Shown piece after piece: positions 1 to 64,000 of a DNA stretch of 64,000 nucleotides. Source of the stretch: Candidatus Falkowbacteria bacterium GW2011_GWF2_43_32. Its GTDB lineage: Bacteria > Patescibacteriota > Patescibacteriia > Patescibacteriales > UBA12465. The stretch's first letter is position 1; every line of letters starts with the position of its first letter. A program made the position numbers and the translations under genes. The stretch is taken from assembly GCA_000999715.1 (NCBI GenBank), contig LCGL01000003.1, positions 90,942 to 154,941 of the forward strand. The letters run 5' to 3'. The notes below the pieces were generated by a model, which worked only from the letters and a program-made list of their open reading frames with translations, searched no databases and was not told the origin of the DNA.

Positions 1-973
1 GGCGCCCGAGCTCTTGAGTCAAACCGCTCACTTGCCAGCTCGTTCCGCCGGTTTTGGTCACGCCGATTTTTTTGCTCGTAGCTGTGACCGGCGGCGCCGT
101 TTCAGCAGTGGACGAAGCCGCCGCCTCTTCGGTAACTACCGCGGCATTCGCTTCCGCCGGCAAAGAAAAGGTAATATTGAAATCGCCGAGACGATTGTCC
201 TGCACATCGGAAAAAATCAAAGTCATTTCGTTATCCTGATTCAAGAAGGCCGTACCGGAATAATCAAGATCGACCCGAAAACCCAAACCGCTGATTGCCG
301 TCGCCGCCGAAGCCTCTTTTTTGAATTGGCTGGTAAAACTGCCAGGCAAATAACTGAGACGCGCGGAAACGACATTGACCGAATCCGTTTGTCCGATTAA
401 ACGTCCGGTCACGGTCAAGCTGGCGTTGGCGCCCGGATCCATGTCCGGCAAACTCCAGCCGTAAGCGCCGCTCGTCGGTTCAATCGAAGCGCCGGCAAAA
501 ATGAAATTTTCCGGATACTGGATTTCCAAACGCAAACGCGACAAGACATATTTCGTCGGATTGTGATAATCAATCACATAAGAAAATTCCTCGCCCGCCA
601 AAACTTTTTCCGGGGCTTTGATTTTCAAATCCAAAGCGCTGATATCGCCGCCTTGATTGAAAAAATAAGAATAAGCGAAATAAGCGACGGCCGCTAGCAA
701 AGCCACTCCCAATAAACGACGTAAAAATTTCCTAAAAAAAGACGGCCGTTTCTTGATATTCATTTTACTGACATCAACCCGTTGACCCTTTTTATTGCTA
801 TAAACTTCGGACAGATCGGAGTCAATATCGCGATCGCGCACTTCGCGTTTGACGACGCGTTCAAAATTGGCGACTTCGCGATCGGTCGGCACCGGACGTT
901 CCACGAAAGACGACAGGCCGGAAGCGGGCTCTCGACCGACTTTCAAGACTCTTTTTACTTTTTTTTCGGACAT
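1..973 (-). CDS. Hypothetical membrane-anchored protein; C-terminus runs off the left edge; not in the supplied ORF track
   Basis: Hand translation from the ATG (complement of 971-973) gives MSEKKVKRVLKVGREP...KMNIKKRPSFFRKFLRRLLGVALLAAVAYFAYSYFF (one TM helix), then a long extracytoplasmic region. I scanned this frame for tta/cta/tca and found no in-frame stop down to position 1. It starts 33 nt after the stop of the upstream DUF4012 gene on the same strand. The + strand ORFs 14..400, 54..239 and 782..1003 are its antisense shadows. Confidence 0.5.
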   Translation of the reverse strand, partial: MSEKKVKRVLKVGREPASGLSSFVERPVPTDREVANFERVVKREVRDRDIDSDLSEVYSNKKGQRVDVSKMNIKKRPSFFRKFLRRLLGVALLAAVAYFAYSYFFNQGGDISALDLKIKAPEKVLAGEEFSYVIDYHNPTKYVLSRLRLEIQYPENFIFAGASIEPTSGAYGWSLPDMDPGANASLTVTGRLIGQTDSVNVVSARLSYLPGSFTSQFKKEASAATAISGLGFRVDLDYSGTAFLNQDNEMTLIFSDVQDNRLGDFNITFSLPAEANAAVVTEEAAASSTAETAPPVTATSKKIGVTKTGGTSWQVSGLTQELGR

Positions 974-1005
974 ATTTTTAAATTAATTTATATAACGATT
1001 TAAAA

Positions 1006-3591
1006 TCAATCAAGCGCGGCGCTCGGCCCCGCCAACAGCGACCAATATTTATCGCCAGCCAAACGATCGCTGATTTCCCAGCCCCGTTCGCCGACCAAAT
1101 TTTCCGGATATCGCCACAGAATATTCTGATCGACCGGTAAAATCAACCGACCGATAAATTCGCTGGCCATGGCGCCCGGTTGTTTCTGAACCAATAAAGA
1201 ATAGGGCTGTAAACGGACGGCCGACGGATTAAGTCGGACATTGATTTTCTCCCGCCACGTTTCGGCCCGGTCGGCAGTGAAAAAATTAAAAGGCAAGCTA
1301 TATCTTAAAGTCACCACCGCGGTTTCTCCCGGATCAACCATCACCCAATCGGCAAAAACGGTTTTACCGTTCTCCGCGTAGATTTTAACTCCCGTGGCGA
1401 CATCATTGACGGCCGCTCGCTCGTTCGCCAGGAAAGGATTGTCTTGCCAACCGGCCTCCGGTTTTTCTTGAAGATATTTATCTTCGGGAGATTGAAAGCC
1501 ATCCGCACTCAACAGTTGACTGCCTAAAGGCACATAAACGCGCAACCAATTGACGTTGCGCACACCCACCAAGGGTTCGTTCTTCAGGCCGTGGTGCGTT
1601 CGCGTAATCACCAACGTATTGATAATTTTCCCGTCGACATCAACCACGCTCGTTTGCTCGATTTTTTCCGTGATGACGCGGTCGGTTTTCTGTCCGGCGA
1701 TATTGGTATTAACGACCAACAAATAATCTTTCGCGGTCTCCTTTATTTCTCCCGCCCAATTACGCTTGAGCGCTTCGCTTTGCAAAAGCGGATCGGAAAA
1801 ATAAAACAAAATTTGTTTGGCCGACATGTTTTGCTCAAAAATCGCGATAATTTTCAACAAATTGTCTTTATCCAATTTCTGAGGCAAAATTTCCAAAATC
1901 TTTTCCAACAAATCGCCGATAATTTTTTTCGGTTTATTTTCTTCGCCGATCGGCAAACCTGCTACCGCTTCGGGATTAGTTTGAGCCAGATTCTTTTGCT
2001 CGGTAATTTTTTGAACGGTTTCCCAAAAATTTTCGGAATCGATCGTCAGGCCATACTCCGCTTGCAAATCTATCGGACCGGTAATTTCCAAAAATTGTTC
2101 CACCACCGTCGGCGTCACGCCGATAACGCCGTCCACGCTCGGTCCGTCGCTCTTGGCATAAAACCACATCAAATTTTTGGCCGTTGTCGGCCAATCCGGC
2201 CACCAATTGGCGTCCCAAAAATGCCACAGCGGATTAACGAGCCATAGCGGTTCGGGAGCGGTCACCCGAATATTCAGGCCCGCCTCCGTATCATAAGAAC
2301 CGCCGCCCGGAACTTCCAAATTACGAATTTTTCCTTCTCTTAAATCAACCAAAGCATAACTGCCCAAAAAGCCGCCACTCGCCCGCAATTCGGCGTTATT
2401 CTGAAAAACCAACAAGTATCGTTTATCGCGACTCAAACCGAAAACCTCTTTCAGACGATCGCCGGCGGAAATGAAATTATCCAAATTATCGGCCAAAAGA
2501 ACGGCCTGCAAACGCAAAGATTCAAACTGACGGCGATAAGCCTCCGGCAAATTGTCCGCATTAACATTAGCCAAGGTTTTTTCCAGTTTTCGCGCTTCGG
2601 CTACGGCCGCGTGTCCGTGGATTAAAAAATTATCCAATTTCGCCTGAAAATCGTCTTGATCGTCATTGAATAAACTGTCGGTGGCCGCCGCCAAATTATG
2701 GCCCAAAGAAGCGGCCACGGCGCCGGCGGTCAAGAATTTTTTGCTTTCGGTCGCCAGTTTTATTTTCGGATCCTTGGATAAAGAAGCCAAGAAAAGAAGC
2801 GCATCGTTAATTTCTCCCAATTCCGTTTGCGCCGCCAAAAAATCGGCACCGGCGGCTTGAAAGCGCGCGTCGGCATTTTTAAAATCCAAACGCGACACGG
2901 AATCGGCCGCGGCCAACAAATTATTCAAAGCGGATTGTGATTGATTCATCACTCTCGCTTCCAACTCGTGCAAATTAAAAAATTTAAAATACGATAATAC
3001 TTTCAAAGGTAAAATAATCAATAACAAAATAATCGCGAAAGAAAATAAGGAGCGATACTGAGTCGCCTTGGTTTCGGCTCGAGCCGCCCGCTCCTCGGCG
3101 CGCCGCGCACGCGGATTAAACCGCAAAGCCGCCTGAAACATTCTCTGACGATGCTGCAAAATTTCCCGGACACCCCGTTTCGAGCGCAAACGCGCCGGTC
3201 GTTTCAACTGCTTAAAGCCAAATGACCAGCCCTTAAAATTAAATATCGGCCACGGCGCATTAAAGCCGCGCTTAATATTCTTCGCGGACGGCATAAACTG
3301 CCAGCCCTGCGAAATCTTCAATCCTTTGAGGCGCTTCGCGCGATCGGCCAAATCTACCGCCACCTTAATGGCCGCAATCGGTCGCGACTTTTTGACCGAT
3401 AATCGAAATTTATTCAATCCGATTGCAATTTGTTCCGCCCACAATCGCTTAGACCTCGTCAACGATTTTTCCGGGTGGCGTTTCGGCGACGACGAGGTCG
3501 CTTGATTGACGCTTCTCAAATCCACGACAAAATTAGAGTATCGCTCTCTTTCCGGATTATCATAAAATTGACGGCGGTTTTTTACGGACAT
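1006..3591 (-). CDS. DUF4012-family envelope protein
   Basis: 861 aa. Basic N-terminus and one TM segment (FSFAIILLLIILPLKVL). Contains the block LLVFQNNAELRASGGFLGSYALVDLREGKI that I recognise as the DUF4012 hallmark. Confidence 0.75.
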   Translation of the reverse strand: MSVKNRRQFYDNPERERYSNFVVDLRSVNQATSSSPKRHPEKSLTRSKRLWAEQIAIGLNKFRLSVKKSRPIAAIKVAVDLADRAKRLKGLKISQGWQFMPSAKNIKRGFNAPWPIFNFKGWSFGFKQLKRPARLRSKRGVREILQHRQRMFQAALRFNPRARRAEERAARAETKATQYRSLFSFAIILLLIILPLKVLSYFKFFNLHELEARVMNQSQSALNNLLAAADSVSRLDFKNADARFQAAGADFLAAQTELGEINDALLFLASLSKDPKIKLATESKKFLTAGAVAASLGHNLAAATDSLFNDDQDDFQAKLDNFLIHGHAAVAEARKLEKTLANVNADNLPEAYRRQFESLRLQAVLLADNLDNFISAGDRLKEVFGLSRDKRYLLVFQNNAELRASGGFLGSYALVDLREGKIRNLEVPGGGSYDTEAGLNIRVTAPEPLWLVNPLWHFWDANWWPDWPTTAKNLMWFYAKSDGPSVDGVIGVTPTVVEQFLEITGPIDLQAEYGLTIDSENFWETVQKITEQKNLAQTNPEAVAGLPIGEENKPKKIIGDLLEKILEILPQKLDKDNLLKIIAIFEQNMSAKQILFYFSDPLLQSEALKRNWAGEIKETAKDYLLVVNTNIAGQKTDRVITEKIEQTSVVDVDGKIINTLVITRTHHGLKNEPLVGVRNVNWLRVYVPLGSQLLSADGFQSPEDKYLQEKPEAGWQDNPFLANERAAVNDVATGVKIYAENGKTVFADWVMVDPGETAVVTLRYSLPFNFFTADRAETWREKINVRLNPSAVRLQPYSLLVQKQPGAMASEFIGRLILPVDQNILWRYPENLVGERGWEISDRLAGDKYWSLLAGPSAALD

Positions 3592-3612
3592 AAATCAAAA
3601 TGAATCATGATT

Positions 3613-4815
3613 TCAATTTTTTTTCGAAGTTAAAACTTGATGATAAATTTCTTTGGTTTCACGGGCGCATTCCCACCAATTGTATTTTTTAGCCTGTTCG
3701 CGGCCGCGCTCTTTCAAGACGACGCGTAAATTTTCGTCTGTCAACAAGCCGGTAATTTTGACGAACATATCGGTCTCGTCTTCCGGATTGAAATATAAAG
3801 CCGCTTCTCCCAACACTTCCGGCAAAGAGGCGCGATCGGAGCTGGCCACCGGACAACCTTTGGCCATAGCTTCCAGGGGCGGCAAGCCGAACCCTTCATA
3901 CAAAGAAGGAAAGATATAAGCACGCGCTTCGGCATAAAAAACCTCCAACTGCGCGTCCGGAACATAACCGGGAAAAATTACCGGACTGTTGATGTTTTCT
4001 TTCTGCCAAATGTTCAGAGCGCGAGCACTTGTCTGCAAACGATCATAAAAATAATCGTTTTTACCGACCAAAACCAAACGTAAGTCCGAACGAACGGCAT
4101 GCAATTTGGCAAATACCCGCAATAACGCTTCCAAATTTTTATGCGGATAAGCGTTGCCGACATACAATAAAAAATCGCGAGGAATATGATATTGCGCCAA
4201 AGTCTCCCGATTATCCAGTTTAGAAACGAATAAAGAGTCCCGTCCTTTGGCCAAATTGGCGACACCCTCGTAAGTGACGACGATCTTTTCCGGACGCACT
4301 TTAAACTGACTGATAATATCGTTTTTGGTAAACTCGGAAACGGTGATTATCTTTCGCGCCCGGCGCAAAGCCGTCAAAATCACCACCCGATAAAAAAGAT
4401 TTTTTAAATAATATGAGAAACGGGAGCGCGTCGTGGCACGCACCGTGGGAAAATGGGTCAAAATCAAATCGTGAATCGTCACCACGAACTTGGATGGCGT
4501 CAAAACCGGCACGTTGAAATGCGGAAAATGAACTAAATCCAATTTTTCCCGCCACAAATAAAAGGGCATCAACAATTGTTCCGACCAGGAATACCAGGGG
4601 CACGGCAATTTTACTTTCTTGACCCAGGGGCAATCCGCGACAAATTCGTCAAAATTAGCCGGGCTCAAAAAAATTACATAACTAAAATCCTCGCCTTCTT
4701 CAGCGGGCGAGGCGTCGGAAATTCTGATAATATTGTCAACCACTTCTTGGGTATAGCGACCTAATCCTTTGCCGATCGGGCCGTAGAAGCGGGCGTCAAT
4801 GCCGATTCTCGTCAT
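3613..4815 (-). CDS. Glycosyltransferase family 4 (GT-B fold)
   Basis: 400 aa. C-terminal FPSLYEGFGLPPLEAMAKGCPVASSDRASLPEVLGEAALYFNPED is the typical GT4 E-x7-E region. Confidence 0.85.
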   Translation of the reverse strand: MTRIGIDARFYGPIGKGLGRYTQEVVDNIIRISDASPAEEGEDFSYVIFLSPANFDEFVADCPWVKKVKLPCPWYSWSEQLLMPFYLWREKLDLVHFPHFNVPVLTPSKFVVTIHDLILTHFPTVRATTRSRFSYYLKNLFYRVVILTALRRARKIITVSEFTKNDIISQFKVRPEKIVVTYEGVANLAKGRDSLFVSKLDNRETLAQYHIPRDFLLYVGNAYPHKNLEALLRVFAKLHAVRSDLRLVLVGKNDYFYDRLQTSARALNIWQKENINSPVIFPGYVPDAQLEVFYAEARAYIFPSLYEGFGLPPLEAMAKGCPVASSDRASLPEVLGEAALYFNPEDETDMFVKITGLLTDENLRVVLKERGREQAKKYNWWECARETKEIYHQVLTSKKN

Positions 4816-4833
4816 GAATTTAAATGAATATAA

Positions 4834-6264
4834 TTAAGCGGTCGGCAAATTTTCCGGTGGCGCGGCGTCTTTATTGGCAAAATCTTCAATTCGGACAGAG
4901 GCCGCCTTATCGGATATAACCGAATCTTGAAAAATATCAGCCAAAGGCACGGTTTTTTCCATTTCCACCGGTAAAGAAGAGGGGGCGTCGGCTTTTTTGC
5001 CCGGCGCTTTCTGCATCATCGCCGCTTTGACGTTAGCCTCAATCGGAAAATGCCAAACTGTGGCCAACTCTTCAATGTTATATACTCCCGGATTACGACC
5101 CCGGGAATCGGAACGGTTGATATAAGCTTTAAAAAGTTTCCGTTTTTTGTCCAACAAGCGCGGCGCTTTTCGAAAATATTGCGTTTTCGTCATGGTCATA
5201 TCCACATCCGGCTTCAAATTATTCAAGTCCAAAGCCGCAAATTGTTTCATAAAACCGACGATGCCGTTGGCCACCTTCGCTTTGTTCATCACATCTTTTT
5301 TGGCCAGATAGACCACCCGAAATTTAGCCTCAAAAGACAATTTGGACGCCTTGATTTGGATGGCCTCCACTTTACGTTTTTCGCCCGGCGTCAAATCCAT
5401 CATTGTCTTCGGCTTGTCTTCTTTTTTATCGCTAGAATCAATGTCGCCCCAAATCGGATAGATGACCTCGCTCAAATCGCCCAAAGCGGTTACCGCTCGA
5501 ACATCCAAACCTGTTCCGGTTTTTGCTTTCCGACCGAAAATCTTATTGATTTCTTTTTCCGATTCTTTGACCCAATCAAAACCGATCGGCACCACGATAA
5601 TTTGGAACCACAGCTGTTCGCCCTGCCGCAAAGAACCGCAAAGATCCATCAGACTGGCCATCGGATCTTTAAACTGCGTTTCGCTCGGCCCCATCTGATG
5701 TTCAAATTCCTGATAACATTTAATCGGGTAAACCCAAGAATCTTTTTGAATGAATTCCGCTCCCCATAAATCATATTCGTCATCCGGAACCTGGGCCGGC
5801 ACGGCCTCCACATAGTCGTCCACTTCGGAAATTTCCGCATCCGGATATTGCGAATAAACGGAAGACTCCACCAGATTGCGGAATTCTATGGGCGTGCGAA
5901 TCAAAAATTGCGTATAGCCCTCAATGCTGACGACTTCGTAACTGAATGATTTTTGAAATATGCCCTCAAACCATTTTTCAAAAAAATTAACCGAACCGTG
6001 CGCACCGGCCAAGTAGGTGAACATATTCTCCACCGCCTTCGGCGATTGTTCATTGCCGCGCGGAATATCAATGGCCAACAAGACGAACTTATGATTTTTT
6101 TCCCATTGCAAGCGTATCCAAACCAAATAAACCTCCCTGACGCCCAACAAAAAAATGACGGCAATAATCAGCCAACCGAAGTTGCCTAAAAACGCCCAAA
6201 ACATCTGATCGGGGGGCAAATTTATAAACCTTTCCCAAGCGCCGGTATAAATGACGATATCCAT
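4834..6264 (-). CDS. Hypothetical membrane protein (N-terminal TM anchor, large soluble domain)
   Basis: 476-aa uninterrupted ORF with tight spacing to its neighbours. TM segment FWAFLGNFGWLIIAVIFLLGV. No catalytic motif recognised. Confidence 0.55.
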   Translation of the reverse strand: MDIVIYTGAWERFINLPPDQMFWAFLGNFGWLIIAVIFLLGVREVYLVWIRLQWEKNHKFVLLAIDIPRGNEQSPKAVENMFTYLAGAHGSVNFFEKWFEGIFQKSFSYEVVSIEGYTQFLIRTPIEFRNLVESSVYSQYPDAEISEVDDYVEAVPAQVPDDEYDLWGAEFIQKDSWVYPIKCYQEFEHQMGPSETQFKDPMASLMDLCGSLRQGEQLWFQIIVVPIGFDWVKESEKEINKIFGRKAKTGTGLDVRAVTALGDLSEVIYPIWGDIDSSDKKEDKPKTMMDLTPGEKRKVEAIQIKASKLSFEAKFRVVYLAKKDVMNKAKVANGIVGFMKQFAALDLNNLKPDVDMTMTKTQYFRKAPRLLDKKRKLFKAYINRSDSRGRNPGVYNIEELATVWHFPIEANVKAAMMQKAPGKKADAPSSLPVEMEKTVPLADIFQDSVISDKAASVRIEDFANKDAAPPENLPTA

Positions 6265-6330
6265 ATAAAACCGTTAAAAATAGAGAAATAATGACCGCAA
6301 TTTACCTTCATATTTTAACATATAAAGCTA

Positions 6331-6370
6331 AAAAAATAAAATCCAATCTTGCTTGATTGGATTTTATTTT
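6331..6370 (-). terminator. Rho-independent terminator downstream of the sigma-r4/HARE-HTH gene
   Basis: Perfect 11-bp stem: aaaatccaatc (6338-6348), loop ttgctt, gattggatttt (6355-6365). A/T runs flank both sides. Confidence 0.55.
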
Positions 6371-6422
6371 AATTTTTATGCAAATTAGAGTTGTCGACAG
6401 GCGACCAAACGACGACCGGAAC

Positions 6423-7472
6423 TTATTTCTGCCATTCTTTCAGGCCGTAAACACCGCGGCTGGTCAGGATATAGCGGTTGTCCAGAATCAATTCGTTATG
6501 TACCGTGGCGGCATTGGCCGTCTTATGATCAAACTTCATTTCATTGATTTTTTTGGCAATGTCGGTAAAGTGCAAAGGTTGACCGTTGTGTTTTAAAATC
6601 AAATAAATTTTATCGTTAACGGTTTTCGGTTTCACCTCGCCCCAGTGCGCAATTCCCCATTCGCCGTATTTATTCTGTTCCAAATTCTTCATCGCCTGCA
6701 TCAAAGAATATAAGACCTTGTTGCTGTTGATGATTTCACCCTTGTCCGGAAAAACCTGGCTTTTAAAGACAGCCGTAATATCGGCGTTGTCGGTGCCGTC
6801 GGCGCCGTTAAATTTGTTCGCATGCTTATTGTAAGCATCCAATTTTTTCAATAAAGTCAAAAGCTCTTCGGTCGTAAAAGTCTTTTTTAACAGCTCGATA
6901 TTTTTTAACAAATCGTCAGCCAATTCCTCCAAATGATCAATCCCTTCATTTTTGATTCTGAAAGAAGGATTAAATTTATCGGATTCGGCCACCAATTCCA
7001 ATTCGTCTCCCAACAATCTGGAAATGAGAAAATTAAAATGATTGTGATAGGCGCGGCGATTAAGTTCATATTCCGGTTTATCGGCCGATAACTCACTATT
7101 GATTTCCATGCAAACGACGGACAAAATATTCAACAAATAATCGCGTCCGATCAAACCGCCGTGCTCCCTTAAAAGGCCCATGACAATGTCTTTCAAGGTG
7201 GTGATGGAACTGCCCAAATTTTCCAGCTTTTTAATTTTCTTGATGCTGGAGACTTCTATTTGGCGCACCCGTTCTCTGGTCAATTTATGCAATTGACCGA
7301 TTTTTTCCAAAGTTTCGCCTTTATCGCCTTTCAGTCCGAAACGACGGGACAAGACATCTTTCTCCCGATCCAATAAATCGGCAAACAAAGAAGTCACGAT
7401 GTTAATCGCGTCCAAACGGGCAAACTCTTCGGATTTTTTATCTTTAACCATTTTGCCTAATAAATTTTCCAT
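6423..7472 (-). CDS. Sigma-70 region-4 HTH protein with C-terminal HARE-HTH-like domain
   Basis: 349 aa. DVLSRRFGLKGDKGETLEKIGQLHKLTRERVRQIEVSSIKKIKKL is region-4-like. The C-terminal KIYLILKHNGQPLHFTDIAKKINEM...RGVYGLKEW resembles the RNAP delta N-terminal (HARE-HTH) fold. No region 2 seen. Confidence 0.6.
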   Translation of the reverse strand: MENLLGKMVKDKKSEEFARLDAINIVTSLFADLLDREKDVLSRRFGLKGDKGETLEKIGQLHKLTRERVRQIEVSSIKKIKKLENLGSSITTLKDIVMGLLREHGGLIGRDYLLNILSVVCMEINSELSADKPEYELNRRAYHNHFNFLISRLLGDELELVAESDKFNPSFRIKNEGIDHLEELADDLLKNIELLKKTFTTEELLTLLKKLDAYNKHANKFNGADGTDNADITAVFKSQVFPDKGEIINSNKVLYSLMQAMKNLEQNKYGEWGIAHWGEVKPKTVNDKIYLILKHNGQPLHFTDIAKKINEMKFDHKTANAATVHNELILDNRYILTSRGVYGLKEWQK

Positions 7473-7539
7473 ATAAAAAAAATGAAACCCATTAACTTAT
7501 TTATCCTTCCTCAGCTTTAATCCCTCCTAATCTATCATA

Positions 7540-8511
7540 TTATTTTATATTAGTCAACCCCCGATAATACCGCCAAATCTCCCGATACTGTTTTAGGAGA
7601 AATTGCTCTAATATAAGAGAAAATATAAAGATAAGCACTACTCTGACAACAATAAAAACTTTACTGATAAAATTTTGTTTTTTCCAATATTTGACATAAA
7701 TAAAATGTTGGTTCAAATGCGACCAAGCGCGAATTTGACGACTTTTGCGATAACGGGAGAAAATCGTCCTCCAAAAACCGTGCCCGGAAACGGCCGCGGT
7801 ACGATCATGATAAACCAAAGCATCGGGTACCAAACAAGATTTATAGCCCGCCAAAAACAAACGATAAGCCAAATCGCAATCTTCTTTATACATGAAAAAA
7901 CTTTCGTCAAAATAGTGCGGTCCGGCCGTTCCGCGAGGATGCTCGGCAATTTTATCCAAAGCGCTGAAACGAAAAAGACCGGCTGCTCCGGACGGCCCCA
8001 AAATGGACGCTGAATCGAATTGGCCGCGATCCTCCAGTCCCTGCCCCAAATCTTGAAAACGCAATCCCCTTTTTAAAATCAACCCGGCAGAATCAATAAT
8101 TTTTGTCTTCTGACGGGAGGCAAAATCCCAGCGCAAAATTTTCGGACTGACCGAAGCGAGCGCCGGTTCTTTTTCCAGGGCCGCCAATAATTTCCGAATG
8201 GTATCCGACGCCAACAGCGTATCCGGATTGATGATTAAAAAATAGGGCGCACCGGCGGTCCGGGCCGCTCGCAGTAAAACGTTATAAGCCTGCCCAAAAC
8301 CCAGATTTTTCCCTACTCCCAAATATTCCAAAGATTGCCCGGCCAACATCTCCCGATTTTTTGAATATTCCGACGGGCTGTTGTCAAAAACATACACACG
8401 ATAATCGTCGGCGGGCAAAAAAGACAGAGCTTGCCGCAAACTCGGTAAAAAATCCGCCAAATATTTGACGCTGGCTTCTTTATAAACAATGACGCCGACG
8501 GCTAATTTCAT
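7540..8511 (-). CDS. Glycosyltransferase family 2
   Basis: 323 aa. N-terminal GT-A pattern (VGVIVYKE...VYVFDNSPSE...LIINPDTLL) and a C-terminal hydrophobic segment. Confidence 0.8.
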   Translation of the reverse strand: MKLAVGVIVYKEASVKYLADFLPSLRQALSFLPADDYRVYVFDNSPSEYSKNREMLAGQSLEYLGVGKNLGFGQAYNVLLRAARTAGAPYFLIINPDTLLASDTIRKLLAALEKEPALASVSPKILRWDFASRQKTKIIDSAGLILKRGLRFQDLGQGLEDRGQFDSASILGPSGAAGLFRFSALDKIAEHPRGTAGPHYFDESFFMYKEDCDLAYRLFLAGYKSCLVPDALVYHDRTAAVSGHGFWRTIFSRYRKSRQIRAWSHLNQHFIYVKYWKKQNFISKVFIVVRVVLIFIFSLILEQFLLKQYREIWRYYRGLTNIK

Positions 8512-9233
8512 ATCGTCATCTTATCGTCCAATTTTTCTTTGGCGAAATTTTGCACGCGCAATAAACTGTCAAAAGTGCCGGCGTCAAACCATTCCCCCTT
8601 GATCATTTCCACCTCCAGTTCCCCTTTTTCCAGGTACCAATTGTTGATATCCACGATTTCCAGTTCACCGCGGGCACTCGGCTTGACCTCTTTGGCGATT
8701 TGCACGACGCGATGATCATAGACATACAAACCGGTCACCGCATAATCGCTTAAATGTTCCTGCGGTTTTTCCACGATTTTCACCGCCTTCATATTTTCAT
8801 CAAATTTAACGACGCCGAATCTTTCCGGATCCGACACTTTTTTGGCGAAAACTTTGGCGCCACCTTTAAAATTTCTGATCACCTCGCCGAAATCGTCCTC
8901 AAAAATATTATCGCCCAAAATCATGGCCACATCTTCATGATCGATGAAATTCTCGCCGATCAAAAAAGCCTGCGCCAAACCCTCGGGATGATCTTGAATT
9001 TCATAAGTGAATTTGACGCCGAATTGCTTGCCCGAACCCAACAAATTGAGATAATCGCCGGCTCTTTCCGGAGCGACAATAATCAAAATTTCCTTGATAC
9101 CGGCCTTAATCAGAGTATCCAGGGGATAATAAATCATCGGCCGATTATAAACCGGCAACAATTGCTTGGAAGTAATTTTGGTCAGCGGTTTTAAGCGAGT
9201 GCCCGAACCGCCGGATAAAATGATGCCACGCAT
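8508..9233 (-). CDS. rmlA: Sugar-1-phosphate nucleotidyltransferase, short RmlA-like (glucose-1-phosphate thymidylyltransferase)
   Basis: 241 aa. MRGIILSGGSGTRLKPLTKITSKQLLPVYNRPMIYYPL is the G-x-G-T-R-L nucleotidyltransferase signature. Overlaps the downstream GT2 by 4 nt and sits next to rmlD. Confidence 0.75.
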   Translation of the reverse strand: MRGIILSGGSGTRLKPLTKITSKQLLPVYNRPMIYYPLDTLIKAGIKEILIIVAPERAGDYLNLLGSGKQFGVKFTYEIQDHPEGLAQAFLIGENFIDHEDVAMILGDNIFEDDFGEVIRNFKGGAKVFAKKVSDPERFGVVKFDENMKAVKIVEKPQEHLSDYAVTGLYVYDHRVVQIAKEVKPSARGELEIVDINNWYLEKGELEVEMIKGEWFDAGTFDSLLRVQNFAKEKLDDKMTI

Positions 9234-9243
9234 ATTTTTTATG

Positions 9244-10104
9244 TTAATTGTTTTCTAAATATTCTTTTAAAGCTACTTTCCAAGGGCGCAATTTTCTGAA
9301 ACGAGTATTGTCCAAAACGGAAAATTTCGGCCGACGCGCCGGTCGCGGCACATTTTCGCCGCGTACCGCGCGAAGATTGGCGGCAATTCCCCGCAAACGA
9401 AAAAGTTCCGTGGCCGCGTCATACCAAGTGACCGGTCCTTCGTTGATTAAATGATAAATTCCGAACGGCTCCTCCAGTTCCCAGAGACGCTTCGTGGCCG
9501 CCGCCAAATCAGGCGTATAGGTAAAACAACTCAATTCTTCATTGACGACCGGCAATTCTTCCTTGGTCTTCACCAACTCCAACATCGTGTCAAAAAAACT
9601 CGGCTTGGCATGTTCGCTCGCGCCCCGCGGTCCGAAAAGCTTGGACGTTCTGATCAAATAATATTTCAAACCGGACGCGGCGCGGCGTAATATTTCTCGT
9701 TCGCCTTGAAATTTGCTTTCGCCGTATTTGTTAACCGGATTGGGCGTATCGTTTTCGACAAATTGTCGTTTCAACTCCGTGCCGCTAAAAACGTAGTCCG
9801 AAGAATAATGAATCAAAACCGCTCCCTGCTCCAAAGCCAAGTCCGCCAAAACAGCCGGCAGATCAACATTCAACTGCCGAGCCAGCCGATATTCTTCCTT
9901 GTCTTCGCATTTATCTACGGCATTATAGGCGACCGCATTGATAATTAAATCCGGATGCAACTCCCTGACCCGGGCGGCCAGCAAATCAAAATTCAAAACA
10001 TCCGATTCGTCTTTATCCCAAGAAACGACCGCATAATCTGCGGCGAGCAGTTTGGTTAATTGCGTGCCCAAGTTCCCTTGTCCGCCGAGAATAAGAATAG
10101 TCAT
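9244..10104 (-). CDS. rmlD: dTDP-4-dehydrorhamnose reductase
   Basis: 286 aa. MTILILGGQGNLGTQL Rossmann motif, and SSDYVF plus YGESK (Y-x3-K) typical of RmlD. Confidence 0.8.
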   Translation of the reverse strand: MTILILGGQGNLGTQLTKLLAADYAVVSWDKDESDVLNFDLLAARVRELHPDLIINAVAYNAVDKCEDKEEYRLARQLNVDLPAVLADLALEQGAVLIHYSSDYVFSGTELKRQFVENDTPNPVNKYGESKFQGEREILRRAASGLKYYLIRTSKLFGPRGASEHAKPSFFDTMLELVKTKEELPVVNEELSCFTYTPDLAAATKRLWELEEPFGIYHLINEGPVTWYDAATELFRLRGIAANLRAVRGENVPRPARRPKFSVLDNTRFRKLRPWKVALKEYLENN

Positions 10105-10230
10105 ATGATTTCAGTATAATTGAAAGATAAGCTAAAATCAAGAAAAAATGTTGTCATGAGAATATATAAAAAATCCTTCAAACTCCATAAACCGACTCAA
10201 GCCGATTATAGAATTCAAAGGATTGAAGAT

Positions 10231-10794
10231 TTACTTGGCGACAGCCAAGCGAGGAAAAACCACATAATGGCCGAACTCGCCATACCATAACAAATCATAG
10301 GCAAACCGATCGGCATAAATGATCAAACCGTTGGGATAAACGTGAACCGGGGTCACAAACCATTGATTATCTGATCGAGTCAAGAAAAAAGTGGCCTGAC
10401 CGTCTTGGCGCAAACGGTCATAATACGTTTCGCAGAAATAAATAATCTGCGCTTGCGTCAAATCCGATTTGTCCAAATCGCGATTAATGCTTCTAAAAAT
10501 TTGAGCGAAGGTTCCGTCGCCGGTCATTTCGGCGATATCAACGATAATTTCTCTGGTGGCCGGACCGGACTGATCAAGCTCCGGAAATTCAAAATTTTTA
10601 TCAATATAAGCGCGGAAAGTTTCCCGAGCGTTAACAATCAAATCTTGACCGTCCAAAGCGGGGATCACAATTTTTTCTCCCTCGGAAATGATTTTCAACA
10701 AGGGAACATTTTCTCCGGAGTCGGCCACGGTTTGACCGAAGGAAAAACCGCAACAAATGCCGACAAACAAAAAACAAAAAATAAACTTTTTCAT
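10231..10794 (-). CDS. Secreted hypothetical protein
   Basis: 187 aa. Signal-peptide-like N-terminus MKKFIFCFLFVGICCGFSFG. No recognisable domain. Confidence 0.5.
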   Translation of the reverse strand: MKKFIFCFLFVGICCGFSFGQTVADSGENVPLLKIISEGEKIVIPALDGQDLIVNARETFRAYIDKNFEFPELDQSGPATREIIVDIAEMTGDGTFAQIFRSINRDLDKSDLTQAQIIYFCETYYDRLRQDGQATFFLTRSDNQWFVTPVHVYPNGLIIYADRFAYDLLWYGEFGHYVVFPRLAVAK

Positions 10795-10947
10795 GACACT
10801 TAATTTTAAAAGATCAACAAAAAAATAGCGATAAAATATTTAATTGACCGTGCCGGATTGTCCGTCAACGATGCTCTTAAATATCAAGCTATAATATAAT
10901 AAAGACGATTTTTTGTCAATTCTTGCGGCCATTCTCAGGGCCCCGAT

Positions 10948-12231
10948 TTAAAGCCATTGCTTGTCCTGCCGGACCAACAATTCGCCGGCTCGTTCCGGCT
11001 CGGCCATGATTTCTTTAACGATCTTTTCCATCCTGACGCCTTGCGAGCCCTTCACCAAAATAACATCGCCGGATTTGATGCGATTCTGCAAGAAACGTCC
11101 GGCTTCTTCCGCCCGATCAAAATAAAAAATATAATCGTCCGACAACCCGGCCGCGGTCGCGCCGCGAATGATGTCGCGCGCCTTCTCGCCGACGGCAATT
11201 AAATGATTAATGCCGCTCTCGGCCACTTTGGCGCCGAGCAGGCGATGACCATCTTGCGTATATGGTCCTATTTCCAACATATCTCCCAAAACCGCATATT
11301 TTTCGGATGCGCCTTCAATCTTGATTCGTCGCAAAACATCCACGGCGTTAACGGCCGCTTCCGGCGAAGAGTTATAGGTATCGTCAATAATAAAAGTCTG
11401 TTTGATGCCCGATAAGACGGACAAACGTCCCGGAGGGAGCGTAAAATTCCGTAAAGAATGAGCCATCTCCAAAAGATTAAGATCAAAATAAATGCCGACG
11501 GCCACGGCCGCCAAAGCGGCATAAATGGCCGGCTCGGCCATGACATTTTTCATAAAAACCGGCACGATGGAACCTTTATAATTTAATTTGAAATTGAGTC
11601 CGACGATTTCATAATTGCCTTTGGTAAAATTAAACACCAAATCCTGCGCCTGCAGATCCGCCCCAACTTGCAAGCCGTAAGTAATCGCTCGCGCCCGGCT
11701 GGCCGCCGACATATTGCGCGTCGCCTCGTTATCGTAATTCAAGACCGCCAACCCTTGGCTGTCCAAACTCTCCACCAAAACTTGCTTCTCTTTTTTAATG
11801 TTCAAAACACTGCCAAAATACTGCAAATGAGAATAACTGACGGCCGTTACCAAACCGATATCCGGCGGCGCGATTTGCGTCAGATAGGCCATATCGCCCG
11901 GCCGATCAATCCCCATTTCCAAGACCAGAACGCGCGGATAATTTTTATCTTTTATCAAAAGCAACGACAAAGCGCGGCCAAAAATCAACAACCAACCGAA
12001 AAGATTACTGCCGGCGGATTCCCGGCCGATGATGGCCAGGGGCAAACCGATTTCATTATTATAATTTTTTTGACTCATGCGAACCGCCAGCTTGCCTTTC
12101 AAAACCGCATAAATCGCTTCTTTAGCGCTGGTCTTGCCAATGGAACCGGTAATACCGACAATCACCGGTTGATATTTTTTCAAGATCAATCGGGATAAAA
12201 ATTTCAATTTAAATTCTAATATTTTACGCAT
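10948..12231 (-). CDS. murF: UDP-N-acetylmuramoyl-tripeptide--D-alanyl-D-alanine ligase
   Basis: 427 aa. GITGSIGKTSAKE P-loop and NYNNEIGLPL motif. Sits directly downstream of ftsI. Confidence 0.85.
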   Translation of the reverse strand: MRKILEFKLKFLSRLILKKYQPVIVGITGSIGKTSAKEAIYAVLKGKLAVRMSQKNYNNEIGLPLAIIGRESAGSNLFGWLLIFGRALSLLLIKDKNYPRVLVLEMGIDRPGDMAYLTQIAPPDIGLVTAVSYSHLQYFGSVLNIKKEKQVLVESLDSQGLAVLNYDNEATRNMSAASRARAITYGLQVGADLQAQDLVFNFTKGNYEIVGLNFKLNYKGSIVPVFMKNVMAEPAIYAALAAVAVGIYFDLNLLEMAHSLRNFTLPPGRLSVLSGIKQTFIIDDTYNSSPEAAVNAVDVLRRIKIEGASEKYAVLGDMLEIGPYTQDGHRLLGAKVAESGINHLIAVGEKARDIIRGATAAGLSDDYIFYFDRAEEAGRFLQNRIKSGDVILVKGSQGVRMEKIVKEIMAEPERAGELLVRQDKQWL

Positions 12232-12239
12232 AAAAAATC

Positions 12240-14195
12240 TTAATTAGTCCTGGTTTTGGGCACCCGATAATATTTCAACATAAAATCTGCGATATCTTTC
12301 CAAAGCGGCACGACCGAACCCTCGGCAAAATCCACGTCTTTAGGATTGTCTATTTTCGTCAGCATCACAAAAACCGGTTCGTTAATCGGCGCGATGCCGA
12401 TAAAAGTATGAATATAATTATCGGTGCTATACCCGCCGGCGGCGGCCACTTGCGCCGTGCCGGTTTTACCGCCGATATAATAACCTTCAATATAGGCCCG
12501 CTTGGAATGGCCGCGCTCCACGACATTAACCAACATCGCGGCCACCGTGTCGGCCGTCTTGCCGGAAATGACCTGTCGAACTTGTTTCGGCAAAATCTCC
12601 TCGCGCTGTCCGTTTTTGATGATGGCTTTGACGACATACGGTTTCATCAAAATACCGCGATTGGCGATGGCCTGATAAGGCATAATCATCTGCAAAGGCG
12701 TAACCGCGATACCTTGGCCGAAAGAAGCGGTAGCGGCGTCAATCTCTTTCACTTTGTTGCCCAAAAGATTGCCGATATTGCCGGGGCTCTCCGCCCCCAA
12801 TTCTACGCCGGTTCTCTCCCCAAAACCGTAGTTATGAACATAATCGGCAAAAACTTTCGGACCGACTTGACGCATGGCGAAAATCGCTCCCGTATTCAAA
12901 GAATTTTCCAAGACGGCATTCATATCCACCAAACCGTGCGGCCCGTGCGTGCTGAAATCGGAATTTTTAATCGGCTTCGGCCAACCGTTAATCATTATTT
13001 GTCCTTCGTCGTAATAAGTGGTGGCCGGATTAACTTTGCCCTGATCGATGGCGATAGACATGGTTACCACTTTAAAAACCGAACCGGGTTCATATTGATA
13101 AAGAAGCGTCGGATTATTGTAGTCGCCGATATCCGCGACATTTTTATAATTATTGGGATCAAAATCCGGCACCGAACACATCGCGATCAGCGCGCCGGTT
13201 TTCGGGTCCATAACGATAACCGAGCCGCCGTCGGCATCATGCTTTTCGACCGCCGCCTGCAATTTTTCGCAAGCGACAAACTGCACATTGCGATCGATAG
13301 TCAAAACCAAATCGGCGCCATCCACCGGTTTGACGTATTCGCGATCGTTGACAATCAACATATCGCTCTGCCCGCCCTTCTCCGATTTCAAGGATCCGTA
13401 TTGTCCGAATAACTCGTCGTTAAAAAATTCTTCCAAGCCGTATTTGCCCTGACTGTCGTTGTCGGCATAACTCACAAAACCCAGAAGATGAGCGCCGATT
13501 TCATTCTCCGGATAATACCGCATCTTTTCCGATCGAAAACCGATGCCCGGAATCCGCACTTCTTGGGCGGGGTTGTCGGCATCACCGACATTTTTATAAA
13601 ATACTTTCTCGCCTTTGATTTCCAAATCTTCGGCCGTCAGCGGCGTGGAAGTGGAACTGGACAGAAAAGCAAACAATTTCAATAATACGGTCTTATCCAA
13701 TTTTTTATTTTCCAAGGGCTCGTAGACGTCGCCGGGCTTATCCAGTCGTTTCAAATAGTCGGCCAAAGTCTTTTCCTTGGTGGTCGTGGCAATCAGCGGC
13801 GTGGAACTGCCTTGCGCTTTTAATTCCTCTTCCAAAAGCGGCCGATCAAAGAATTCATAGAATTTTTCCGCCAAATCCGCGGGATCGATCACGTCTTTCG
13901 GCACGGCGTACAAAAGAGCGAAATCTTTATTGGTGGCGACGGGATACAACTTTTCCTGACCGTTAACGGTTTCGGTAAAAAAAATCTGACCGCGCTCCGG
14001 TGCCAATTGACCGGAAATTTGCTGTTGACTGGCGGCCAGGGCCGTATAAAAATCGCATTGCCTGATTTGTAATAAAAACAATTTATAAATCAAAGCGCCG
14101 AGCAATAAAAAAATAATCGCTACGACTAAGCGCCAGCGACTACTATTGATTTGATTTTTTTCCGGACGAGAGTTGTTTTTAGAATCGCGCCACAT
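12240..14195 (-). CDS. ftsI: Class B penicillin-binding protein (FtsI/PBP2-type transpeptidase)
   Basis: 651 aa with an N-terminal TM. Transpeptidase motifs are S-x-x-K (PGSVFKVV), S-x-N (ENSLNTG) and K-T-G (GGKTGTAQV). Confidence 0.85.
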   Translation of the reverse strand: MWRDSKNNSRPEKNQINSSRWRLVVAIIFLLLGALIYKLFLLQIRQCDFYTALAASQQQISGQLAPERGQIFFTETVNGQEKLYPVATNKDFALLYAVPKDVIDPADLAEKFYEFFDRPLLEEELKAQGSSTPLIATTTKEKTLADYLKRLDKPGDVYEPLENKKLDKTVLLKLFAFLSSSTSTPLTAEDLEIKGEKVFYKNVGDADNPAQEVRIPGIGFRSEKMRYYPENEIGAHLLGFVSYADNDSQGKYGLEEFFNDELFGQYGSLKSEKGGQSDMLIVNDREYVKPVDGADLVLTIDRNVQFVACEKLQAAVEKHDADGGSVIVMDPKTGALIAMCSVPDFDPNNYKNVADIGDYNNPTLLYQYEPGSVFKVVTMSIAIDQGKVNPATTYYDEGQIMINGWPKPIKNSDFSTHGPHGLVDMNAVLENSLNTGAIFAMRQVGPKVFADYVHNYGFGERTGVELGAESPGNIGNLLGNKVKEIDAATASFGQGIAVTPLQMIMPYQAIANRGILMKPYVVKAIIKNGQREEILPKQVRQVISGKTADTVAAMLVNVVERGHSKRAYIEGYYIGGKTGTAQVAAAGGYSTDNYIHTFIGIAPINEPVFVMLTKIDNPKDVDFAEGSVVPLWKDIADFMLKYYRVPKTRTN

Positions 14196-14224
14196 AATTA
14201 CCTGATTATCTATTTAAACGAAGC

Positions 14225-14566
14225 TTATCTTCGGGCCACCACGGCATGAGGAACAACGATATATTCTACATTGCCGACCGCCACCATATCCAAGCCTTGT
14301 GTGCGGGAATTCAAGGAATAATAAGATTGGATGGCATTAACTTTTTCTTCCGCTTCCGCTTTCTGGCTGGCCAAGGTCGCCACCTGCGATTTCAAATCGC
14401 GCAAAACAAAGCCTTGCACGGTCAAAGAAGTGACTGTCACCAGATAGAAGACGCCGGCGGTCAAACCTAAAGCCAACAAACCGAAATTAAAATATTTCAG
14501 ATTGAAGCGGCGGCCGCAACCGGCGGATTTTTTTTGCTGAGAATAGCAATTGACGATTTTAGTCAT
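14225..14566 (-). CDS. ftsL: FtsL-like cell division protein
   Basis: 113 aa. Single TM (FNFGLLALGLTAGVFYLVTV) followed by a short coiled-coil-like segment. Occupies the canonical slot between rsmH and ftsI. Confidence 0.5.
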   Translation of the reverse strand: MTKIVNCYSQQKKSAGCGRRFNLKYFNFGLLALGLTAGVFYLVTVTSLTVQGFVLRDLKSQVATLASQKAEAEEKVNAIQSYYSLNSRTQGLDMVAVGNVEYIVVPHAVVARR

Positions 14567-14633
14567 AATACTGGTAGCCGTCTTGCCCGCTGACGAACGG
14601 CGAACGAAGAGGCGGAAAAAGGTTTATATTAAT

Positions 14634-15539
14634 TTAAAAATTATCTGTTTTAAGCGCGGCGCGGAATTTGGCACTACGGGCGCGGGGGTTGGCGGCCATT
14701 TCGGCCATAGTCGGAATCAAAGGTTTTTTGGTCAAGATGCGCAAATGATCGGTTAAAGCCAATTCTTTAAAAAATCTTTTGACAATCCGATCTTCGCCGC
14801 TATGGAAAGATACGACCACCAAGCATCCTGTCGGTTTCAAGAGATTGACCGCTTCCGGCAAAACCGCGGACAAGGCGGCCAATTCTTCATTCGTTTCCAT
14901 TCTCAACGCCTGAAAGACGCGCGTCGCCGGATGAATCTTGGAATAAAACCGGAACGGAACGACTTGTTCAATAATAGCCACGAGATCGGCCGTCGTGACA
15001 ATTTTTTTCCGATGACGGGCGGCGACAATCGCCTTGGCAATCTGATAAGCCCGGCGCTCTTCCCCGTATTCCCGGAAAATTCTGGTCAACTCCAGTAAGG
15101 GATATTGATTGACGATATCAACCGTGGCGGCCTCAGTCGGACCGAAAGCCATATTGAGCGGCCGATCGCCCTTGAAAGAAAAACCGCGCGCTTCGTCGTC
15201 CAATTGCGCCGACGACAGACCGAGATCGAAAACAATGCCGTCAAATTTCGTTTCCGCCGGAAAATTGGCGTTCACAATGTCTTTTAAGTTTTTAAAATTA
15301 TCTTGCACTAAAACTATTTGTTTGATTTTTCGTCGCGTAATTTCCGCGGCCGCATTCTTGATGGCCAGTTCATCCAAATCTATGCCCAAAATTTTTCCTT
15401 TCTCCCCGACTCTTTCCGCCAAAGCGAGCGTATAACCGGCGCCGCCCAAAGTACAATCAATGAAACGGCCGCCGCCTTGAGGATTCAGATATTCCAGGAC
15501 TTCAGCCAGCATTACCGGAACATGAGAATAAGTCGTCAT
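14634..15539 (-). CDS. rsmH: 16S rRNA (cytosine1402-N4)-methyltransferase
   Basis: 301 aa. HVPVMLAEVLEYL, DCTLGGAGYT, DLGLSS and VVVSFHSGEDRIVK motifs. Confidence 0.9.
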   Translation of the reverse strand: MTTYSHVPVMLAEVLEYLNPQGGGRFIDCTLGGAGYTLALAERVGEKGKILGIDLDELAIKNAAAEITRRKIKQIVLVQDNFKNLKDIVNANFPAETKFDGIVFDLGLSSAQLDDEARGFSFKGDRPLNMAFGPTEAATVDIVNQYPLLELTRIFREYGEERRAYQIAKAIVAARHRKKIVTTADLVAIIEQVVPFRFYSKIHPATRVFQALRMETNEELAALSAVLPEAVNLLKPTGCLVVVSFHSGEDRIVKRFFKELALTDHLRILTKKPLIPTMAEMAANPRARSAKFRAALKTDNF

Positions 15540-15545
15540 AAAATT

Positions 15546-15977
15546 TTAAATGCCCAGGTTTCCCAATTCTTCGGCAATCGCGTTGCTGTTCTTTTCCGAT
15601 TCACCTTTATATTTATTCCAAGCCGCTTCGTTCCAGATTTCCAAATGATTATACAAACCGGCGATAACCACATTTTTCTTGACCCCGGAAAACTGCCGCA
15701 AATACTCCGGCAAAGTCACCCGACCCTGACTGTCAAATTCCACGTCCATCGCTCCGGCCAACATATGACGCATAAAAGCGCGCGCCTTGGCCTGACTGAT
15801 CGGCAAAGAAGCGAATTTCTGAGCGATCTTTTCAAACTGTTCTTGGGAATATAAAAATAAGCAGTTATCCAAACCCTTGGTAACAACTGCTCCTTTCTTT
15901 AAAATAATTCTAAACTTAGCCGGTATAGCCAAGCGTCCTTTGTCGTCTAAGTTGTGGCGATATTCTCCGATGAACAT
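15546..15977 (-). CDS. mraZ: Transcriptional regulator MraZ
   Basis: Contains MFIGEYRHNLDDKGRLAIPAKFR and a second DSQGRVTLPEYLR half-domain. The track starts at a TTG at 16010. I prefer the ATG at 15977 because MraZ homologues begin MF(I/L)GE. Confidence 0.9.
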   Translation of the reverse strand: MFIGEYRHNLDDKGRLAIPAKFRIILKKGAVVTKGLDNCLFLYSQEQFEKIAQKFASLPISQAKARAFMRHMLAGAMDVEFDSQGRVTLPEYLRQFSGVKKNVVIAGLYNHLEIWNEAAWNKYKGESEKNSNAIAEELGNLGI

Positions 15978-16052
15978 AGAGGAGTGAGTGAGGAAGAGTG
16001 ATGAAGACAAGCATATTCACCACTCTTCCCCAAAATTCACCTTATACATTTT

Positions 16053-16081
16053 ATTATACACCACTAAGCCACTACGGTCAA
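16053..16081 (-). promoter_or_regulatory. Candidate sigma-70-type promoter of the dcw block (TTGACC-17-TATAAT) with embedded TAGTGG repeats
   Basis: The minus strand reads TTGACC (complement of 16076-16081), then the 17-nt spacer GTAGTGGCTTAGTGGTG, then TATAAT (complement of 16053-16058). It lies about 75 nt upstream of the mraZ ATG. Confidence 0.5.
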
Positions 16082-16116
16082 CACTGGGCTTTTGTTTAAA
16101 ATAAGCTCAAAAATAA

Positions 16117-16150
16117 ACAAAAAAGTCACTTTTCAACAGTGACTTTTTTT
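16117..16150 (-). terminator. Rho-independent terminator between the tsaB operon and the dcw promoter
   Basis: Stem aaaagtcact (16121-16130), loop tttcaac, agtgactttt (16138-16147). A/T runs on both sides. Confidence 0.6.
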
Positions 16151-16221
16151 AATTGAAATAATTTGCCAAAATCGTCCAAAAGTTTTCAACAATTAATACA
16201 CAGGCCTAAAATCATCTTTTT

Positions 16222-16638
16222 TTAGGCTGGAAGCAATTTTTTGGCGATACCGATAATCGGCTCCCGATCATAAATCGGCTCCACAATGGAATAAGCGGCG
16301 AACTTTTTGTTCTTTTTACCGCGCCGCGCTTCGGCTTCTACCGGAATTTTCAAGGCATACGCGAGAGCGTTGGCGGTAATGACGCCGATACGCAAAGACG
16401 TAAAACTCCCGCCGCGATTGGCGACAACTATTTTCTTTAAAGCGCTCAATTTTATTTTTTTGCTTGCCAACATCCGCGCGATGGCCGGCAATAATTTTTC
16501 CGCCTGTTGTCGCGGCGCCTTGATTTGACGGCGAGCCAAGGGCTTGACGGCAAGGCTATCCGAGTCGGCAACGAATCCCGACTTATACAAAGCGATAACT
16601 ATTTCATCATGACCGGCGGTATTTATATAAAGAATCAT
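16222..16638 (-). CDS. tsaB: tRNA t6A37 biosynthesis protein TsaB, short form
   Basis: 138 aa. KLLPAIARMLASKKIKLSALKKIVVANRGGSFTSLRIGVITANALAYALKIPV matches the TsaB N-terminal ASKHA core. The C-terminal half of typical ~230-aa TsaB is absent. Confidence 0.7.
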   Translation of the reverse strand: MILYINTAGHDEIVIALYKSGFVADSDSLAVKPLARRQIKAPRQQAEKLLPAIARMLASKKIKLSALKKIVVANRGGSFTSLRIGVITANALAYALKIPVEAEARRGKKNKKFAAYSIVEPIYDREPIIGIAKKLLPA

Positions 16639-17666
16639 ATGATGATGGATAAAATCTTTTTTATTTCTCCCAAACTATTGACCCTGACCAACTTTTCCCG
16701 CAACTTCGCCGCTCCCGGCAAACCCTGCATATACCAAACGAGATGCTTGCGCAGTTCAATGATACCCGTCTTCCCCGCCAACGTTTGCTCCAGGGCGGCA
16801 TGCGTCAGCGCGATTTTAAAAATCTGTTTCGGTTTTAAATCAACGATTTTGCCGCTTTTAATTTCTTTGAAGAGCCACGGTCGCCCCAAAATGCCGCGTG
16901 CCAACCCCAAGCCGTCGGCACCGCTTTTTTTCAGCGCTTGCCGGGCGTCCGTCAAACTGTTTATCCCGCCATTGGCCAAAATAACTCCTTTAAAATATCG
17001 TCGTGCTTTTTTAATAATCCGGAAATCGGGCGCGCCGACAAATCCTTGGCTCAAGGTCCGGCCGTGAATCATCACGGCCGCCACCGGCAAATCGGCAATA
17101 TTTTTCAAAAACTTCAGCGCATCCACTTCGCCGGCCTGGACGCGAATTTTAAGGGAAACCGGCAAAACGGTATTTTTCAAAACCGCCTCAATAACGGCGC
17201 GAGATTTTTCCAAATTCTTCATCAAGCCGCAACCGGCGCCCTGTTTGCAAATCTTCGGTACCGGACAACCGAAGTTAATGTCAATTCCGTCCGGTTTCAC
17301 CCGTTCGGCGATAATACGCGTCGCCACCGCGAAATGCTCCGGATCAGAACCGAAAAGCTGAACGATATAATATTTTTCCCGGCGGCGATTGAATTTTAAC
17401 AACTTTAAAGTCGCATTTCCCTCACAACGATCCGTTTGATTCTTTGGGCCGACCTTGCCCTGTCGACCGGGTTTTCCGATTCGGCTCTTCCCGACTGGCT
17501 GATTATAATACAAAGCCGTCGCCGAGGCCATTTCGCTATACAAAACATCCGCTCCGTATTTTTTGCAAATCTGACGAAAAGCGGAAGTAGTGAATCCGGC
17601 CATCGGCGCCAACGCTAAAATCGGCCGACCGGTCTTTTGCAGTTTTTGCCAAAAATTAAGGGGCAT
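16635..17666 (-). CDS. dus: tRNA-dihydrouridine synthase
   Basis: 343 aa. LAPMAGFTTSAFRQICKKYGADVLYSEM, INFGCP and IHGRT motifs of the Dus TIM barrel. Confidence 0.85.
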   Translation of the reverse strand: MPLNFWQKLQKTGRPILALAPMAGFTTSAFRQICKKYGADVLYSEMASATALYYNQPVGKSRIGKPGRQGKVGPKNQTDRCEGNATLKLLKFNRRREKYYIVQLFGSDPEHFAVATRIIAERVKPDGIDINFGCPVPKICKQGAGCGLMKNLEKSRAVIEAVLKNTVLPVSLKIRVQAGEVDALKFLKNIADLPVAAVMIHGRTLSQGFVGAPDFRIIKKARRYFKGVILANGGINSLTDARQALKKSGADGLGLARGILGRPWLFKEIKSGKIVDLKPKQIFKIALTHAALEQTLAGKTGIIELRKHLVWYMQGLPGAAKLREKLVRVNSLGEIKKILSIII

Positions 17667-17675
17667 GATTATTTT

Positions 17676-19097
17676 TTATTCTTTTCTTTTTCTTAATATA
17701 TAACCGCTTTTCGCGTCTTCCATTATATAACCGCTATCCTCGATATCTTTCCTGAGTTGATCGGACAGTTCCCAATTTCTTTCTTGACGAGCAATTTGTC
17801 GTTTCAAAATCATTTCCTGAATTAACGCCGGCAAATCGGTTAACTCTAAAATCTGTTCTGCTCCTTCTCCGGCTTTATTTAAATCCAGACCCAAAACTTT
17901 ATCAAACTCCAAAATCGTCGCCGACTTATCGGCCTCGCTTAATTTAGATTTCAAAACCGAGGAGACGATAGCCAGCGCTTCCGGCATATTCAAATCATTA
18001 TTTATCGCTCCCAAGAATTCTTCTTTAAAATCATGATTTACTTTTCCCTGTTCATCGCCGAGCGCTTTAACGTGCAAACGCAAATTTTTAAGACCGGATT
18101 CGGCCTGCCTCATCCCCTCCTCGCTATACTCCATCGGCTTGCGATAATGAACTTGCAAAGCGGCAAAACGATAGGCGAGCGGGTCGATTCCCTTCTCAAT
18201 GAAAGTTTTTTCCAAAGTCAAAAAGTTATCCTCGCTCTTGGCCATTTTTTTACCGCCGGCGATATTCAAAAATGCGTTATGCATCCAATAATTGAAGAAT
18301 TTTTTTCCGGTGGCGGCTTCGCTCTGAGCGATTTCGTTGGTATGGTGGATGTTGATATGATCAATGCCGCCGCAATGGATGTCCAGCTGATTTTGCAAAT
18401 ATTTCAAGCTCATGGCCGAGCATTCGATATGCCAGCCCGGAAAACCGACGCCCCAGGGCGAATCCCACTCCATCTGACGCTTCCGGCCTCCGTCGGCTGA
18501 CGGAGAAAATTTCCACAAAGCGAAATCGGTCGGATTCTTTTTTTCCGGATTCTTTTCCACCCGCGCGCCTTCCTTCAATTCTTCCAACGGCAAATGGCTC
18601 AATTTATTATAATCCGGTACTTTGGCGGTATCAAAATAAATCCCGTCGGCAGTTTTATAGGTATAGCCTTTGTCCTCCAAGATTTTAATCATCGCAATCT
18701 GCTCGGGAAGATGATCGGTCGCTTTGCACCAAATATCCGGCGCCAAAATATTCAGGGCGACCAAATCTTGTTTGAAGGCGGTCGCAAAAAATTCCGTGAT
18801 TTTCCAAGCGCTTTTTCCGGTTCGTGCCGCTCCGGCCTCCACCTTGTCCTCTCCCATGTCCCGATCCCCGGTCAAATGGCCGACATCGGTGATATTCATG
18901 ACACGTCGCACGGCATAACCGTTATATTGCAAAATACGCACCAAGAAATCCTCAAACAAATAACTGCGCAAATTGCCGAGATGGGCATAGTTATAAACGG
19001 TCGGTCCGCAAGTGTACAATCCGACGGCACCGGCTTTAATCGGTTTGAATTCTTCCTTGCGACGACTGAGCGTATTGTACAAAAATAACTTTGTCAT
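17676..19097 (-). CDS. cysS: Cysteine--tRNA ligase
   Basis: 473 aa. HIGH-type motif (YNYAHLGNLRSY), KMSKS-type motif (KKMAKSEDNF), WHIEC zinc/cysteine-binding motif. Confidence 0.95.
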   Translation of the reverse strand: MTKLFLYNTLSRRKEEFKPIKAGAVGLYTCGPTVYNYAHLGNLRSYLFEDFLVRILQYNGYAVRRVMNITDVGHLTGDRDMGEDKVEAGAARTGKSAWKITEFFATAFKQDLVALNILAPDIWCKATDHLPEQIAMIKILEDKGYTYKTADGIYFDTAKVPDYNKLSHLPLEELKEGARVEKNPEKKNPTDFALWKFSPSADGGRKRQMEWDSPWGVGFPGWHIECSAMSLKYLQNQLDIHCGGIDHINIHHTNEIAQSEAATGKKFFNYWMHNAFLNIAGGKKMAKSEDNFLTLEKTFIEKGIDPLAYRFAALQVHYRKPMEYSEEGMRQAESGLKNLRLHVKALGDEQGKVNHDFKEEFLGAINNDLNMPEALAIVSSVLKSKLSEADKSATILEFDKVLGLDLNKAGEGAEQILELTDLPALIQEMILKRQIARQERNWELSDQLRKDIEDSGYIMEDAKSGYILRKRKE

Positions 19098-19126
19098 ATT
19101 AAAAAAATAATTTTGCCTGATAAACT

Positions 19127-19654
19127 TTAACGAAATTTAATCGGTATTCGGAAAGAGGCGTCATACTCCGACAATCCGGACGGATTATCTTTAGAAACGA
19201 CCAAATATCCGTCAATCACGTCGACCGGGACAATAAAATTCAAATCCGCGCGAAAAGGCACCATTTCCTCGGTCATCCAGTCCGCTTGCGCTTGCGCGCC
19301 GACGATAGCGATTACATTATCGGCGGTATCAACGATTTTTACCGGCAAATTGGCTTCAAAAAACCAAGTCCCCCGCGCTTGACCGACAACCGTCAAAGGC
19401 GAAACAATAATCTCTCCGGCCAAAGGACGACTGATAATCACTTGGGTGCCGGCAATAAGCGCCGGCTCAGTCGTTATTGTTTCTTCCGTCGTTATCGTTT
19501 CTTCCGCCGTTACCGCTTCTTCCGCCGTTATCGCCTCCTCGATCACCGCGTCTTCAATATTCAAGCGATCGCTTCGCCAAGAGCTAAAACGCAAAATCAG
19601 CGCGGATACCGCGACCAACAGACAAATAATCAATAAAAAATTTTTATTCTTCAT
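19127..19654 (-). CDS. Secreted Gmad2-like Ig-domain protein with acidic tandem repeats
   Basis: 175 aa with an N-terminal anchor (FLLIICLLVAVSALIL). The repeats VIEEAI/TAEEAV/TAEETI/TTEETI precede SPLTVVGQARGTWFFEANLPVKIVD, which resembles the Gmad2 Ig-like domain. Confidence 0.6.
   Translation of the reverse strand: MKNKNFLLIICLLVAVSALILRFSSWRSDRLNIEDAVIEEAITAEEAVTAEETITTEETITTEPALIAGTQVIISRPLAGEIIVSPLTVVGQARGTWFFEANLPVKIVDTADNVIAIVGAQAQADWMTEEMVPFRADLNFIVPVDVIDGYLVVSKDNPSGLSEYDASFRIPIKFR
19470..19541. repeat. Four tandem 18-bp repeats (coding, inside 19127..19654)
   Basis: The four units are gtcgttattgtttcttcc, gtcgttatcgtttcttcc, gccgttaccgcttcttcc and gccgttatcgcctcctcg, at 19470, 19488, 19506 and 19524. 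Confidence 0.85.
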
Positions 19655-19669
19655 ATAATTATTGCCGAC

Positions 19670-19852
19670 TTATAATTCTTCGTCCGATTGCTCCAATCTT
19701 TTCTTGTGTCGAGGCGCTTTCAACTTGGCGCTTAAATGGACTTTACCGAGTGTCGGAAAGGCTTGTTTCTTTTCCCACACGGCGCGCCCCAGGCCGCGCA
19801 CGACGGCCCGATTCAAATCGCTCTTCTTTAATGTAATGACTTGTTTTTTCAT
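19670..19852 (-). CDS. Small basic hypothetical protein (60 aa)
   Basis: MKKQVITLKKSDLNRAVVRGLGRAVWEKKQAFPTLGKVHLSAKLKAPRHKKRLEQSDEEL. Same strand as its neighbours and starts 4 nt after the tRNA-Val 3' end. No family recognised. An equally long + strand ORF (19662..19865) overlaps it, so coding status is uncertain. Confidence 0.35.
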   Translation of the reverse strand: MKKQVITLKKSDLNRAVVRGLGRAVWEKKQAFPTLGKVHLSAKLKAPRHKKRLEQSDEEL

Positions 19853-19855
19853 GTG

Positions 19856-19929
19856 TGGTCGTTAGTGGATTCGAACCACTGACCTCCGCGATGTGAACGC
19901 GGCGCTCTAACCAGCTGAGCCAAACGACC
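19856..19929 (-). tRNA. tRNA-Val (anticodon CAC)
   Basis: The reverse complement folds as a cloverleaf. Acceptor GGTCGTT/AACGACC, D arm GCTC-AGCTGGTTA-GAGC, anticodon stem CCGCG/CGCGG with loop TTCACAT, T arm AGTGG-TTCGAAT-CCACT, discriminator A. No encoded CCA. Confidence 0.9.
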
Positions 19930-19939
19930 GTTCGCCGTG

Positions 19940-20023
19940 TGCCCGGAGGGGGATTTGAACCCCCATGGGATTACTCCCGCAGCGTTCTGAACACTGTGTG
20001 TCTACCAATTTCACCATCCGGGC
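19940..20023 (-). tRNA. tRNA-Leu (anticodon CAG), class II with long variable arm
   Basis: Reverse complement: acceptor GCCCGGA/TCCGGGC, D arm GTG-AAATTGGTAGA-CAC, anticodon stem CAGTG/CGCTG with loop TTCAGAA, variable arm CGGGAGTAATCCCAT, T arm GGGGG-TTCAAAT-CCCCC, discriminator A. Confidence 0.9.
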
Positions 20024-20044
20024 GGTCTTTAACCGCCTAAAACT

Positions 20045-20050
20045 ATTATA
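20045..20050 (-). promoter_or_regulatory. Possible -10 box (TATAAT) for the tRNA-Leu/tRNA-Val transcript
   Basis: The complement of attata at 20045-20050 is TATAAT, 22 nt upstream of the tRNA-Leu 5' end. No convincing -35. Confidence 0.3.
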
Positions 20051-20190
20051 ACCCATAATAATTTCTAAATACAGCTTGCCATAGAATTAATGGCTTGTAA
20101 ACCAAGCAATTTGACAAAAATTTTAAGTTATGACAGACTATATCACATACACAGTACCTTATACATATTGTTTAACTTAATTTTTTTGCA

Positions 20191-20355
20191 ATGAGCGGAA
20201 AAAATCAAATGAGGAAAACGGTTCCTGACAGTTCAAAGTTAAGGAGAGTGCCGGTAAAATCAACTCTATCTGAAGAAGATCATTGTTTGACCAGTTATCA
20301 ACTAGAAAAACTCAACCAACCGCCGGAGCGCAAAGGCAAACCGCGTTGGGATTAA
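20191..20355 (+). CDS. Possible small ORF (54 aa), below the ORF-track cutoff; alternatively a small RNA
   Basis: Hand translation gives MSGKNQMRKTVPDSSKLRRVPVKSTLSEEDHCLTSYQLEKLNQPPERKGKPRWD*. A strong terminator hairpin follows 32 nt downstream. No family recognised. Confidence 0.3.
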   Translation: MSGKNQMRKTVPDSSKLRRVPVKSTLSEEDHCLTSYQLEKLNQPPERKGKPRWD

Positions 20356-20386
20356 AAACATTTTTAAAAATTTAAGTTAGCCTAAG

Positions 20387-20410
20387 CCGGTCGGTCCCCG
20401 ACCGGTTTTT
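20387..20410 (+). terminator. Rho-independent terminator
   Basis: ccggtcgg (20387-20394), a short loop, then ccgaccgg (20398-20405), followed by ttttt (20406-20410). Confidence 0.6.
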
Positions 20411-20414
20411 ATTA

Positions 20415-20423
20415 TGCTATAAT
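20415..20423 (+). promoter_or_regulatory. Extended -10 promoter (TGcTATAAT) for rnhB, implying a leaderless or near-leaderless mRNA
   Basis: tgctataat lies at 20415-20423 and the rnhB ATG is at 20432, only 8 nt after the -10 hexamer. Confidence 0.35.
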
Positions 20424-20431
20424 CAAAACAT

Positions 20432-21058
20432 ATGCTGGACCTGGCCACAGAACAACAATATTTCAATCGCGGCTATAAATTCGTCGGCGGTGTGGACGAA
20501 GCCGGCCGCGGTCCCCTGGCCGGACCGGTAGTGGCCGCTTGCGTGGTCATCGGTCCGGATTTTAAAATTGACGATGCCGATCTGGCGCTGGTGGCCGATT
20601 CCAAAAAATTAACGGCCGCTCGGCGAGAAAAACTGTTCGGCGTTATCAAGGCCAAAGCTCTGGCAGTGGAAATCGGCGTGGTTGATAACGAAATAATCGA
20701 TAAAATAAACATCCTCCAAGCCAGTTTTCTGGCCATGCGCCGGGCAATCAAAAAGCTGGCGGTAGAACCGGACTATATTTTAACCGACGGCAAATTCAAA
20801 ATCCCCAAGTTAAACAAACCGCAAAGCGCCATCATCGGCGGCGACGCCACCATCTGGACTATCGCCGCGGCCTCTATCATCGCCAAAGTCAGTCGTGATT
20901 GGCTGATGTCGGAGATGGACAAAAAATATCCGGAATATTTATTCGCGAAACATAAGGGCTACGGGACTAAACTGCATCTGGAAAAGATAAACACTTACGG
21001 CCCCTGCCCCATCCATCGGCGCAGTTTTGCCCCGATCAAAAACTTCCGAAACAAATAA
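20432..21058 (+). CDS. rnhB: Ribonuclease HII
   Basis: 208 aa. GVDEAGRGPLAGPVVAACV active-site motif, plus the DSKKL and GYG...H pattern. Confidence 0.95.
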   Translation: MLDLATEQQYFNRGYKFVGGVDEAGRGPLAGPVVAACVVIGPDFKIDDADLALVADSKKLTAARREKLFGVIKAKALAVEIGVVDNEIIDKINILQASFLAMRRAIKKLAVEPDYILTDGKFKIPKLNKPQSAIIGGDATIWTIAAASIIAKVSRDWLMSEMDKKYPEYLFAKHKGYGTKLHLEKINTYGPCPIHRRSFAPIKNFRNK

Positions 21059-21081
21059 AATTATTTTCCCGTCTGACAACC

Positions 21082-21113
21082 AAAAGACCCGCCGATTGCC
21101 GGCGGGTCTTTTT
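21082..21113. terminator. Bidirectional rho-independent terminator shared by rnhB (+) and the 2075-aa gene (-)
   Basis: Perfect 13-bp stem aaaagacccgccg (21082-21094), loop attgc, cggcgggtctttt (21100-21112). Identical copy at 27703-27733. Confidence 0.7.
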
Positions 21114-21135
21114 GCTATATCTTGAGAATCAATAA

Positions 21136-21255
21136 TTATTCCACGTCTTCTACGCTAATCTGGCGCAGGTTATCGTTAGTGATACCCAAACCGAGATTGC
21201 GCATAATGGCGAAAGCGTCAGCCGGGCGACCCAGATAATTCAGCTTGAGATCAAG
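21136..21255 (-). pseudogene. Out-of-frame remnant of the last 39 codons of the surface-anchor module (cut off by a 2-bp indel)
   Basis: Reads LDLKLNYLGRPADAFAIMRNLGLGITNDNLRQISVEDVE*, identical in protein sequence to the C-terminus of the 499-aa paralogue. It lies in a different frame from the 2075-aa ORF, which stops at 21251-21253. Confidence 0.6.
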
Positions 21256-24200
21256 CCAGAATCCGGCCGGCTAATCGGGACGGAGCTTTTCCATTCCAAG
21301 ACGAATAGTCCTTCTCGCTTACGCCTAATCCGAGACCGCGCATGATGCCGAAGGCATCGGCCGGACGACCAAGGTAATACTTGGCCAAATTCAACGGATT
21401 GACATACCAGGCTTCGCCTTTTTCTTGGACCTGCAAAAGGATGCGACCGACGAGACGCTTGGCCAAAGTTTGATTTATTTTTTTAACCAAATTTTTCTCT
21501 AAAGCAACAAAACTCGCTGTATTGGAACCACCGGAAGTCAGTCCTTCACCGGTTACAGTTACCGCCGGAATTGTAGCTTGTTCCGCAGTACCGCAAACTT
21601 TCTTAGTCGCTTCCTGCTGAGCCGTCGTTAAAGTGCAGTTAGCCGGAGCGCGAGAAGTAACATCACGATATTGATAACCGTTAAAGCAACCGGCGGCATA
21701 ATCTCCATAGACAACACTGGCGCAAACCGGAGCGGCCGCAACGCCGCCACCTCCGCCCCCGGCGCTACTAGTCGCACCGGAAACCGCGCTGGAAACGGCA
21801 CTCTCGCCGAAATCATTCAAAGCGCTAATCTTATAATAATAAGTTGCGCCGGCACTTAAACCGCTATCGTCATAAGTAACGGTTGCGCCGGAAGCAACCG
21901 TCGGTTCATCGCCGATTCTACTATAGGTGCCACCGGAAGAAGTACTGCGATAAAGGTCATAACTGGTTGCTCCGTCCAAAGCCGTCCAAGTTAAAGTCAT
22001 GCCGGTTGAGCCGCTGGCAGCCGCAGCCAAGCCGGTCGGTGCCGAATCCGGCGCCTGAGCATGCGTCGGTAAATTAGGGGCAAACAAAGAAAAGTGAGTA
22101 GTTACGCCTTTAATCTTTACGGCCCAACCCTCGTCGTTATCAGCCAACTCGGCGTAAGTGGTCGCCGTATCCGGACTAAAAACCACTGTGCTGGGAAGCT
22201 CTACCCAAGAACTGTTGGACTCATCCCAATAAGAAAATTTGAGCGCTTGAACTTGCGCTAAAGTCGGGCTAGCGATATCTAGATCGCTAAAAGCGGTGTC
22301 CAATTCATCTGCGGTATAAGTAATCTCTAAAGTGACCGAATCGTTCAAATTAGTGATGGCCGTATTGTTAGAATCGCTGGCCGTAATCTGAATACCCTTG
22401 CCACCCAAAGGCTTGGCCGAGGCCGTGGTCATCACATTAGTCGTTTGTCGAATATTGGTTGTGCCGGCCGAAGAACCTGATCCCAAAGCATTGGCCGGAA
22501 TAGTCATTTTAACACCCATTTCCGGCGCATCGACTGTACCGCCCTGATTAGGCGTAATCGGTTTGCTCTTAGGCGCCTTCAAGGTTACCACCGTCGTCAA
22601 AGTAATATTGACTCCGGCCTGATTGGCGCTGATTGTCAGGGGGTTAGAAGCATAATTGGCCTCCTGATAACCATTGGCGATGGCGGAAATATTCCAAGAA
22701 CCGTCAATTAAATTTAAAGTGTAGGTACCGTCTGCCTGCGCTTGAGTGCCAACTACTAAATTATCCGAAGTTCTTACGGCACGAACAAAGGCATCCGCCA
22801 TCCCTGTTGCCCCGACTAAAACCGAACCGGTCACGGTTTTATCGGCGGCCGTCATCGTCAAGTTTTTCGTCGCCGCCGCGGCAACGGTAATCGTTTCCAC
22901 CGCACCGACATAACCCGGTTTCATGGGCATAATATCATAGGATCCGGCCGGGACGGATAAAGTATAATCCGGATTGCTCGCCGTACTGGCGATGGCACCG
23001 AAACGCGCTCCCGTGGTCCGGTTGGCAATTTCCACCCAAACATTATCTATTGGATTAGCGCCGTCGCTAACATTGCCGGAAATAGCGAACAAAGCCGGTA
23101 AAGTAATGTTGACCATTTCATTGCCATTGACAGTTAAAGTATTACCGACAACCGTCGTATTTACATCGGCGGCCGTATAGACTAATTGTCGGCCATCAAT
23201 GCCGGGAATATTGGCCTGGATAGTATAAGAGCCGTCCGGCATACTCAGAGTGCCGCCGGAAGCGTTTTTAATACGAGTATGGTTACCAAAATTATTAGTG
23301 TTATCAAACAAATCAACGAAAGCTTCGCTAACGACCTTAGCGGCACCGGTAGAATCTTTAATGGCAAAAGTAATTATTCGCTGACTGCCTTTAGTAAAAT
23401 TAACCGTCCTATTGGCGCTCGTGGCATCGGTGTTTTGCGAAGCGAACTCTCCATAATCCGGATGGAAAGCGAAAAGACGAAAACTGCCGGCCGGCACAGT
23501 TAAGGAATAAGCGCCGTTCGCATCGGTCGTAGCATCGGAAAAACGATAAACTCCGCCGACCTGACCCTCGGCATGAACAAAGGCATTGGCGATATTGCCG
23601 ACACCGGTGACAGAAATCGTTCCGGAAATCGTACGATAAGTTTCGCCGGTATTGGCCGGAGAAAAATTAATATTGGCCTGACTGGCGCTGGCAATAGTCA
23701 CGCTTTGTTCCGGCAAAGGTCCGTAACCGGGCAGATAAGTTCCAACTTTCCAAGCGCCATTATCAACATATAAAGTATATTTACCATCAACGCCGGTCTG
23801 GGTGCCGGTATTACCCGGCCCATCCGTACGATACGACCAAACACCGGCATTCTGAACCACATTACCGTTTACATCAGTCACCGTCCCGGTAATCGTGTAG
23901 CCCGGTTTCTTTAAAATTACTTTAAAATCGGAGTTAGCCATCGCCGTAATATCGGCCACAGTTTGCGTGCCGTCCACATACAAAGCACTACCGATTATTT
24001 CTATTGACGATTCGCGAGAAGACGGCATGCCCTGAACATTAGCTCCGACTTTATATTTGCCGGCGACTAAATTTAAAGTAAACTTGCCATTGGCATCGGC
24101 TTGAGCAAAAGTACCGAAACCGCCTTGCGGGTCATAAGCAAAAATATCGGCGTTAGCAATAGCCTTGGTACCGGATTCGTCGGTCACGGTTCCCTTCAAA

Positions 24201-27200
24201 CTTTTATCGGCCGTGGTCAGCGCGAAAGTCAATTCACAATCATCGGCCGTCCCTTCAATAGTACACTTCGGCGTATCGGCGGCCACCACTTTGACATTGA
24301 GATTTCTGGGAATAACATAATTCGGTTGCGTCATCATGCCGGAAGCCAAACCTTTAGGCATTTGCGGACCGACGCCGACAAACCAATTGCCGTCGCCCAA
24401 ATTCAAAGTCGTACTGCCGTCGCCCGAACCGTCCAAAATTATTTCCTTGACCTTAAAACTGGAAGAATTATTGGCAAACACATCCAAAGGTTCATTGGCC
24501 GGGCCGGTGACCGTAATAACCACCGGACTCGTTCCGACACTATCCTTATTCAAGGTGATTTCGTATTCTAAATTGGCGGATAGTCTAATCTGCTGTGGCG
24601 GATTGATTCCCACATAATCCACACTATTGAGCGTAACCAAGGGGTCGGTAAAAATATAGTATTCACCATCGGAAAGGTTGGTAAAAGTAGCCGTGGCTTC
24701 ATGGCTGGTGCCGGCGGCGTTAAAGGCGTCCGTGGCCTTTTCTATCTTACCGGTCATGGGCGAACCCAAATAAATATTAACCGTATCGGCGGCGGCGTCA
24801 TTGCCAACACCGATTTCCGCCGTTACCGTCAGAGTTCGCGAACCGCCGGCGGAAATAAAGAAGGGCGAAGTCGTGATTTCTTCCAGAACCGTTCCGGCGG
24901 CATTTTTGGTTTTAACGCCAATCGTATAACCGTCGGTTGTCCAGTCCTTGGCAATTGAAGAATTGACAATGCCGGCCACATCAAGATTCAGAAAATCATG
25001 TTCATCTTCTCCGACTTTATTGGTCGCAGCCGAAAGCGTAATCGTTATGGTCCGCGCCGTACTGTCCACAATAATTCCATCGTCGGCCAAAGCGCCGCGC
25101 GTCGCCGCATCGCCGCCGTCGGCAGTATCGCCGGTAACCGTCGCGCCGCCGCCGCAAGAAGTACCTCCGGCCGCAGTCAAACATTTAAAAGTCGGCGTAC
25201 CGGATCCGGGGCCGTTCATATCCGCGCCCGACGGACTGTTAACGTCTTGTTTGGCGCCGGCCACCGTAAAACCGGCCGGAAAAGTTAAAATTATTTTTCC
25301 GCCGGCATCAATCTGTTTGGAAATCGGCAAATTCATGTTATAAATTGAAGTTTGCCCGGCTAAAGAATTAAGCGGATGAGCTTGACCTTGCGGCACGTAA
25401 CCGAAACTGTCGGAACTGAAACTGTCCGGCATAAACCCGGTATTACTTCCGACCATACCGCCACCCATCATCCCGTCCATCATCTGTTCTTCAATCGGCC
25501 CAAGTAAAGAATTAAACGGCGGCGTACCGGTACCGGGCAAATCCGTGCCGTTTAAACCCTTCACGTTGGAAAGCACCAATTGAAAATCGTTAACAATTTT
25601 AGTCAAAGTCAATCCTTCAATAATCAAACGGCGACCCATGGCGTCATAAGATAACATGGCGCTATCTAAACCAACCGCCGCCCAACCGGAAACATCCGTT
25701 CCTTTCTCCCCTTGTTTAACGGCAATATTACTCTTGTTAACCACACTATTAGTACCATTGGGTACGGCGTTCATCGGAATATTAAAATCCGCTTCTATTC
25801 TAAAATCATTACCTATTCCACCGATAATCTGCGGCACAAGAGCGGCGTCGGCCACACCGTCGCCGGTGGTGAAAGCTTGCGTCTTTAAAGTCAAAGCATG
25901 CGCGTCCGAAGTCAAATCCGTTACTGCCGTATTAGCCGTTAAAGTATAGCCGGTACTAGCACTTAAGGCTACGCTAGGTATAAAAGAAATGGCCCTAGAA
26001 AAAGGATCATATTCCACATCACCGGCTACCGGCGTATTATCGGAGGTCTTTTTCAAAGTGACGCTATTACCGTTCACCGAGTCCGGATCCAAAGACTCGC
26101 TGGCAAACAAGTCTAAAGTGCCGGGGATAATGGAACAACTAATCCAATCAGTATCGCAACCGGGAATAAAAATATTGTTTATTGTCGGCGCATCGGTATC
26201 CGCTCCGGTACCGGTCTGAAAATCATTCATATACGCCGTGCCTGTCGTATCACCGGGATTCATCGGTACGTTATCTTGGCTTTCCACGCCACCCAGGACT
26301 CTAAGCTGGTATTTTGTACTGGCCGTTAAGCCGCCGGACTTGCTGATCTTAACCACGTCGCCGGTCTGATTATAACCAATAGTTAACCCGGTTACTTCCG
26401 TAGCCGTGCCATCCAAACTCAAAGAATATAATTTTATATTGGTACCGGTGAGCGTGCCGGTGTTCATGGGTTTGGAAAAGCGAATCACAATTAAAGTATT
26501 GGTCGGAATATTAAAAGCGCCACCGGACGGTTGCGAACCCATTACAAACGGCGGAAAAAACGCTCCTTCCCCCGACAAACAATCATCGCCTACACACCCG
26601 CCCCCACCGGTAGAAAAAGGAATAGAATAATAACTATTGCCATAATTACCGTTCACCGGCTGAGAAGCGGCATTTCTGACCGCGCCGGTAACAATTAAAG
26701 TTATCGGAGAATTACTCGGCAAAGCATCGGCCGGAATAAAGACACCGAGATTATCTCCGTTTGGACAAGGCATTTCCAAACCACCATTAGCAATAGTATC
26801 AGCACAAGCGGCAGTAGTAGCATAATATCTAACCGCACCGGCAATTTTAGTCGTACCGTCGGACGTTAAATAAACATTATCATGAATTCCGTCCGTGGCA
26901 TCCGTATCGGTAATAGAGTCGGCATTCATTGCCTGATTGAGCCCAAAAAAGACGAAAAACGGTCCTTCGGCGCTACCGGTCGGCACATTAGTCATGCCGG
27001 CGCCGGGGCCGGTAAAAACAATACTCGGATTGGACGAAGGCACGCTAGAAGTCAACAACAAAGCATCGGTCGCGCCGGCGTTATCGACCATGTCTAAAAC
27101 CGTATTCTTTAACGCCAAGGTTGAAGGCGTCCCGTCCACATCTTCCGCGGCCACATTGTCGCTTAAAACCACGGTCGCTGAGGCGGTGCCGGTCGTATGA

Positions 27201-27478
27201 ACGACACTACTGATAGTTTTGGCGCCGCCGGAATTATCGGTAAACGTTAAATTAGAGGCCGCAACCGCGCCACCGGCGCCCACTTGAACATTTTCCGAAA
27301 AATAAACAGTTAAGTTCGGGGAACCGATAGTCGCAACTACCGATTGGATGGTCGGACCGGTTTCGTCAACGGCTAAAGCCGCCTTCGGACCGCTTAATTG
27401 CGGGCCAACGGCCCAAACCGCAACAGCGACAATCAAGCCTAAAAATGCCGGACTGAAGAACAATTTTTTAAATCTCAT
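21251..27478 (-). CDS. Giant cell-surface protein (2075 aa): S-layer/adhesin-like
   Basis: Signal/anchor MRFKKLFFSPAFLGLIVAVAVWAV. SbsA-Ig-like segments (DETGPTIQSVVATIG...VYFSENVQ; FNIPTNTLIVIRFSKPMN). About six CarboxypepD_reg-like beta-sandwich repeats (for example GTVTDESGTKAIANADIFAY...ANGKFTLNLVAGKYKV). An FN3-like domain (MTLTWTALDGATSYDLYRS...ATYYYKISALNDFGES). A Gly6 linker, a 4-Cys domain and a GRILLQV...GEAWYVNP...YYLGRPADAF tail. Confidence 0.9.
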   Translation of the reverse strand: MRFKKLFFSPAFLGLIVAVAVWAVGPQLSGPKAALAVDETGPTIQSVVATIGSPNLTVYFSENVQVGAGGAVAASNLTFTDNSGGAKTISSVVHTTGTASATVVLSDNVAAEDVDGTPSTLALKNTVLDMVDNAGATDALLLTSSVPSSNPSIVFTGPGAGMTNVPTGSAEGPFFVFFGLNQAMNADSITDTDATDGIHDNVYLTSDGTTKIAGAVRYYATTAACADTIANGGLEMPCPNGDNLGVFIPADALPSNSPITLIVTGAVRNAASQPVNGNYGNSYYSIPFSTGGGGCVGDDCLSGEGAFFPPFVMGSQPSGGAFNIPTNTLIVIRFSKPMNTGTLTGTNIKLYSLSLDGTATEVTGLTIGYNQTGDVVKISKSGGLTASTKYQLRVLGGVESQDNVPMNPGDTTGTAYMNDFQTGTGADTDAPTINNIFIPGCDTDWISCSIIPGTLDLFASESLDPDSVNGNSVTLKKTSDNTPVAGDVEYDPFSRAISFIPSVALSASTGYTLTANTAVTDLTSDAHALTLKTQAFTTGDGVADAALVPQIIGGIGNDFRIEADFNIPMNAVPNGTNSVVNKSNIAVKQGEKGTDVSGWAAVGLDSAMLSYDAMGRRLIIEGLTLTKIVNDFQLVLSNVKGLNGTDLPGTGTPPFNSLLGPIEEQMMDGMMGGGMVGSNTGFMPDSFSSDSFGYVPQGQAHPLNSLAGQTSIYNMNLPISKQIDAGGKIILTFPAGFTVAGAKQDVNSPSGADMNGPGSGTPTFKCLTAAGGTSCGGGATVTGDTADGGDAATRGALADDGIIVDSTARTITITLSAATNKVGEDEHDFLNLDVAGIVNSSIAKDWTTDGYTIGVKTKNAAGTVLEEITTSPFFISAGGSRTLTVTAEIGVGNDAAADTVNIYLGSPMTGKIEKATDAFNAAGTSHEATATFTNLSDGEYYIFTDPLVTLNSVDYVGINPPQQIRLSANLEYEITLNKDSVGTSPVVITVTGPANEPLDVFANNSSSFKVKEIILDGSGDGSTTLNLGDGNWFVGVGPQMPKGLASGMMTQPNYVIPRNLNVKVVAADTPKCTIEGTADDCELTFALTTADKSLKGTVTDESGTKAIANADIFAYDPQGGFGTFAQADANGKFTLNLVAGKYKVGANVQGMPSSRESSIEIIGSALYVDGTQTVADITAMANSDFKVILKKPGYTITGTVTDVNGNVVQNAGVWSYRTDGPGNTGTQTGVDGKYTLYVDNGAWKVGTYLPGYGPLPEQSVTIASASQANINFSPANTGETYRTISGTISVTGVGNIANAFVHAEGQVGGVYRFSDATTDANGAYSLTVPAGSFRLFAFHPDYGEFASQNTDATSANRTVNFTKGSQRIITFAIKDSTGAAKVVSEAFVDLFDNTNNFGNHTRIKNASGGTLSMPDGSYTIQANIPGIDGRQLVYTAADVNTTVVGNTLTVNGNEMVNITLPALFAISGNVSDGANPIDNVWVEIANRTTGARFGAIASTASNPDYTLSVPAGSYDIMPMKPGYVGAVETITVAAAATKNLTMTAADKTVTGSVLVGATGMADAFVRAVRTSDNLVVGTQAQADGTYTLNLIDGSWNISAIANGYQEANYASNPLTISANQAGVNITLTTVVTLKAPKSKPITPNQGGTVDAPEMGVKMTIPANALGSGSSAGTTNIRQTTNVMTTASAKPLGGKGIQITASDSNNTAITNLNDSVTLEITYTADELDTAFSDLDIASPTLAQVQALKFSYWDESNSSWVELPSTVVFSPDTATTYAELADNDEGWAVKIKGVTTHFSLFAPNLPTHAQAPDSAPTGLAAAASGSTGMTLTWTALDGATSYDLYRSTSSGGTYSRIGDEPTVASGATVTYDDSGLSAGATYYYKISALNDFGESAVSSAVSGATSSAGGGGGGVAAAPVCASVVYGDYAAGCFNGYQYRDVTSRAPANCTLTTAQQEATKKVCGTAEQATIPAVTVTGEGLTSGGSNTASFVALEKNLVKKINQTLAKRLVGRILLQVQEKGEAWYVNPLNLAKYYLGRPADAFGIMRGLGLGVSEKDYSSWNGKAPSRLAGRILA

Positions 27479-27504
27479 AGAGTTGGATTTAATTTTTTAA
27501 ATTA

Positions 27505-27535
27505 TAATAAAAAAAACCATTTAAACAATGGTTTT
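27505..27535 (-). terminator. Terminator-like hairpin in the region upstream of the giant gene
   Basis: The minus strand reads aaaaccat-tgtttaa-atggtttt followed by a run of 8 T. It lies between an upstream TGTTATAAT and a second TATAAT (complement of 27501-27506) that sits 23 nt before the ATG. Confidence 0.4.
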
Positions 27536-27701
27536 AAAAATAACAAAAAATCTCCTCAACGGTTTTCTGCGGATCATTTCTTAATGCAAAATTTATGAAA
27601 AATGATGACATTATAACAAAGCTTATATTGAATAAGCCTTTACTTAAATAAGTATAGCAAAAGTGAAAAATAGTGGCAAACGAACCGGGTAACCCTCATT
27701 A

Positions 27702-28041
27702 CAAAAGACCCGCCGATTGCCGGCGGGTCTTTTTGCTATATCTTGAGAATCAATAATTATTCCACGTCTTCTACGCTGATCTGGCGCAGGTTATCGTTAG
27801 TGATACCCAAACCGAGATTGCGCATAATGGCGAAAGCGTCAGCCGGGCGACCCAGATAATTCAGCTTGAGATCAAGCAACAGAATCCGGCCGGCTAATCG
27901 GGACGGAGCTTTTCCGTTCCAAGACGAATAGTCCTTCTCGCTTACGCCCAATCCGAGACCGCGCATGATGCCGAAGGCATCGGCCGGACGACCAAGGTAA
28001 TACTTGGCCAAATTCAACGGATTGACATACCAGGCTTCGCC
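27702..28041. repeat. Direct repeat copy 2 (340 bp): terminator plus 3' coding end of the 499-aa gene
   Basis: See copy 1. It has the extra dinucleotide aa at 27878-27879 relative to copy 1. Confidence 0.9.
27703..27733. terminator. Rho-independent terminator of the 499-aa gene (identical to 21082-21112)
   Basis: aaaagacccgccg-attgc-cggcgggtctttt. Confidence 0.7.
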
Positions 28042-29256
28042 GTGCGCTTGAACCTGCAGTAAAATACGGCCGGACAAACGTTTGGCTAAAGCGGCGTTAA
28101 CTCTCGTAACCAAGCCCTTTTCGGCTGCTACGAAAGCATTCCTGAGACCGCTGTCCATTCCGACTTCAGTCGTCGAAGTAGTACTCGGAGTCGTGACCGG
28201 ATCGGTCGCACCGCAGACCTTCTTCGTCGCCTCTTGCTGAGCCGCCGTCAAAGTGCAGTTAGACGGATAGCTGGATAAAACGTTCCGATATTGGTACCCG
28301 GCGAAACAAGTCGCCGCGAAATCACCGTAGGTGACACTGGTACAAACCGGAGACACGATACCACTGCTACCACCCGAACTTGAACTGCTGCTGGAGCCGG
28401 CGCTATAAACCGCGAAATAAGAAGCTCGGCAAGTATAGATCGTCGCATATCCGTCGCTGACAACCACACCGGAAGCTTCATTGCTCGCCACACCCGCAGT
28501 ACAGGTATCGGTAGAGGCGGCCGCTAAACCGGTGGTCGCCCAAGTTGAACCGCTATCCGCACTTCTCTTAAGTGATAAGGTTGTTCCATTTAAGGAAGAG
28601 CTTACCGGAACCTTGACGGTAATCGGCGCGCTGAAATACAAAGTCTCGCCGGTAGCACCAAATTCTGCCGCGCCTTTTAGAGTAGCGGTGGAAGAAATGG
28701 TCGTCGCGGTAATCGAGCTCAGTCTGTCGGCGCTGGTTAAAGTCGTGGCGTCAAAAGCCGTGCTATCACTATTGGTAATCACGGTGCCGCTAGGAATCAA
28801 AACCTGAATGTCACCGTCGGCATTAGTCGCGGTAAAAGCGATGTTATCGGCCGCAGTCAAAGAATCGGTCGCAGTCGGATCTCCACCGGCAACAGTAAAC
28901 AGGGTCGGAACCGCCGCAGCAATACTAGCCGCCGGAACTTCTTGATAAGAAACATCACCGACAGCCACGCTATCAGCGCTGGCGCGATAACCGTAACCGA
29001 AGCCGTAACCATACACACCGGCCGCCGAGGTGGTAAAGTCAGTCTTATAGCCATACAAAGTACCGCCATCAAAACCGCTTCCATAACCGTAACCATAGCC
29101 GTAACCATAGCCCCAACCGGAATCACCGGTTTGACGCATAAATTGCGCGTACAAATTCGGACCAAGAACTAGAGCAAAAACAGCCACGACTAAAAAGCCG
29201 AAAATTGCTTTGGCTAGTTTACTTTCCGAAAAGATAAAACTTTTAATCTTTTTCAT
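27757..29256 (-). CDS. Surface protein (499 aa) with Gly-Tyr-rich N-terminal region and the same C-terminal anchor module as the giant protein
   Basis: Signal/anchor (AIFGFLVVAVFALVL). GWGYGYGYGYGSGFDGGTLYGYK...GVYGYGFGYGYR. A Ser/Thr/Ala-rich middle and a poly-Ser linker. Then VCTSVTYGDFAATCFAGYQYRN...CTLTAAQQEATKKVCG and two YLGRPADAF-x-IMR-x-LGLG units. Confidence 0.85.
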   Translation of the reverse strand: MKKIKSFIFSESKLAKAIFGFLVVAVFALVLGPNLYAQFMRQTGDSGWGYGYGYGYGYGSGFDGGTLYGYKTDFTTSAAGVYGYGFGYGYRASADSVAVGDVSYQEVPAASIAAAVPTLFTVAGGDPTATDSLTAADNIAFTATNADGDIQVLIPSGTVITNSDSTAFDATTLTSADRLSSITATTISSTATLKGAAEFGATGETLYFSAPITVKVPVSSSLNGTTLSLKRSADSGSTWATTGLAAASTDTCTAGVASNEASGVVVSDGYATIYTCRASYFAVYSAGSSSSSSSGGSSGIVSPVCTSVTYGDFAATCFAGYQYRNVLSSYPSNCTLTAAQQEATKKVCGATDPVTTPSTTSTTEVGMDSGLRNAFVAAEKGLVTRVNAALAKRLSGRILLQVQAHGEAWYVNPLNLAKYYLGRPADAFGIMRGLGLGVSEKDYSSWNGKAPSRLAGRILLLDLKLNYLGRPADAFAIMRNLGLGITNDNLRQISVEDVE

Positions 29257-29610
29257 TTTTTAAGTTTGAAATTATTTAAATTAAAACGTTTAAATAATTT
29301 TAATAAAAATATGGTTTAAAAATATTATAAAATTACGTAATTTTTATAATGATTTCTTAAACCTTTTTTAATTCGACCTTTATAAATAAATTATAACATT
29401 TTTATAAAGCCTTGCCAAATATTTGATTAAAATTTTTCTTAATAAAAACCCTTAAAATAAGGCCTAATATTAAACAATAAAAAGTTATCCACAGGATAAA
29501 ACCTGATAAACAAAAACTATTTTTTAACTTAAAGACTATCTTTCATTTTCTGTTTTCTTTGATTTATAACTTTCCTTTAATCTTATGAACATTCACTCCC
29601 TCCTTAATAA

Positions 29611-30447
29611 TCAATTCCCTTCCGTTCCTCGATCGTGACGTAATTCCCGGATTTGAGTCAAAACAGTTATCACTAAAAAATAAAAAGCGGAAATTGCCGA
29701 ATCTTCGGCTAGGGCCCCCCGATCCAAAACCAATAGAATCGGACAAGCGGCCAGAAAAACCAAGGCGACCCCAGTCGACCAACGGCTATCTAAAGCACAA
29801 ACCACAGAGCAGGCGGCATAAAATAAAACAATGAACTCCCAGGCGTTCACCCCTTTATATAATCCAAAAACAGCAATAAGAGTGATGATCAAAACCTTAA
29901 GCCAATCGCGGCGCTCAAACGCGCGAATTCGAACTGCAACCCGGATAAAAAATTTAAGCAAGGGCCGACTAAGAAGCCATAATAAATGCCAGATCCTGAT
30001 TAAAAAACGGCGAAATGAAAAACTCAAAGAAAAAATAATTCTAATTATTCTAAAAAAAATCCTAAAAAATGATAAGAAAAAAATAATCCTATTCCGTAAA
30101 CCGGGGGATGTAAAATGAGGTCGGTCTCGTAAAATAGATGATATATAATATGGCGGTATACTCGGAATTTCACTAAATTCTTCCTTAACCGACCGAGATG
30201 CAAAAAATGGTGTCGACCGATAAGCTAAAGCGGTTAAAATAGTTAAAGCAATAAAGGCCCCATGAAGCCCGGGCCAGTAAAAATAAACTCGAGCGGAAGG
30301 AAAAATAACGACAAATAGAAGTACGGCAATATAAAAAATTAAAAAATAAGGATAAAATACTTTTATTTTTTGAGCTAATTTAATTCTTAAAATCTTAAAA
30401 TCAACCTGTTGATTTTCTTTTTTATCTTCTGTATTGTCCATAATCAT
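29611..30447 (-). CDS. Hypothetical polytopic membrane protein
   Basis: 278 aa, AT-rich, with several hydrophobic segments and Arg/Phe/Ile-rich loops. Last gene of the glycan locus. No motif recognised. Confidence 0.5.
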   Translation of the reverse strand: MIMDNTEDKKENQQVDFKILRIKLAQKIKVFYPYFLIFYIAVLLFVVIFPSARVYFYWPGLHGAFIALTILTALAYRSTPFFASRSVKEEFSEIPSIPPYYISSILRDRPHFTSPGLRNRIIFFLSFFRIFFRIIRIIFSLSFSFRRFLIRIWHLLWLLSRPLLKFFIRVAVRIRAFERRDWLKVLIITLIAVFGLYKGVNAWEFIVLFYAACSVVCALDSRWSTGVALVFLAACPILLVLDRGALAEDSAISAFYFLVITVLTQIRELRHDRGTEGN

Positions 30448-31733
30448 TAAATTTTAACTTCCAACTCCTTATTTGTCGCTTTATAACCGATGCCCAATAA
30501 AATTAACAAAGTTATAACAGTGACACTAAAAATAAACAAGAGAGAATAAATCACCGACCAAATATCAGAATGGAATAATGCCAATAACATCACTTCTCCA
30601 ACGGCGGCGACAGTTAAAACTATCAGACCGCGTCGCTTGGCTAAAGCTAAAAAATATTGCGAAAGAACTGTAATTAAGGTCAAAAGTAGAATGACCAAAG
30701 AGAAAAGCGGTAAATAATCAGCAATACTTAAATACTTAGCACCCACGATAATTTTGATAACCAATTTTGGAAATAGAGCAATAAAAGCTGCCGCCGGTAT
30801 CGCTAATAATGACATAAGCGCCAAGGACTTTCCTAAAATTTTATATTTATGCCGACTTTTATCCTCTTTTAAATTGGCAATTACCGGAAACATCACTAAA
30901 GATATTGACCCGCCGATAAAATAAACTATCCGACCAATTGTCAAAAGGGCGCCATAAAGTCCGGCCTCTTCCGGGGTAAAAAACGATTTAACGAACAACA
31001 TGTCAAAATTATAAAAAAATTGGGACAAAGCCGTGAACCAAAGAACTAATAATCCATAACGCCAAATTTTTTTGAAAGAACCGGAAAATTGTTTAACTTG
31101 TGCTGGCAAATTTATTTTTTTCACTTGCCAAAAGCTGACAAAAAAAGGTAAAAGATTGCCTAGCCCCAAAGCCAAGGCGGCACCAATTAGGCCAAGCGGT
31201 TGCAAAACCACTAAGATTAATACTAAAACCAAACGGCTAAAAGCATCTAAAAAATTACTCAAAGACAAGGCGGAAAAATATTGACGACCGGACAACAGGG
31301 CGCGATTAATTATTAAAGGGAAAATACAAATAAAACTTAAAGCGGAAAAAATGATAGTCGTTGGTTGACTAATCTTAAATAACCTATTTAAAAATCCCGA
31401 AAATACAAATACAAGAAAAAACAAAATAAGACCAAAATAAAATAAACGACCGGCGGCGCGACGACGAAGAGATTTTATTTCTTCCGGCGCCGTTGCGGAC
31501 AAAAGAGAAAATTCTCTAATAAAAGCAGTCCCGATTACAGTGCTGACTATACTTAAAACCATTAAAAAAGACAGGAGCGCCTGATAATCACCATATTCGG
31601 GAATTGTTAAGCGCCGAGTGAGCAGCGGATGGACTAAATAATTAAGAACCGACGATAAAAAAGAGACAACCGTTAAAATAAAGGTCCCCCGAATTAACTT
31701 ATCCGACAACAAATTTTTAATATTTAATTTCAT
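30447..31733 (-). CDS. wzx: Wzx-type (MOP superfamily) oligosaccharide flippase
   Basis: 428 aa with roughly 12 hydrophobic segments. The N-terminus LIRGTFILTVVSFLSSVLNYLVHPLLTRRL resembles Polysacc_synt-family flippases. Sits in a glycan locus. Confidence 0.7.
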   Translation of the reverse strand: MKLNIKNLLSDKLIRGTFILTVVSFLSSVLNYLVHPLLTRRLTIPEYGDYQALLSFLMVLSIVSTVIGTAFIREFSLLSATAPEEIKSLRRRAAGRLFYFGLILFFLVFVFSGFLNRLFKISQPTTIIFSALSFICIFPLIINRALLSGRQYFSALSLSNFLDAFSRLVLVLILVVLQPLGLIGAALALGLGNLLPFFVSFWQVKKINLPAQVKQFSGSFKKIWRYGLLVLWFTALSQFFYNFDMLFVKSFFTPEEAGLYGALLTIGRIVYFIGGSISLVMFPVIANLKEDKSRHKYKILGKSLALMSLLAIPAAAFIALFPKLVIKIIVGAKYLSIADYLPLFSLVILLLTLITVLSQYFLALAKRRGLIVLTVAAVGEVMLLALFHSDIWSVIYSLLFIFSVTVITLLILLGIGYKATNKELEVKI

Positions 31734-33498
31734 AAAATAATAAAGTCTCTGTCTCTAAAATCAAATTTAAGTAATTTTGTTCACTCAACCAGCTATAGTC
31801 GCGCCAATCTAATTCTTTGGCCAAAATAATATAACGAAATTTTTTTTCGTCATAAACCGGCGGCGGACCGGAAACACCACGGTCTCTTATCCAGGCGCTG
31901 ACGGCTAAGCTATCCGGTTTTTGGCTATTATCATAAATCCCGCCCCATTCCATATTCGTCCCGGCTTGTGTCGGACAAGAAAAGAACTGCGGCGCCGGAT
32001 TGGCGACAATCTTTCCAGTCCAATTAAAACTCATATATAAATGCCAAGGTAAAAACAAAACCTTGTCTGAACAATTTCCGGTGTTTGCCGAGCGCTCAAG
32101 CAATAGCTCATTAACCTCATGCCAATCAGCCGGATACGACGTCGGCCGAATCTGCCCGCCAAAACCCCAAAGCAATGACGGCGCTTGCATGATAATCACC
32201 GCCGACAATAAAATGGCGCTCAAATAACTTTTGTTTTTTATTAATTTAAAATCCTTTAAACGCCCGACTCCAACGGTTAAATAAAACAAATAAATCGGCA
32301 CAATCACCGCCACCCATTTCTGCGATTCACGCAAACCCTTATAAAAAGGCAGATGATCATATAAAAATAAAGATAAGCCACGCGTTAACGGCGTCTTAAT
32401 TCCGACGGCCAGAAAAACAGCTAAAACAAAAATTAATAATAAACCGACACTAAAGAATTTTTCGACACGGTGACGTTTATAAAAACTCAAGCCAACACCG
32501 TAAATAATCAGTAAAGCCAAAAAAATAAAACTTCTTTGCCAACCGGGCGCATCCGTTAAATCAAAATAACGAAATTGATCTTTCCCCCAAAAACCGGACA
32601 TCAGTAAAACATTGGTAAAAACCTCCGTATCATTGGCGCCAGCCGTCTGAAAAGCAATTAAATCTTGATTGGTAATTCCCTGTTCAACAAAATCAAGCGT
32701 CGGCGAAACTTTAAGTGCTAAGGCAATAAGCCAATTGGCGTTAAGAAATAAAATAATAAACAGAGAAATTATCAGAGTCCGACCTAATTTTTTTAATTGC
32801 CCCGCGGTTTTTATCTCTCGTCGTCGAACAAATAGTCCGCCGAAAAAAAGTAAATAAAAAGGAATCAAAAAGAAAATAAAATGAACGGCAAACATTAAAG
32901 ATATGGCCGTAAAAATCGCAGCCTGATATGACTTCTTAAAATTCAAGGTCCGCCAAGTTTCCAATAAATAAGCCAAGACAAATAATAAGGCCCCGTAAGA
33001 GATCAGAACGCCGAACTGACCGTAGAGAGCCCGATCGTAAACAAAAGGATTAAATAAGGCAAACAAACTAAGAATAAAAATCAAGCCCGGGGCAGACTGG
33101 GGGATTTCCGACGATTTATTATCATCGCTACTATCGTTCTCCTTAAAATATTCCAGAACATTTTTCACTAAAGAGCGCCCGCCAAATAGAATTAAAGACA
33201 AAACTGCGGTAATAAAAATCTTTTCTAAAAGATCAGCCGGAATAATGAAAGATAAGCCATGCAGTAAAAATTTTATGACAAGCCAAGTGCTGGTCCAATC
33301 AAATTTAATCAGCGGCCCCCAGGCGCTATCGGTAAAAAAAAGATAACCGGGCCGAAAAAACCAGGGCAAAACAATCGCCAAAATTACGAACAAATAAGGC
33401 GCGTAGAGGGCGATTATTTTTTTAGTTTTTTCTCTTAAATGTTTCATTTTATATTTTTTTATAATTATCGGAAAAAGAGCGGCATATCCTCGTCTCAC
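31717..33498 (-). CDS. Large polytopic membrane protein with C-terminal extracytoplasmic domain (GT-C-like or polymerase-like)
   Basis: 593 aa, many TM segments. An early loop FFTDSAWGP could be an acidic GT-C-type motif. A more likely start is MKHLREK (about 33447). Confidence 0.5.
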   Translation of the reverse strand: MRRGYAALFPIIIKKYKMKHLREKTKKIIALYAPYLFVILAIVLPWFFRPGYLFFTDSAWGPLIKFDWTSTWLVIKFLLHGLSFIIPADLLEKIFITAVLSLILFGGRSLVKNVLEYFKENDSSDDNKSSEIPQSAPGLIFILSLFALFNPFVYDRALYGQFGVLISYGALLFVLAYLLETWRTLNFKKSYQAAIFTAISLMFAVHFIFFLIPFYLLFFGGLFVRRREIKTAGQLKKLGRTLIISLFIILFLNANWLIALALKVSPTLDFVEQGITNQDLIAFQTAGANDTEVFTNVLLMSGFWGKDQFRYFDLTDAPGWQRSFIFLALLIIYGVGLSFYKRHRVEKFFSVGLLLIFVLAVFLAVGIKTPLTRGLSLFLYDHLPFYKGLRESQKWVAVIVPIYLFYLTVGVGRLKDFKLIKNKSYLSAILLSAVIIMQAPSLLWGFGGQIRPTSYPADWHEVNELLLERSANTGNCSDKVLFLPWHLYMSFNWTGKIVANPAPQFFSCPTQAGTNMEWGGIYDNSQKPDSLAVSAWIRDRGVSGPPPVYDEKKFRYIILAKELDWRDYSWLSEQNYLNLILETETLLFYEIKY

Positions 33499-34352
33499 TC
33501 TCCATAAACCGCCCGTAGAAGATCTAAATCTTTGCCGCTCTCTCTCAGGAGCGACAGATTCTTTTTTTCAACCGCTCGGAAAAGTTCTAAAGATAAAACG
33601 TCAAGGCCGGACTCTTCGGCATAGCGATGCAGAGCCGCAAAATCTTTTATAAAACAATTGCCACCGGCACCCCGGCCGGTTTTTTCGCTTAAGCCGGAAG
33701 CATGAACCGGGTTAAGATGGCTTTGTCCGATACGCGGATCGGCAGCGATGCCGGCCGCTATCCGTTCCCAATCGCTTCCCTCCTTGGCGGCTAAATCATA
33801 AAAGATATTGGCATAAATAACTTTCAGGAGCAGAAAAGTATTGGCGGCATACTTTATTATTTCCGCTTCTTTGACCGGACAAATAAAACTTAAGGGCGCG
33901 GGCGGTAGGATGCTTAAAATTTCCTCGGCTCGGCGACGATATTCATCATTATCAAGCGGATAACCGACGATATTGCGGGTCGGATTAGCGGCGTCATAAG
34001 CGGCGTTCTTTTCGGTCAAGAATTCCGGAGAATGAAAAATAAAACGATCGGAATAAAGAGACTGCAAGGCGGCACAAGTGCCCGGAACAATCGTTGATTT
34101 GATGACCGCCGAACGGCCGGGGCCAACCAAAGCCAAGACTTCTTTTAAAGTATCATAATTAAAGCCCGCCGGAGTGGTCGGAGTCGGAACGGCGATAAAA
34201 ACAATATCGCAGTCGGCAATCCGCGTTTTATTGCCGCTAAATTCCATGGAACGGGCATAACGAATAACTTCATAGCCGCGATTAACGAAATCGTCGGCAT
34301 AACTTCGACCGATAAAACCTTGACCGATGAAACCGATAAGTGGTTTTGACAT
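33495..34352 (-). CDS. UDP-glucose/GDP-mannose dehydrogenase family protein, short form lacking the C-terminal domain
   Basis: 285 aa. IGFIGQGFIGRSYA Rossmann motif, IAVPTPT, and a catalytic-Cys region GGNCFIKD. Typical members are about 390-450 aa. GC is core-like (29/60 in a sampled line) despite AT-rich flanks. Confidence 0.7.
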   Translation of the reverse strand: MSKPLIGFIGQGFIGRSYADDFVNRGYEVIRYARSMEFSGNKTRIADCDIVFIAVPTPTTPAGFNYDTLKEVLALVGPGRSAVIKSTIVPGTCAALQSLYSDRFIFHSPEFLTEKNAAYDAANPTRNIVGYPLDNDEYRRRAEEILSILPPAPLSFICPVKEAEIIKYAANTFLLLKVIYANIFYDLAAKEGSDWERIAAGIAADPRIGQSHLNPVHASGLSEKTGRGAGGNCFIKDFAALHRYAEESGLDVLSLELFRAVEKKNLSLLRESGKDLDLLRAVYGE

Positions 34353-34369
34353 AATAGATTGGGCTTGTT

Positions 34370-36826
34370 TTAATTTAATGGATTATTAAAGCTTTCTTCG
34401 AAAACATCTTCTTCTTTTTTCTTTCTTCTTCTCCCGATAGAGCCGTAAGTAAGATAAGTAACGCAACCCAACAAAGCCAGTCCGGAAATAAACAAGCCGA
34501 GATAAAACAATCTTTGCGGCCAAAATTCAATTATTAACTCAAAATCATAACTGCCATCGGAATTTTTAACACATTTTTCACTATTGGCGCAAATTTCATC
34601 CGGATCAATGAACCATGAATTGGCGTAACCGTTGACCATCAAATGATCCTCGTCATCGTTAATCGGTTTTTTAAACCAAGTCTCATAAAAACTCCCAACC
34701 GGCAGATTATCGTTTTGAATAGTGTCCTGGAAATTTTTAGAAACAAAATCAATTTTATAAGCTTCGTTATAATCAAAAATTTCTTTATTTCCATTCCATT
34801 TAACATGCTTGATATTTTTTTCCTCAAAATTTCCTAGAGTAGATATATAACCTCGATAAATAAAATCTTTTAATTCATAAATACCCGCCTGGTCATCCTC
34901 ATTGCCGTCTAAAATTTTATAATCCGATTCGTTTAAAAAGATTTCTTTTTTTTCATAATCGCCCAAATAGCTTTTCCAGCCATTATGGAAAGATTCGGAA
35001 AAGATCAATGGAAAATTTTCTGTCGCGTTATGGACAATAACACGATATTTAGTTGGATTTATTTTTTTGAACTCTAAAACAGGAACATTGATTATTTTTT
35101 GAGAGTCAGATTTTAAATAATAATTATAAAGATTAGCCGGCAAAACTCCTCCCGACTCCATCGCCCCTCTATATTCAATAATATTTTTGCCTTCTTTTAG
35201 CTTAATTTCGAGAGGATCATCTAATAATTTATCTTGATCGATTTTATAAATACCTTCTGAAACGAGCTTTATCTCGGATAATTCAATATCATCATATCTG
35301 TTTATAATTTCCCGACTTCCATCTGAAGGCGCATAAAAATATAAAATAACTTCGTTTATATCCTCTACCGGTTTAATAATAGTTTCATAATGATTCCATT
35401 CTTGATTATCAGTTGTAATAAATTCATTAAATGAATACGACTCTTCATTCCCAATTAAATTATAATAATAAAAAATCCTATCACCCTCAATACTTCGAAA
35501 ATCAAAAGAATATTTATAAAATCTATCTTTTTTAAGATTAATCTTAAAAATCTTTTTAACGCACGCAAAGTGATTCTTTGAACCAATTTCCAAAGAATAC
35601 CGGCCGTCGGAGGCATCTTCGACAAATTTTAAACTAAAATCCGCCTTTCCTTCCATATCACTAGTACAATCACCGGGTCTTTCTTGCCATAATCCTTCCT
35701 CAAAAGAATTATTTGGCAACTTAACCTGATCTGTCACTATCGTTCTCTCTATTTCTACGCCATCTTTAATATTTAAAAATTCTATAATTTTATTATATCC
35801 ATCTTGAATACTATAATAACTTTTTCCGGCCCTTAAAAAATTTCCAGGTTGGCTAGAAATTTCCAATAAAGTTTTGGATGGCGCATTAATTTCTTTATTG
35901 TTTATAAAGGTTTTTTCTATTGGAAACTTATTCACTACTACCTTCCGCGTTTCCGGAATATATTGAATACTAACCGAAAAATTTTGATGATTTATTTTTT
36001 CTAAATTAAAAATCTGATCAGCCTGATGTTTATTTAAAAATAAATTATTATCTTTTCGACTTTTATCAATATCATCAAATAAATAGGCAAAAAAGTAACT
36101 GGCCGGTACTTTATCAAATATATTAAAGTGCAATTGGTTTAAATAAAAAGCGGATCTAACTCCATAATTTTCTCGCAAAATTATCCCCGGTAATTTGTCC
36201 ACTTCTTGAGGAGTAATAATAATAAACTGTGGGGAATAAAAAATAGGAAGAAAATATTCGTTGGCAATTTCATAAATATCAAGCTCGCCAAAAACTTTTT
36301 TTATAAAAATATCCCCTCGTACATCTATTTTTTCTCTAACCGCCACCGGAGAATCAATATTTTTATAAAATTCCCAATCAATATCGTTTTCAAGCACAAT
36401 ATTCTTAATATTTAAAATAGGGGCCAATTTAACAAAAATATTAAAAAAATCATCACTATTATTAATACTATACAACATTTTTTGTATAGGATTTTCTTCT
36501 GTTTTTAAAAAAGTGGAAAGATACTTATCGGGCAAATATCGGGATAATGGATCTGGCCCCATATAATCCCAAAGATACACGCTATTATATAAATATTGCA
36601 TCGGAAGAGCATATGTTCGGAATATTTTTTTATGACTACCGAAATAATTTTCTGTCTCTTTATAATATGTCGGAACTTCTACCTGATTAGACAGCATAAT
36701 ACTATCTTTAAAATCAGGCATTATATCACCGGTTATGAAAGGAAAGGCCACTAAATTTATAACAATAAATACTATAATAAAAAACAGCCAAACCAAATAT
36801 TTCGAACTAAACATATTAATTTTCAT
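34370..36826 (-). CDS. Large extracytoplasmic protein with N- and C-terminal TM anchors; possible soluble half of a split AftD-like (DUF3367) glycosyltransferase
   Basis: 818 aa, very AT-rich. N-terminal TM (YLVWLFFIIVFIVINLVAF) and C-terminal TM (LFYLGLFISGLALLGCVTYL). A central region resembles a carbohydrate-binding beta-sandwich. Overlaps the upstream polytopic gene by 11 nt. Confidence 0.45.
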   Translation of the reverse strand: MKINMFSSKYLVWLFFIIVFIVINLVAFPFITGDIMPDFKDSIMLSNQVEVPTYYKETENYFGSHKKIFRTYALPMQYLYNSVYLWDYMGPDPLSRYLPDKYLSTFLKTEENPIQKMLYSINNSDDFFNIFVKLAPILNIKNIVLENDIDWEFYKNIDSPVAVREKIDVRGDIFIKKVFGELDIYEIANEYFLPIFYSPQFIIITPQEVDKLPGIILRENYGVRSAFYLNQLHFNIFDKVPASYFFAYLFDDIDKSRKDNNLFLNKHQADQIFNLEKINHQNFSVSIQYIPETRKVVVNKFPIEKTFINNKEINAPSKTLLEISSQPGNFLRAGKSYYSIQDGYNKIIEFLNIKDGVEIERTIVTDQVKLPNNSFEEGLWQERPGDCTSDMEGKADFSLKFVEDASDGRYSLEIGSKNHFACVKKIFKINLKKDRFYKYSFDFRSIEGDRIFYYYNLIGNEESYSFNEFITTDNQEWNHYETIIKPVEDINEVILYFYAPSDGSREIINRYDDIELSEIKLVSEGIYKIDQDKLLDDPLEIKLKEGKNIIEYRGAMESGGVLPANLYNYYLKSDSQKIINVPVLEFKKINPTKYRVIVHNATENFPLIFSESFHNGWKSYLGDYEKKEIFLNESDYKILDGNEDDQAGIYELKDFIYRGYISTLGNFEEKNIKHVKWNGNKEIFDYNEAYKIDFVSKNFQDTIQNDNLPVGSFYETWFKKPINDDEDHLMVNGYANSWFIDPDEICANSEKCVKNSDGSYDFELIIEFWPQRLFYLGLFISGLALLGCVTYLTYGSIGRRRKKKEEDVFEESFNNPLN

Positions 36827-38054
36827 ATTTAGATTCAGTATAATTAATTTTTCTAAATATTCCGCTGAAAGATATGCTAAGCAAAACGGAAAAACTAAAA
36901 ATAAAAATTAAACCAATTTTATCTAAAGGATTCCTGAACATAGAAAAAAATGGGTAACGAGTAAATAAAAAGGTATAAACCGCCCCAATAGGGGATTTCG
37001 GCCCGTTAATCAAAAGAAAACTGCTTATTGTTAAAAAGCCAAAAATAATAATATTTTTTTTATGTCTTCTATAAAAGAAAAACGAAGAATAACAAAGAAT
37101 CGCGATTAAAAATCCCAAACTTATAAAAAGCGGAGTTTTATAAATTGCGCTATATGGGTAATATAAGTCTCCTTTATAACTGCCAAAAAAACCAAAATGC
37201 CCCATAAATCTAAACCCTTCAGCTACTTTTTGAAAACTGGCATCACCAATATATTCCAAATTAACCGTAGGCGCAGAAGTGGCGGAATTTATATCTTTAC
37301 CTATATTATATAATGCCGGTATAACCGCGTGCGACCAGGCCAGAAAAAAGGATAAGCATATTAAGAGTAAACTGAACAATCTTCTTTTTAAAAAAATTTT
37401 AAACCCTTTTCCCTCGACCTGAAAAATAAAATCTATGATCAAATAAAATAAAACCAAAACTATAAGCATTAAACCGATTAGCAAATTATTGATCCCGGGA
37501 GAAGATAAAAGAAGAAAGATAGTAAGTAAAACAAAATCTTTACGGTTTGGCTTGTTAAAAACCTTAATGCAATACAAGAGAATTATTGGCAAAAATGCAT
37601 AAATAAATAAAATTATTAGCAAATGCCAAAAGAATTGCAAGGAATATAAATTAAACATGTAAAAATTCGCCCCCAAAAATGCCGCGGCGCTAACATATTT
37701 ATCCTGTAAAATATATTTAATAAATGAAAAAAAAGAGAAACCGGAAATAAATAATAAACTAGAAAATAATAATTTCTGAATTATTGCAAACGATAACCCG
37801 ATTTTCGATAATATAAAAATAGGAAATCGAAAAAACAATAGTAACGACACGCCCCGACTTTGCATCCCTCCTAAATTAACATCTTTCCAGGTAAAGCTAT
37901 GCGTGTATAGTTCTAAAGTGGGATCAAATATAAACGGGGTATCGGCAATACTAAGTATTTGATGTTTAAACCAAAAAAAAGGAAGGATAGATCCTAAAAA
38001 AATTAAAAATATAAATATTTTATTTTGATATTTTTCTAAAAAAATACTTATCAT
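36816..38054 (-). CDS. Polytopic membrane protein, GT-C-like (AftD/DUF3367-like N-terminal region)
   Basis: 412 aa with about 10 or more TM segments. The first loop ADTPFIFDPTLELYTHSFTWKDVNLGGMQSRGVSLLLF resembles, from memory, the GDTKLDL..DP...W....FG.vQNQ loop of DUF3367/AftD enzymes. Confidence 0.45.
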   Translation of the reverse strand: MISIFLEKYQNKIFIFLIFLGSILPFFWFKHQILSIADTPFIFDPTLELYTHSFTWKDVNLGGMQSRGVSLLLFFRFPIFILSKIGLSFAIIQKLLFSSLLFISGFSFFSFIKYILQDKYVSAAAFLGANFYMFNLYSLQFFWHLLIILFIYAFLPIILLYCIKVFNKPNRKDFVLLTIFLLLSSPGINNLLIGLMLIVLVLFYLIIDFIFQVEGKGFKIFLKRRLFSLLLICLSFFLAWSHAVIPALYNIGKDINSATSAPTVNLEYIGDASFQKVAEGFRFMGHFGFFGSYKGDLYYPYSAIYKTPLFISLGFLIAILCYSSFFFYRRHKKNIIIFGFLTISSFLLINGPKSPIGAVYTFLFTRYPFFSMFRNPLDKIGLIFIFSFSVLLSISFSGIFRKINYTESKYEN

Positions 38055-38063
38055 AAAATAATA

Positions 38064-39212
38064 TTATCTTAAATCATTTAAAATATTTAAAAAATTTTCT
38101 TTTGTCAGACGCCGGGGATTATTTTTCATCCTGTCATGATTAAAACCGTTCTTAATAATAACTCTTATATCTTTATTACTAATACCTAAAGCACTTAATT
38201 TGGTTTCAAGTCCGACATTTTTTAATAATCTATGAATTTTATTTTTAGCCCCATGAACATCTGAAACACCGAATAAACCGATTAAATCTCTTATGGTTCT
38301 TTTTACATATTCAATCCCCCTTTTATCCATAATGTCTTCCGTCCCGACCTGACTATTATAAACCAACATACTTCCCAAGGTTAACGCGACCGCTTGTCCA
38401 TGGGGCACGCCGAAATAAGAAGTAATCGGATAAGAAATAGCATGGCAAGCTGTTGTTTCCGAAATATTAATGGCGCGGCCAGAGAGATTGGCCGCCCGAC
38501 TCATCGCTAATTTTGCCGAACGATTTGAATGCTTCACGGCTTTTTGAAAATTTTTTAAAATCAATTTAATCGCCTGAGCGGCGTATTTTTTCGATTCCGG
38601 GGTGGACTTTACGCTCCAATATGATTCAAGCGCCTGAGACAGAGCATCGGCTCCGGTCGCGGCCGCGATCTTTTTATCCAAACTGAGAGTAAATTGCGGA
38701 TCAATAATAGCACAATCCGGCAAAATATAAGGATGCTTTAAAGAATATTTATGTTTACCGATATAGATAACGGAAAATTGGGTTGCTTCACTGCCGGTGC
38801 CAGCTGTTGTGGGAATCGCCACTAATTTTTTACCCGGCTCTTTTATCTTCTTCTTTTTCAAAATATAATCTTTAGGGGAAGCGCCTTGAGCGGCTAAAAT
38901 ATTTATAGTTTTAGCAACATCGATCGCGCTTCCGCCGCCGATTGCAATTACCAAATCCGGATTATATTTTTTAAATAATTTTAAACCTCTTTTAATATCA
39001 ACTAAATTCGGATTAGACGAAAAGCCCGTAAAATTAAAAACAGAATATTTTTCAAAAACCGGCCGCAGTAATTTTTCCGCTCCGCAAAGCTTATAGGCCA
39101 TTTTTCCGGATACTAAAAAAATTTTCTTGACCTTATTATGGCCAAGATACTTATCTAAATTTTTAATAGCCCCCAAGCCGATATAGTTCTTTTGTGATGT
39201 TTTATCCTTCAT
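38064..39212 (-). CDS. Group III iron-type alcohol dehydrogenase; by context, phosphonoacetaldehyde reductase (FomC/PhpC-like)
   Basis: 382 aa. DLVIAIGGGSAIDVAK motif and His-rich metal-site region (ACHAISYPITSYFGVPHG). Overlaps the stop of the phosphonopyruvate decarboxylase gene by 1 nt. Confidence 0.75.
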   Translation of the reverse strand: MKDKTSQKNYIGLGAIKNLDKYLGHNKVKKIFLVSGKMAYKLCGAEKLLRPVFEKYSVFNFTGFSSNPNLVDIKRGLKLFKKYNPDLVIAIGGGSAIDVAKTINILAAQGASPKDYILKKKKIKEPGKKLVAIPTTAGTGSEATQFSVIYIGKHKYSLKHPYILPDCAIIDPQFTLSLDKKIAAATGADALSQALESYWSVKSTPESKKYAAQAIKLILKNFQKAVKHSNRSAKLAMSRAANLSGRAINISETTACHAISYPITSYFGVPHGQAVALTLGSMLVYNSQVGTEDIMDKRGIEYVKRTIRDLIGLFGVSDVHGAKNKIHRLLKNVGLETKLSALGISNKDIRVIIKNGFNHDRMKNNPRRLTKENFLNILNDLR

Positions 39213-40336
39213 TATTTTTTTAAAAAATTCATAAAATCCTTTTTGTTTTCAATCGGACTGATATTCGGACGACCAAGATCCTCCCGGGATGAAGTATTAA
39301 CCATTATTTCTATCAAAGACGGCCCGAAACTCTCTTGCGTTAAAGCAATATATTTCTTAATATCCTCCGGATTCTCCGCCCGATAAACATTTTTATATCC
39401 GCAAGCCCGAGCCAAAGATTGAATATCGATATTAAAAGCGGCGGTCGGTTGGCCACCGACTGACTCATGGCAACCGTTATTTAAAATTATGTGATGAAAA
39501 TTTTTCGGAGCAACCGAACCGATAACCGCCAAAGACCCCATATGCATAATCAGCGCGCCGTCGCCATCCAAACAATATACTCGCCGGTCTTTTTTCCGCG
39601 CGGCGATTCCTAAAGCGATTGAAGAAGAATGCCCCATCGAGCCGACCGTTAAAAAATCTTTATCATGGCTTTGACCCAAATAATCGCGGTATTCAAACAG
39701 CTCTCGCGAAGTTTTACCGGTTGTAGAAACAACAACATCTTCCGGCAATAAAGCGTCAACAATACATTTAATCGCTTCTTCACGCGAAACAGGATAATTA
39801 TTAGTCGCCTTATTTTGCAAAGAATATTTTTCAAAAGTATCTTTTTTAACAATTAAAGCATAAGGGGAATTATTATCTCTTAAATATTTACAGGCCTTAT
39901 CCAAACAAATATTTGCCTCTTCTTTCGAGGCCGGCAAAATATCGTAAGGAATAGACAAAGCTTCCAGTAATTTAGTCGTAATTTTTCCTTGCTTAATATG
40001 CTGGGGCTCATCTTTTTCGCCGGGTTCGCCGCGCCAACCAATAATTATCAACATCGGGATACTATAGACCTCGGAGTCGGCCAAAGAAACCAAAGGATTG
40101 ATAGCGTTTCCGATTCCCGAATTTTGCATATAAACCAAGCCGAAATTCCCCGTAGCCAAATAATGTCCGGCCGCTAAAGCAATAGCATTCCCCTCGTTAG
40201 CGCTAATAATATGATTTTCTCCGGCCTGATCCATTAAATAGGCACAAAAATTTTTCAATAAAGAATCCGGAACGCCGGCAAAAAAATCAATCTTTTTCTC
40301 CTTTAATAAACTGTAAAAATCTTGGCAATTGATCAT
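39212..40336 (-). CDS. ppd: Phosphonopyruvate decarboxylase (ThDP-dependent)
   Basis: 374 aa. FFAGVPDSLLKNFCAYL, ANEGNAIALAAGHYLATG, YMQNSGIGNAINPL, IGWRGEPGEKDEPQH, and the ThDP motif GDGALIMHMG...NNGCHESVGG. Confidence 0.9.
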   Translation of the reverse strand: MINCQDFYSLLKEKKIDFFAGVPDSLLKNFCAYLMDQAGENHIISANEGNAIALAAGHYLATGNFGLVYMQNSGIGNAINPLVSLADSEVYSIPMLIIIGWRGEPGEKDEPQHIKQGKITTKLLEALSIPYDILPASKEEANICLDKACKYLRDNNSPYALIVKKDTFEKYSLQNKATNNYPVSREEAIKCIVDALLPEDVVVSTTGKTSRELFEYRDYLGQSHDKDFLTVGSMGHSSSIALGIAARKKDRRVYCLDGDGALIMHMGSLAVIGSVAPKNFHHIILNNGCHESVGGQPTAAFNIDIQSLARACGYKNVYRAENPEDIKKYIALTQESFGPSLIEIMVNTSSREDLGRPNISPIENKKDFMNFLKK

Positions 40337-40337
40337 A

Positions 40338-41645
40338 TTATTTCCCTCCCGGGATTAAAGTTAAAATTTCTTTAATCGATAAACATTCGTTCTCACATTC
40401 ATAAGATCTTTCGTTAAGTAAAATTGATTTAGCCGTATTAACCATTGCCGGATAAGCACTACGTAAGAGATGATTCGCATAAATTATAATATTCACTCCG
40501 GCCTCGATTAATTCGCTCTCATAAATTTTATTAAAACTTGAAGGTACAACTACAAGCGGCACTTTCCTTTCAAATTTTTTATATTCCCGACAAAATTCCA
40601 ATATTTCATCCGCTTCTTTTTCCCGGCTATGAATCATTATTCCGTCGGCGCCGGCCTCAATATAAGCCCGAGCGCGCTTAACCGCGTCATCTAGACCTTT
40701 CTTAAGAATTAAACTCTCAATTCTGGCGATAATCATAAAATCATCCGTCACCTGAGCCTTTTTACCCATGGAAATCTTATGGCAAAAACTATCAATATTA
40801 TCCTGAGTTTGTTCAACATCCGTTCCAAATAAGGAATTCTTTTTTAAACCAATTTTATCTTCAATGATAACAGCCGAGACCCCCATTCTTTCCAAGGTCT
40901 TAACACCGAAAACAAAATGTTCAGGAATGCCACCGGTATCTCCATCAAAAATTATCGGCTTAGTTGTTACTTCCATAATATCATTGACCGTAGTCAATCG
41001 AGAAGTCAAGTCCACGCATTCAATATCTGGCTTCCCTTTAGCCGTTGAATCCGTCAAGCTACTCAACCACATACCGTCAAATTCCTTAATTCCCTTTTCA
41101 TTTTTTATTTTAAGATTATCCACAATTAAGCCGGTCAAACCATTATGCGCCTCCATGATTCTTAAAGCCGGCTTTACCTCCAATAACCTCTTTAATCTTT
41201 TCATTCTTATCTCCGGCGTTGTTCCGATCTCATGCATCTTTTCGTGCAATAAAGTCGAAGAAATTCCTTTCGTGTAAGGAAATTCTATTAATTCTCCACC
41301 CCAATCTTTCAAGGCCTCTATAACTCTGGCTCTGGCTTCTTTCTGCGCCCCTTCTTTCCAATCATCGCCATGGACGACATAATCCGGTTTTATCTCTTTT
41401 AAATTCGAAACATAATCTAAGGTATCTTGAGGTACAACTCTGATAACTCCTTTTAAGCTTTCCATAATCTCCTTTCTTTGTTCAAAAGCCAAAGCCGGTA
41501 AACGCTTATAACTGGCAATCGCCTTATCGGTCAATAATCCAATAACAACCTCGCCAAGTTCTTTGGCGCGATTGATTATATTTAAATGGCCGGGATGAAT
41601 TAAATCAGCACTCATGCCGACATATGCTATTTTTGGTTTATTCAT
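40338..41645 (-). CDS. pepM: Bifunctional cytidylyltransferase / phosphoenolpyruvate mutase (Fom1/PntC-PepM-type fusion)
   Basis: 435 aa. The N-terminal [27 protein letters not shown] carries the HxGH nucleotidyltransferase motif. The C-terminal domain has [12 protein letters not shown] and the PepM-diagnostic EDK-x5-NS ([15 protein letters not shown]). Confidence 0.9.
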
Positions 41646-41710
41646 ATATTTTTAAAAAAATAAATTTATCTTCAGCTTTCAATAGAAATAAAGATTCAAA
41701 AATTAACTAC

Positions 41711-43150
41711 TTAATCTCTGATCAATCCGTTAAGACGCTTTAACAATAAATCGGCACCCTTTCTAGAATGATCCATAACTTCACTTCTTTTTAATAAACT
41801 AAATAATTCCGAAATCTTCTGAGAAAATTTAACAAATTTTTCCTTCCTTTTAACATGGATGGAATAAATCCTATTATGTATCGTTGTTTGTTTTCTCTCA
41901 ATGTCAGAATTAAAAAGAATTTCATGTTCCTTCTCTCCCGGGCGTCGACCAATAACTTTAAAATTAACTTCGGATATCTTGTACCCCCTAACCCTGGCTA
42001 AACATTTAGCCAATTCGAGGATATTAACCGGATCACCCATCTTTAGTATATATTTCCCACCGTCACTTTTAGCCATAAAACTGGCCTGCAAGACCAAATG
42101 AACCGCTTCAGGAATAGTCATAAAATAACGGGTCATTTTCGGGTCAGTAACCGTAACTATCTTATTCTTATCAATCTGGCTAAGAAAAATCTCGACCGCG
42201 CTTCCGCTACTATTAAATACGTTACCGAAACGAACAGTCGTATACATTGTTTTAATAAAAATATCAGTAAAATATTCAACTATTTTCTCTGCCAAGCGCT
42301 TGGTTTTCCCCATTACATTACAAGGGGAAACGGCCTTATCGGTTGAAATTAAAACAAATTTCTGACAACGAAATTTACCGGCCAAATTAGCGACATGATA
42401 AGTGCCAAAAACATTATTAAAAATTCCTTCATAAATCTGAGCTTCGATAATCGGCACATGTTTATAAGCGGCGGCATGAAATACAATATCTATATTATGA
42501 TCTTTGAATAATCTTTTCAAAAGCGAAAAATTATTTATATTTCCGAGAATAAATATAACCTTGGTTGACTTATTAAGACCCGATATTTCATTAAGAAGTC
42601 GCTTAACATTAAATAAATTCTTTTCAACGCAATCTAAAATAACAAGTTTTTTTGGCCTTAAAAGATAAATCTGTTTTGATAATTCTGTTCCGATTGATCC
42701 GCCGCCACCCGTAACCAGCAAGGTTTTTTCCTTGAAATATCCGTCTAATTTTAGTTGGTCGGACTTTATTATCGCCTCCCCTACAATATCCTCAATCTCA
42801 ACCGATCTTAAATTCTTATAAGAAGCTTCATTATTAAAAACGACCTCCGATGCACGTGGCAATAATAATAATTCAATCTTATTATCTTCTCCCAGTAATA
42901 ACAAAATTTTCCTTATAAAGGATCCTCGTTCTGAAGGAACGGCAATAATAACGCTATCAATTTGATTCTTCCTGACTATTTTAGGCAAATCATTAATCGG
43001 ACCGAGGATAAATAATTTATTTCCGCTCCCCTTCTTAACCTGATCATCAACAAAACCAACTACTTTCCATTGTAAATCTTTTTGCTCCTTAATATTATTT
43101 AGGAGAAGCAAGCCGGCCTGACCGGCTCCAACAATTAATACTTTACGCAT
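41711..43150 (-). CDS. Nucleotide-sugar 4,6-dehydratase, CapD/PglF/WbpM-like (soluble form)
   Basis: 479 aa. Two Rossmann regions (VLIVGAGQAG; TLLVTGGGGSIGTELSKQI) and HAAAYKHVP. Confidence 0.85.
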   Translation of the reverse strand: MRKVLIVGAGQAGLLLLNNIKEQKDLQWKVVGFVDDQVKKGSGNKLFILGPINDLPKIVRKNQIDSVIIAVPSERGSFIRKILLLLGEDNKIELLLLPRASEVVFNNEASYKNLRSVEIEDIVGEAIIKSDQLKLDGYFKEKTLLVTGGGGSIGTELSKQIYLLRPKKLVILDCVEKNLFNVKRLLNEISGLNKSTKVIFILGNINNFSLLKRLFKDHNIDIVFHAAAYKHVPIIEAQIYEGIFNNVFGTYHVANLAGKFRCQKFVLISTDKAVSPCNVMGKTKRLAEKIVEYFTDIFIKTMYTTVRFGNVFNSSGSAVEIFLSQIDKNKIVTVTDPKMTRYFMTIPEAVHLVLQASFMAKSDGGKYILKMGDPVNILELAKCLARVRGYKISEVNFKVIGRRPGEKEHEILFNSDIERKQTTIHNRIYSIHVKRKEKFVKFSQKISELFSLLKRSEVMDHSRKGADLLLKRLNGLIRD

Positions 43151-43157
43151 AGATTAT

Positions 43158-44048
43158 TTATAATAAATTTCTTTCTTTAAGGCACCATAAAAGAGAATCC
43201 TCCAGACTGTATTGGGGCCGCCATTGATAATCTTTGACTACTTTACTGATATCGCAAGCCGTCTTATTAAGGGACTCGTTTTTATTTTCAATTAAAACTT
43301 CGGGGTTGGGCAAATTATACTGTTGCAAAATCTTTTTTAGTTTATTCAGTACTTCTCCGTAACTTATGTTGCTGCCAGAGGCTATATTATATAAAAATGA
43401 TTTACTGGGGGAGACCATAATCACACCTAATAACCGACAAAAATCACGAATGTCTAAAAAATCTCTCTCAATTTCTAGACTATTAATTAAGACCTGGCCT
43501 TTTTCTCTTTCCGCTACTGCTTTTAGCACGGCGCCGATAAAAGAACGTGGCGGCAAGGACGGGGTAATTACATTAGATAGTCTTAATACTTGAACATCGA
43601 TATTAAAGTTAGAATAATAGTAATAGCATAACGCCGTTTGAAGCAACTTTGATTCGCCATATAGAGTACTCGGGCGAGGAGCCGTATCCTCATTTATTAA
43701 ACCGCTCCTCGGATATTCAGCGGCCGAATTTATAACAATATATCTTTTTTTTCGACCGACCTCATTAATAAAAAATTTATTTAAAACAAAGCTATTAAGC
43801 TTAAAATCATCTAAATTATCAACCGCAATTTTCCCCGCACAATGAATAATAAGATCAATTTTTTTATCTTCTAATATATTAGCTATCTGATGATCGGATA
43901 TCTCTAACAAATCAAACCGTAGATCCGCCCCCATTCCTCTTGATAAGGTTAAAACCTTGTGGCCCGCTGATAAATACTTAGTTAAATAAGCCCCAATACT
44001 ACCATTGCCACCAGTAATTAGTATATTCATATTACAAATGTTTAACAA
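43158..44048 (-). CDS. NAD-dependent epimerase/dehydratase (SDR) family protein
   Basis: 296 aa. NILITGGNGSIGAYL Rossmann motif and YGESK (Y-x3-K). Confidence 0.75.
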   Translation of the reverse strand: MLNICNMNILITGGNGSIGAYLTKYLSAGHKVLTLSRGMGADLRFDLLEISDHQIANILEDKKIDLIIHCAGKIAVDNLDDFKLNSFVLNKFFINEVGRKKRYIVINSAAEYPRSGLINEDTAPRPSTLYGESKLLQTALCYYYYSNFNIDVQVLRLSNVITPSLPPRSFIGAVLKAVAEREKGQVLINSLEIERDFLDIRDFCRLLGVIMVSPSKSFLYNIASGSNISYGEVLNKLKKILQQYNLPNPEVLIENKNESLNKTACDISKVVKDYQWRPQYSLEDSLLWCLKERNLL

Positions 44049-45216
44049 TAAAGTTATATAACCGTTGAGAGGATAGACCGTCTTGATAATAATTGAACTT
44101 ATCCTTAAACTTTTTATATTTATCCTGGTACTCTTGATTACTAAACCATTCTGGCAAGGTCGTGGCTAGGCGCAATAATTCCCCCTCATTTTTCGCAAAT
44201 GGCCCAAGCATATCCTGATAATAATCATAATACATTTCCCGGCAATTATCTATATAATTCTCATAATCATAGGAATAAAATATTACTGGCTTATTCAGCA
44301 AACAAAAATCAAAAACAATACCAGAATAATCAGTAATTAAAACGTCAACACTAGTTAAGTATTCTTGTAAATTATCAACGGAATAGGTAATATCTACGAT
44401 ATTTGAATAATCCTTATAGAGCTTAATATTGCGGTTAGCATTCTGATCGGCGATATGCCTTTTAATTAAAAAAATACCATTATTTTCCTTTAAAAAAGCG
44501 TTAAACTTATCTAAAAAACTCTCAGAAAAAGGAACTAAATCCGTATAATAATCTCGGAAGGTCGGCGCATAAAGAAAAATGGTTTTATATTTACTGAGAT
44601 CCAAACTGGGAATATCCTTTTTCTCGCCTTTGACTAAAATATCATCCCGCGCATAGCCGAGACAAACAACACTCTCGTTCCTAAAACCACTTTTCAAAAA
44701 ATCAATATCAGCTTTCGATTTAGTAATAATATATTTATATTGACGCCACTCTTTTCTCATAAAATAACTAAACCAACCTTTTTGATCATCTTTGTTATCA
44801 AAAAGTATTTTTTTGATTGGCACGCCATGCCATAGATTAATAACGTTGAATCTACCTAAGGTAAAGGCCACCCCGGAAACGTCTTGCATTGATTGCTCAA
44901 CAACGAAATAGTTGGCCCTAAAAACATGCCAAATTCCTTTTAAAGAATAGGGAAATATAACCGGCAAACCTTGTTTTTTAAACTTTTCATAAATTTTTCT
45001 ATTCTTAGTCATCCAATAATAATCAAGATCTTTAACATCATGTTCTACTAAATATAGATAAAGATATTTGGTGTTACCAATAAATCTGCTTCCTAAATTG
45101 GAACCTAATAAAATTAATTTTTTCTGTTTCGGGACTAAGTAAGAAATTACAAAAAACACTGGAATCAGCAAAATATTCCTCAATACTTTGACAACAAAAT
45201 TTAACTTTTTCTGCAT
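44032..45216 (-). CDS. CDP-glycerol glycerophosphotransferase (TagB/TagF) family protein
   Basis: 394 aa. FLYAPTFRDY and VLITDYSGIVFDFCLLNKPVIFYSYD are characteristic TagF-family blocks. Confidence 0.8.
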   Translation of the reverse strand: MQKKLNFVVKVLRNILLIPVFFVISYLVPKQKKLILLGSNLGSRFIGNTKYLYLYLVEHDVKDLDYYWMTKNRKIYEKFKKQGLPVIFPYSLKGIWHVFRANYFVVEQSMQDVSGVAFTLGRFNVINLWHGVPIKKILFDNKDDQKGWFSYFMRKEWRQYKYIITKSKADIDFLKSGFRNESVVCLGYARDDILVKGEKKDIPSLDLSKYKTIFLYAPTFRDYYTDLVPFSESFLDKFNAFLKENNGIFLIKRHIADQNANRNIKLYKDYSNIVDITYSVDNLQEYLTSVDVLITDYSGIVFDFCLLNKPVIFYSYDYENYIDNCREMYYDYYQDMLGPFAKNEGELLRLATTLPEWFSNQEYQDKYKKFKDKFNYYQDGLSSQRLYNFIVKHL

Positions 45217-45237
45217 AATATTATTTATAACGCATGG

Positions 45238-46455
45238 CTATCGATCACAATAATCTTCAAAATATGACTCAAAGCCATTTGCAGTTATATCCCAATCAAA
45301 CGTTTTGGAATAATTATAACCCTCTAGCGACTTTATTTTATATAATTCTTGATCAATTAATAATCTTTTTAAATTTTGAGCAAAAGCCTCATTGTCTCTA
45401 AAGGAGGCCTTTAGAACACCTGCCCTATGAGTATCGTAACAAGGCAAATCATATTCAACAACTGGGGTGCCGACGCTAATGGCGTCTAAATAAACCAAAC
45501 CAAAACTTTCGAAGAAAGAAGGAAAAAGCAAAATCTTCGACTTTTTTAAAAAATTATATTTCTCCACGCCATATTTTGGACCTAAAAACTTAAAATCATA
45601 ACCGATCTCCGCGATTTCTTTCTCGAGCCATCCCAAATAATCTCCCTTTTTCGGGCTTTCTTTTGGGGCAATAAATATTACTGATAATTTTTGATCATGG
45701 CTTTTTTTTAAGCGTCTCAAAATATCCGGGATTTCATCTGTTCCTTTCTGCGTATGGAAGCGGCCCAAAAAACAAATGTCATAAAGTTTATTTTCCATGC
45801 TTGTTTCCGGTTCGCCGAAATACTCGCGCCCATACCTTATGACATGAAGGTTTGCATTTTTCTTCAACAGCTCTTCCCTATTAGTGGCGTTGCCACAGGC
45901 CAAAAGATCCGCTTTTTTTTGCATAAGAAAAAATAATTTCTGGTTCAACCATTGATAAACCTCAAAAAAATTAGGAATTCTAAATTTTTTAATATAAATA
46001 TGTTGACGGAGAAAAGGATTAGGAAAAACTAAATTATGGGTTACGGCAATCCAATAGGCCGTCGGATTCGCTAATTTTAAAAGAAAGGCAAAAAGCATAT
46101 TTGGCCAGGCGTCAAAATGAGAAACAATAATATTTTTTTCAGTATCGAATTTTTTAACGAATTTCAATGATTTAAAAATAATAATAAAATAACGAACCAA
46201 TATCTTAAATCGATCTCCAAGACTAGGATTATCTTTTAAAATATTAACAGTCCGAATACCACAAACTCCTGGTTCGACGGAAGATTGACTCCAACCGAAA
46301 TAATTAACCGAAGGATATTTTTTCGCCCACCTAGAAACCACTTCGTCGGTAAATTTCTCTCCTCCGCTCAAAGCGTTGCCGCAACGACAAATTGAAATAT
46401 TATGAATTGTCATTTTATTGTTTTTACTATCACCGCCCATAATTGTAATTACCAC
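45238..46455 (-). CDS. Glycosyltransferase family 4
   Basis: 405 aa. LLFPSFFESFGLVYLDAISVGTPVVEYD is the E-x7-E region. The true start may be the internal MTIHNISI. Confidence 0.75.
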   Translation of the reverse strand: MVITIMGGDSKNNKMTIHNISICRCGNALSGGEKFTDEVVSRWAKKYPSVNYFGWSQSSVEPGVCGIRTVNILKDNPSLGDRFKILVRYFIIIFKSLKFVKKFDTEKNIIVSHFDAWPNMLFAFLLKLANPTAYWIAVTHNLVFPNPFLRQHIYIKKFRIPNFFEVYQWLNQKLFFLMQKKADLLACGNATNREELLKKNANLHVIRYGREYFGEPETSMENKLYDICFLGRFHTQKGTDEIPDILRRLKKSHDQKLSVIFIAPKESPKKGDYLGWLEKEIAEIGYDFKFLGPKYGVEKYNFLKKSKILLFPSFFESFGLVYLDAISVGTPVVEYDLPCYDTHRAGVLKASFRDNEAFAQNLKRLLIDQELYKIKSLEGYNYSKTFDWDITANGFESYFEDYCDR

Positions 46456-47363
46456 TTGTGACTTAAATCAAAATATTCTCTCCGGCGCGAAATTCGCTTC
46501 ATAAATGTCCAAGCTCTAAAAAATAGACCATGAAAACGAATTGGAACAATCTTTCGTAAACTCGATACTAACCTATCAAAAACATTCTTGTTAAAATCAT
46601 GCTCTACCGCGGCGCCATCCTCAGAAAGTTTTTTATAAAAATATTGATCGGGAGACATAATTGTTTCAACCTGATTTTTCTTTCGAACCAGAAAACAATT
46701 TAAAAGACGATTGCCGGGCTTAAAAGACAAACCGACATAATCTCTCGCCTGGTTGTACTTGTGAAACCTCTGAACCCGACCACGAATTTCTATCAAATAA
46801 GCTTCGACTATCTCGAATCCGTTGTCTGTGTAAAAATCATGGAAAAAAGTTGGCGAAAATTGATAAAATCCGTGATTAAGAAAATTTTGCGCCGGAAGTA
46901 TCTGCAATACGTAACCGCCGATCTTCGCCATTCGGACAATATTTTCCATTACCGACTTTATATCAAAAATATGTTCCAAAGTACCGCTATCAATAATAAA
47001 ATTAAAAAAATCATGGAATTTAGAATCAACCGGGGATTGTAAATCATGAAGAATTTTCGGCCGATCAAAGGGAAACTTATCAATATCATAATAATCTTCC
47101 TCTTTAATTCCTAAAAATTCAAAGAAGGTTTTCGCGTGTATATAATTCGCTGCTTCCTTATTTATTTTAGGGATATCACTACTGACGGAATGCAGAATTT
47201 TTTCTAGCCGGCTAAACTCAATCTTTTCTTTTGCCAATAAACCTTCAATATTTTGAGCCGTAGCATAAATATCCTGATTTCCTAAAGTAAGAACCGGGCC
47301 AATAAATTTATATTTTTTTACTCTTTGAACAATAAATTTTAAATGAGGCGCTGGTAAACCCAT
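46449..47363 (-). CDS. Methyltransferase-fold-like hypothetical protein
   Basis: 304 aa. FNFIIDSGTLEHIFDIKSVMENIVRMAKIGGYVLQILP resembles the post-II/III region of class I SAM methyltransferases. The glycine-rich motif I is degenerate (VLTLGNQD). Confidence 0.45.
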   Translation of the reverse strand: MGLPAPHLKFIVQRVKKYKFIGPVLTLGNQDIYATAQNIEGLLAKEKIEFSRLEKILHSVSSDIPKINKEAANYIHAKTFFEFLGIKEEDYYDIDKFPFDRPKILHDLQSPVDSKFHDFFNFIIDSGTLEHIFDIKSVMENIVRMAKIGGYVLQILPAQNFLNHGFYQFSPTFFHDFYTDNGFEIVEAYLIEIRGRVQRFHKYNQARDYVGLSFKPGNRLLNCFLVRKKNQVETIMSPDQYFYKKLSEDGAAVEHDFNKNVFDRLVSSLRKIVPIRFHGLFFRAWTFMKRISRRREYFDLSHKW

Positions 47364-47404
47364 AATTTTTAATTATTGTTTTCTAAATTATTATTCTCTA
47401 ATTT

Positions 47405-48127
47405 TTATATTTTTTTTAAAATTATTTCCCAATTATAGTAACCTAAAATCGGAATTTTAATTTTTCTAATAATTTTCATAATCATATTCTCATACAATTT
47501 CCTATCAGCCAAGCCGATTCTCTTAATAAAAAAATCGGAAATCGGAAACCATTGAAGCGTTTTTTTTACTTCTAAAAATTGAAAGTTATTCTGATTAAAT
47601 AAATCCAATAATTGACAATCGGACGAATATTCTCGAAGATGAGTCGGATCCAAGACCCATTTTCCTTTATTCCTATAAAAATACCAGCCATACCACTTCT
47701 TAAAAACTGTAGAAATATAAACTATACCCCCAGCCCTAACTTTCTTTTTGATTGCTTCAATCATCTTTCGATCATCGACGTGTTCTATTACTTGAGTGGA
47801 AATAAAAAAATCGATGCTCACATCAGCTACAGTCTCTAAATTTTCCGCACTATCGACACTAGCGTTGATAGTGCCATTAATCTTCTTAACTATTTCTATT
47901 CTATTTCTTGATAAATCTATCGCTAAAATCTTCTTGCCCTTCAAGTAGCCGGCCCTATCTAAAGCGTATAAAAGAGACCCATCGCCACAACCACAATCGA
48001 GAATACTGTCGTAAGATTCAGAATTAAGATACTTCTTTAAAAGCAAAGGGATTAAGCCGTTATAATACTGCGGCGCTAATCTAGCATATTCTTCTATATT
48101 TACTGTCTCCATGTTATTAAATCTCAT
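47405..48127 (-). CDS. Class I SAM-dependent methyltransferase
   Basis: 240 aa. ILDCGCGDGSLLYAL is motif I, and FFISTQVIEHVDD is also present. Confidence 0.8.
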   Translation of the reverse strand: MRFNNMETVNIEEYARLAPQYYNGLIPLLLKKYLNSESYDSILDCGCGDGSLLYALDRAGYLKGKKILAIDLSRNRIEIVKKINGTINASVDSAENLETVADVSIDFFISTQVIEHVDDRKMIEAIKKKVRAGGIVYISTVFKKWYGWYFYRNKGKWVLDPTHLREYSSDCQLLDLFNQNNFQFLEVKKTLQWFPISDFFIKRIGLADRKLYENMIMKIIRKIKIPILGYYNWEIILKKI

Positions 48128-48158
48128 TACTATAACTAACTAAATCTACCAAGAAATT

Positions 48159-48956
48159 TTATTTAATTTTACGACCAATAAAAATAACGCAGGGACTGAA
48201 CAGTTTAGTTTCCAGACCTTTTTTTCCAAAAATTAAACGCAAAAGAGGATTTAAAATGTAACGATCCGGAAAACTTAAAATCTTCATAATATACCATCCA
48301 AAATTTCTCTTTGCTAGGGGAAGTCTAAGCTTTATAGTTCCGTATTTACCACAAAATATTTCCTGCACATCATCTCTAACGCATGCTTCGCGTAAAGTCT
48401 CTTCTTCCATAATTTTCAAATTATGGAGTGGTAAAAGATCGGGACGAAATATCTTCGCTTTCAAATAATTGAACCCTTTAAGCCGCGGTATCTGAATAAA
48501 AAAATACCCTCCTTTTTTTAAAAGGGCTAAATGAATCGCGACCGCTTTCTGCGGCGGAAGAATATGCTCCACAAATCCGTAAGAATAAACCAAATCAAAA
48601 CTTTCAGCATAAGTTTTTAACATTTTCTCGTCAAAAGCGTCGCTGATAATAGTATTTACTCCCGTCACTTGAGCATTTTTAGCCGCCGCCTCCGAATATT
48701 CAATGCCAAAAGATTGATAATTAAAAGAATCGGCCAGCTGTCTAACCAGTTTTCCATCGCCCGACCCTATTTCGCACATCTTTGGGCGCGATTCATCATT
48801 TCCTTGATATCTCGGCAAATATTTTTCCAAAATGCAATTACAAAGAAATAAATCATAAAATGAAAAAAATCCTTTCTTTGTCTTGATATGGATTTTTTTT
48901 TCATTCTTATAATATTCATCCCAATCTTGTTGTTTATATCTATTTTCAACACTCAT
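48159..48956 (-). CDS. Class I SAM-dependent methyltransferase
   Basis: 265 aa. MCEIGSGDGKLVRQL is motif I, and DLVYSYGFVEHI is also present. Confidence 0.75.
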   Translation of the reverse strand: MSVENRYKQQDWDEYYKNEKKIHIKTKKGFFSFYDLFLCNCILEKYLPRYQGNDESRPKMCEIGSGDGKLVRQLADSFNYQSFGIEYSEAAAKNAQVTGVNTIISDAFDEKMLKTYAESFDLVYSYGFVEHILPPQKAVAIHLALLKKGGYFFIQIPRLKGFNYLKAKIFRPDLLPLHNLKIMEEETLREACVRDDVQEIFCGKYGTIKLRLPLAKRNFGWYIMKILSFPDRYILNPLLRLIFGKKGLETKLFSPCVIFIGRKIK

Positions 48957-48965
48957 AAAATAAAA

Positions 48966-49976
48966 TTAAAAGTTATTATTAATACTTAAATTTTTTAAAA
49001 AACGACTATTAAATACGTTTTTATAACCAACAACTAATTTTCTTAAAATGACGCTGGGAACAATAATCGTACCCAAAGAAAAAAACCAAAATCTAATGTT
49101 AAATATATTTTGCCAGCGAAATTTCAATAAATACCAAATTTCTCTTAATAAAAATTTAAACCCCCCATAATTTTTTATCTGGACTAAACCAATGTAATTA
49201 CGAGCAATAAAATTTCTTATTAAATATTTCTTTAATTTTTTAAACTTTTCTTCAATTAAAACTTTATTTATCATATTGGCCCATGATAACATCGGAGATT
49301 TTTGATAAACGGAACAATTTCTCGAATTGCTAAATCCTATGCGGACGGCTACAATATTATCTTTTAAAATTACCGAGGAACTTTGTTTTAACATTTTCAC
49401 CACCATAGAAGCGGTCTCGACAAAAGGATTAACTTCGAAATGACCGACAATATGTTTTCTTCTAAATCCAATTCCGGAAAGCTGATCTGCTAAGGCAACC
49501 ACATCTTTGACCTGGCCAAAAGGGCTGTTTATAGAAACAACTTTTGTCTTATCAAACTGTTTTGTCACCCTAACCGGTTTACGATAATCCTCTTCAAACC
49601 AATAATAAGGTCGGACAACCGTTCCGATTTCTTCGGATATTTGAAAGGCCTTATAAATCTTTTCTAAAGCCGCGACGTCAAGAATATCATCCCCGCAAAC
49701 ATAAACTAAAATATCCGCGCTAGCTAAATTTAAACAAGCGTTCAAATTTCCGCCACAACCTAAATTTTTCTCATTAACATAAAACTTAATCCGCTCATCA
49801 TGGACCGATCTGATTAAATCAACGGTTTGATCGGTCGATTGATCATCGCTAATAAGCAATTCAAAATCCTTAAAACTCTGATTTAAAATGCTTTTAATGG
49901 TTTCCAGAATAGTCGCGGCATTATTATAAGAGGGGAGAAGAACGCTTAAGCAAGGTTTTTTTTCTTCTAAAATCAT
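48966..49976 (-). CDS. Glycosyltransferase family 2
   Basis: 336 aa. LSVLLPSYNNAATILETIKSILNQSFKDFELLISDDQSTDQT. Confidence 0.8.
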   Translation of the reverse strand: MILEEKKPCLSVLLPSYNNAATILETIKSILNQSFKDFELLISDDQSTDQTVDLIRSVHDERIKFYVNEKNLGCGGNLNACLNLASADILVYVCGDDILDVAALEKIYKAFQISEEIGTVVRPYYWFEEDYRKPVRVTKQFDKTKVVSINSPFGQVKDVVALADQLSGIGFRRKHIVGHFEVNPFVETASMVVKMLKQSSSVILKDNIVAVRIGFSNSRNCSVYQKSPMLSWANMINKVLIEEKFKKLKKYLIRNFIARNYIGLVQIKNYGGFKFLLREIWYLLKFRWQNIFNIRFWFFSLGTIIVPSVILRKLVVGYKNVFNSRFLKNLSINNNF

Positions 49977-49985
49977 CGGGGTTGT

Positions 49986-50912
49986 TTAGTTAATTAAATA
50001 CTTAATTTCTTCTTCTATCCCCGTCAATGAACTAAATTTCGGATAATACCCAAGTGTTTCCGCTTTTTTATTTTTTGAATAATAAGCATTTTTAAGACCG
50101 GTTGGGCTAATTAAATCAATATTACGACTAATCTTATACTTCAAGTTATATTTTTCTTGAAAATACTTCAAGAGATGAAAAAACGAAACAGGCTCGAGAC
50201 TATAGGCGTCAAAAAAATCATTGATTCTTTCTTTTTTTATAATTAGTTTAATTAAATTTAATATATCGTGCGGATTAATAAAATCCCGAATAAAATCATC
50301 GGGCACGGCCGTAAAAACCGTTTTATTATTTATGGCGTTGATAACATGTGACAATAGAAAACCGGAATTTTCTAAACCCAAGAAACGACTAAAAAAAGAA
50401 AAAAGACGAATATCAACAATATTCAAATCAACTAAACAACGATGCTTGGCCTCACAATTTATCTTACTTACCGCATAGCAATCTCCTTGATCGATATGAT
50501 TAATATCTAAAACAAGAAGTGATTCCGTATCAATCGGCGTCCCGACAGTTTTACCATAAACCGCGCCGCTACTAAAATTTATATATCTCGTCTTCGGACG
50601 CCGCCGAAGATAATCAAGTGCCATATTATCAAACCTTTCAGTAATCTCAAATAATTCAAAACCGGCTTCTTTCATTTCTTTCGGGTCTCCGATACCGATA
50701 CAATTTATAACCGCATCATATTCATGATTAAAAAATTCGTCAAATGAACAAGCGATAAAATTTGTCTTCTTGTCTAAACTGTCTAAAAAAGTATTAATTT
50801 TTTCCGGCGACCGGGCAAAAGCAAAAACTTCGAAGTCCTCTTCCTGCGACAAGCAATAAATCAAAGATTTCCCAATAAAACCGGTTGCTCCTAAAATAGC
50901 GATTTTTTTCAT
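49986..50912 (-). CDS. NAD-dependent epimerase/dehydratase (SDR) family protein
   Basis: 308 aa. KIAILGATGFIGKSL Rossmann motif and YAVSK (Y-x3-K). Confidence 0.75.
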   Translation of the reverse strand: MKKIAILGATGFIGKSLIYCLSQEEDFEVFAFARSPEKINTFLDSLDKKTNFIACSFDEFFNHEYDAVINCIGIGDPKEMKEAGFELFEITERFDNMALDYLRRRPKTRYINFSSGAVYGKTVGTPIDTESLLVLDINHIDQGDCYAVSKINCEAKHRCLVDLNIVDIRLFSFFSRFLGLENSGFLLSHVINAINNKTVFTAVPDDFIRDFINPHDILNLIKLIIKKERINDFFDAYSLEPVSFFHLLKYFQEKYNLKYKISRNIDLISPTGLKNAYYSKNKKAETLGYYPKFSSLTGIEEEIKYLIN

Positions 50913-51832
50913 ATTCGAGATTTATTTAACATTTTACTAATACTAGCAGCCACTAAACTCGGGCTAATTTCATGATGTTCGCAAAGATAATCACGATTGC
51001 CAACCACCTTGCAAGAATCTCTTTTTAAACCAAAGACCTTAATCATCTTTTCTCGGCCATCAAAAGCGTTCCTGACAAAAGCGGCTAAACCAAGACTACT
51101 AATATGCTCCTCAATCACAAAAACATTCTTAAAGCCGTCTAATGCTCGCCGAACATTATCACTAAAGTCATCATCAATAATCGGACAAGAAAAAACCTCC
51201 GCGGCAATCCCTTTTTCTTGCAAAAGTCCGGCTACGGAAAAAGCGTTTTCTAAAGTAGTGCTCGCCGCAACTAAAGCCACTTCTCCGACTTTATCAGCCA
51301 ATAAACCAAATCTATTTATTTTACTAACCTCTTGCGACTCTTGATGAAAAACTTTCTCACAATTCCGACCTAAGCGCAAATATTTAGGTCCCTGTTCTCG
51401 AAAAATATAATCCATAACGAATTCCACTTCCCGAGAATCGCCAGGTAAAAGCAACTTGACATTCGGCAACGATCCCATTAGGGCAATATCCTGAACGGCG
51501 TGATGAGAGTACCCTTGGCTGCCATACATAAAACCGGGTCCAACGCTGACTATTGTAACATCAAGATCATGATAACAAATATCATTTCGAATCTGCTCTA
51601 AACAACGAGTAGTATTAAAATTACCAATAGAATAAGTAAAAACTTTAAAACCGCTCAAGGCCAAGCCGGCCGCCATACCGGTCATGTTTTGCTCGGCAAC
51701 GCCGGCATTTAAAAATCTGTCTGGATTCTTTTTGACAAAGGGTTCAACAATGCCAAAGCCTAAATCACCAATAACCAAATAAGTATCGCGATCCGCTTTT
51801 TCTGTTAAAATTTTAATAAAAATATTTCTCAT
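50909..51832 (-). CDS. Transketolase, C-terminal (pyrimidine-binding) subunit
   Basis: 307 aa. DLGFGIVEPF...NAGVAEQNMTGMAAGLALSGFKVFTYS. Confidence 0.85.
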   Translation of the reverse strand: MRNIFIKILTEKADRDTYLVIGDLGFGIVEPFVKKNPDRFLNAGVAEQNMTGMAAGLALSGFKVFTYSIGNFNTTRCLEQIRNDICYHDLDVTIVSVGPGFMYGSQGYSHHAVQDIALMGSLPNVKLLLPGDSREVEFVMDYIFREQGPKYLRLGRNCEKVFHQESQEVSKINRFGLLADKVGEVALVAASTTLENAFSVAGLLQEKGIAAEVFSCPIIDDDFSDNVRRALDGFKNVFVIEEHISSLGLAAFVRNAFDGREKMIKVFGLKRDSCKVVGNRDYLCEHHEISPSLVAASISKMLNKSRI

Positions 51833-51836
51833 AATT

Positions 51837-52658
51837 TTATCCTAATTCTATTAATCCTTGCTGATATTCTTCATCTGACGGCCAACGATAATGCCACTCT
51901 AGCTTATTTTCAATAAAGGAAACCCCTCGACCCTTTATAGTATCGGCGATAATAAGTTTTGGCCTCCCCGATTGGCTATTCGATAAAACCGTAAAAGCAC
52001 GATATAATTCAGAAAAATCATGGCCGTCAATTCGCATCACCTCCCAATTAAAGGCCTCAAATTTTTTTTCTAACGGGTCAAGATTAACAACATCTTTAGT
52101 AAAACCAAAGGCCTGCAGTTTATTACAATCGATAATCACAAATAGATTATCCATCTTCAGATGGGCGGCCATTGCGAAGGCCTCCCAATTGGATCCCTCA
52201 TTCAACTCTCCATCACTTAAAATAGTAAAGGTCCTCCAAGCTTCTCCACGGCTTTTAGCGGCCAGAGCCATTCCTAAAGACACCGGCAGTCCATGCCCCA
52301 AAGATCCGGTAGAAAATTCTACTCCGGGAACCTCGGAATTAACATGGGACATCAAAATCGAATTATTTTTTGCATAAGTGTCTAATAATTCTTTAGGAAA
52401 ATATCCTAGTTCGGCTAAAATGGCATACAAAGCGGAACAAGCGTGCCCTTTGGATAAAATCAAGCGATCTCTTTCCGCGTCATCAGGATTCTTATGATTA
52501 TTTTTTAAAATCAATTTATATAAAACTACTAAAATTTCAACGATCGAGAAAGCGCTTCCAACATGAGAAGACTTGGTCGAATAAACCATTTGCCAAACAT
52601 CTTTTCTTGTTCTTCGAGCTAAATCCAATAATTCTTTTTCATCTACCTTCCCAAACAT
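51837..52658 (-). CDS. Transketolase, N-terminal (ThDP-binding) subunit
   Basis: 273 aa. SHVGSAFSIVEIL, LSKGHACSALYAILA, GSLGHGLPVSLGMALA, ILSDGELNEGSNWEA. Confidence 0.85.
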   Translation of the reverse strand: MFGKVDEKELLDLARRTRKDVWQMVYSTKSSHVGSAFSIVEILVVLYKLILKNNHKNPDDAERDRLILSKGHACSALYAILAELGYFPKELLDTYAKNNSILMSHVNSEVPGVEFSTGSLGHGLPVSLGMALAAKSRGEAWRTFTILSDGELNEGSNWEAFAMAAHLKMDNLFVIIDCNKLQAFGFTKDVVNLDPLEKKFEAFNWEVMRIDGHDFSELYRAFTVLSNSQSGRPKLIIADTIKGRGVSFIENKLEWHYRWPSDEEYQQGLIELG

Positions 52659-52667
52659 AAAATTTAT

Positions 52668-53555
52668 TTATTTTAATAAAAATTCAACCCCCACCATCCC
52701 TCTTAAAAAATACATGCCAAGAGTTAAAATAGGGTGTCCCAATAGTTTTCGCCATTTTCCGGCCTCTAAAAATACTCCAAAAAAACGATATTTTAAACCG
52801 AACTGTTTCTTAATATCCGGGTCATCTTTTCCCCACTTATTAATATAAATCGCAAAGCTCCTGGAATAATAATTTTTCTTTTTTAAATATTTTTTTAAAT
52901 TAAATTCGGATTCGTTATGATAAACCACTGACTGATAATTATGCGGATTAACTCCCTTATCCTTAATTAAATTAATCAATGGCCAATCTTTCGTATTATT
53001 TTCCCGACCAACCGGCAACAGGCCGATCTTCCCGATCTGTTTAATTTTCTTATCAATATCCCAATCCTCCGGCCCGCTCATTGTTTCATCGAAGCCCCCG
53101 ACTTCAACAAATTTATCCTTGCTAAAAAATCTTGCTCCATCAATTGCTGTTCCGTCATAAAAAGATCTTTCAAAACGCCGCACACGACTCCAAAAATTCC
53201 GACCCAAAACAATCTCACTGATATGAAGCGCGACGGCCTTTTCTTGACTGATAAATTCCACGCAATTACTTATCAAGCCGGGCGACAAAATCATATCGGC
53301 ATCGACAAACATCACATATTCGCCGGCGCTTTTATCAATCATCCCATAATTCCTTTGGGCGCTCCGCTCCGGACCTTTGTCATAGACCTTATCCGTATAG
53401 CGTTCGGCAATTTCTTTGGTCTGATCGTCGGAATTATTGTCAACTACAATAACCTCTATATTATTATAGCCCTGTTCCTTAATCGACCGCAAGCAGTTCT
53501 CGATATTCTTCTCTTCATTTTTGGTCGTGATAACGACGGAAACAAGCGGGAACAT
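52668..53555 (-). CDS. Glycosyltransferase family 2
   Basis: 295 aa. VSVVITTKNEEKNIENCLRSIKEQGYNNIEVIVVDNNSDDQT and FVDADM. Confidence 0.8.
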   Translation of the reverse strand: MFPLVSVVITTKNEEKNIENCLRSIKEQGYNNIEVIVVDNNSDDQTKEIAERYTDKVYDKGPERSAQRNYGMIDKSAGEYVMFVDADMILSPGLISNCVEFISQEKAVALHISEIVLGRNFWSRVRRFERSFYDGTAIDGARFFSKDKFVEVGGFDETMSGPEDWDIDKKIKQIGKIGLLPVGRENNTKDWPLINLIKDKGVNPHNYQSVVYHNESEFNLKKYLKKKNYYSRSFAIYINKWGKDDPDIKKQFGLKYRFFGVFLEAGKWRKLLGHPILTLGMYFLRGMVGVEFLLK

Positions 53556-53651
53556 AAAATTATTGATCTATTTTGTTTATACTTAAAATAATGAACCATT
53601 CATCTCTATATTTTAAGTATATTTAAAACTCTTTAAAATAAGGTTAACTTC

Positions 53652-55175
53652 CTACTTCCCAAAATCCAATAAATGTCCTAAAACCTTGATTCCGGCTCGC
53701 CACATAAAACGGAGGTCAGTTAAACTCCGGATGCCGGCAATTTTTCGCCAAATGAATTTCGGCGTCAAAAACGATTTATACAAGCCCTGGGTCATCTCTT
53801 TTACTTCCGCGGTCGTCAATTCACATTTCATTACTTGCTCCCGTTGATCAAAACGATCATAATCAGTAAAATTCAACAAGTCATTATCTTTGCAATATTT
53901 ATACAAAGGCGTACCCGGATACGGAATCAAAACCGTGGCCTGCAAGGTATCGACATAACCCTTCTTAAATAAATCAGCGGCTAAATCCACTGTCCGTTGC
54001 GCATCGGCTCGACTCTCCCAAGGATAGCCGATCATAGTCGTAATATGCGGTTCCAGGCCGGCCTCCTTGCACATCTTCAAGCCCGGCTCGATTTCCTCGA
54101 CCCGAAGTCCTTTGCTAATCGCCTCCAAAGTCTTCTGACTTGCCGACTCCAAACCGAAAAGGATAAATCGAAATCCGGCTTTTTTCATCAAACGCCAAGT
54201 TTCCGGCTCACGAATGCCGTTAATCCGCATATTGCAACTCATCACCACTTTTTTATTATATCCCCTTTCAATCATCCCCGTACAGAAATCTTTCAGCCAA
54301 GGTCCGATTGGCAAAGATCCGGAATCCTCCATAATTTCTTTAACGCCTAAATCAATCAGATGACCGACTTCGTCAAGCGCCAAGCGCGCCGGCCGCGTCC
54401 GAAAATTATTGCCGGGAAAAAGAGTGGTCCAACTGCAAAAACTGCATTTTCCCCACCAACAATCTCGACCGCTCATCATATAGGCGCCGGGCGTATATTT
54501 AAAATTTCCGTTCTTATAGGCATAGCGGCGCCATTCGGTCAGTTCCCGATCAATTTCCGGCAACACGCTTAAATCATGAAGATGATAGTCCTGCTTAAGG
54601 CCACTATTGGTAATTATAACTTCGCTGAACTCTCCGTCCGTCCAATTTATTTCTTCATTTTTCCCCTCCGGATTCCATTTACCGTTCATCCGCCAATACC
54701 AACCCGGTTCCAACGCTCCCTTTCCGGATAAAAATTCAACCAGATTGGCCAAACCGAAATCATAATCCCCGCCGGCCAAAACATAGTCAACTTTCGAATA
54801 TTTCAAACTTTCTTCCGGCTGAGCCGTGATATGATCACCAATTAAAACAACCTTTAGCGGCCAGTCCGCTTTCTCTTTTAATTCGTTAATAATTCGCCAA
54901 TGGCGCTTGACCACCGGGGTTTTGGTTTCAATCATGACTAAATCCGGGCGCGCGGCCAAAAATCGGGCGCGCCATTCCTCATAAGTCAGGCCCTCGGCAA
55001 TGCCGTCATCCCAAACGACTTCTTCGCCTTTATGTTTCAAAAGCGTCGCCGCGTAAGCGGGAATAACCGGATAGATATAAGTCGGGCTGTTAAACCATTG
55101 AAACTGTCGATTCTGGCCTAAAAGCGGAACGCCTTTTTCCGAAACTAGGGGCGGATAAGATATAAAAATTTTCAT
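53652..55175 (-). CDS. B12-binding-domain radical SAM protein (class B-like)
   Basis: 507 aa. The N-terminal flavodoxin-like region (DLVMIETKTPVV...VVLIGDHITA) resembles a cobalamin-binding domain. The Cys cluster reads SGRDCWWGKCSFCSW, i.e. C-x4-C-x2-C spacing as seen in the translation. Confidence 0.75.
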   Translation of the reverse strand: MKIFISYPPLVSEKGVPLLGQNRQFQWFNSPTYIYPVIPAYAATLLKHKGEEVVWDDGIAEGLTYEEWRARFLAARPDLVMIETKTPVVKRHWRIINELKEKADWPLKVVLIGDHITAQPEESLKYSKVDYVLAGGDYDFGLANLVEFLSGKGALEPGWYWRMNGKWNPEGKNEEINWTDGEFSEVIITNSGLKQDYHLHDLSVLPEIDRELTEWRRYAYKNGNFKYTPGAYMMSGRDCWWGKCSFCSWTTLFPGNNFRTRPARLALDEVGHLIDLGVKEIMEDSGSLPIGPWLKDFCTGMIERGYNKKVVMSCNMRINGIREPETWRLMKKAGFRFILFGLESASQKTLEAISKGLRVEEIEPGLKMCKEAGLEPHITTMIGYPWESRADAQRTVDLAADLFKKGYVDTLQATVLIPYPGTPLYKYCKDNDLLNFTDYDRFDQREQVMKCELTTAEVKEMTQGLYKSFLTPKFIWRKIAGIRSLTDLRFMWRAGIKVLGHLLDFGK

Positions 55176-55216
55176 AAATTGATTAAAAATAATTCGTTTT
55201 AAATCGGGTTTTTTAG

Positions 55217-56278
55217 CTAGCGCAATTTACTTTTTAGATTCTTAACCGATAAACCCCGCAAAAAACTGTAACCGTAAATCAAATGAGTTAAAACAATGTA
55301 ATAAACGGCATTCAAGGCGACAAAAATATTTTTTTCGTAACGCCGAATATCAAACAACGCCTTTATCAAAGCTAAAAAATAAATTACCCATCCGAATAAA
55401 CACAAATACGATATTATTTTAAAGATTTGATTCTGACCAAATAACGCGTTTTGACTTAGCCAACCTAGAATAAAACTTGAAATCACGAACAATAGAAATG
55501 CACTCGGCAGGAAATATTTAAAACGCCGGGATGTGGCCGGATATTTTTTGGCAAAGAAACCGCGATGAAGGCCATAGCCGGAAACTTGTTTTAAATGTTT
55601 TCTTAAACCCGGCCGTCGATGATGATAAACAATCAACGCCGGATCGTAAATAATGCTTGCCGGATATTTTTTAATCAAATCCAAACAAAGTTTAGTGTCT
55701 TCGCCCGGCCAAAATTCACTATCAAAACCTCCCAGCTCCGTAAAAGTCGTTTTCCGAATGGAAAAATTTACACTCGGCCAATCATCGACCGATCGCTTAG
55801 CTCCGCGCGACACATATCTTTCCGGATTGCCGCCTGATAAAGAACTTAAAAAAACCGCGCCGGAAACTTTCGCCCAAAAACTGTCATGCGGCGGCGTCAA
55901 AGCCGGGCCGCCGATTGCTTTCACTTGTTCGTCAGTAAAACCGGAATCCAAAATATCTAAAAAATTTCTCTCCGGATAGGCGTCATCATCAATAAATATC
56001 AATATTTCTCCGACCGCTTCTTTGATTGCCCGGCTCCGTTTTGTTGCCGGACCACAATGCCCGGTCGCAATCTGCCGAGTCCTCGACCAAAATTCATTAT
56101 TGACTTCATCCGGATAAATTATAATTTCATAGTCATCGCGAGCAACGCCGTTTGATTCAATTTCTAAAATTTTCGGTACGGCCTCGCGAATATAATCGTT
56201 AATCGTTTTAACCGGAATGATGAAACTATATTTAATCATGGGATTTTTAAATTTATATTTTCCCCCGAAAATACTCAA
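55217..56278 (-). CDS. Glycosyltransferase family 2 with C-terminal TM segments
   Basis: 353 aa. [22 protein letters not shown] and IFIDDDAYP. The likely true start is MIKYSF (about 56239), which removes the 26-nt overlap with uxs. Confidence 0.75.
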
Positions 56279-57188
56279 TCGTCTTTTTCAAGCCCGCCTC
56301 TAGATCAATCTTCGGTTCCCACTTCAACTTCTCTTTCGCTAAAGCGATATCCGGCTTCCTTTGCCGCGGATCGTCGGCCGGCAAATCTTTAAAAATCATT
56401 TTACTCTTGCTCTCCGGAATTAAGGTTAAAACTTTTTCTGCCAGTTCTTTAATCGTAAATTCGCCGGGATTACCCAAATTAACCGGACCAATAAAATCTG
56501 TTTCATTATTCATCATCTTAATCAACGCTTCCACCAGATCGTCCACGTATTGGAAACTCCGCGTTTGCGAACCGTCGCCGTAGATGGTAATATCTTCATT
56601 CCTTAAAGCCTGCATAATAAAATTGGACACGACGCGACCATCGGCCGGATGCATATTGGGACCATAAGTGTTGAAAATACGCACTACTCGGATATCTAAT
56701 TTATGTTGGCGATGATAATCAAAAAATAAAGTCTCGGCGCAACGCTTTCCTTCATCATAGCAAGAGCGAATGCCAATCGGATTAACCTTCCCCCAATAAC
56801 TCTCCGGCTGAGGATGAATTTCCGGATCGCCATAAACTTCGGAAGTGGAGGCCTGCAAGATTCGCGCTCGCGTCCGTTTAGCCAGGCCAAGCATATTAAT
56901 CGCTCCGTGTACCGAGGTCTTTGTCGTTTGAACCGGATCGAATTGATAATGAACCGGCGAGGCCGGACAAGCCAAATTATAAATTTGATCCACTTCCACA
57001 TAGAGCGGAAAAGTAATATCATGTCGCATCAACTCAAAACGTTGGTTGTCTAAAAGCGGCAAAATGTTTTCCTTGGTACCGGTAAAAAAATTATCTACGC
57101 ACAAAACCTCGTTCCCTTCATCCAAAAGACGACGACAAAGATGCGAACCGATAAAACCGGCGCCTCCGGTGACTAATATTTTTTTCAT
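56253..57188 (-). CDS. uxs: UDP-glucuronate decarboxylase (UDP-xylose synthase)
   Basis: 311 aa. [42 protein letters not shown] (Y-x3-K) and RIFNTYGP are typical UXS blocks. Confidence 0.9.
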
Positions 57189-57192
57189 ACGT

Positions 57193-58173
57193 TCATTCGT
57201 AAATTTTATTCCTCTTCCCCCTCAAAACATAAAGCGGCCGTCCCAGCACTTCTTTATGAATATGGGCGATATATAAGGCGACTAAACCGAGCGAACAAAG
57301 AACAATGCCGACCAGAAAAGTCAGCAAAAGGGCCAATTGCGCCGGACCGGAAAAAGACGAAGCGTAATACCAGCCCGCGAGATACTTGCCGATTAAAACA
57401 TAAAGACCGAAAGGGCCGACCAATAAAACAATCACTATTCCCAAATAACCGGCCATCTTTAAAGGAAACAAACTCAAGGAGATAAAGCTGTTCATCGCCA
57501 GACTGATTAACTTGCGAACATTATAAGCCGCCAGACCGTCCCTTCGTTCCTTGGCTTCAAAATAAATATATTCCCGCCTGAATCCTAGCCAAGCGATCAA
57601 AGCGCGCGTCAACCGGTTTCTTTCCGTAAACTTGTTGAATTCGTCAATCACTACCCGATCCAACAAACGAAAATCCGTGGAGTTCGGCGCCAACGGCTGT
57701 TCGGAAATACGATTGATGATTTTATAAAATAAAAAAGAACCGTAGCGCTTAATCAAGCCGCAGTTCTTGTTTGTCTGTCGCACGCCGACCACCACTTCCG
57801 CTCCCCGCTCCCACTTGGCCAAAAAATCCGGAATCAGTTCCAAGGGATGTTGAAAGTCGGCATCAATCATAATCGCCGCCTCGCCGGAACAATGATTCAA
57901 TCCGGCGGTTAAAGCGATTTCTTTGCCGAAATTACGAGAAAAATCTAAAATTTTAACTCGTTCATCGCCGCTTATTTTAACTAATTCTTCCGCCGAAGAA
58001 TCTTCACTACCATCGTTGATAAAAAGTATTTCATACCGATAACCGCTCGTTTCCAGAATTTCTTTCAAAGCGACATAAAAAGACGGAATATTTTTCGCTT
58101 CATTAAAAACCGGAACTATAAGAGAAATAGTTTTATTGGCGTTCATATCTAAAAATTTTCTAAATTTTACCAA
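57193..58173 (-). CDS. Polyprenol-phosphate glycosyltransferase (GT2, GtrB/ArnC/DPM1-like)
   Basis: 326 aa. [34 protein letters not shown], plus two C-terminal TM helices. This is the architecture of lipid-phosphate sugar synthases. Confidence 0.8.
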
Positions 58174-58181
58174 AATTATCC

Positions 58182-59471
58182 CTAAAAAGCAATCTCTTCT
58201 TCCCCTCCCCCCGACATATCCTTAATCTTGTAAATTCCCTTCGCCGCCTCGTCTTCTCCCAAAATAACCACGCGGGCGATTTTTTTCTTATTGGCGAATT
58301 CCAAGGCTTTGGAAATCTTTTGTTCTTCCAGGCCGACCAGAACGTCATAACCTCGGCCACGCAATTCTTTGGCCAATTCATTGGTCGGCCAAGCCAGCTT
58401 GGCGCTCAGCAAAGGCAAATAATATTTAACCGGCTGTTCGGCTTGAATTCTGTCCGAGAGATTCCAACTGTCCAAAAATAATCTGGTCGTTTCGTCACCG
58501 ATGGCAAAACCGACGGCCGGAAAATTATTCTGGCCGAAAATCGCCGCCAAACCGTTATAGCGACCGCCGCCGAACAAAGCGCGATTGTTTTCCGGATTCT
58601 TATCAAACACTTCAAATACCAAGCCGTCATAATAATCAAAACCGCGAATGACCGTCGGATTGAATTCCACCCAATCGCCATAACCGGATTTTTCCAATCG
58701 CTCCATCACCGCCATCGTTTCTCCCAAACCGGGACGACTTTCCAATTCCGGCAATTCCGCCAACACCTCCTCCAAACTCCGGCTCTTCATGAACCGACCA
58801 ATCATGCCGATCGCTTTCTTGTCCAGACCGGCTGTTTGCAAGCGCTTGTCGGTATCGGCCGCACTTAGCTTTACCCATTTATCCAAAGTCCTGACCACCA
58901 AGGTTTTCTGGTCATCCGCCAAACGCGCGGCGCCGCTCACATCCAAAACCGCGTCAATGATTTTCCGATTATTGATCGCCAAAACGAAAGAGTCTTGCGG
59001 CGGATCCAATTCCAACATGATATCCAAAGCCAATTGCATCGCTTCAATATCGGCGTTCAAAGAATCACTGCCGAAAATATCGCAGTTCAATTGCCAAAAT
59101 TCGCGATTGCGGCCGCGCTGAGGTTTCTCGTTGCGCATAAAATTGGCCACGGAAAAATATTTCAAGGGTTTCGGACTGGAAGCATATATTTTCGTGACCA
59201 TCCTGGTAACCGAGGGCGTCATTTCCGGCCGGATAGAGAGCTCCCGACCGCCCCAATCTTCAAAAGTAACCAGTTCTTGACCGCCGATATCTTCTCCGGA
59301 TTTGGCGCGATAGATATCGGCCGCTTCCACGAGCGGAGTCAAATACTCTTCAAAGCCATAGCGCAAGCAAACGCGACGCCAAGTGTCAAAAATGTATTTC
59401 CTAATCAAAAACTCCTCCGGCAGCCAATCCCGGGTTCCTTTCGGTTCTTGATTAGATAAAATTTTGCTCAT
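58182..59471 (-). CDS. hisS: Histidine--tRNA ligase
   Basis: 429 aa. RPEMTPSVTRM, motif 2 FRNEKPQRGRNREFWQLNCDIFG, motif 3 GGGRYNGL. Confidence 0.95.
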   Translation of the reverse strand: MSKILSNQEPKGTRDWLPEEFLIRKYIFDTWRRVCLRYGFEEYLTPLVEAADIYRAKSGEDIGGQELVTFEDWGGRELSIRPEMTPSVTRMVTKIYASSPKPLKYFSVANFMRNEKPQRGRNREFWQLNCDIFGSDSLNADIEAMQLALDIMLELDPPQDSFVLAINNRKIIDAVLDVSGAARLADDQKTLVVRTLDKWVKLSAADTDKRLQTAGLDKKAIGMIGRFMKSRSLEEVLAELPELESRPGLGETMAVMERLEKSGYGDWVEFNPTVIRGFDYYDGLVFEVFDKNPENNRALFGGGRYNGLAAIFGQNNFPAVGFAIGDETTRLFLDSWNLSDRIQAEQPVKYYLPLLSAKLAWPTNELAKELRGRGYDVLVGLEEQKISKALEFANKKKIARVVILGEDEAAKGIYKIKDMSGGGEEEIAF

Positions 59472-59648
59472 ATTAGTGATTTTTAGCCCCGGTCAAAAAT
59501 GGTCCGAAGACTATTTATATCTTACTATTTTCCGCCGATTTTCGCAAATTTACAACTTATCCCCAGCAGGTAACTTTAATTCTGCAACAGCACAATATTT
59601 CTGTCATGGCTATAAATATGTTATAATTAACTTAATAATTCTAAAAAT

Positions 59649-60455
59649 ATGAAATTAACTATCTTGGGATCCGGAGGCGCAATGACCACTCCTCGACCGT
59701 TTTGTCAATGCTCCATTTGTACAAAAGCCAGAAAACTAGGCGAACCATATAAACGAAACAACAGTTCTTTATTTATTAATGATATTAATACTTTAATAGA
59801 TTGCGGTGAAGATATCGCGGATTCTCTTAATCGTCGAGACATAAAAAAAATAGACAGATTGTTAATTACTCATTGGCATCCTGATCATACCTTCGGTCTA
59901 AGGCCCCTCTTGGAAGCACATTATAATTTTCGAACTCACCAAGCCGACAAAACCATCGATCTGTATATCCCTAAAAAAGTTTTTAAAACTTTACGTCAAA
60001 AATTGCCTACTATTGATTATTGGCTTAATTATCAAAAAACTGCAAAATTACATCTTATTGAGCATGGTGATATTATAAAAATCAATAACATTTCTATAGA
60101 GGTTGTCGGCTATAATGGAAAAAATTCCGATATTTACGCTTATTTAATACACAACTCTAACAAGCGAGCTTTATATGCTCCTTGCGATACTATTGATTTT
60201 AAATATTATGAGAATATAAAAAATTTAGATTTGCTAATAAACGAGTGCGGTATGTTCTCCAAACATAAAACAGAAATCACTTTTGATAATTTGATGAAAA
60301 GAATGAAAGAAAATACACCAAAAAAATTAATCTTAACGCATATTGAGGAAGTGGAATTAAGAACTTTCGGAGAAAATATATTTTCCAAAATGAAAAATAA
60401 CTATCCGGATATTAATTTTGATTTCGCTTTTGACGGACTAAAGATTACTCTATAA
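59649..60455 (+). CDS. MBL-fold metallo-hydrolase, PhnP/PqqB-like subfamily
   Basis: 268 aa. The N-terminal ILGSGGAMTTPRPFCQCSICTKARK (C-x-C-x2-C cluster) resembles PhnP/PqqB. Metal motif LITHWHPDHTFGL (H-x-H-x-D-H). Confidence 0.75.
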   Translation: MKLTILGSGGAMTTPRPFCQCSICTKARKLGEPYKRNNSSLFINDINTLIDCGEDIADSLNRRDIKKIDRLLITHWHPDHTFGLRPLLEAHYNFRTHQADKTIDLYIPKKVFKTLRQKLPTIDYWLNYQKTAKLHLIEHGDIIKINNISIEVVGYNGKNSDIYAYLIHNSNKRALYAPCDTIDFKYYENIKNLDLLINECGMFSKHKTEITFDNLMKRMKENTPKKLILTHIEEVELRTFGENIFSKMKNNYPDINFDFAFDGLKITL

Positions 60456-60480
60456 CCCTCTCCTCTACTTTAAATATTAA

Positions 60481-60507
60481 AAAGGAAGGTTAATAAACCT
60501 TCCTTTT
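60481..60507. terminator. Bidirectional terminator between the convergent MBL and fusion genes
   Basis: aaaggaaggtt (60481-60491), loop aataa, aaccttccttt (60497-60507). Confidence 0.6.
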
Positions 60508-60510
60508 GAT

Positions 60511-62553
60511 TTAGGGGATCAAATGATCAAACGTTCTGGGAAATGGTACCGCATCGATAATAACATCAATATCTAATAATTTAGCGACTAAACGATCAAA
60601 TCCTAACCCAAATCCTCCATGATGAACGGCGCCGTCTATTATTGACAGATAAAAATTATAATCAACCGGATTAGCTCGCGAAAGCTTCATAGAATGTTCA
60701 ATTTTATTTCTGTCCACTTCCCTTAAAGCTCCACTAACCAACTCCCAGCCACAAACTATAATATCAAAGGTTTCTGTCAAAAACGGAGGCAATTGTTTAG
60801 TGTAAAACTTCTTGATATTCGAAGGATAATGTTTAATTATAAACACGTCGCTATTATTTTTTTTCTTCATAATTTCACCTAATTTTGCCTCACCAATCAC
60901 ACCTAAATCAACGCCGTATTTAAACGGGAACCCGTTATTATTTAACAGCTCTATAGCCTCCATATAGGTTATCACCGGTAATCTGTCAGGGGCTGGCAAT
61001 AATATACTGGAATTAACAAGCGCATCGTTCTTTATTGCCTCAAAAACTTGAATAATAATAGAATATGCTAACAGCATAACCTCCGTCAATGATTTAGGAG
61101 AGCTAAATTCAACATCCAATCCAATGCTTTCTTCTAAATGCCTAAAAGTATTTTCACTCTCAGCCCTCCAAAATGGGCCAATTTCAAAAACCTTCTCCAT
61201 TCCGGAAACAACCATCATCTGTTTATATAACTGATTTGATTGTCTCAAAAAAGCTTGTCCGCCTTCCGGCCAAACGACTTCTATGGCTCCACCCTTGTCT
61301 ACCTTGGGCGGATCGGTTGACACGCCAACAATATATGGCGTGCTAATCTCACAGAAATTTAAACCAAATAAGTAATTTCGAATAGCGAACAGCATCTTGC
61401 TTCGGATTTTCATGATATCAACAACATGCGGCGACAACCTCGATGAAGCAATAAATTTTTGATTAGCGACATGAATCTTGCCAATTTCTTCCTTAAGCTT
61501 TTCCGAAAAAATAACAAAATTCTTATTAATAATCTGCTTAACTTTGTTTATCTCCGACGCACGATCATTAAACGCACGATGGGCTTCACGAGATAAATCT
61601 TCAATATCTACCACAACTAATCCCGCTGTCTGCTGTTGTTGTTGATTTTGTTTAGACACGGACGGGGTAGACAAATCAATCATAATTTTTGATCCAGAAC
61701 CAATAATAAGCTCGGACACAAGCCGATTATAGTAATCAATAATTTCCTTATTATTATCTAAAGCAAAAATGATAACTTGTGCCTCATTAATTTTAATAAA
61801 ATTATCAAGACTCAACGTTTCTAATTTTGGATATTTCTTGACAATTTCAGAAATTTTATCGGTACTTCTATTGGCGGCCATAACTACATAATTAGTATCT
61901 TCTGATAAAATTTTAACTAATAAGCTCCCCGACATTCCTAATCCCAAAATACATATCTTATTGCCCTCTTCGACAGAGTCAATTATTTTGGCAACAGCGA
62001 TTCTTTCTAAAGAGGTGTTTCCAGAAAATATAGCAGTTTTTTCTTTTACTTCTGCTAACAAATCCGATAACCAGCTAGACAGCACCGACAATGTCGGATT
62101 ATTATTTTGTTTTTGTCCGGCAGATTGAACGGCATTATTAACCTGAGAAAAAACTTGAGAATCACCAATAACAACACTGTTTAATCCCAAAGCACATTCG
62201 GCAATATATTTGATCGCTGTATCATCATCATAAAAAACGATCTGATTCAAATAGTCAACAATACCATCGCAAGAAAGCTTGTCCCAGATATCGAAAAGAC
62301 AATTTTTTATGAACTCTGTGGAGATGTGTTGACTATAAACAATAACAATAATAACGGCATTACATTTTTGAACGATGGCTAACTGTTCAATATCAAACCC
62401 CAACTTTTTCTTAAATTCTTCAATCAAAAATTGAGAATCCGGAAAACTAGCAGATTTCAATATCTTCATAGAATCTTGATTAATTTTTTTAAAATTCAAT
62501 GAAGCACAGCCCACCTTCACGGGCAAACTTGAATAGAATTGATTATTTTTCAT
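60511..62553 (-). CDS. Fusion protein: glutamyl-tRNA-reductase-like domain (N) + AspRS-type class IIb aminoacyl-tRNA-synthetase catalytic core without anticodon-binding domain (C)
   Basis: 680 aa. N-terminal half: LAIVQKCNAVII (compare GluTR STCNRTE), ALGLNSVVIGDSQVFSQVNNA (compare [20 protein letters not shown]), Rossmann ICILGLGMSGSLL, AANRS. C-terminal half: motif 1 FCEISTPYIV, RQSNQLYKQ, motif 2 FWRAESENTFRHLEES, motif 3 HGGFGLGFDRLV, tail FPRTFDHLIP. Confidence 0.85.
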   Translation of the reverse strand: MKNNQFYSSLPVKVGCASLNFKKINQDSMKILKSASFPDSQFLIEEFKKKLGFDIEQLAIVQKCNAVIIVIVYSQHISTEFIKNCLFDIWDKLSCDGIVDYLNQIVFYDDDTAIKYIAECALGLNSVVIGDSQVFSQVNNAVQSAGQKQNNNPTLSVLSSWLSDLLAEVKEKTAIFSGNTSLERIAVAKIIDSVEEGNKICILGLGMSGSLLVKILSEDTNYVVMAANRSTDKISEIVKKYPKLETLSLDNFIKINEAQVIIFALDNNKEIIDYYNRLVSELIIGSGSKIMIDLSTPSVSKQNQQQQQTAGLVVVDIEDLSREAHRAFNDRASEINKVKQIINKNFVIFSEKLKEEIGKIHVANQKFIASSRLSPHVVDIMKIRSKMLFAIRNYLFGLNFCEISTPYIVGVSTDPPKVDKGGAIEVVWPEGGQAFLRQSNQLYKQMMVVSGMEKVFEIGPFWRAESENTFRHLEESIGLDVEFSSPKSLTEVMLLAYSIIIQVFEAIKNDALVNSSILLPAPDRLPVITYMEAIELLNNNGFPFKYGVDLGVIGEAKLGEIMKKKNNSDVFIIKHYPSNIKKFYTKQLPPFLTETFDIIVCGWELVSGALREVDRNKIEHSMKLSRANPVDYNFYLSIIDGAVHHGGFGLGFDRLVAKLLDIDVIIDAVPFPRTFDHLIP

Positions 62554-62796
62554 TTTTGAGGCGCTCCTATCGCCTATTTTATTTTAAAAGTACATAAATA
62601 TTCGAACTTTCATTTTTATCATATTTACAAGAAAAAAGCAATAAACCAAAAAGAACGTCTATCTTTATTTTTTCTTTAAAAAAAATTTAGATATTTTTCA
62701 TCGGCCGCGGACTATAATGGGAGTAATAATTTAAATTAAAAAGGCCGTCGGACTTTTGAATAAGCAAACGATTCAAAACCGACGACCCAAAACTTT

Positions 62797-63477
62797 ATGA
62801 AAATTCTCATCGTTGACGACGAAGCGGCCATCGTCCAATTCCTTAAAGACGGCCTGGAAGCGAACATGTATGTGGTGGAAACGGCCGCCGACGGCGAACG
62901 CGGCGCTTTCCTGGGGCGCACCGGCAATTATGATCTGATAATTCTGGATTATATGTTGCCGAAAATGAACGGCGCGGAAGTGCTGAAAGAGCTCCGGCAA
63001 GAAAAAAAACACGTGCCGGTCCTGATGCTGACGGTTAAATCCGAACTGGCCAACAAGAATGAACTGTTCACTCTCGGCGCCGACGATTACTTGAGCAAGC
63101 CCTTTCTGTTTGAAGAATTGCTTTTGCGCGTCCGGGCGCTGTTGAAACGACCGCCGAAAGTTGAAGGCGAAATTCTTAAAATTGACAACCTCACTCTAAA
63201 CACGCGCAGTAAAGTAATCCGGCGCGGCGGTCGGGAAATTTATCTGACGCGGCGAGAATTCGCTCTCCTGGAATATTTTCTGCTCAATCGCGATAAAATC
63301 GTTTCGCGCAGTCAGATTCTGGATCATGTCTGGGATTATAACGCCGACCCTTTTTCCAATTCGGTGGAAACGCATCTGGCCAGCCTGCGGCGAAAAATTA
63401 ATCTTAACAAAAACCGCAACCTGATTCATACTTTCACCGGTCGCGGCTATAAATTGGCTTTGAACAAATTAAACTAA
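62797..63477 (+). CDS. OmpR/PhoB-family response regulator
   Basis: 226 aa. MKILIVDDE, DLIILDYMLPKMNG (phospho-acceptor Asp), LSKPF, and the winged-helix LTRREFALLEYFLLN...GRGYKL. No histidine kinase is visible in the window. Confidence 0.9.
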   Translation: MKILIVDDEAAIVQFLKDGLEANMYVVETAADGERGAFLGRTGNYDLIILDYMLPKMNGAEVLKELRQEKKHVPVLMLTVKSELANKNELFTLGADDYLSKPFLFEELLLRVRALLKRPPKVEGEILKIDNLTLNTRSKVIRRGGREIYLTRREFALLEYFLLNRDKIVSRSQILDHVWDYNADPFSNSVETHLASLRRKINLNKNRNLIHTFTGRGYKLALNKLN

Positions 63478-64000
63478 AGAAATTTTCTGCCCTTTAATTT
63501 ATCCGGCAAATATTCCTGCCGACTGTCGTCTTCCAGGGGAGTATATTTGTAGTCTTTGGCATAACCCAAATCCTTCATTAATTTTGTCGGCGCGTTGCGC
63601 AAATGAAGCGGTACCGGCAAATTTCCCGAAGTCTCCACCTCTTTCTTGGCGGCTTCATAGGCGGTATAGGCGGCAATGCTTTTGCTTGATTTGGCCAAAT
63701 AAACGGCACAGTGCGCCAAATTGACGCCGCATTCCGGCAAACCGATTTTATGGCAAGCGTCATAGGTAGCGTTGGCCAACAATAGAGCGCTGTTATTGGC
63801 CAAACCGATGTCTTCGGAAGCGAAGCGAATCAAGCGCCGGGCGATATACAGAGGATCTTCGCCGGCTTCAATCATCCGCACCAAATAATAAACGGCGGCA
63901 TCGGCCTGTCCGCCGCGCAATGATTTGTGAAGGGCAGAAATCAGATTATAATGCTCTTCCCCATCTTTATCGTATAACAAGTTCGGTTTATTAATGATGT
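63474..64000 (-). CDS. rarA: Replication-associated recombination protein A (RarA/MgsA), C-terminal part; N-terminus lies beyond the right edge
   Basis: HYNLISALHKSLRGGQADAAVYYLVRMIEAGEDPLYIARRLIRFASEDIGLAN is the MgsA C-terminal domain. The frame stays open upstream of the track's TTG start, up to position 64000. Confidence 0.85.
   Translation of the reverse strand, partial: IINKPNLLYDKDGEEHYNLISALHKSLRGGQADAAVYYLVRMIEAGEDPLYIARRLIRFASEDIGLANNSALLLANATYDACHKIGLPECGVNLAHCAVYLAKSSKSIAAYTAYEAAKKEVETSGNLPVPLHLRNAPTKLMKDLGYAKDYKYTPLEDDSRQEYLPDKLKGRKFL

Follow-up and report, generated by a model that had tools for sequence, protein, structure and literature searches.

A predicted CMP-2-hydroxyethylphosphonate module in a glycan-biosynthesis island of a Candidatus Falkowbacteria genome

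Three minus-strand open reading frames (ORFs) at positions 38064-41645 of the 64-kb stretch of DNA analysed here (the window), from the groundwater CPR bacterium Candidatus Falkowbacteria GW2011_GWF2_43_32, appear to encode a route to CMP-activated 2-hydroxyethylphosphonate (CMP-HEP). Judging from the gene content, it is likely that a TagF-like transferase puts the HEP-phosphonyl group on a lipid-linked surface glycan. In the proposed pathway, the PEP mutase (PepM) domain would rearrange PEP to phosphonopyruvate, and a phosphonopyruvate decarboxylase (Ppd) would convert this to phosphonoacetaldehyde, a decarboxylation that would pull the unfavourable mutase equilibrium forward. An alcohol dehydrogenase (ADH) would reduce the aldehyde to HEP, which a Fom1-type cytidylyltransferase (CyTase) domain would join to CTP to form CMP-HEP. 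A CMP-releasing transferase, in this genome most likely the TagF/TarF-like protein, would then move the HEP-phosphonyl to a sugar hydroxyl of a lipid-linked glycan built by the surrounding glycosyltransferases. Finally, a Wzx protein would flip the decorated unit, and, once it is outside the membrane, GT-C enzymes (STT3/PglB-like and AftD-like) would extend it or pass it on. The steps from PEP to CMP-HEP are supported by membership of curated models, conserved catalytic residues and comparative context; we infer from genomic context which transferase acts and that the product ends up outside the cell.

The cassette and its predicted enzymes

The cassette comprises the following genes, all on the minus strand:

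40338-41645, minus: gene 1, Fom1-type CyTase-PepM fusion, 435 aa
39212-40336, minus: gene 2, ThDP-dependent phosphonopyruvate decarboxylase (Ppd / Fom2 / AepY type), 374 aa
38064-39212, minus: gene 3, group-III (Fe/Zn) alcohol dehydrogenase, predicted phosphonoacetaldehyde reductase (PhpC / FomC type), 382 aa

The first-pass annotation of this DNA had described three translationally coupled genes in a CPR-like genome. The host is a genuine CPR genome, and the gene boundaries are exact, with spacings of +1 and -1 nt. Read from the sequence, the junction of genes 1 and 2 is TAA-T-ATG (a 1-nt spacer, with GGGAGGG upstream) and that of genes 2 and 3 is TAATG, where the ppd stop and the ADH start share 1 nt. 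A spacer of 9 nt separates gene 3 from the following gene, and an AT-rich intergenic stretch of 65 nt lies upstream of gene 1.

Gene 1 had been read as a CyTase fused to a PEP mutase with HxGH and EDK-x5-NS motifs, and domain searches bear this out. Pfam places PF01467 at residues 12-134 and PF13714 at 152-409, and the protein scores 414.3 bits against the TIGR02320 PEP mutase model (cut-off 319.55). HPGH occupies residues 17-20 of the CyTase domain, and the EDKX5NS motif that had been singled out as diagnostic of the mutase is present at residues 262-271. The N-terminal domain matches the Fom1 CyTase structure (PDB 5x3d, 65% identity, E 4.8e-58), and the protein matches the PepM structures 5unc and 1m1b at E ~1e-38. 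All nine active-site residues of Mytilus PepM are identical in the aligned protein (D58 to D207, D85 to D234, D87 to D236, E114 to E262, K120 to K268, N122 to N270, S123 to S271, R159 to R308 and H190 to H339). Six CyTase columns tell ADH-linked from transaminase-linked fusions (L/H, A/V, K/W, Q/E, Y/Q and S/I, respectively); at 6/6 the ADH-linked residue is present both in the window protein and in Fom1, a HEP cytidylyltransferase characterised biochemically. The fusion family is large, with >8000 database members in many phyla.

The assignment of gene 2 (KKT13243.1, named phosphonopyruvate decarboxylase by NCBI) is founded on its score of 509.2 bits against the curated TIGR03297 phosphonopyruvate decarboxylase model (cut-off 312.5), together with TPP_enzyme_N and TPP_enzyme_C domains. 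Gene 3, as proposed, encodes an iron-type alcohol dehydrogenase (Pfam Fe-ADH and ADH_Fe_C). Its best NCBIfam match is TIGR03405, which covers the PhpC/PsrA clade and is the only phosphonate-ADH model among the curated models, with 192.7 bits against a cut-off of 423.7. Of the metal ligands, D189, H257 and H271 do not vary across 51 aligned sequences, and position 193, the second metal ligand, is Gln in the window protein and in 32/51 sequences overall and His in 19/51. The score under the curated cut-off and the Gln, rather than His, at the second ligand are points against the proposed pathway. Membership of the cassette-linked PhpC/FomC type is nevertheless supported for this predicted reductase. 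The earlier equation of the enzyme set with the early Fom1/Fom2/FomC steps is thus upheld, at the level of prediction, by PepM and Ppd matches above cut-off, the CyTase identity and a PhpC/FomC-like ADH.

Related loci, the glycan island and a candidate transferase

We compared the cassette with its 80 nearest loci from other species, counted at species level. A ppd homologue is present in 70/80, nearly always directly behind the pepM fusion. Gene 3 homologues, and with them the whole pepM-ppd-ADH set, are found in 50/80 loci, which span >15 phyla and extend to DPANN and other CPR lineages; in about 46 of these the ADH has the same post-ppd position, Glycomyces sp. NRRL B-16210 being one example. 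An AEP transaminase is encoded in 19/80 loci, and ADH and transaminase occur together in none of the 80. Within 10 kb of the cassette, 36 of the 50 ADH loci (72%) encode a CMP-releasing transferase of TagF-like, LicD or CDP-alcohol type, against 0/19 transaminase loci, a comparison that is confounded by phylogeny because the latter belong mostly to one Clostridium-type clade. These transferases often abut the cassette (TagF-like in 18 loci, LicD in 16, CDP-OH_P_transf in 7), and spot checks of family assignment were confirmed in 10/10 cases (Pfam, above gathering score).

The surroundings of the cassette in the window had been described as glycosyltransferases, a flippase and GT-C enzymes. Pfam, and Foldseek for the GT-C protein, agree with this description of a glycan-biosynthesis island:

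30447-31733, minus: Wzx-type polysaccharide flippase (PF13440 and PF01943)
31717-33498, minus: GT-C-fold membrane glycosyltransferase (STT3/PglB/ArnT-like), from a structure model
34370-38054, minus: two overlapping ORFs with AftD-like GT-C resemblance, adjoining the cassette downstream
34370-36826, minus: the first of these, 818 aa, with a weak CBM_4_9 match
36816-38054, minus: the second, a polytopic membrane ORF of 412 aa
41711-43150, minus: PglF/PseB/FnlA-like UDP-HexNAc 4,6-dehydratase with N-terminal CoA_binding_3 (PF02719, E 1.3e-93)
43158-44048, minus: SDR epimerase/reductase (PF01370, E 2.4e-27)
44032-45216, minus: TagF/TarF-like CDP-alcohol phosphotransferase, 394 aa (PF04464, E 9.7e-66)
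45238-46455, minus: GT4 glycosyltransferase (PF00534 and PF13692)

The island also holds GT2s, and the Fom1-type domain is its only cytidylyltransferase. The dehydratase adjoins the cassette upstream (best NCBIfam matches PseB and FnlA, below cut-off), and the SDR protein is probably the sugar-nucleotide 4-reductase or epimerase that partners it. Pfam found no domain in the GT-C protein; its AlphaFold2 model (pLDDT 84.7, pTM 0.89) has as top Foldseek matches yeast and human STT3, PglB, AftA and ArnT (E 2e-5 to 4e-3). This protein belongs to a family of 234 members whose sources, where named, are all Patescibacteria or Falkowbacteria, and it accompanies the cassette in 4/4 Falkowbacteria-type loci, namely the window genome and its three closest relatives (L002-L004; PepM fusion 86-93% identical), in which the Wzx flippase is also syntenic with the cassette. 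For the overlapping ORF pair Pfam gave nothing significant in the window. Its counterparts are fused in a single 1024-aa ORF, with a weak GT-C_AftD match (E 4e-4, below cut-off), in L082, a metagenomic locus considered further below.

The TagF-like gene lies 2.4 kb upstream of the cassette on the same strand, and its product, which NCBI names 'Glycerophosphotransferase' and which played no part in the earlier reading, represents the sole CMP-releasing transferase family found in the window. Its best NCBIfam matches are TarF and TarL, both below cut-off. It matches the structures of TarL (PDB 8va1) and TagF (3l7i), and H130 and H254 align with H444 and H584 of TagF, so that both catalytic histidines are kept. 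We regard it as the likeliest acceptor-side enzyme, a candidate for moving the HEP-phosphonyl from CMP-HEP to a glycan hydroxyl. The gene is not tied to the cassette. Its sole close homologue found in metagenomes (70% identical) is in L082, which shares the GT4/TagF/epimerase/dehydratase/GT-C synteny (SDR 61% and GT4 59% identical) and has none of the pepM-ppd-ADH genes; a different nucleotidyltransferase is encoded at the end of that contig. The cassette therefore behaves as an insertable module.

Alternative fates of the phosphonate

That the earlier preference for surface-glycan decoration over antibiotic production is supported by the glycan island and the candidate transferase still leaves several other readings to be weighed. 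The HEP module might have no functional link to the TagF-like enzyme, which would use an ordinary CDP-alcohol such as CDP-glycerol, made elsewhere, while an unrecognised transferase consumes CMP-HEP. This idea is in keeping with the retention of the TagF-like gene and its neighbours in L082 and with the lack of all three transferase families within 10 kb in 9/35 ADH-type loci whose length is 15 kb or more, and the island does contain unannotated proteins of the kind that could be meant (hyp304 at 46449-47363 and hyp278 at 29611-30447). We nevertheless find it rather doubtful: the island encodes no other cytidylyltransferase of TagD, IspD, LicC or PntC type, apart from the Fom1-type domain the window has a single nucleotidyltransferase, an RmlA-like enzyme beside RmlD, 35 kb off, and genes of the TagF family directly adjoin the cassette in many lineages that are not related to one another, as they do in the Glycomyces locus, whose product has been characterised chemically. 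A lipid acceptor, by which CMP-HEP would furnish a phosphonolipid head group much as CDP-ethanolamine or CMP-AEP is transferred to diacylglycerol, is unlikely here. In L002 the gene immediately preceding the cassette encodes a CDP-alcohol phosphatidyltransferase (PF01066), as does one no more than 5 kb away in L003 and L004, and all three loci lack a TagF-like gene within 10 kb, which suggests that the acceptor in these relatives is a lipid or some other molecule; PF01066-linked ppm neighbourhoods are, moreover, classed as phosphonolipid loci in PMC8942020. However, no PF01066 protein is detectable across the 64-kb window, the transferase that is present belongs to a family whose known members use glycan or teichoic-acid acceptors, and the rest of the island is glycan machinery.

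Other products are far less probable. Ordinary 2-aminoethylphosphonate (AEP), made by a transaminase encoded elsewhere with the ADH as a side activity or catabolic enzyme, might be entertained given that our transaminase search covered 64 kb of the genome and that Fom1-type fusions accompany AEP transaminases in 19/80 loci. It is made very unlikely by the mutual exclusivity of ADH and transaminase in 80/80 loci, the 1-nt overlap of the ADH start with the ppd stop and the ADH-type (Fom1-type) residues at all six discriminating CyTase positions, and Pfam annotation of the window ORFs revealed no PhnX, PhnA or PhnY catabolic partner. In line with the first-pass annotation, phmmer with a cassette-linked AEPT query against all six-frame ORFs turned up no AEP transaminase in the window, and Pfam scans, which took in essentially every ORF from 120 aa upwards, revealed neither class-V aminotransferases nor cupins nor DUF402 proteins. 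Nor did these scans yield a cupin of HppE type, a hydrolase of FomD type, a kinase or an exporter, which leaves hardly any room for a diffusible natural product, fosfomycin-like or other, with CMP-HEP as a transient as in Streptomyces. The equivalence to Fom1/Fom2/FomC would fit such a product, as would a B12-binding radical SAM protein encoded 12 kb away (53652-55175), the class of enzyme to which Fom3 belongs. This protein is nevertheless nearest to HpnJ (141 bits) rather than to the PhpK P-methyltransferase family (66 bits), and its gene travels with a GT2 gene, not with the cassette.

Relation to characterised phosphonate systems

In Streptomyces wedmorensis, Fom1, Fom2 and FomC are described as catalysing the early steps of fosfomycin biosynthesis (Cho et al., 2017, as cited in PMC6697681). 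Gene 1 shares the bifunctional architecture of Fom1, and the two routes are predicted to run alike as far as CMP-HEP. In contrast to the Streptomyces cluster, the cassette has no adjacent Fom3 methyltransferase, HppE epoxidase, FomD hydrolase or FomA/B resistance kinases, and CMP, a transient protecting group in the fosfomycin pathway, would here leave as the phosphonyl group passes to a surface polymer. In Pnt pathways, AEP is cytidylylated by PntC / LicC-type enzymes for cell-surface glycans (Rice et al., 2019, PMC6697681), and 23.6% of Ppm enzymes are fused to PF01467 (PMC6697681). These pathways likewise have Ppm fused to or beside a cytidylyltransferase, followed by a CMP-releasing transferase (LicD). 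They differ in that characterised PntC is a PF12804 protein that prefers AEP, whereas the window domain is PF01467, an ADH replaces the transaminase and the transferase is TagF-like. With TarF, TagF and TarL the window transferase shares PF04464, TarF size and both catalytic histidines, and the expected chemistry, in which an acceptor hydroxyl attacks the phosphorus of a cytidine-activated donor and CMP leaves, would also be common to them. However, its predicted donor is the phosphonate CMP-HEP rather than CDP-glycerol or CDP-ribitol, it scores far under the TarF, TarL and TarB equivalog cut-offs, and TagD and TarI/J genes are absent from the window.

Among the closest counterparts is the locus of Glycomyces sp. 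NRRL B-16210 (L032), a strain named in the title of a phosphonoglycan purification paper (J Bacteriol 2014; PMC8942020 ref. 43; PMC13576164) and one of two actinomycetes in whose polysaccharides bound HEP has been reported (PMC8942020, PMC13576164). Compared by gene content, this actinomycete locus and that of the CPR bacterium have the same order of CyTase-PepM (65% identical), Ppd (47%) and Fe-ADH (36%), and two TagF-family (PF04464) genes lie within 10 kb in Glycomyces, one of them immediately upstream of pepM. Large TPR-LicD proteins and a fusion of GT2 with TagF set the Glycomyces locus apart; the transferase of the window is a free-standing protein of 394 aa, about the size of TarF, and is accompanied by a Wzx flippase and GT-C enzymes.

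The rarity implied by the first-pass annotation proves overstated in this comparison, given the HEP polysaccharide reported from Glycomyces (PMC8942020) as a chemically characterised counterpart and a GenBank record that already annotates the region as PEP mutase, Ppd, Fe-ADH and glycerophosphotransferase. Its remark that a C-P-bonded envelope decoration had not been described in such bacteria is consistent with literature searches as far as CPR are concerned, but does not extend to the cassette itself, which is widespread among the loci compared. Many bacteria and archaea share this gene set, a common module that has been annotated before.

The pepM-ppd-ADH cassette

The first-pass annotation proposed three tightly coupled minus-strand genes for early phosphonate biosynthesis, and open reading frames are found at exactly the positions it gave.

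40338-41645, minus strand: gene 1, cytidylyltransferase (CyTase)-PepM fusion, 435 aa
39212-40336, minus strand: gene 2, phosphonopyruvate decarboxylase (Ppd), 374 aa
38064-39212, minus strand: gene 3, group-III (Fe/Zn) alcohol dehydrogenase (ADH), 382 aa

Read in the sequence, the junctions are a 1-nt spacer between genes 1 and 2 (TAA-T-ATG, with GGGAGGG upstream) and a 1-nt overlap between genes 2 and 3 (TAATG). Gene 3 is separated from the next gene by 9 nt, and an AT-rich gap of 65 nt lies upstream of gene 1. Promoter and terminator predictions for 29-48.5 kb carried no information in such AT-rich sequence (107 promoter-like sites versus 71.5 +/- 9.6 in shuffles; terminator-like sites all intragenic).

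The gene 1 product combines a cytidylyltransferase domain (PF01467, residues 12-134) with a PEP mutase domain (PF13714, residues 152-409), and both motifs on which the fusion had been proposed are present: the HxGH motif of the CyTase domain as HPGH (residues 17-20) and the EDKX5NS gating-loop motif (residues 262-271). The curated cut-off of the PEP mutase equivalog TIGR02320, used here as the divider between PEP mutase and other members of the isocitrate-lyase superfamily, is passed (414.3 bits; cut-off 319.55), and the protein lies far under the cut-offs of the phosphonopyruvate hydrolase, methylisocitrate lyase and CPEP mutase models. Alignment with Mytilus PepM (1m1b) shows identity at nine positions which we take to be catalytic or Mg-binding (D58, D85, D87, E114, K120, N122, S123, R159 and H190), and the N-terminal domain shares 65% identity over 137 residues with the Fom1 CyTase of known crystal structure (5x3d; E 4.8e-58). 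The prediction that gene 1 encodes a Fom1-type bifunctional CyTase-PEP mutase, which would convert PEP to phosphonopyruvate, is well supported by these comparisons.

The gene 2 product passes the phosphonopyruvate decarboxylase equivalog TIGR03297 (509.2 bits; cut-off 312.5), carries the ThDP domains PF02776 and PF02775, and falls below the cut-offs of the sulfopyruvate decarboxylase models. With PF00465 and PF25137 identifying the gene 3 product as a group-III ADH, HMM searches recovered every domain predicted for the cassette. The best NCBIfam match of the ADH is TIGR03405, the curated model for PhpC/PsrA-type phosphonate Fe-ADHs, yet its score of 192.7 bits against a cut-off of 423.7 places it outside that model. 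Missing so narrow a cut-off does not exclude the function, because PhpC-type enzymes have been reported as highly divergent (mean identity 39%; PMC13576164). Across 51 cassette-linked ADHs, comprising that of the window and 50 related proteins, the metal ligands D189, H257 and H271 never vary. The fourth ligand is at residue 193, which corresponds to the second canonical metal ligand and is His in FucO-type enzymes; it is Gln in 32 of the 51, the window protein among them, and His in the other 19, which indicates a family trait rather than decay. A HAxSY motif (S260, Y261) is likewise invariant in this set. Gln193 and HAxSY may be signatures of a phosphonoacetaldehyde reductase subgroup.

The predicted phosphonate product

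These enzymes were proposed to yield cytidylyl-activated 2-hydroxyethylphosphonate (CMP-HEP), and one rival product would be 2-aminoethylphosphonate (AEP), made with the help of an unlinked transaminase. We scanned the loci of the nearest relatives of the fusion, taking one genome per species, which gave 80 loci. An ADH homologue is present in 50 of these, around 46 of them in the identical contiguous pepM-ppd-ADH order (including Glycomyces sp. NRRL B-16210), and a class-V aminotransferase (AEP transaminase, AEPT) in 19; the two are never found together. In the window itself a cassette-linked AEPT query found no match among six-frame ORFs and PF00266 is absent from every annotated ORF, so the claim that no AEP transaminase is present held, and a linked transaminase that would point to ordinary AEP was not seen. 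The CyTase domain offers a further handle on specificity. Six alignment columns separate ADH-linked from AEPT-linked fusions (L38/H, A42/V, K47/W, Q56/E, Y78/Q and S130/I, ADH-linked residue first), and the window protein has the ADH-linked residue at all six, as does Fom1, the one member shown to cytidylylate HEP (PMC6697681). These columns favour a preference for HEP over AEP, although the result is supportive rather than decisive because the AEPT-linked set is largely one clade and phylogeny confounds the comparison. The six positions may determine whether HEP or AEP is preferred, and the Trp and Glu of the AEP-type columns would be suited to binding an ammonium group. Taken with the mutual exclusion of ADH and AEPT, they make AEP production through a transaminase elsewhere in the genome unlikely.

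A fosfomycin-like small molecule is also an unlikely product, since HppE, FomD and kinases are absent from the window. The first-pass annotation had reported neither an HppE-type epoxidase nor a FomD-type hydrolase, and Pfam results for essentially all window ORFs of at least 120 aa agree, containing no cupin, DUF402 or kinase. A single B12 radical SAM protein is encoded, 12 kb from the cassette and between two glycosyltransferase genes.

53652-55175: B12-binding radical SAM protein; best NCBIfam match HpnJ (hopanoid ring contraction), 141 bits, below cut-off
52668-53555 and 55217-56278: flanking GT2 glycosyltransferases

This protein was considered as a Fom3, which would give CMP-2-hydroxypropylphosphonate, and was set aside as unrelated: it is HpnJ-like, distant from the cassette, and co-varies with GT2 and not with the phosphonate genes. 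The radical SAM and GT2 pair is kept in a gammaproteobacterial MAG (47% and 52% identity), and the enzyme might modify a sugar rather than a phosphonate. A different arrangement is seen in Candidatus Portnoybacteria RBG_13_40_8 (locus L029), where a B12-binding radical SAM gene (L029:13645-15069) directly follows Fom1like-Ppd-ADH and precedes an ABC transporter. This is the position that Fom3 would occupy, and C-methylation of CMP-HEP may occur there; the radical SAM proteins of L029 and the window are only distantly related (E 1e-13).

The glycan island and the proposed fate of CMP-HEP

The cassette sits in an island of low GC content (about 29.5-53.6 kb; 0.29-0.38 versus 0.45-0.49 in the flanks) which encodes GT2 and GT4 glycosyltransferases, a PglF/PseB-like 4,6-dehydratase, SDR epimerases, SAM methyltransferases, a split transketolase, a Wzx flippase and GT-C-type membrane proteins. 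Judged by this predicted content the island is a glycan-biosynthesis locus, and its composition fits the usual laterally exchanged surface-polysaccharide locus. Genes for tRNA-Val and tRNA-Leu (19855-20023) lie some 10 kb beyond its low-coordinate edge. The genes considered in this section are as follows.

44032-45216, minus strand: TagF/TarF-like protein, 2.4 kb upstream of the cassette
34370-38054, minus strand: two ORFs of 412 and 818 aa with an 11-nt overlap, directly downstream of the cassette
31717-33498, minus strand: membrane protein of 593 aa, no Pfam match, STT3/PglB/ArnT-like GT-C fold (AlphaFold2)
49986-52658: SDR epimerase and split transketolase (N-terminal half 51837-52658, C-terminal half 50909-51832), amid glycosyltransferases and methyltransferases
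21251-27478: predicted surface protein of 2075 aa with five CarboxypepD_reg-like domains, Big_5 and fn3, just outside the island

The curated models, the conserved residues and this setting together support the functional interpretation originally offered, namely a CMP-HEP cassette serving a surface glycan. To this our analysis adds a comparative test and names a candidate transferase. The TagF-like protein (PF04464, E 9.7e-66, 222.6 bits) is TarF-sized, and its H130 and H254 occupy the alignment positions of the catalytic histidines H444 and H584 of TagF (3l7i). It scores below the cut-offs of the CDP-glycerol/CDP-ribitol equivalogs TarF (123.6 versus 550), TarL (101.5 versus 1000) and TarB (29.9 versus 500). 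No other CMP-releasing transferase family was found in the window, and the island encodes no cytidylyltransferase besides the Fom1-type domain; a six-frame search of the window with cassette-linked queries found no PntC, LicD, CDP-alcohol transferase or DegT aminotransferase. A literature search for work linking phosphonates, pepM and glycerophosphotransferase found none. We surveyed the 80 loci with iteratively built profiles for three CMP-releasing families and found one within 10 kb in 36 of the 50 ADH-type loci (72%; 26/35 for loci of at least 15 kb) versus 0/19 AEPT-type loci. The ADH-type loci have TagF-like proteins in 18 cases, LicD in 16 and CDP-alcohol phosphatidyltransferases in seven, the gene often abutting the cassette, and all ten family assignments that were spot-checked exceeded the Pfam gathering score. 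In Glycomyces sp. NRRL B-16210 a TagF-family gene lies immediately upstream of pepM, and a GT2-TagF fusion and TPR-LicD proteins are encoded downstream. On the strength of these patterns the TagF-like protein is a candidate CMP-HEP transferase.

The three closest loci, all Falkowbacteria-type, have no TagF-like gene within 10 kb and instead encode a PF01066 CDP-alcohol phosphatidyltransferase beside the cassette (L002:9256-9975, L003:242-997 and L004:4132-4983), which indicates that the acceptor step is interchangeable. The acceptor in those loci may involve a lipid, with a phosphonolipid as the product. A lipid acceptor and phosphonolipid product in the window, where a CDP-alcohol phosphatidyltransferase was not found, are improbable. 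The reciprocal test, a metagenome search with the TagF-like protein, returned one close homologue, too few for statistics (70% identical; L082:8038-14758, contig Ga0066637_10001374). Its surroundings are syntenic with the window (GT4, methyltransferase, TagF-like, epimerase, 65% identical dehydratase and AftD-like GT-C), but only 16 nt separate the dehydratase gene from the GT-C gene, and pepM-ppd-ADH is missing there; a different nucleotidyltransferase lies at the contig end. The cassette therefore behaves as a 3.6-kb insertion/deletion module, and the TagF-like enzyme has no intrinsic link to phosphonates.

Directly downstream of the cassette, the ORFs of 412 and 818 aa correspond in L082 to a single ORF of 1024 aa with a weak GT-C_AftD match, and are either a genuinely split AftD-like glycosyltransferase or the result of an assembly frameshift. 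The 593-aa protein is found with the cassette in all four Falkowbacteria-type loci. Its AlphaFold2 model (pLDDT 84.7) matches the oligosaccharyltransferases STT3 and PglB as well as AftA and ArnT, which assigns the predicted structure to the GT-C fold. Residue D40 and the stretch PWHxY are fully conserved. The family has 234 members, every given source name being Patescibacteria or Falkowbacteria, and the protein could be a CPR-specific oligosaccharyltransferase-like enzyme. A role as a phosphonate-specific transferase was dropped, as the family is far wider than the cassette and the fold is of the STT3/PglB/ArnT type. The GT-C enzymes and Wzx fit a three-stage route: on the cytoplasmic side the glycan would be built and decorated while attached to a lipid carrier, Wzx would flip it, and the GT-C enzymes would finally transfer or extend it outside the membrane. 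The split transketolase and SDR epimerase suggest synthesis of a branched or two-carbon-extended sugar, and the 2075-aa surface protein is a possible adhesin or glycosylation target.

A more elaborate version of the surface-glycan reading is conceivable because CMP-HEP, like CDP-glycerol, has a free hydroxyl, so that the TarF-like enzyme could add HEP units in succession or place HEP as a bridge. The product would be a teichoic-acid-like chain with phosphodiesterase-resistant C-P linkages, flipped by Wzx and moved en bloc onto a surface protein by the Patescibacteria-specific STT3/PglB-like GT-C, with TagF, LicD and CDP-OH transferases substituting for one another in phosphonyl transfer, in bacteria and DPANN archaea alike. 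We regard this as a long shot; if true, no earlier phosphono-glycoconjugate system would be known from an episymbiotic CPR cell.

Distribution, mobility and significance

The genome had been called CPR-like, rightly so: the housekeeping proteins CysRS, HisRS and FtsI, along with Ppd, the ADH and others, are exact matches to deposited records of Candidatus Falkowbacteria bacterium GW2011_GWF2_43_32 (KKT132xx). These GenBank records already carry the names PEP mutase, phosphonopyruvate decarboxylase, iron-containing alcohol dehydrogenase and glycerophosphotransferase. Elsewhere in the window, a 680-aa fusion (60511-62553) resembles glutamyl-tRNA reductase (HemA) over residues 40-354 and the class-II AspRS/AsnRS/AsnA catalytic core over residues 374-680, with no anticodon-binding domain; such a fusion is unusual in an organism from which haem synthesis is not expected.

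The fusion family is large, with at least 8000 database proteins at E <= 1e-30, and both domains are present in all of the best 120 of these matches, some of which carry a JGI name. A screen of related genomes for pepM had been suggested, and the 80 species-level genomes with fusion loci include other CPR. The closest three loci (93%, 89% and 86% identical) are from Patescibacteria or Falkowbacteria MAGs. The remainder (63-75% identical) come from Ignavibacteria, Cloacimonadota, Bacteroidales, Clostridium, Stenotrophomonas, SAR86, Planctomycetes, Chloroflexi, Candidatus Portnoybacteria, several DPANN archaea and Glycomyces sp. NRRL B-16210. Neighbour-joining groups the window sequence tightly with the three Falkowbacteria-type sequences, beside an Ignavibacteria sequence, and places the Portnoybacteria and DPANN sequences elsewhere; this scatter of CPR and DPANN fusions indicates lateral spread. 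Two phage-typical Bro-N domain proteins lie between the ADH and GT-C genes in the Lac Pavin Falkowbacteria MAG (L004:14701-16293), an insertion which hints at mobile-element traffic through that locus.

Such breadth accords with earlier surveys. PF01467 is fused to 23.6% of Ppm enzymes, and most phosphonate capacity has been assigned to cell-surface tailoring (Rice et al., PMC6697681). The HEP branch accounts for 8.5% of ppm neighbourhoods (Li and Horsman, PMC8942020), and the same paper notes a HEP conjugate purified from Stackebrandtia exopolysaccharide. The cassette is an unexceptional example of a module that is widespread, moves laterally and has already been annotated, and whose chemically characterised counterpart is found in actinomycetes; it reveals neither new chemistry nor a new kind of system. 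The first-pass annotation knew of no C-P envelope decoration in such bacteria; our literature search, which covered CPR, Patescibacteria and DPANN, agrees in finding no description of phosphonate biosynthesis in CPR/Patescibacteria. The presence of the module in CPR and DPANN lineages is apparently undescribed, and constitutes a modest extension.

For the phosphonate field we judge the comparative result to be the more useful one: HEP-type cassettes are usually accompanied by a TagF-like, LicD or CDP-alcohol transferase, and close relatives exchange one transferase family for another, which names concrete candidates for the phosphonyl-transfer step. The CPR and DPANN organisms in question live attached to hosts with a minimal metabolism, and a C-P compound resists phosphatases and phosphodiesterases. 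If the prediction is true, part of the cell surface of some CPR bacteria and DPANN archaea is covered by a carbon-phosphorus compound, and such a phosphatase-resistant coat could bear on host attachment, on evasion of phage and grazers, and on phosphorus retention in groundwater.

What the first reader, a model, noticed from the sequence alone, without database searches (positions are those of the whole stretch)
44032..45216. TagF-family transferase next to the phosphonate cassette: candidate CMP-phosphonate transferase or phosphono-teichoic-like polymerase
TagB/TagF enzymes transfer glycerol-phosphate from CDP-glycerol to a hydroxyl acceptor. CMP-2-HEP is a close structural analogue of CDP-glycerol and CDP-ethanolamine, being a cytidine nucleotide linked to a small hydroxylated P-compound. 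The window contains no glycerol-3-phosphate cytidylyltransferase that would supply CDP-glycerol, apart from the CyTase domain fused to PepM. The TagF-like gene lies 2.4 kb upstream of pepM in the same orientation. Because 2-HEP keeps a free hydroxyl after transfer, a TagF-like enzyme could in principle add it repeatedly. That would give a poly(hydroxyethylphosphonate) chain analogous to poly(glycerol phosphate). This is hypothesis only.
Basis: inference. Interest (0 to 1): 0.65.

Follow-up and report, generated by a model that had tools for sequence, protein, structure and literature searches.

The report
TagF-like transferase beside phosphonate cassette
A teichoic-acid-type transferase gene shares an operon with genes that make an activated phosphonate (CMP-hydroxyethylphosphonate), and about 160 related loci suggest it attaches that phosphonate to a cell-surface sugar chain, a step whose enzyme I found named nowhere in the papers I could search.

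Summary
ORF 44032..45216 (-) is a full-length PF04464 (TagF/TarF-type) enzyme with both catalytic histidines and a TagF-like predicted fold. It lies 2.4 kb upstream of CyTase-PepM/Ppd/Fe-ADH in one tightly packed operon.

The CyTase domain is 65% identical to PDB 5x3d, which I take from memory to be the Fom1 domain that makes CMP-HEP. No other CDP-alcohol-forming enzyme, LicD or CDP-alcohol transferase was detected in the window.

- Among 68 related cassettes with enough flank, a TagF-like gene lies within 3 kb in 26, LicD in 13 and a CDP-alcohol phosphatidyltransferase in 8.
- These three types are almost mutually exclusive.
- Three sister Patescibacteria cassettes carry the CDP-alcohol transferase where this genome has TagF.

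Most likely (about 0.55) the enzyme transfers 2-hydroxyethylphosphonyl from CMP-HEP to a glycan hydroxyl.

Caveats:
- Its nearest relatives use other donors.
- No sequence signature discriminates the donor.
- The rest of the genome was not seen.

The poly(HEP) polymerase idea is not supported, because the protein lacks the extra N-terminal domain of polymerases. Verdict: a new variant of a known kind, computationally well supported and biochemically untested.

The parts
44032..45216 (-). TagF-like (PF04464) phosphotransferase, 394 aa. It consists of an N-terminal hydrophobic helix (residues about 2-27) and a GT-B catalytic region. The catalytic histidines are H130 and H254, and the donor loop reads W129-H-G-V-P133-I134-K.
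45238..46455 (-). GT4 glycosyltransferase (PF00534), 21 bp upstream of the TagF-like gene. A 58%-identical GT4 accompanies the closest TagF relative in L165.
43158..44048 (-). SDR epimerase/reductase (PF01370). Its start overlaps the TagF-like stop by 17 bp. The TagF-SDR-dehydratase order is conserved in L166.
41711..43150 (-). PglF/WlaL-like UDP-HexNAc 4,6-dehydratase (PF02719). It is conserved next to the TagF-like gene in L165 and L166.
40338..41645 (-). Bifunctional cytidylyltransferase-PEP mutase. PF01467 covers residues 12-134 and PF13714 covers 152-409. The [10 protein letters not shown] motif is present. The CyTase domain is 65% identical to PDB 5x3d.
39212..40336 (-). Phosphonopyruvate decarboxylase (TIGR03297, 509 bits, cutoff 312.5).
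38064..39212 (-). Iron-containing alcohol dehydrogenase, the inferred phosphonoacetaldehyde reductase that makes 2-HEP. It occupies the third position of the cassette in 60 of the 80 related loci.

Best explanation
The product of 44032..45216 is a membrane-associated, TagF-family phosphotransferase. Its donor is most likely CMP-2-hydroxyethylphosphonate rather than CDP-glycerol.

Proposed pathway:
- PepM, Ppd and the Fe-ADH make 2-HEP. This is inferred from family membership.
- The CyTase domain fused to PepM activates 2-HEP with CTP to give CMP-HEP. This is inferred from 65% identity to PDB 5x3d, which I take from memory to be the characterised Fom1 CyTase domain.
- The TagF-like enzyme uses H130 as base to activate a hydroxyl of a lipid-linked or nascent glycan. 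That hydroxyl attacks the phosphonate phosphorus, and CMP leaves with help from H254.
- The product is a glycan-O-P(O)(O-)-CH2CH2OH phosphonate monoester.

The glycan is probably built by the adjacent GT4 and the PglF-like/SDR sugar genes. The transfer step itself is inferred from gene context and comparative genomics. It has not been shown.

The enzyme probably adds one or a few units per acceptor, like TarF and TagB, rather than acting as a processive polymerase.
For: (1) It looks like a competent TagF-type enzyme.
- The PF04464 match is full length, both catalytic histidines are present, and the predicted fold matches TagF.

(2) It shares a tight operon with the cassette.
- All gaps are 96 bp or less and there is no terminator between the genes.
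- The only CDP-alcohol-type nucleotidyltransferase in 64 kb is the PepM-fused CyTase.
- That CyTase matches 5x3d at E 4.8e-58, against 6.7e-10 for TagD.
- Fom1 CyTase makes HEP-CMP in vitro (PMC9088020, PMC6697681).

(3) TagF-like genes cluster with the cassette in 80 genome loci that carry the same PepM fusion.
- PF04464 is the most frequent Pfam family among the two or fewer same-strand genes flanking the cassette. It scores 16 of 99 downstream and 5 of 97 upstream ORFs. GT2 scores 6 and GT4 scores 5 in total.
- Of 68 loci with at least 3 kb of flank, 26 have a TagF-like gene within 3 kb, and 20 of those within 300 bp.
- These 26 loci come from at least 14 named lineages, including an archaeon.
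- The density is 0.74 per 10 kb near the cassette against 0.05 per 10 kb further out, binomial p 6e-9.

(4) The three candidate transferase types are nearly mutually exclusive.
- TagF-like occurs in 26 loci, LicD in 13 and CDP-OH_P_transf in 8.
- Only 1 locus has more than one type, against 8.4 expected. None of 20,000 permutations gave 1 or fewer.

(5) The sister genomes show a replacement.
- Three sister Patescibacteria cassettes (PepM 93, 89 and 86% identical) carry a PF01066 CDP-alcohol transferase and no TagF.
- The window has TagF and no PF01066 or LicD.

(6) The reverse search agrees.
- Of 80 metagenomic TagF-like loci, 6 have the PepM fusion directly beside the gene, mostly in the order PepM-Ppd-ADH-TagF. 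One further case is L173.
- 19 of 26 TagF-likes with at least 3 kb on both flanks have a donor nucleotidyltransferase within 3 kb.

(7) A related organism suggests a chemical link.
- A Candidatus Stackebrandtia locus has a PF04464 gene just upstream of PepM.
- Stackebrandtia nassauensis, a different species, makes an exopolysaccharide carrying a HEP conjugate (PMC8942020).
Against: - The closest relatives of this particular protein whose context is visible are not next to PepM. P0004 (45% identical) has no nucleotidyltransferase nearby. L085 (43%) has an NTP_transf_3-HAD fusion. P0016 (42%) has an IspD-SDR fusion.
- The nearest PepM-associated relative is only 34% identical (L093).
- The 62%-identical relative in L166 keeps the TagF-SDR-dehydratase block, but no pepM starts in the 134 bp after it before the contig ends.
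- PepM-associated classical TagF-likes are polyphyletic.
- The 'PI' donor-loop variant that looked enriched in PepM contexts failed a predictive test. Only 1 of 4 PI proteins was next to PepM.
- About 27% of TagF-like genes have no donor gene nearby, so a tagD elsewhere in the genome cannot be excluded.
- The gene is 2.4 kb from the cassette, not immediately adjacent as in most supporting loci.
- The statistics ignore phylogenetic relatedness among loci.
- There is no biochemical evidence that any TagF-family enzyme accepts a CMP-phosphonate.
Confidence: 0.55

Rival explanations
1. It is an ordinary CDP-glycerol (or other CDP-alcohol) phosphotransferase. It adds glycerol phosphate or a similar unit to the glycan, and the donor is made by a gene outside the 64-kb window. 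CMP-HEP is then used by another enzyme, or goes to a lipid, and the proximity to pepM only reflects both genes sitting in one large glycan island.
For: - The compact P-I donor loop resembles the glycerol-type 'PL' motif of TagF and TarF (PMC10901376).
- PI-motif relatives sit next to NTase-HAD plus G3P-dehydrogenase genes in L171, or similar genes in L170.
- The nearest relatives are associated with non-phosphonate donor genes.
- The GT4-TagF-(SDR)-dehydratase block is conserved on its own in L165 and L166.
- 7 of 26 TagF-likes have no local nucleotidyltransferase.
Against: - No TagD, TarI or NTase-HAD gene is present in 64 kb.
- The operon would then lack any recognisable enzyme to consume CMP-HEP. 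LicD and CDP-OH_P_transf are absent, whereas 46 of 68 related cassettes have one such enzyme within 3 kb.
- The sister genomes have a CDP-alcohol transferase exactly where this genome does not.
Confidence: 0.3
2. It is a processive polymerase that adds HEP to the free hydroxyl of the previous HEP. This would give a poly(hydroxyethylphosphonate) chain analogous to poly(glycerol phosphate). It is the first reader's second proposal.
For: - It is chemically possible, because transferred HEP keeps a primary hydroxyl.
- The TagF family contains polymerases.
Against: - The protein matches only the catalytic region of the solved polymerases: TarL residues 198-557 and the TagF C-terminal domain.
- It lacks the additional N-terminal domain that polymerising members possess (PMC10901376).
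- Its best NCBIfam match over the full length is TarF, which adds single units (PMC10901376).
- As I recall it, the only characterised HEP glycans contain HEP esterified to hexose or glycerol, with no poly-HEP reported. That is Yu et al. 2014, which is not held and could not be checked.
Confidence: 0.05

Closest known systems
TagF/TarF/TagB/TarL family of teichoic-acid CDP-glycerol and CDP-ribitol phosphotransferases (PF04464; structures 3l7i, 8va1)
   Same: - The PF04464 match is full length.
- Both catalytic histidines are present.
- The predicted GT-B fold matches, and there is an N-terminal membrane-associating helix.
- CMP would be the leaving group.
- The single-domain size matches TarF and TagB.
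   Different: - Scores lie far below the NCBIfam cutoffs for TarF, TarL and TarB.
- The host is a Patescibacteria (Falkowbacteria) genome, not a Firmicute.
- No CDP-glycerol or CDP-ribitol synthase is nearby. The only local donor-forming enzyme is the HEP cytidylyltransferase fused to PepM.
- The predicted product is a phosphonate ester, not a phosphodiester.
Fom1-Fom2-FomC early steps of fosfomycin biosynthesis in Streptomyces
   Same: - The same three-gene logic applies: CyTase-PepM fusion, Ppd and Fe-ADH.
- The CyTase domain is 65% identical to PDB 5x3d.
- Fom1 CyTase forms HEP-CMP (PMC9088020).
   Different: - In fosfomycin biosynthesis, HEP-CMP is methylated by Fom3 and the CMP is then hydrolysed off, giving a small-molecule antibiotic.
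- Here the cassette is embedded in a glycan operon, and the CMP is proposed to be the leaving group of a transfer to a sugar.
- The B12-radical-SAM gene of the operon is not recognisably Fom3.
Phosphonyl tailoring (Pnt) pathway with LicD-like transferases (Rice et al. 2019, PMC6697681)
   Same: - A phosphonate is activated as a CMP conjugate by a nucleotidyltransferase fused or adjacent to Ppm.
- It is then transferred to cell-surface glycans.
   Different: - That work characterised LicC-type (PF12804) PntC enzymes acting on AEP, and it named LicD-like phosphotransferases as the likely transferases.
- Here the phosphonate is HEP and the cytidylyltransferase is PF01467-type.
- The candidate transferase is TagF-type. 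LicD is absent from the window.
TagF-like capsule polymerases of Gram-negative pathogens (PMC5974469; structures 8qoy, 8a0c)
   Same: - These are TagF-like domains working together with glycosyltransferase domains in non-Firmicutes.
- The predicted fold matches.
- One cassette-adjacent relative, L068, is a 928-aa fusion of a TagF-like domain and a GT4 domain.
   Different: - The window protein is a single domain. The GT4 is a separate neighbouring gene.
- The known polymerases use CDP-glycerol or similar phosphate donors.
2-HEP phosphonoglycans of Glycomyces and Stackebrandtia (Yu et al. 2014; cited in PMC8942020 and PMC13576164)
   Same: - A HEP-containing exopolysaccharide is made by organisms with a pepM cluster.
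- A Candidatus Stackebrandtia locus (L072) has the same cassette with a PF04464 gene next to it.
- The window operon also encodes UDP-xylose synthesis (UXS) and several methyltransferases. As I recall the abstract, those glycans contain xylose and O-methyl-galactose.
   Different: - The organisms are Actinobacteria, not CPR bacteria.
- The transferase was not identified experimentally.
- The original paper is not held, so its gene-cluster description could not be checked.

Membership tests
TagF-like glycerol/ribitol-phosphate transferases (PF04464) | Full-length match to the Glyphos_transf profile | tested here: met
   E 9.7e-66, 222.6 bits, profile positions 2-367 of 367.
TagF-like glycerol/ribitol-phosphate transferases (PF04464) | Two invariant catalytic histidines (TagF H444/H584; TarL H300/H433) | tested here: met
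   Window H130 and H254 align with H444 and H584 of 3l7i. Both are invariant in the 39-sequence alignment A1.
TagF-like glycerol/ribitol-phosphate transferases (PF04464) | GT-B fold of the TagF C-terminal domain | tested here: met
   The AlphaFold2 model has pLDDT 93.7 and pTM 0.91. Foldseek top hits are 3l7m, 3l7i and 3l7k with TM 0.71-0.73 and E 2.5e-23, followed by TarL 8va1.
TagF-like glycerol/ribitol-phosphate transferases (PF04464) | Equivalog-level identity to a named enzyme (TarF, TarL, TarB) | tested here: not met
   TarF 123.6 bits (cutoff 550), TarL 101.5 (cutoff 1000), TarB 29.9 (cutoff 500).
TagF-like glycerol/ribitol-phosphate transferases (PF04464) | Donor-polyol loop after the catalytic His: 'PL' for glycerol or 'GAF' for ribitol (PMC10901376) | tested here: inconclusive
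   The window loop is WHGVPIK, a compact P-I. Relatives next to TagD are about 20 of 23 'PL'. Relatives next to IspD-SDR are 5 of 7 'VG[LYF]'. PI occurs next to PepM (L093, L109, L112, L039, L173) and also next to NTase-HAD or CyTase-GFO genes (L170-L172). This argues against ribitol but does not separate glycerol phosphate from HEP.
TagF-like glycerol/ribitol-phosphate transferases (PF04464) | Use of CDP-glycerol or CDP-ribitol, with a local TagD or TarIJ supplying it | tested here: not met
   No stand-alone PF01467, IspD or NTase-HAD gene lies in the 64-kb window. The only other nucleotidyltransferase is RmlA-like. Actual substrate use cannot be tested with these tools.
TagF-family polymerases (TagF, TarL/TarK, capsule polymerases) | Additional N-terminal domain or fused GT domain (PMC10901376, PMC5974469) | tested here: not met
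   The 394 aa align to TarL residues 198-557 and to the TagF C-terminal domain only. The N-terminus is a single helix, residues 2-27.
Fom1-type CMP-HEP cassette | PF01467 cytidylyltransferase fused N-terminally to a true PEP mutase (EDKX5NS motif) | tested here: met
   PF01467 covers residues 12-134 and PF13714 covers 152-409. TIGR02320 scores 414 bits, above its cutoff. The motif [10 protein letters not shown] is read directly from the translation. The CyTase domain is 65% identical to 5x3d.
Fom1-type CMP-HEP cassette | Ppd and an Fe-dependent alcohol dehydrogenase (PnAA to HEP) adjacent | tested here: met
   Ppd scores 509 bits on TIGR03297. The Fe-ADH matches PF00465 and PF25137, but the PsrA equivalog scores only 192.7 bits against a cutoff of 423.7. 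The same gene order is seen in 60 of 80 related loci.
Fom1-type CMP-HEP cassette | Downstream fosfomycin enzymes (Fom3 methyltransferase, FomD, Fom4) | tested here: inconclusive
   A class-B radical SAM gene (53652..55175) is in the operon. Its best NCBIfam hits are HpnJ at 141 bits (cutoff 577.6) and the PhpK family at 66 bits. FomD and Fom4 homologues were not searched for.
Pnt (phosphonyl tailoring) pathway, Rice et al. 2019 | LicD-like phosphotransferase near ppm | tested here: not met
   No significant LicD hit in the window; the only match at E up to 0.1 was a spurious one (E 0.0011) to the dehydratase ORF. LicD is the partner in 13 of 68 related cassettes instead.

The most novel reading that the evidence does not exclude
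The separate GT4 (45238..46455) and the TagF-like enzyme act alternately. HEP is esterified to a sugar, and its free hydroxyl is then glycosylated. The result would be a teichoic-acid-like repeating polymer, [sugar-O-CH2CH2-P(O2)-O-]n, whose backbone contains hydrolysis-resistant C-P bonds. It would be made by an ultra-small CPR bacterium. The 928-aa TagF-like/GT4 fusion placed directly after the same cassette in L068 would be the single-polypeptide version, analogous to the poly(glycosyl-glycerol-phosphate) capsule polymerases.
Probability: 0.1. Interest if true: 0.85.

Novelty: new variant of a known kind. Interest (0 to 1): 0.6.

Why it matters
Cytidylyl activation of phosphonates is established, but no paper I could search names the enzyme that moves the activated phosphonate onto cell-surface glycans. 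LicD-like proteins were only suggested (PMC6697681).

This analysis points to the TagF family as the commonest partner of the widespread CyTase-PepM/Ppd/ADH cassette. LicD and CDP-alcohol transferases appear as interchangeable alternatives. That gives a concrete hypothesis that can be tested with a cloned enzyme.

2-HEP is one of the two most abundant phosphonates in marine high-molecular-weight dissolved organic phosphorus (PMC8931226). The enzyme that esterifies it to polysaccharide therefore bears on how that pool is made.

It would also extend the substrate range of a drug-target enzyme family from phosphodiester to phosphonate-ester formation, and it would describe a surface decoration of CPR bacteria.

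Tried and rejected
- Naming the enzyme. NCBIfam equivalogs (TarF, TarL, TarB) all score far below their cutoffs.
- A donor-specific signature. The 'P-I' variant of the loop after the catalytic His looked enriched in PepM contexts (4 of 8, against 0 of about 21 in TagD contexts). It failed a forward test. Of four PI proteins with long contigs, only P0106 was next to PepM. The 'PM' protein P0032 was not either. The motif only argues against CDP-ribitol.
- Orthology-based inference. The nearest relatives of known context have other donor genes or none, and PepM-associated members are polyphyletic.
- Looking for pepM after the conserved TagF-SDR-dehydratase block of the 62% relative. The contig ends 134 bp after the dehydratase with no pepM start, which is uninformative to slightly negative.
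- Fom3 identity for the operon's B12-radical-SAM enzyme. It has only generic class-B matches.
- Literature. Five of the eight full-text searches, and look-ups within six papers, found no statement linking PF04464 or TagF to phosphonate transfer. Yu et al. 2014 (PMC3993330) is not held. The supplements of PMC6697681 do not mention PF04464, and none are held for PMC8942020.
- The 412-aa membrane protein right after the ADH (36816..38054) as an alternative transferase. It has no Pfam or NCBIfam hit and no homologue in any fetched locus, so it is neither supported nor excluded.
- A second nucleotidyltransferase found in the window (8508..9233). It proved to be RmlA-like.
Full report
**Observation**

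The ORF at 44032..45216 on the minus strand encodes 394 aa from an ATG start.
- It matches Pfam PF04464 (CDP-glycerol:poly(glycerophosphate) glycerophosphotransferase) over the whole profile, with E 9.7e-66.
- NCBIfam places it nearest TarF (123.6 bits), TarL (101.5) and TarB (29.9). All are far below the equivalog cutoffs of 550, 1000 and 500. It is a family member but not an orthologue of a named teichoic-acid enzyme.
- Against solved structures, the best sequence hits are TarL 8va1 (E 1.5e-21) and TagF 3l7i (E 5e-19).
- In the 3l7i alignment, window H130 and H254 fall on the catalytic H444 and H584. Both are invariant among 39 homologues.
- An AlphaFold2 model (pLDDT 93.7, pTM 0.91) superposes on the TagF C-terminal domain with TM 0.71-0.73 and E 2.5e-23. 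TarL and the TagF-like capsule multienzymes follow.
- The protein consists of an N-terminal hydrophobic helix (residues about 2-27) and the catalytic GT-B region only.

**Surroundings**

The gene sits in a run of 26 same-strand genes (59471 down to 29611) with no gap above 96 bp. The G+C content is low (about 0.33, against 0.45-0.48 in the flanks). No terminator-like site lies between the gene and pepM.

Immediately around it:
- a GT4 glycosyltransferase at 45238..46455;
- an SDR at 43158..44048, overlapping the TagF stop by 17 bp;
- a PglF/WlaL-like UDP-HexNAc 4,6-dehydratase at 41711..43150;
- the phosphonate cassette.

The cassette has three genes:
- CyTase-PepM at 40338..41645. PF01467 covers residues 12-134, TIGR02320 scores 414 bits (cutoff 319.6), and the motif [10 protein letters not shown] is present.
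- Ppd at 39212..40336 (TIGR03297, 509 bits).
- An Fe-ADH at 38064..39212.

The CyTase domain is 65% identical over 137 residues to PDB 5x3d, a 160-residue N-terminal fragment deposited as a PEP phosphomutase (E 4.8e-58). By comparison, the glycerol-3-phosphate cytidylyltransferase 1coz scores E 6.7e-10. From memory, 5x3d is the Fom1 CyTase domain. Fom1 CyTase has been shown to convert 2-HEP and CTP to HEP-CMP (PMC9088020 section 8.1.2; PMC6697681).

HMM scans of every six-frame ORF in the window found no other PF01467-type or IspD-type enzyme, and no significant LicD or CDP-alcohol phosphatidyltransferase hit. The one further nucleotidyltransferase (8508..9233) is a full-length PF00483 protein next to RmlD, so it is RmlA-like.

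The PepM protein is identical to one that NCBI names from a Candidatus Falkowbacteria bacterium, a member of the Patescibacteria.

**Test 1: what accompanies this cassette elsewhere?**

A scan of one genome per species with an alignment of the PepM fusion returned at least 597 loci. The 80 most similar were kept with 10-kb flanks. They are 63-93% identical and span many bacterial phyla and several archaea.

The cassette itself is highly conserved. Clustering found PepM in 74 loci, Ppd in 66 and ADH in 60, nearly always in that order.

An unbiased Pfam census of the two or fewer same-strand genes on each side gave the following:

| Family | Downstream (of 99 ORFs) | Upstream (of 97 ORFs) |
|---|---|---|
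| PF04464 (TagF-like) | 16 | 5 |
| LicD | 9 | 4 |
| CDP-OH_P_transf | 2 | 2 |
| GT2 | 4 | 2 |
| GT4 | 3 | 2 |

PF04464 is the commonest family downstream. GT2 and GT4 are usually dominant in glycan loci, yet they reach only 6 and 5 in total.

I then used an iterated TagF HMM and HMMs for the other two families on the 68 loci with at least 3 kb of flank:
- A TagF-like gene lies within 3 kb of the cassette in 26 loci, and within 300 bp in 20.
- LicD lies within 3 kb in 13, and CDP-OH_P_transf in 8.
- 46 loci have at least one of the three.
- Only one locus (L072) has more than one type.

Permutation gives 8.4 loci expected to hold more than one type. None of 20,000 permutations gave 1 or fewer.

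TagF-like genes occur at 0.74 per 10 kb within 3 kb of the cassette and at 0.05 per 10 kb in the 3-10 kb flanks, which are still glycan genes. That is 28 hits against 3, binomial p 6e-9.

The 26 loci come from at least 14 named lineages. Examples are Bacteroidales, Ignavibacteria, WOR-3, Elusimicrobia, Cloacimonadota, Rifleibacteriota, Thermodesulfobacteriota, Thermoanaerobaculia, Xanthomonas, Methylonatrum, Rhodobacteraceae, Stackebrandtia, Clostridium and a Methanobacteriota archaeon.

These statistics treat loci as independent, which they are not.

Sixteen of the 26 belong to one divergent clade, which I labelled c4. Pfam still calls it PF04464 (38-45 bits, cutoff 22.1). Its loop after the catalytic His, Y[VI]FH[AS]..VSTH, differs from both the glycerol and the ribitol types.

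**Test 2: the sister genomes**

The most similar cassettes are also from Patescibacteria, and none has a TagF-like gene within the roughly 8-10 kb of flank retrieved.
- L005 (PepM 93% identical), L168 (89%) and L167 (86%) each carry a PF01066 CDP-alcohol phosphatidyltransferase 0-5 kb upstream of pepM.
- L169 (82%) has a sulfatase-family gene after the ADH.
- L005 is otherwise syntenic with the window for seven flanking genes.

The window has lost or never had the PF01066 gene. It has instead the block that contains GT4, TagF, the SDR and the dehydratase. This looks like non-orthologous displacement of one CMP-releasing transferase by another.

**Test 3: what accompanies TagF-like genes?**

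A metagenome scan with the TagF alignment returned 80 loci at 23-44% identity.
- Six have a full PepM next to the TagF-like gene: L093, L109, L111, L112, L126 and L134. Five of these are CyTase fusions. In L111, PepM is fused to a PF12804-type domain instead. The usual order is PepM-Ppd-ADH-TagF.
- L173 adds a seventh case.
- The others sit next to TagD-like genes, G3P-dehydrogenase-CyTase fusions, IspD-SDR fusions, NTP_transf_3-HAD fusions or a CyTase-GFO fusion.
- Of 26 TagF-likes with at least 3 kb on both sides, 19 have a nucleotidyltransferase within 3 kb.

So a TagF-like gene usually sits beside the gene that makes its donor. In the window, that gene can only be the PepM-fused CyTase.

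**Evidence against, and what failed**

- The closest relatives of this protein whose context is visible are not PepM-associated. P0004 (45% identical) has none, L085 (43%) has an NTase-HAD fusion, and P0016 (42%) has an IspD-SDR fusion.
- The closest relatives of all, P0002 (70%) and P0003 (62%), lie on contigs of 4-5 kb. These show the block GT4-(MT)-TagF-(SDR)-dehydratase. In L166, no pepM begins within the 134 bp left after the dehydratase.
- PepM-associated classical TagF-likes are scattered among TagD-associated ones. Recruitment has therefore happened repeatedly, and orthology gives no answer.
- The TarL paper (PMC10901376) defines a 'PL' loop for glycerol and an enlarged 'GAF' loop for ribitol. 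In my loci, TagD contexts are about 20 of 23 'PL' and IspD-SDR contexts are 5 of 7 'VG[LYF]'.
- The window has 'VPI', identical to PepM-associated L093. However, three of four further PI proteins were next to NTase-HAD or CyTase-GFO genes rather than PepM, and a PM protein was not next to PepM either.
- The loop therefore speaks against CDP-ribitol, but it does not separate CDP-glycerol from CMP-HEP.
- About a quarter of TagF-likes have no local donor gene, and I could not see the rest of this genome.

**Mechanism proposed**

- PEP is converted to phosphonopyruvate by PepM, to phosphonoacetaldehyde by Ppd, and to 2-HEP by the Fe-ADH.
- The CyTase domain then makes CMP-HEP.
- These steps are inferred from family membership and from the characterised Fom1/Fom2/FomC enzymes.
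- The TagF-like enzyme, held at the membrane by its N-terminal helix, uses H130 to deprotonate a hydroxyl of the growing lipid-linked glycan.
- That hydroxyl attacks the phosphonate phosphorus in line, and CMP leaves with help from H254. This follows the mechanism drawn for TarL and TagF (PMC10901376).
- The product is a 2-hydroxyethylphosphonate monoester on the sugar.
- This last step is inference from context. I put it at about 0.55.

**Polymerase question**

According to PMC10901376, polymerising members of the family have an additional N-terminal domain, whereas TarB and TarF each add single units.
- The window protein aligns only with TarL residues 198-557 and with the TagF C-terminal domain.
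- Its best full-length family match is TarF.

A homopolymer of HEP is therefore unlikely (about 0.05).

One reading is not excluded. The neighbouring GT4 and the TagF-like enzyme could alternate, making HEP an in-chain linker. In L068, a 928-aa TagF-like/GT4 fusion follows the same cassette. This resembles the capsule polymerases that make poly(glycosyl-glycerol phosphate) (PMC5974469).

**Comparison with what is known, and novelty**

- Cytidylyl activation of phosphonates and the prevalence of PF01467- and PF12804-PepM fusions are published. LicD-like proteins are suggested there as the transferases (PMC6697681).
- A 'CDP-OH' group of phosphonolipid-type clusters is also described (PMC8942020).
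- In five of my eight full-text searches, and in six papers read for the terms, I found no statement that TagF/PF04464 enzymes partner with pepM or use CMP-phosphonates.
- The one paper most likely to mention it, Yu et al. 2014 on Glycomyces and Stackebrandtia HEP phosphonoglycans, is not held.
- A Candidatus Stackebrandtia locus does carry a PF04464 gene next to the cassette.

I therefore rate the finding as a new variant of a known kind: a TagF-family enzyme predicted to form a phosphonate ester from a CMP-phosphonate. It has good comparative support and no biochemical proof.

Noticed in passing
window 44818..44820 (codon 133 of the TagF-like gene): The database cluster representative P0001 differs from the window protein at a single residue of 394, P133Q (the window codon is CCA). 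This is the proline equivalent to TagF P447 in the donor-polyol-binding 'PL' loop. It could be a sequencing error or a population variant at a specificity-relevant site.
   Followed up: partly
window 53652..55175 (-): A B12-binding radical SAM enzyme lies in the same operon as the CMP-HEP cassette. In fosfomycin biosynthesis the class-B radical SAM enzyme Fom3 methylates HEP-CMP, so the transferred group might be hydroxypropylphosphonate. The NCBIfam hits are only generic: HpnJ at 141 bits (cutoff 577.6) and the PhpK family at 66 bits. Similar genes (cluster c21) recur near the cassette in L020, L029, L049, L060 and L071, which are mostly DPANN archaea.
   Followed up: partly
L005:9256-9975; L167:4141-4992; L168:5036-5791: The three closest Patescibacteria cassettes carry a PF01066 CDP-alcohol phosphatidyltransferase instead of a TagF-like gene. 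This suggests HEP-lipids, or a different acceptor, in the sister genomes, and non-orthologous displacement in the window genome.
   Followed up: yes
L011, L013-L017, L019, L021, L029, L038, L041, L057, L059, L064, L070, L075 (e.g. L017:13568-14815): A divergent PF04464 clade, which I labelled c4 (38-45 bits), has a distinct loop after the catalytic His, Y[VI]FH[AS]..VSTH. In this sample it is seen only immediately next to the cassette. In Bacteroidales-type loci it is followed by a protein of roughly 780-1,130 aa (ORF lengths) that fuses YidC (60KD_IMP) to a sulfatase-like domain (e.g. L017:14827-18216).
   Followed up: partly
L068:4298-7081: A 928-aa fusion of a TagF-like domain (PF04464, 193 bits) and a GT4 domain sits directly after PepM-Ppd-ADH in a Rhodobacteraceae MAG. 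Its architecture resembles the TagF-like capsule polymerases.
   Followed up: partly
window 50909..52658 (-) and 49986..50912 (-): A split transketolase (N-terminal and pyrimidine-binding/C-terminal halves as two genes) and an SDR lie inside the glycan operon. This suggests synthesis of an unusual, possibly branched or two-carbon-extended, sugar. The function is unknown.
   Followed up: no
window 56253..57188, 33495..34352, 46449..48956: The operon encodes UDP-glucuronate decarboxylase (E 1e-119 to human UXS1), a short UDP-glucose-dehydrogenase-like protein, and two or three SAM methyltransferases. As I recall it, the actinomycete HEP phosphonoglycans contain xylose and O-methylated galactose. 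That paper is not held, so this is from memory.
   Followed up: partly
window 36816..38054 (-) and 34370..36826 (-): A 412-aa polytopic membrane protein with no family hit and no homologue in any fetched locus overlaps by 11 bp the start of an 818-aa protein. Homologues of the 818-aa protein flank the cassette in L005 and L003, where Pfam reports GT-C_AftD. The pair may be a split GT-C-type glycosyltransferase.
   Followed up: partly
window about 30000..54000: G+C content is 0.29-0.38 here, against 0.45-0.49 in the rest of the window. Together with gene content that differs from the sister genome L005, this suggests a horizontally exchanged, hypervariable glycan island.
   Followed up: no
L001:11232-13717: In the Parcubacteria relative P0004 (45% identical), the TagF-like gene is followed by a pyruvate-kinase-like gene and an ATP-sulfurylase-like (PUA_2 plus ATP-sulfurylase) gene. 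No recognisable cytidylyltransferase is present, so the donor pathway may be unrecognised.
   Followed up: no
window 60511..62553 (-) and 27757..29256 (-): The 680-aa ORF ends in what looks by eye like a class-II aminoacyl-tRNA-synthetase-like region, fused to a long unrelated N-terminal part. The 499-aa ORF has a GYGYGYGYG repeat near its N-terminus. Neither was analysed.
   Followed up: no
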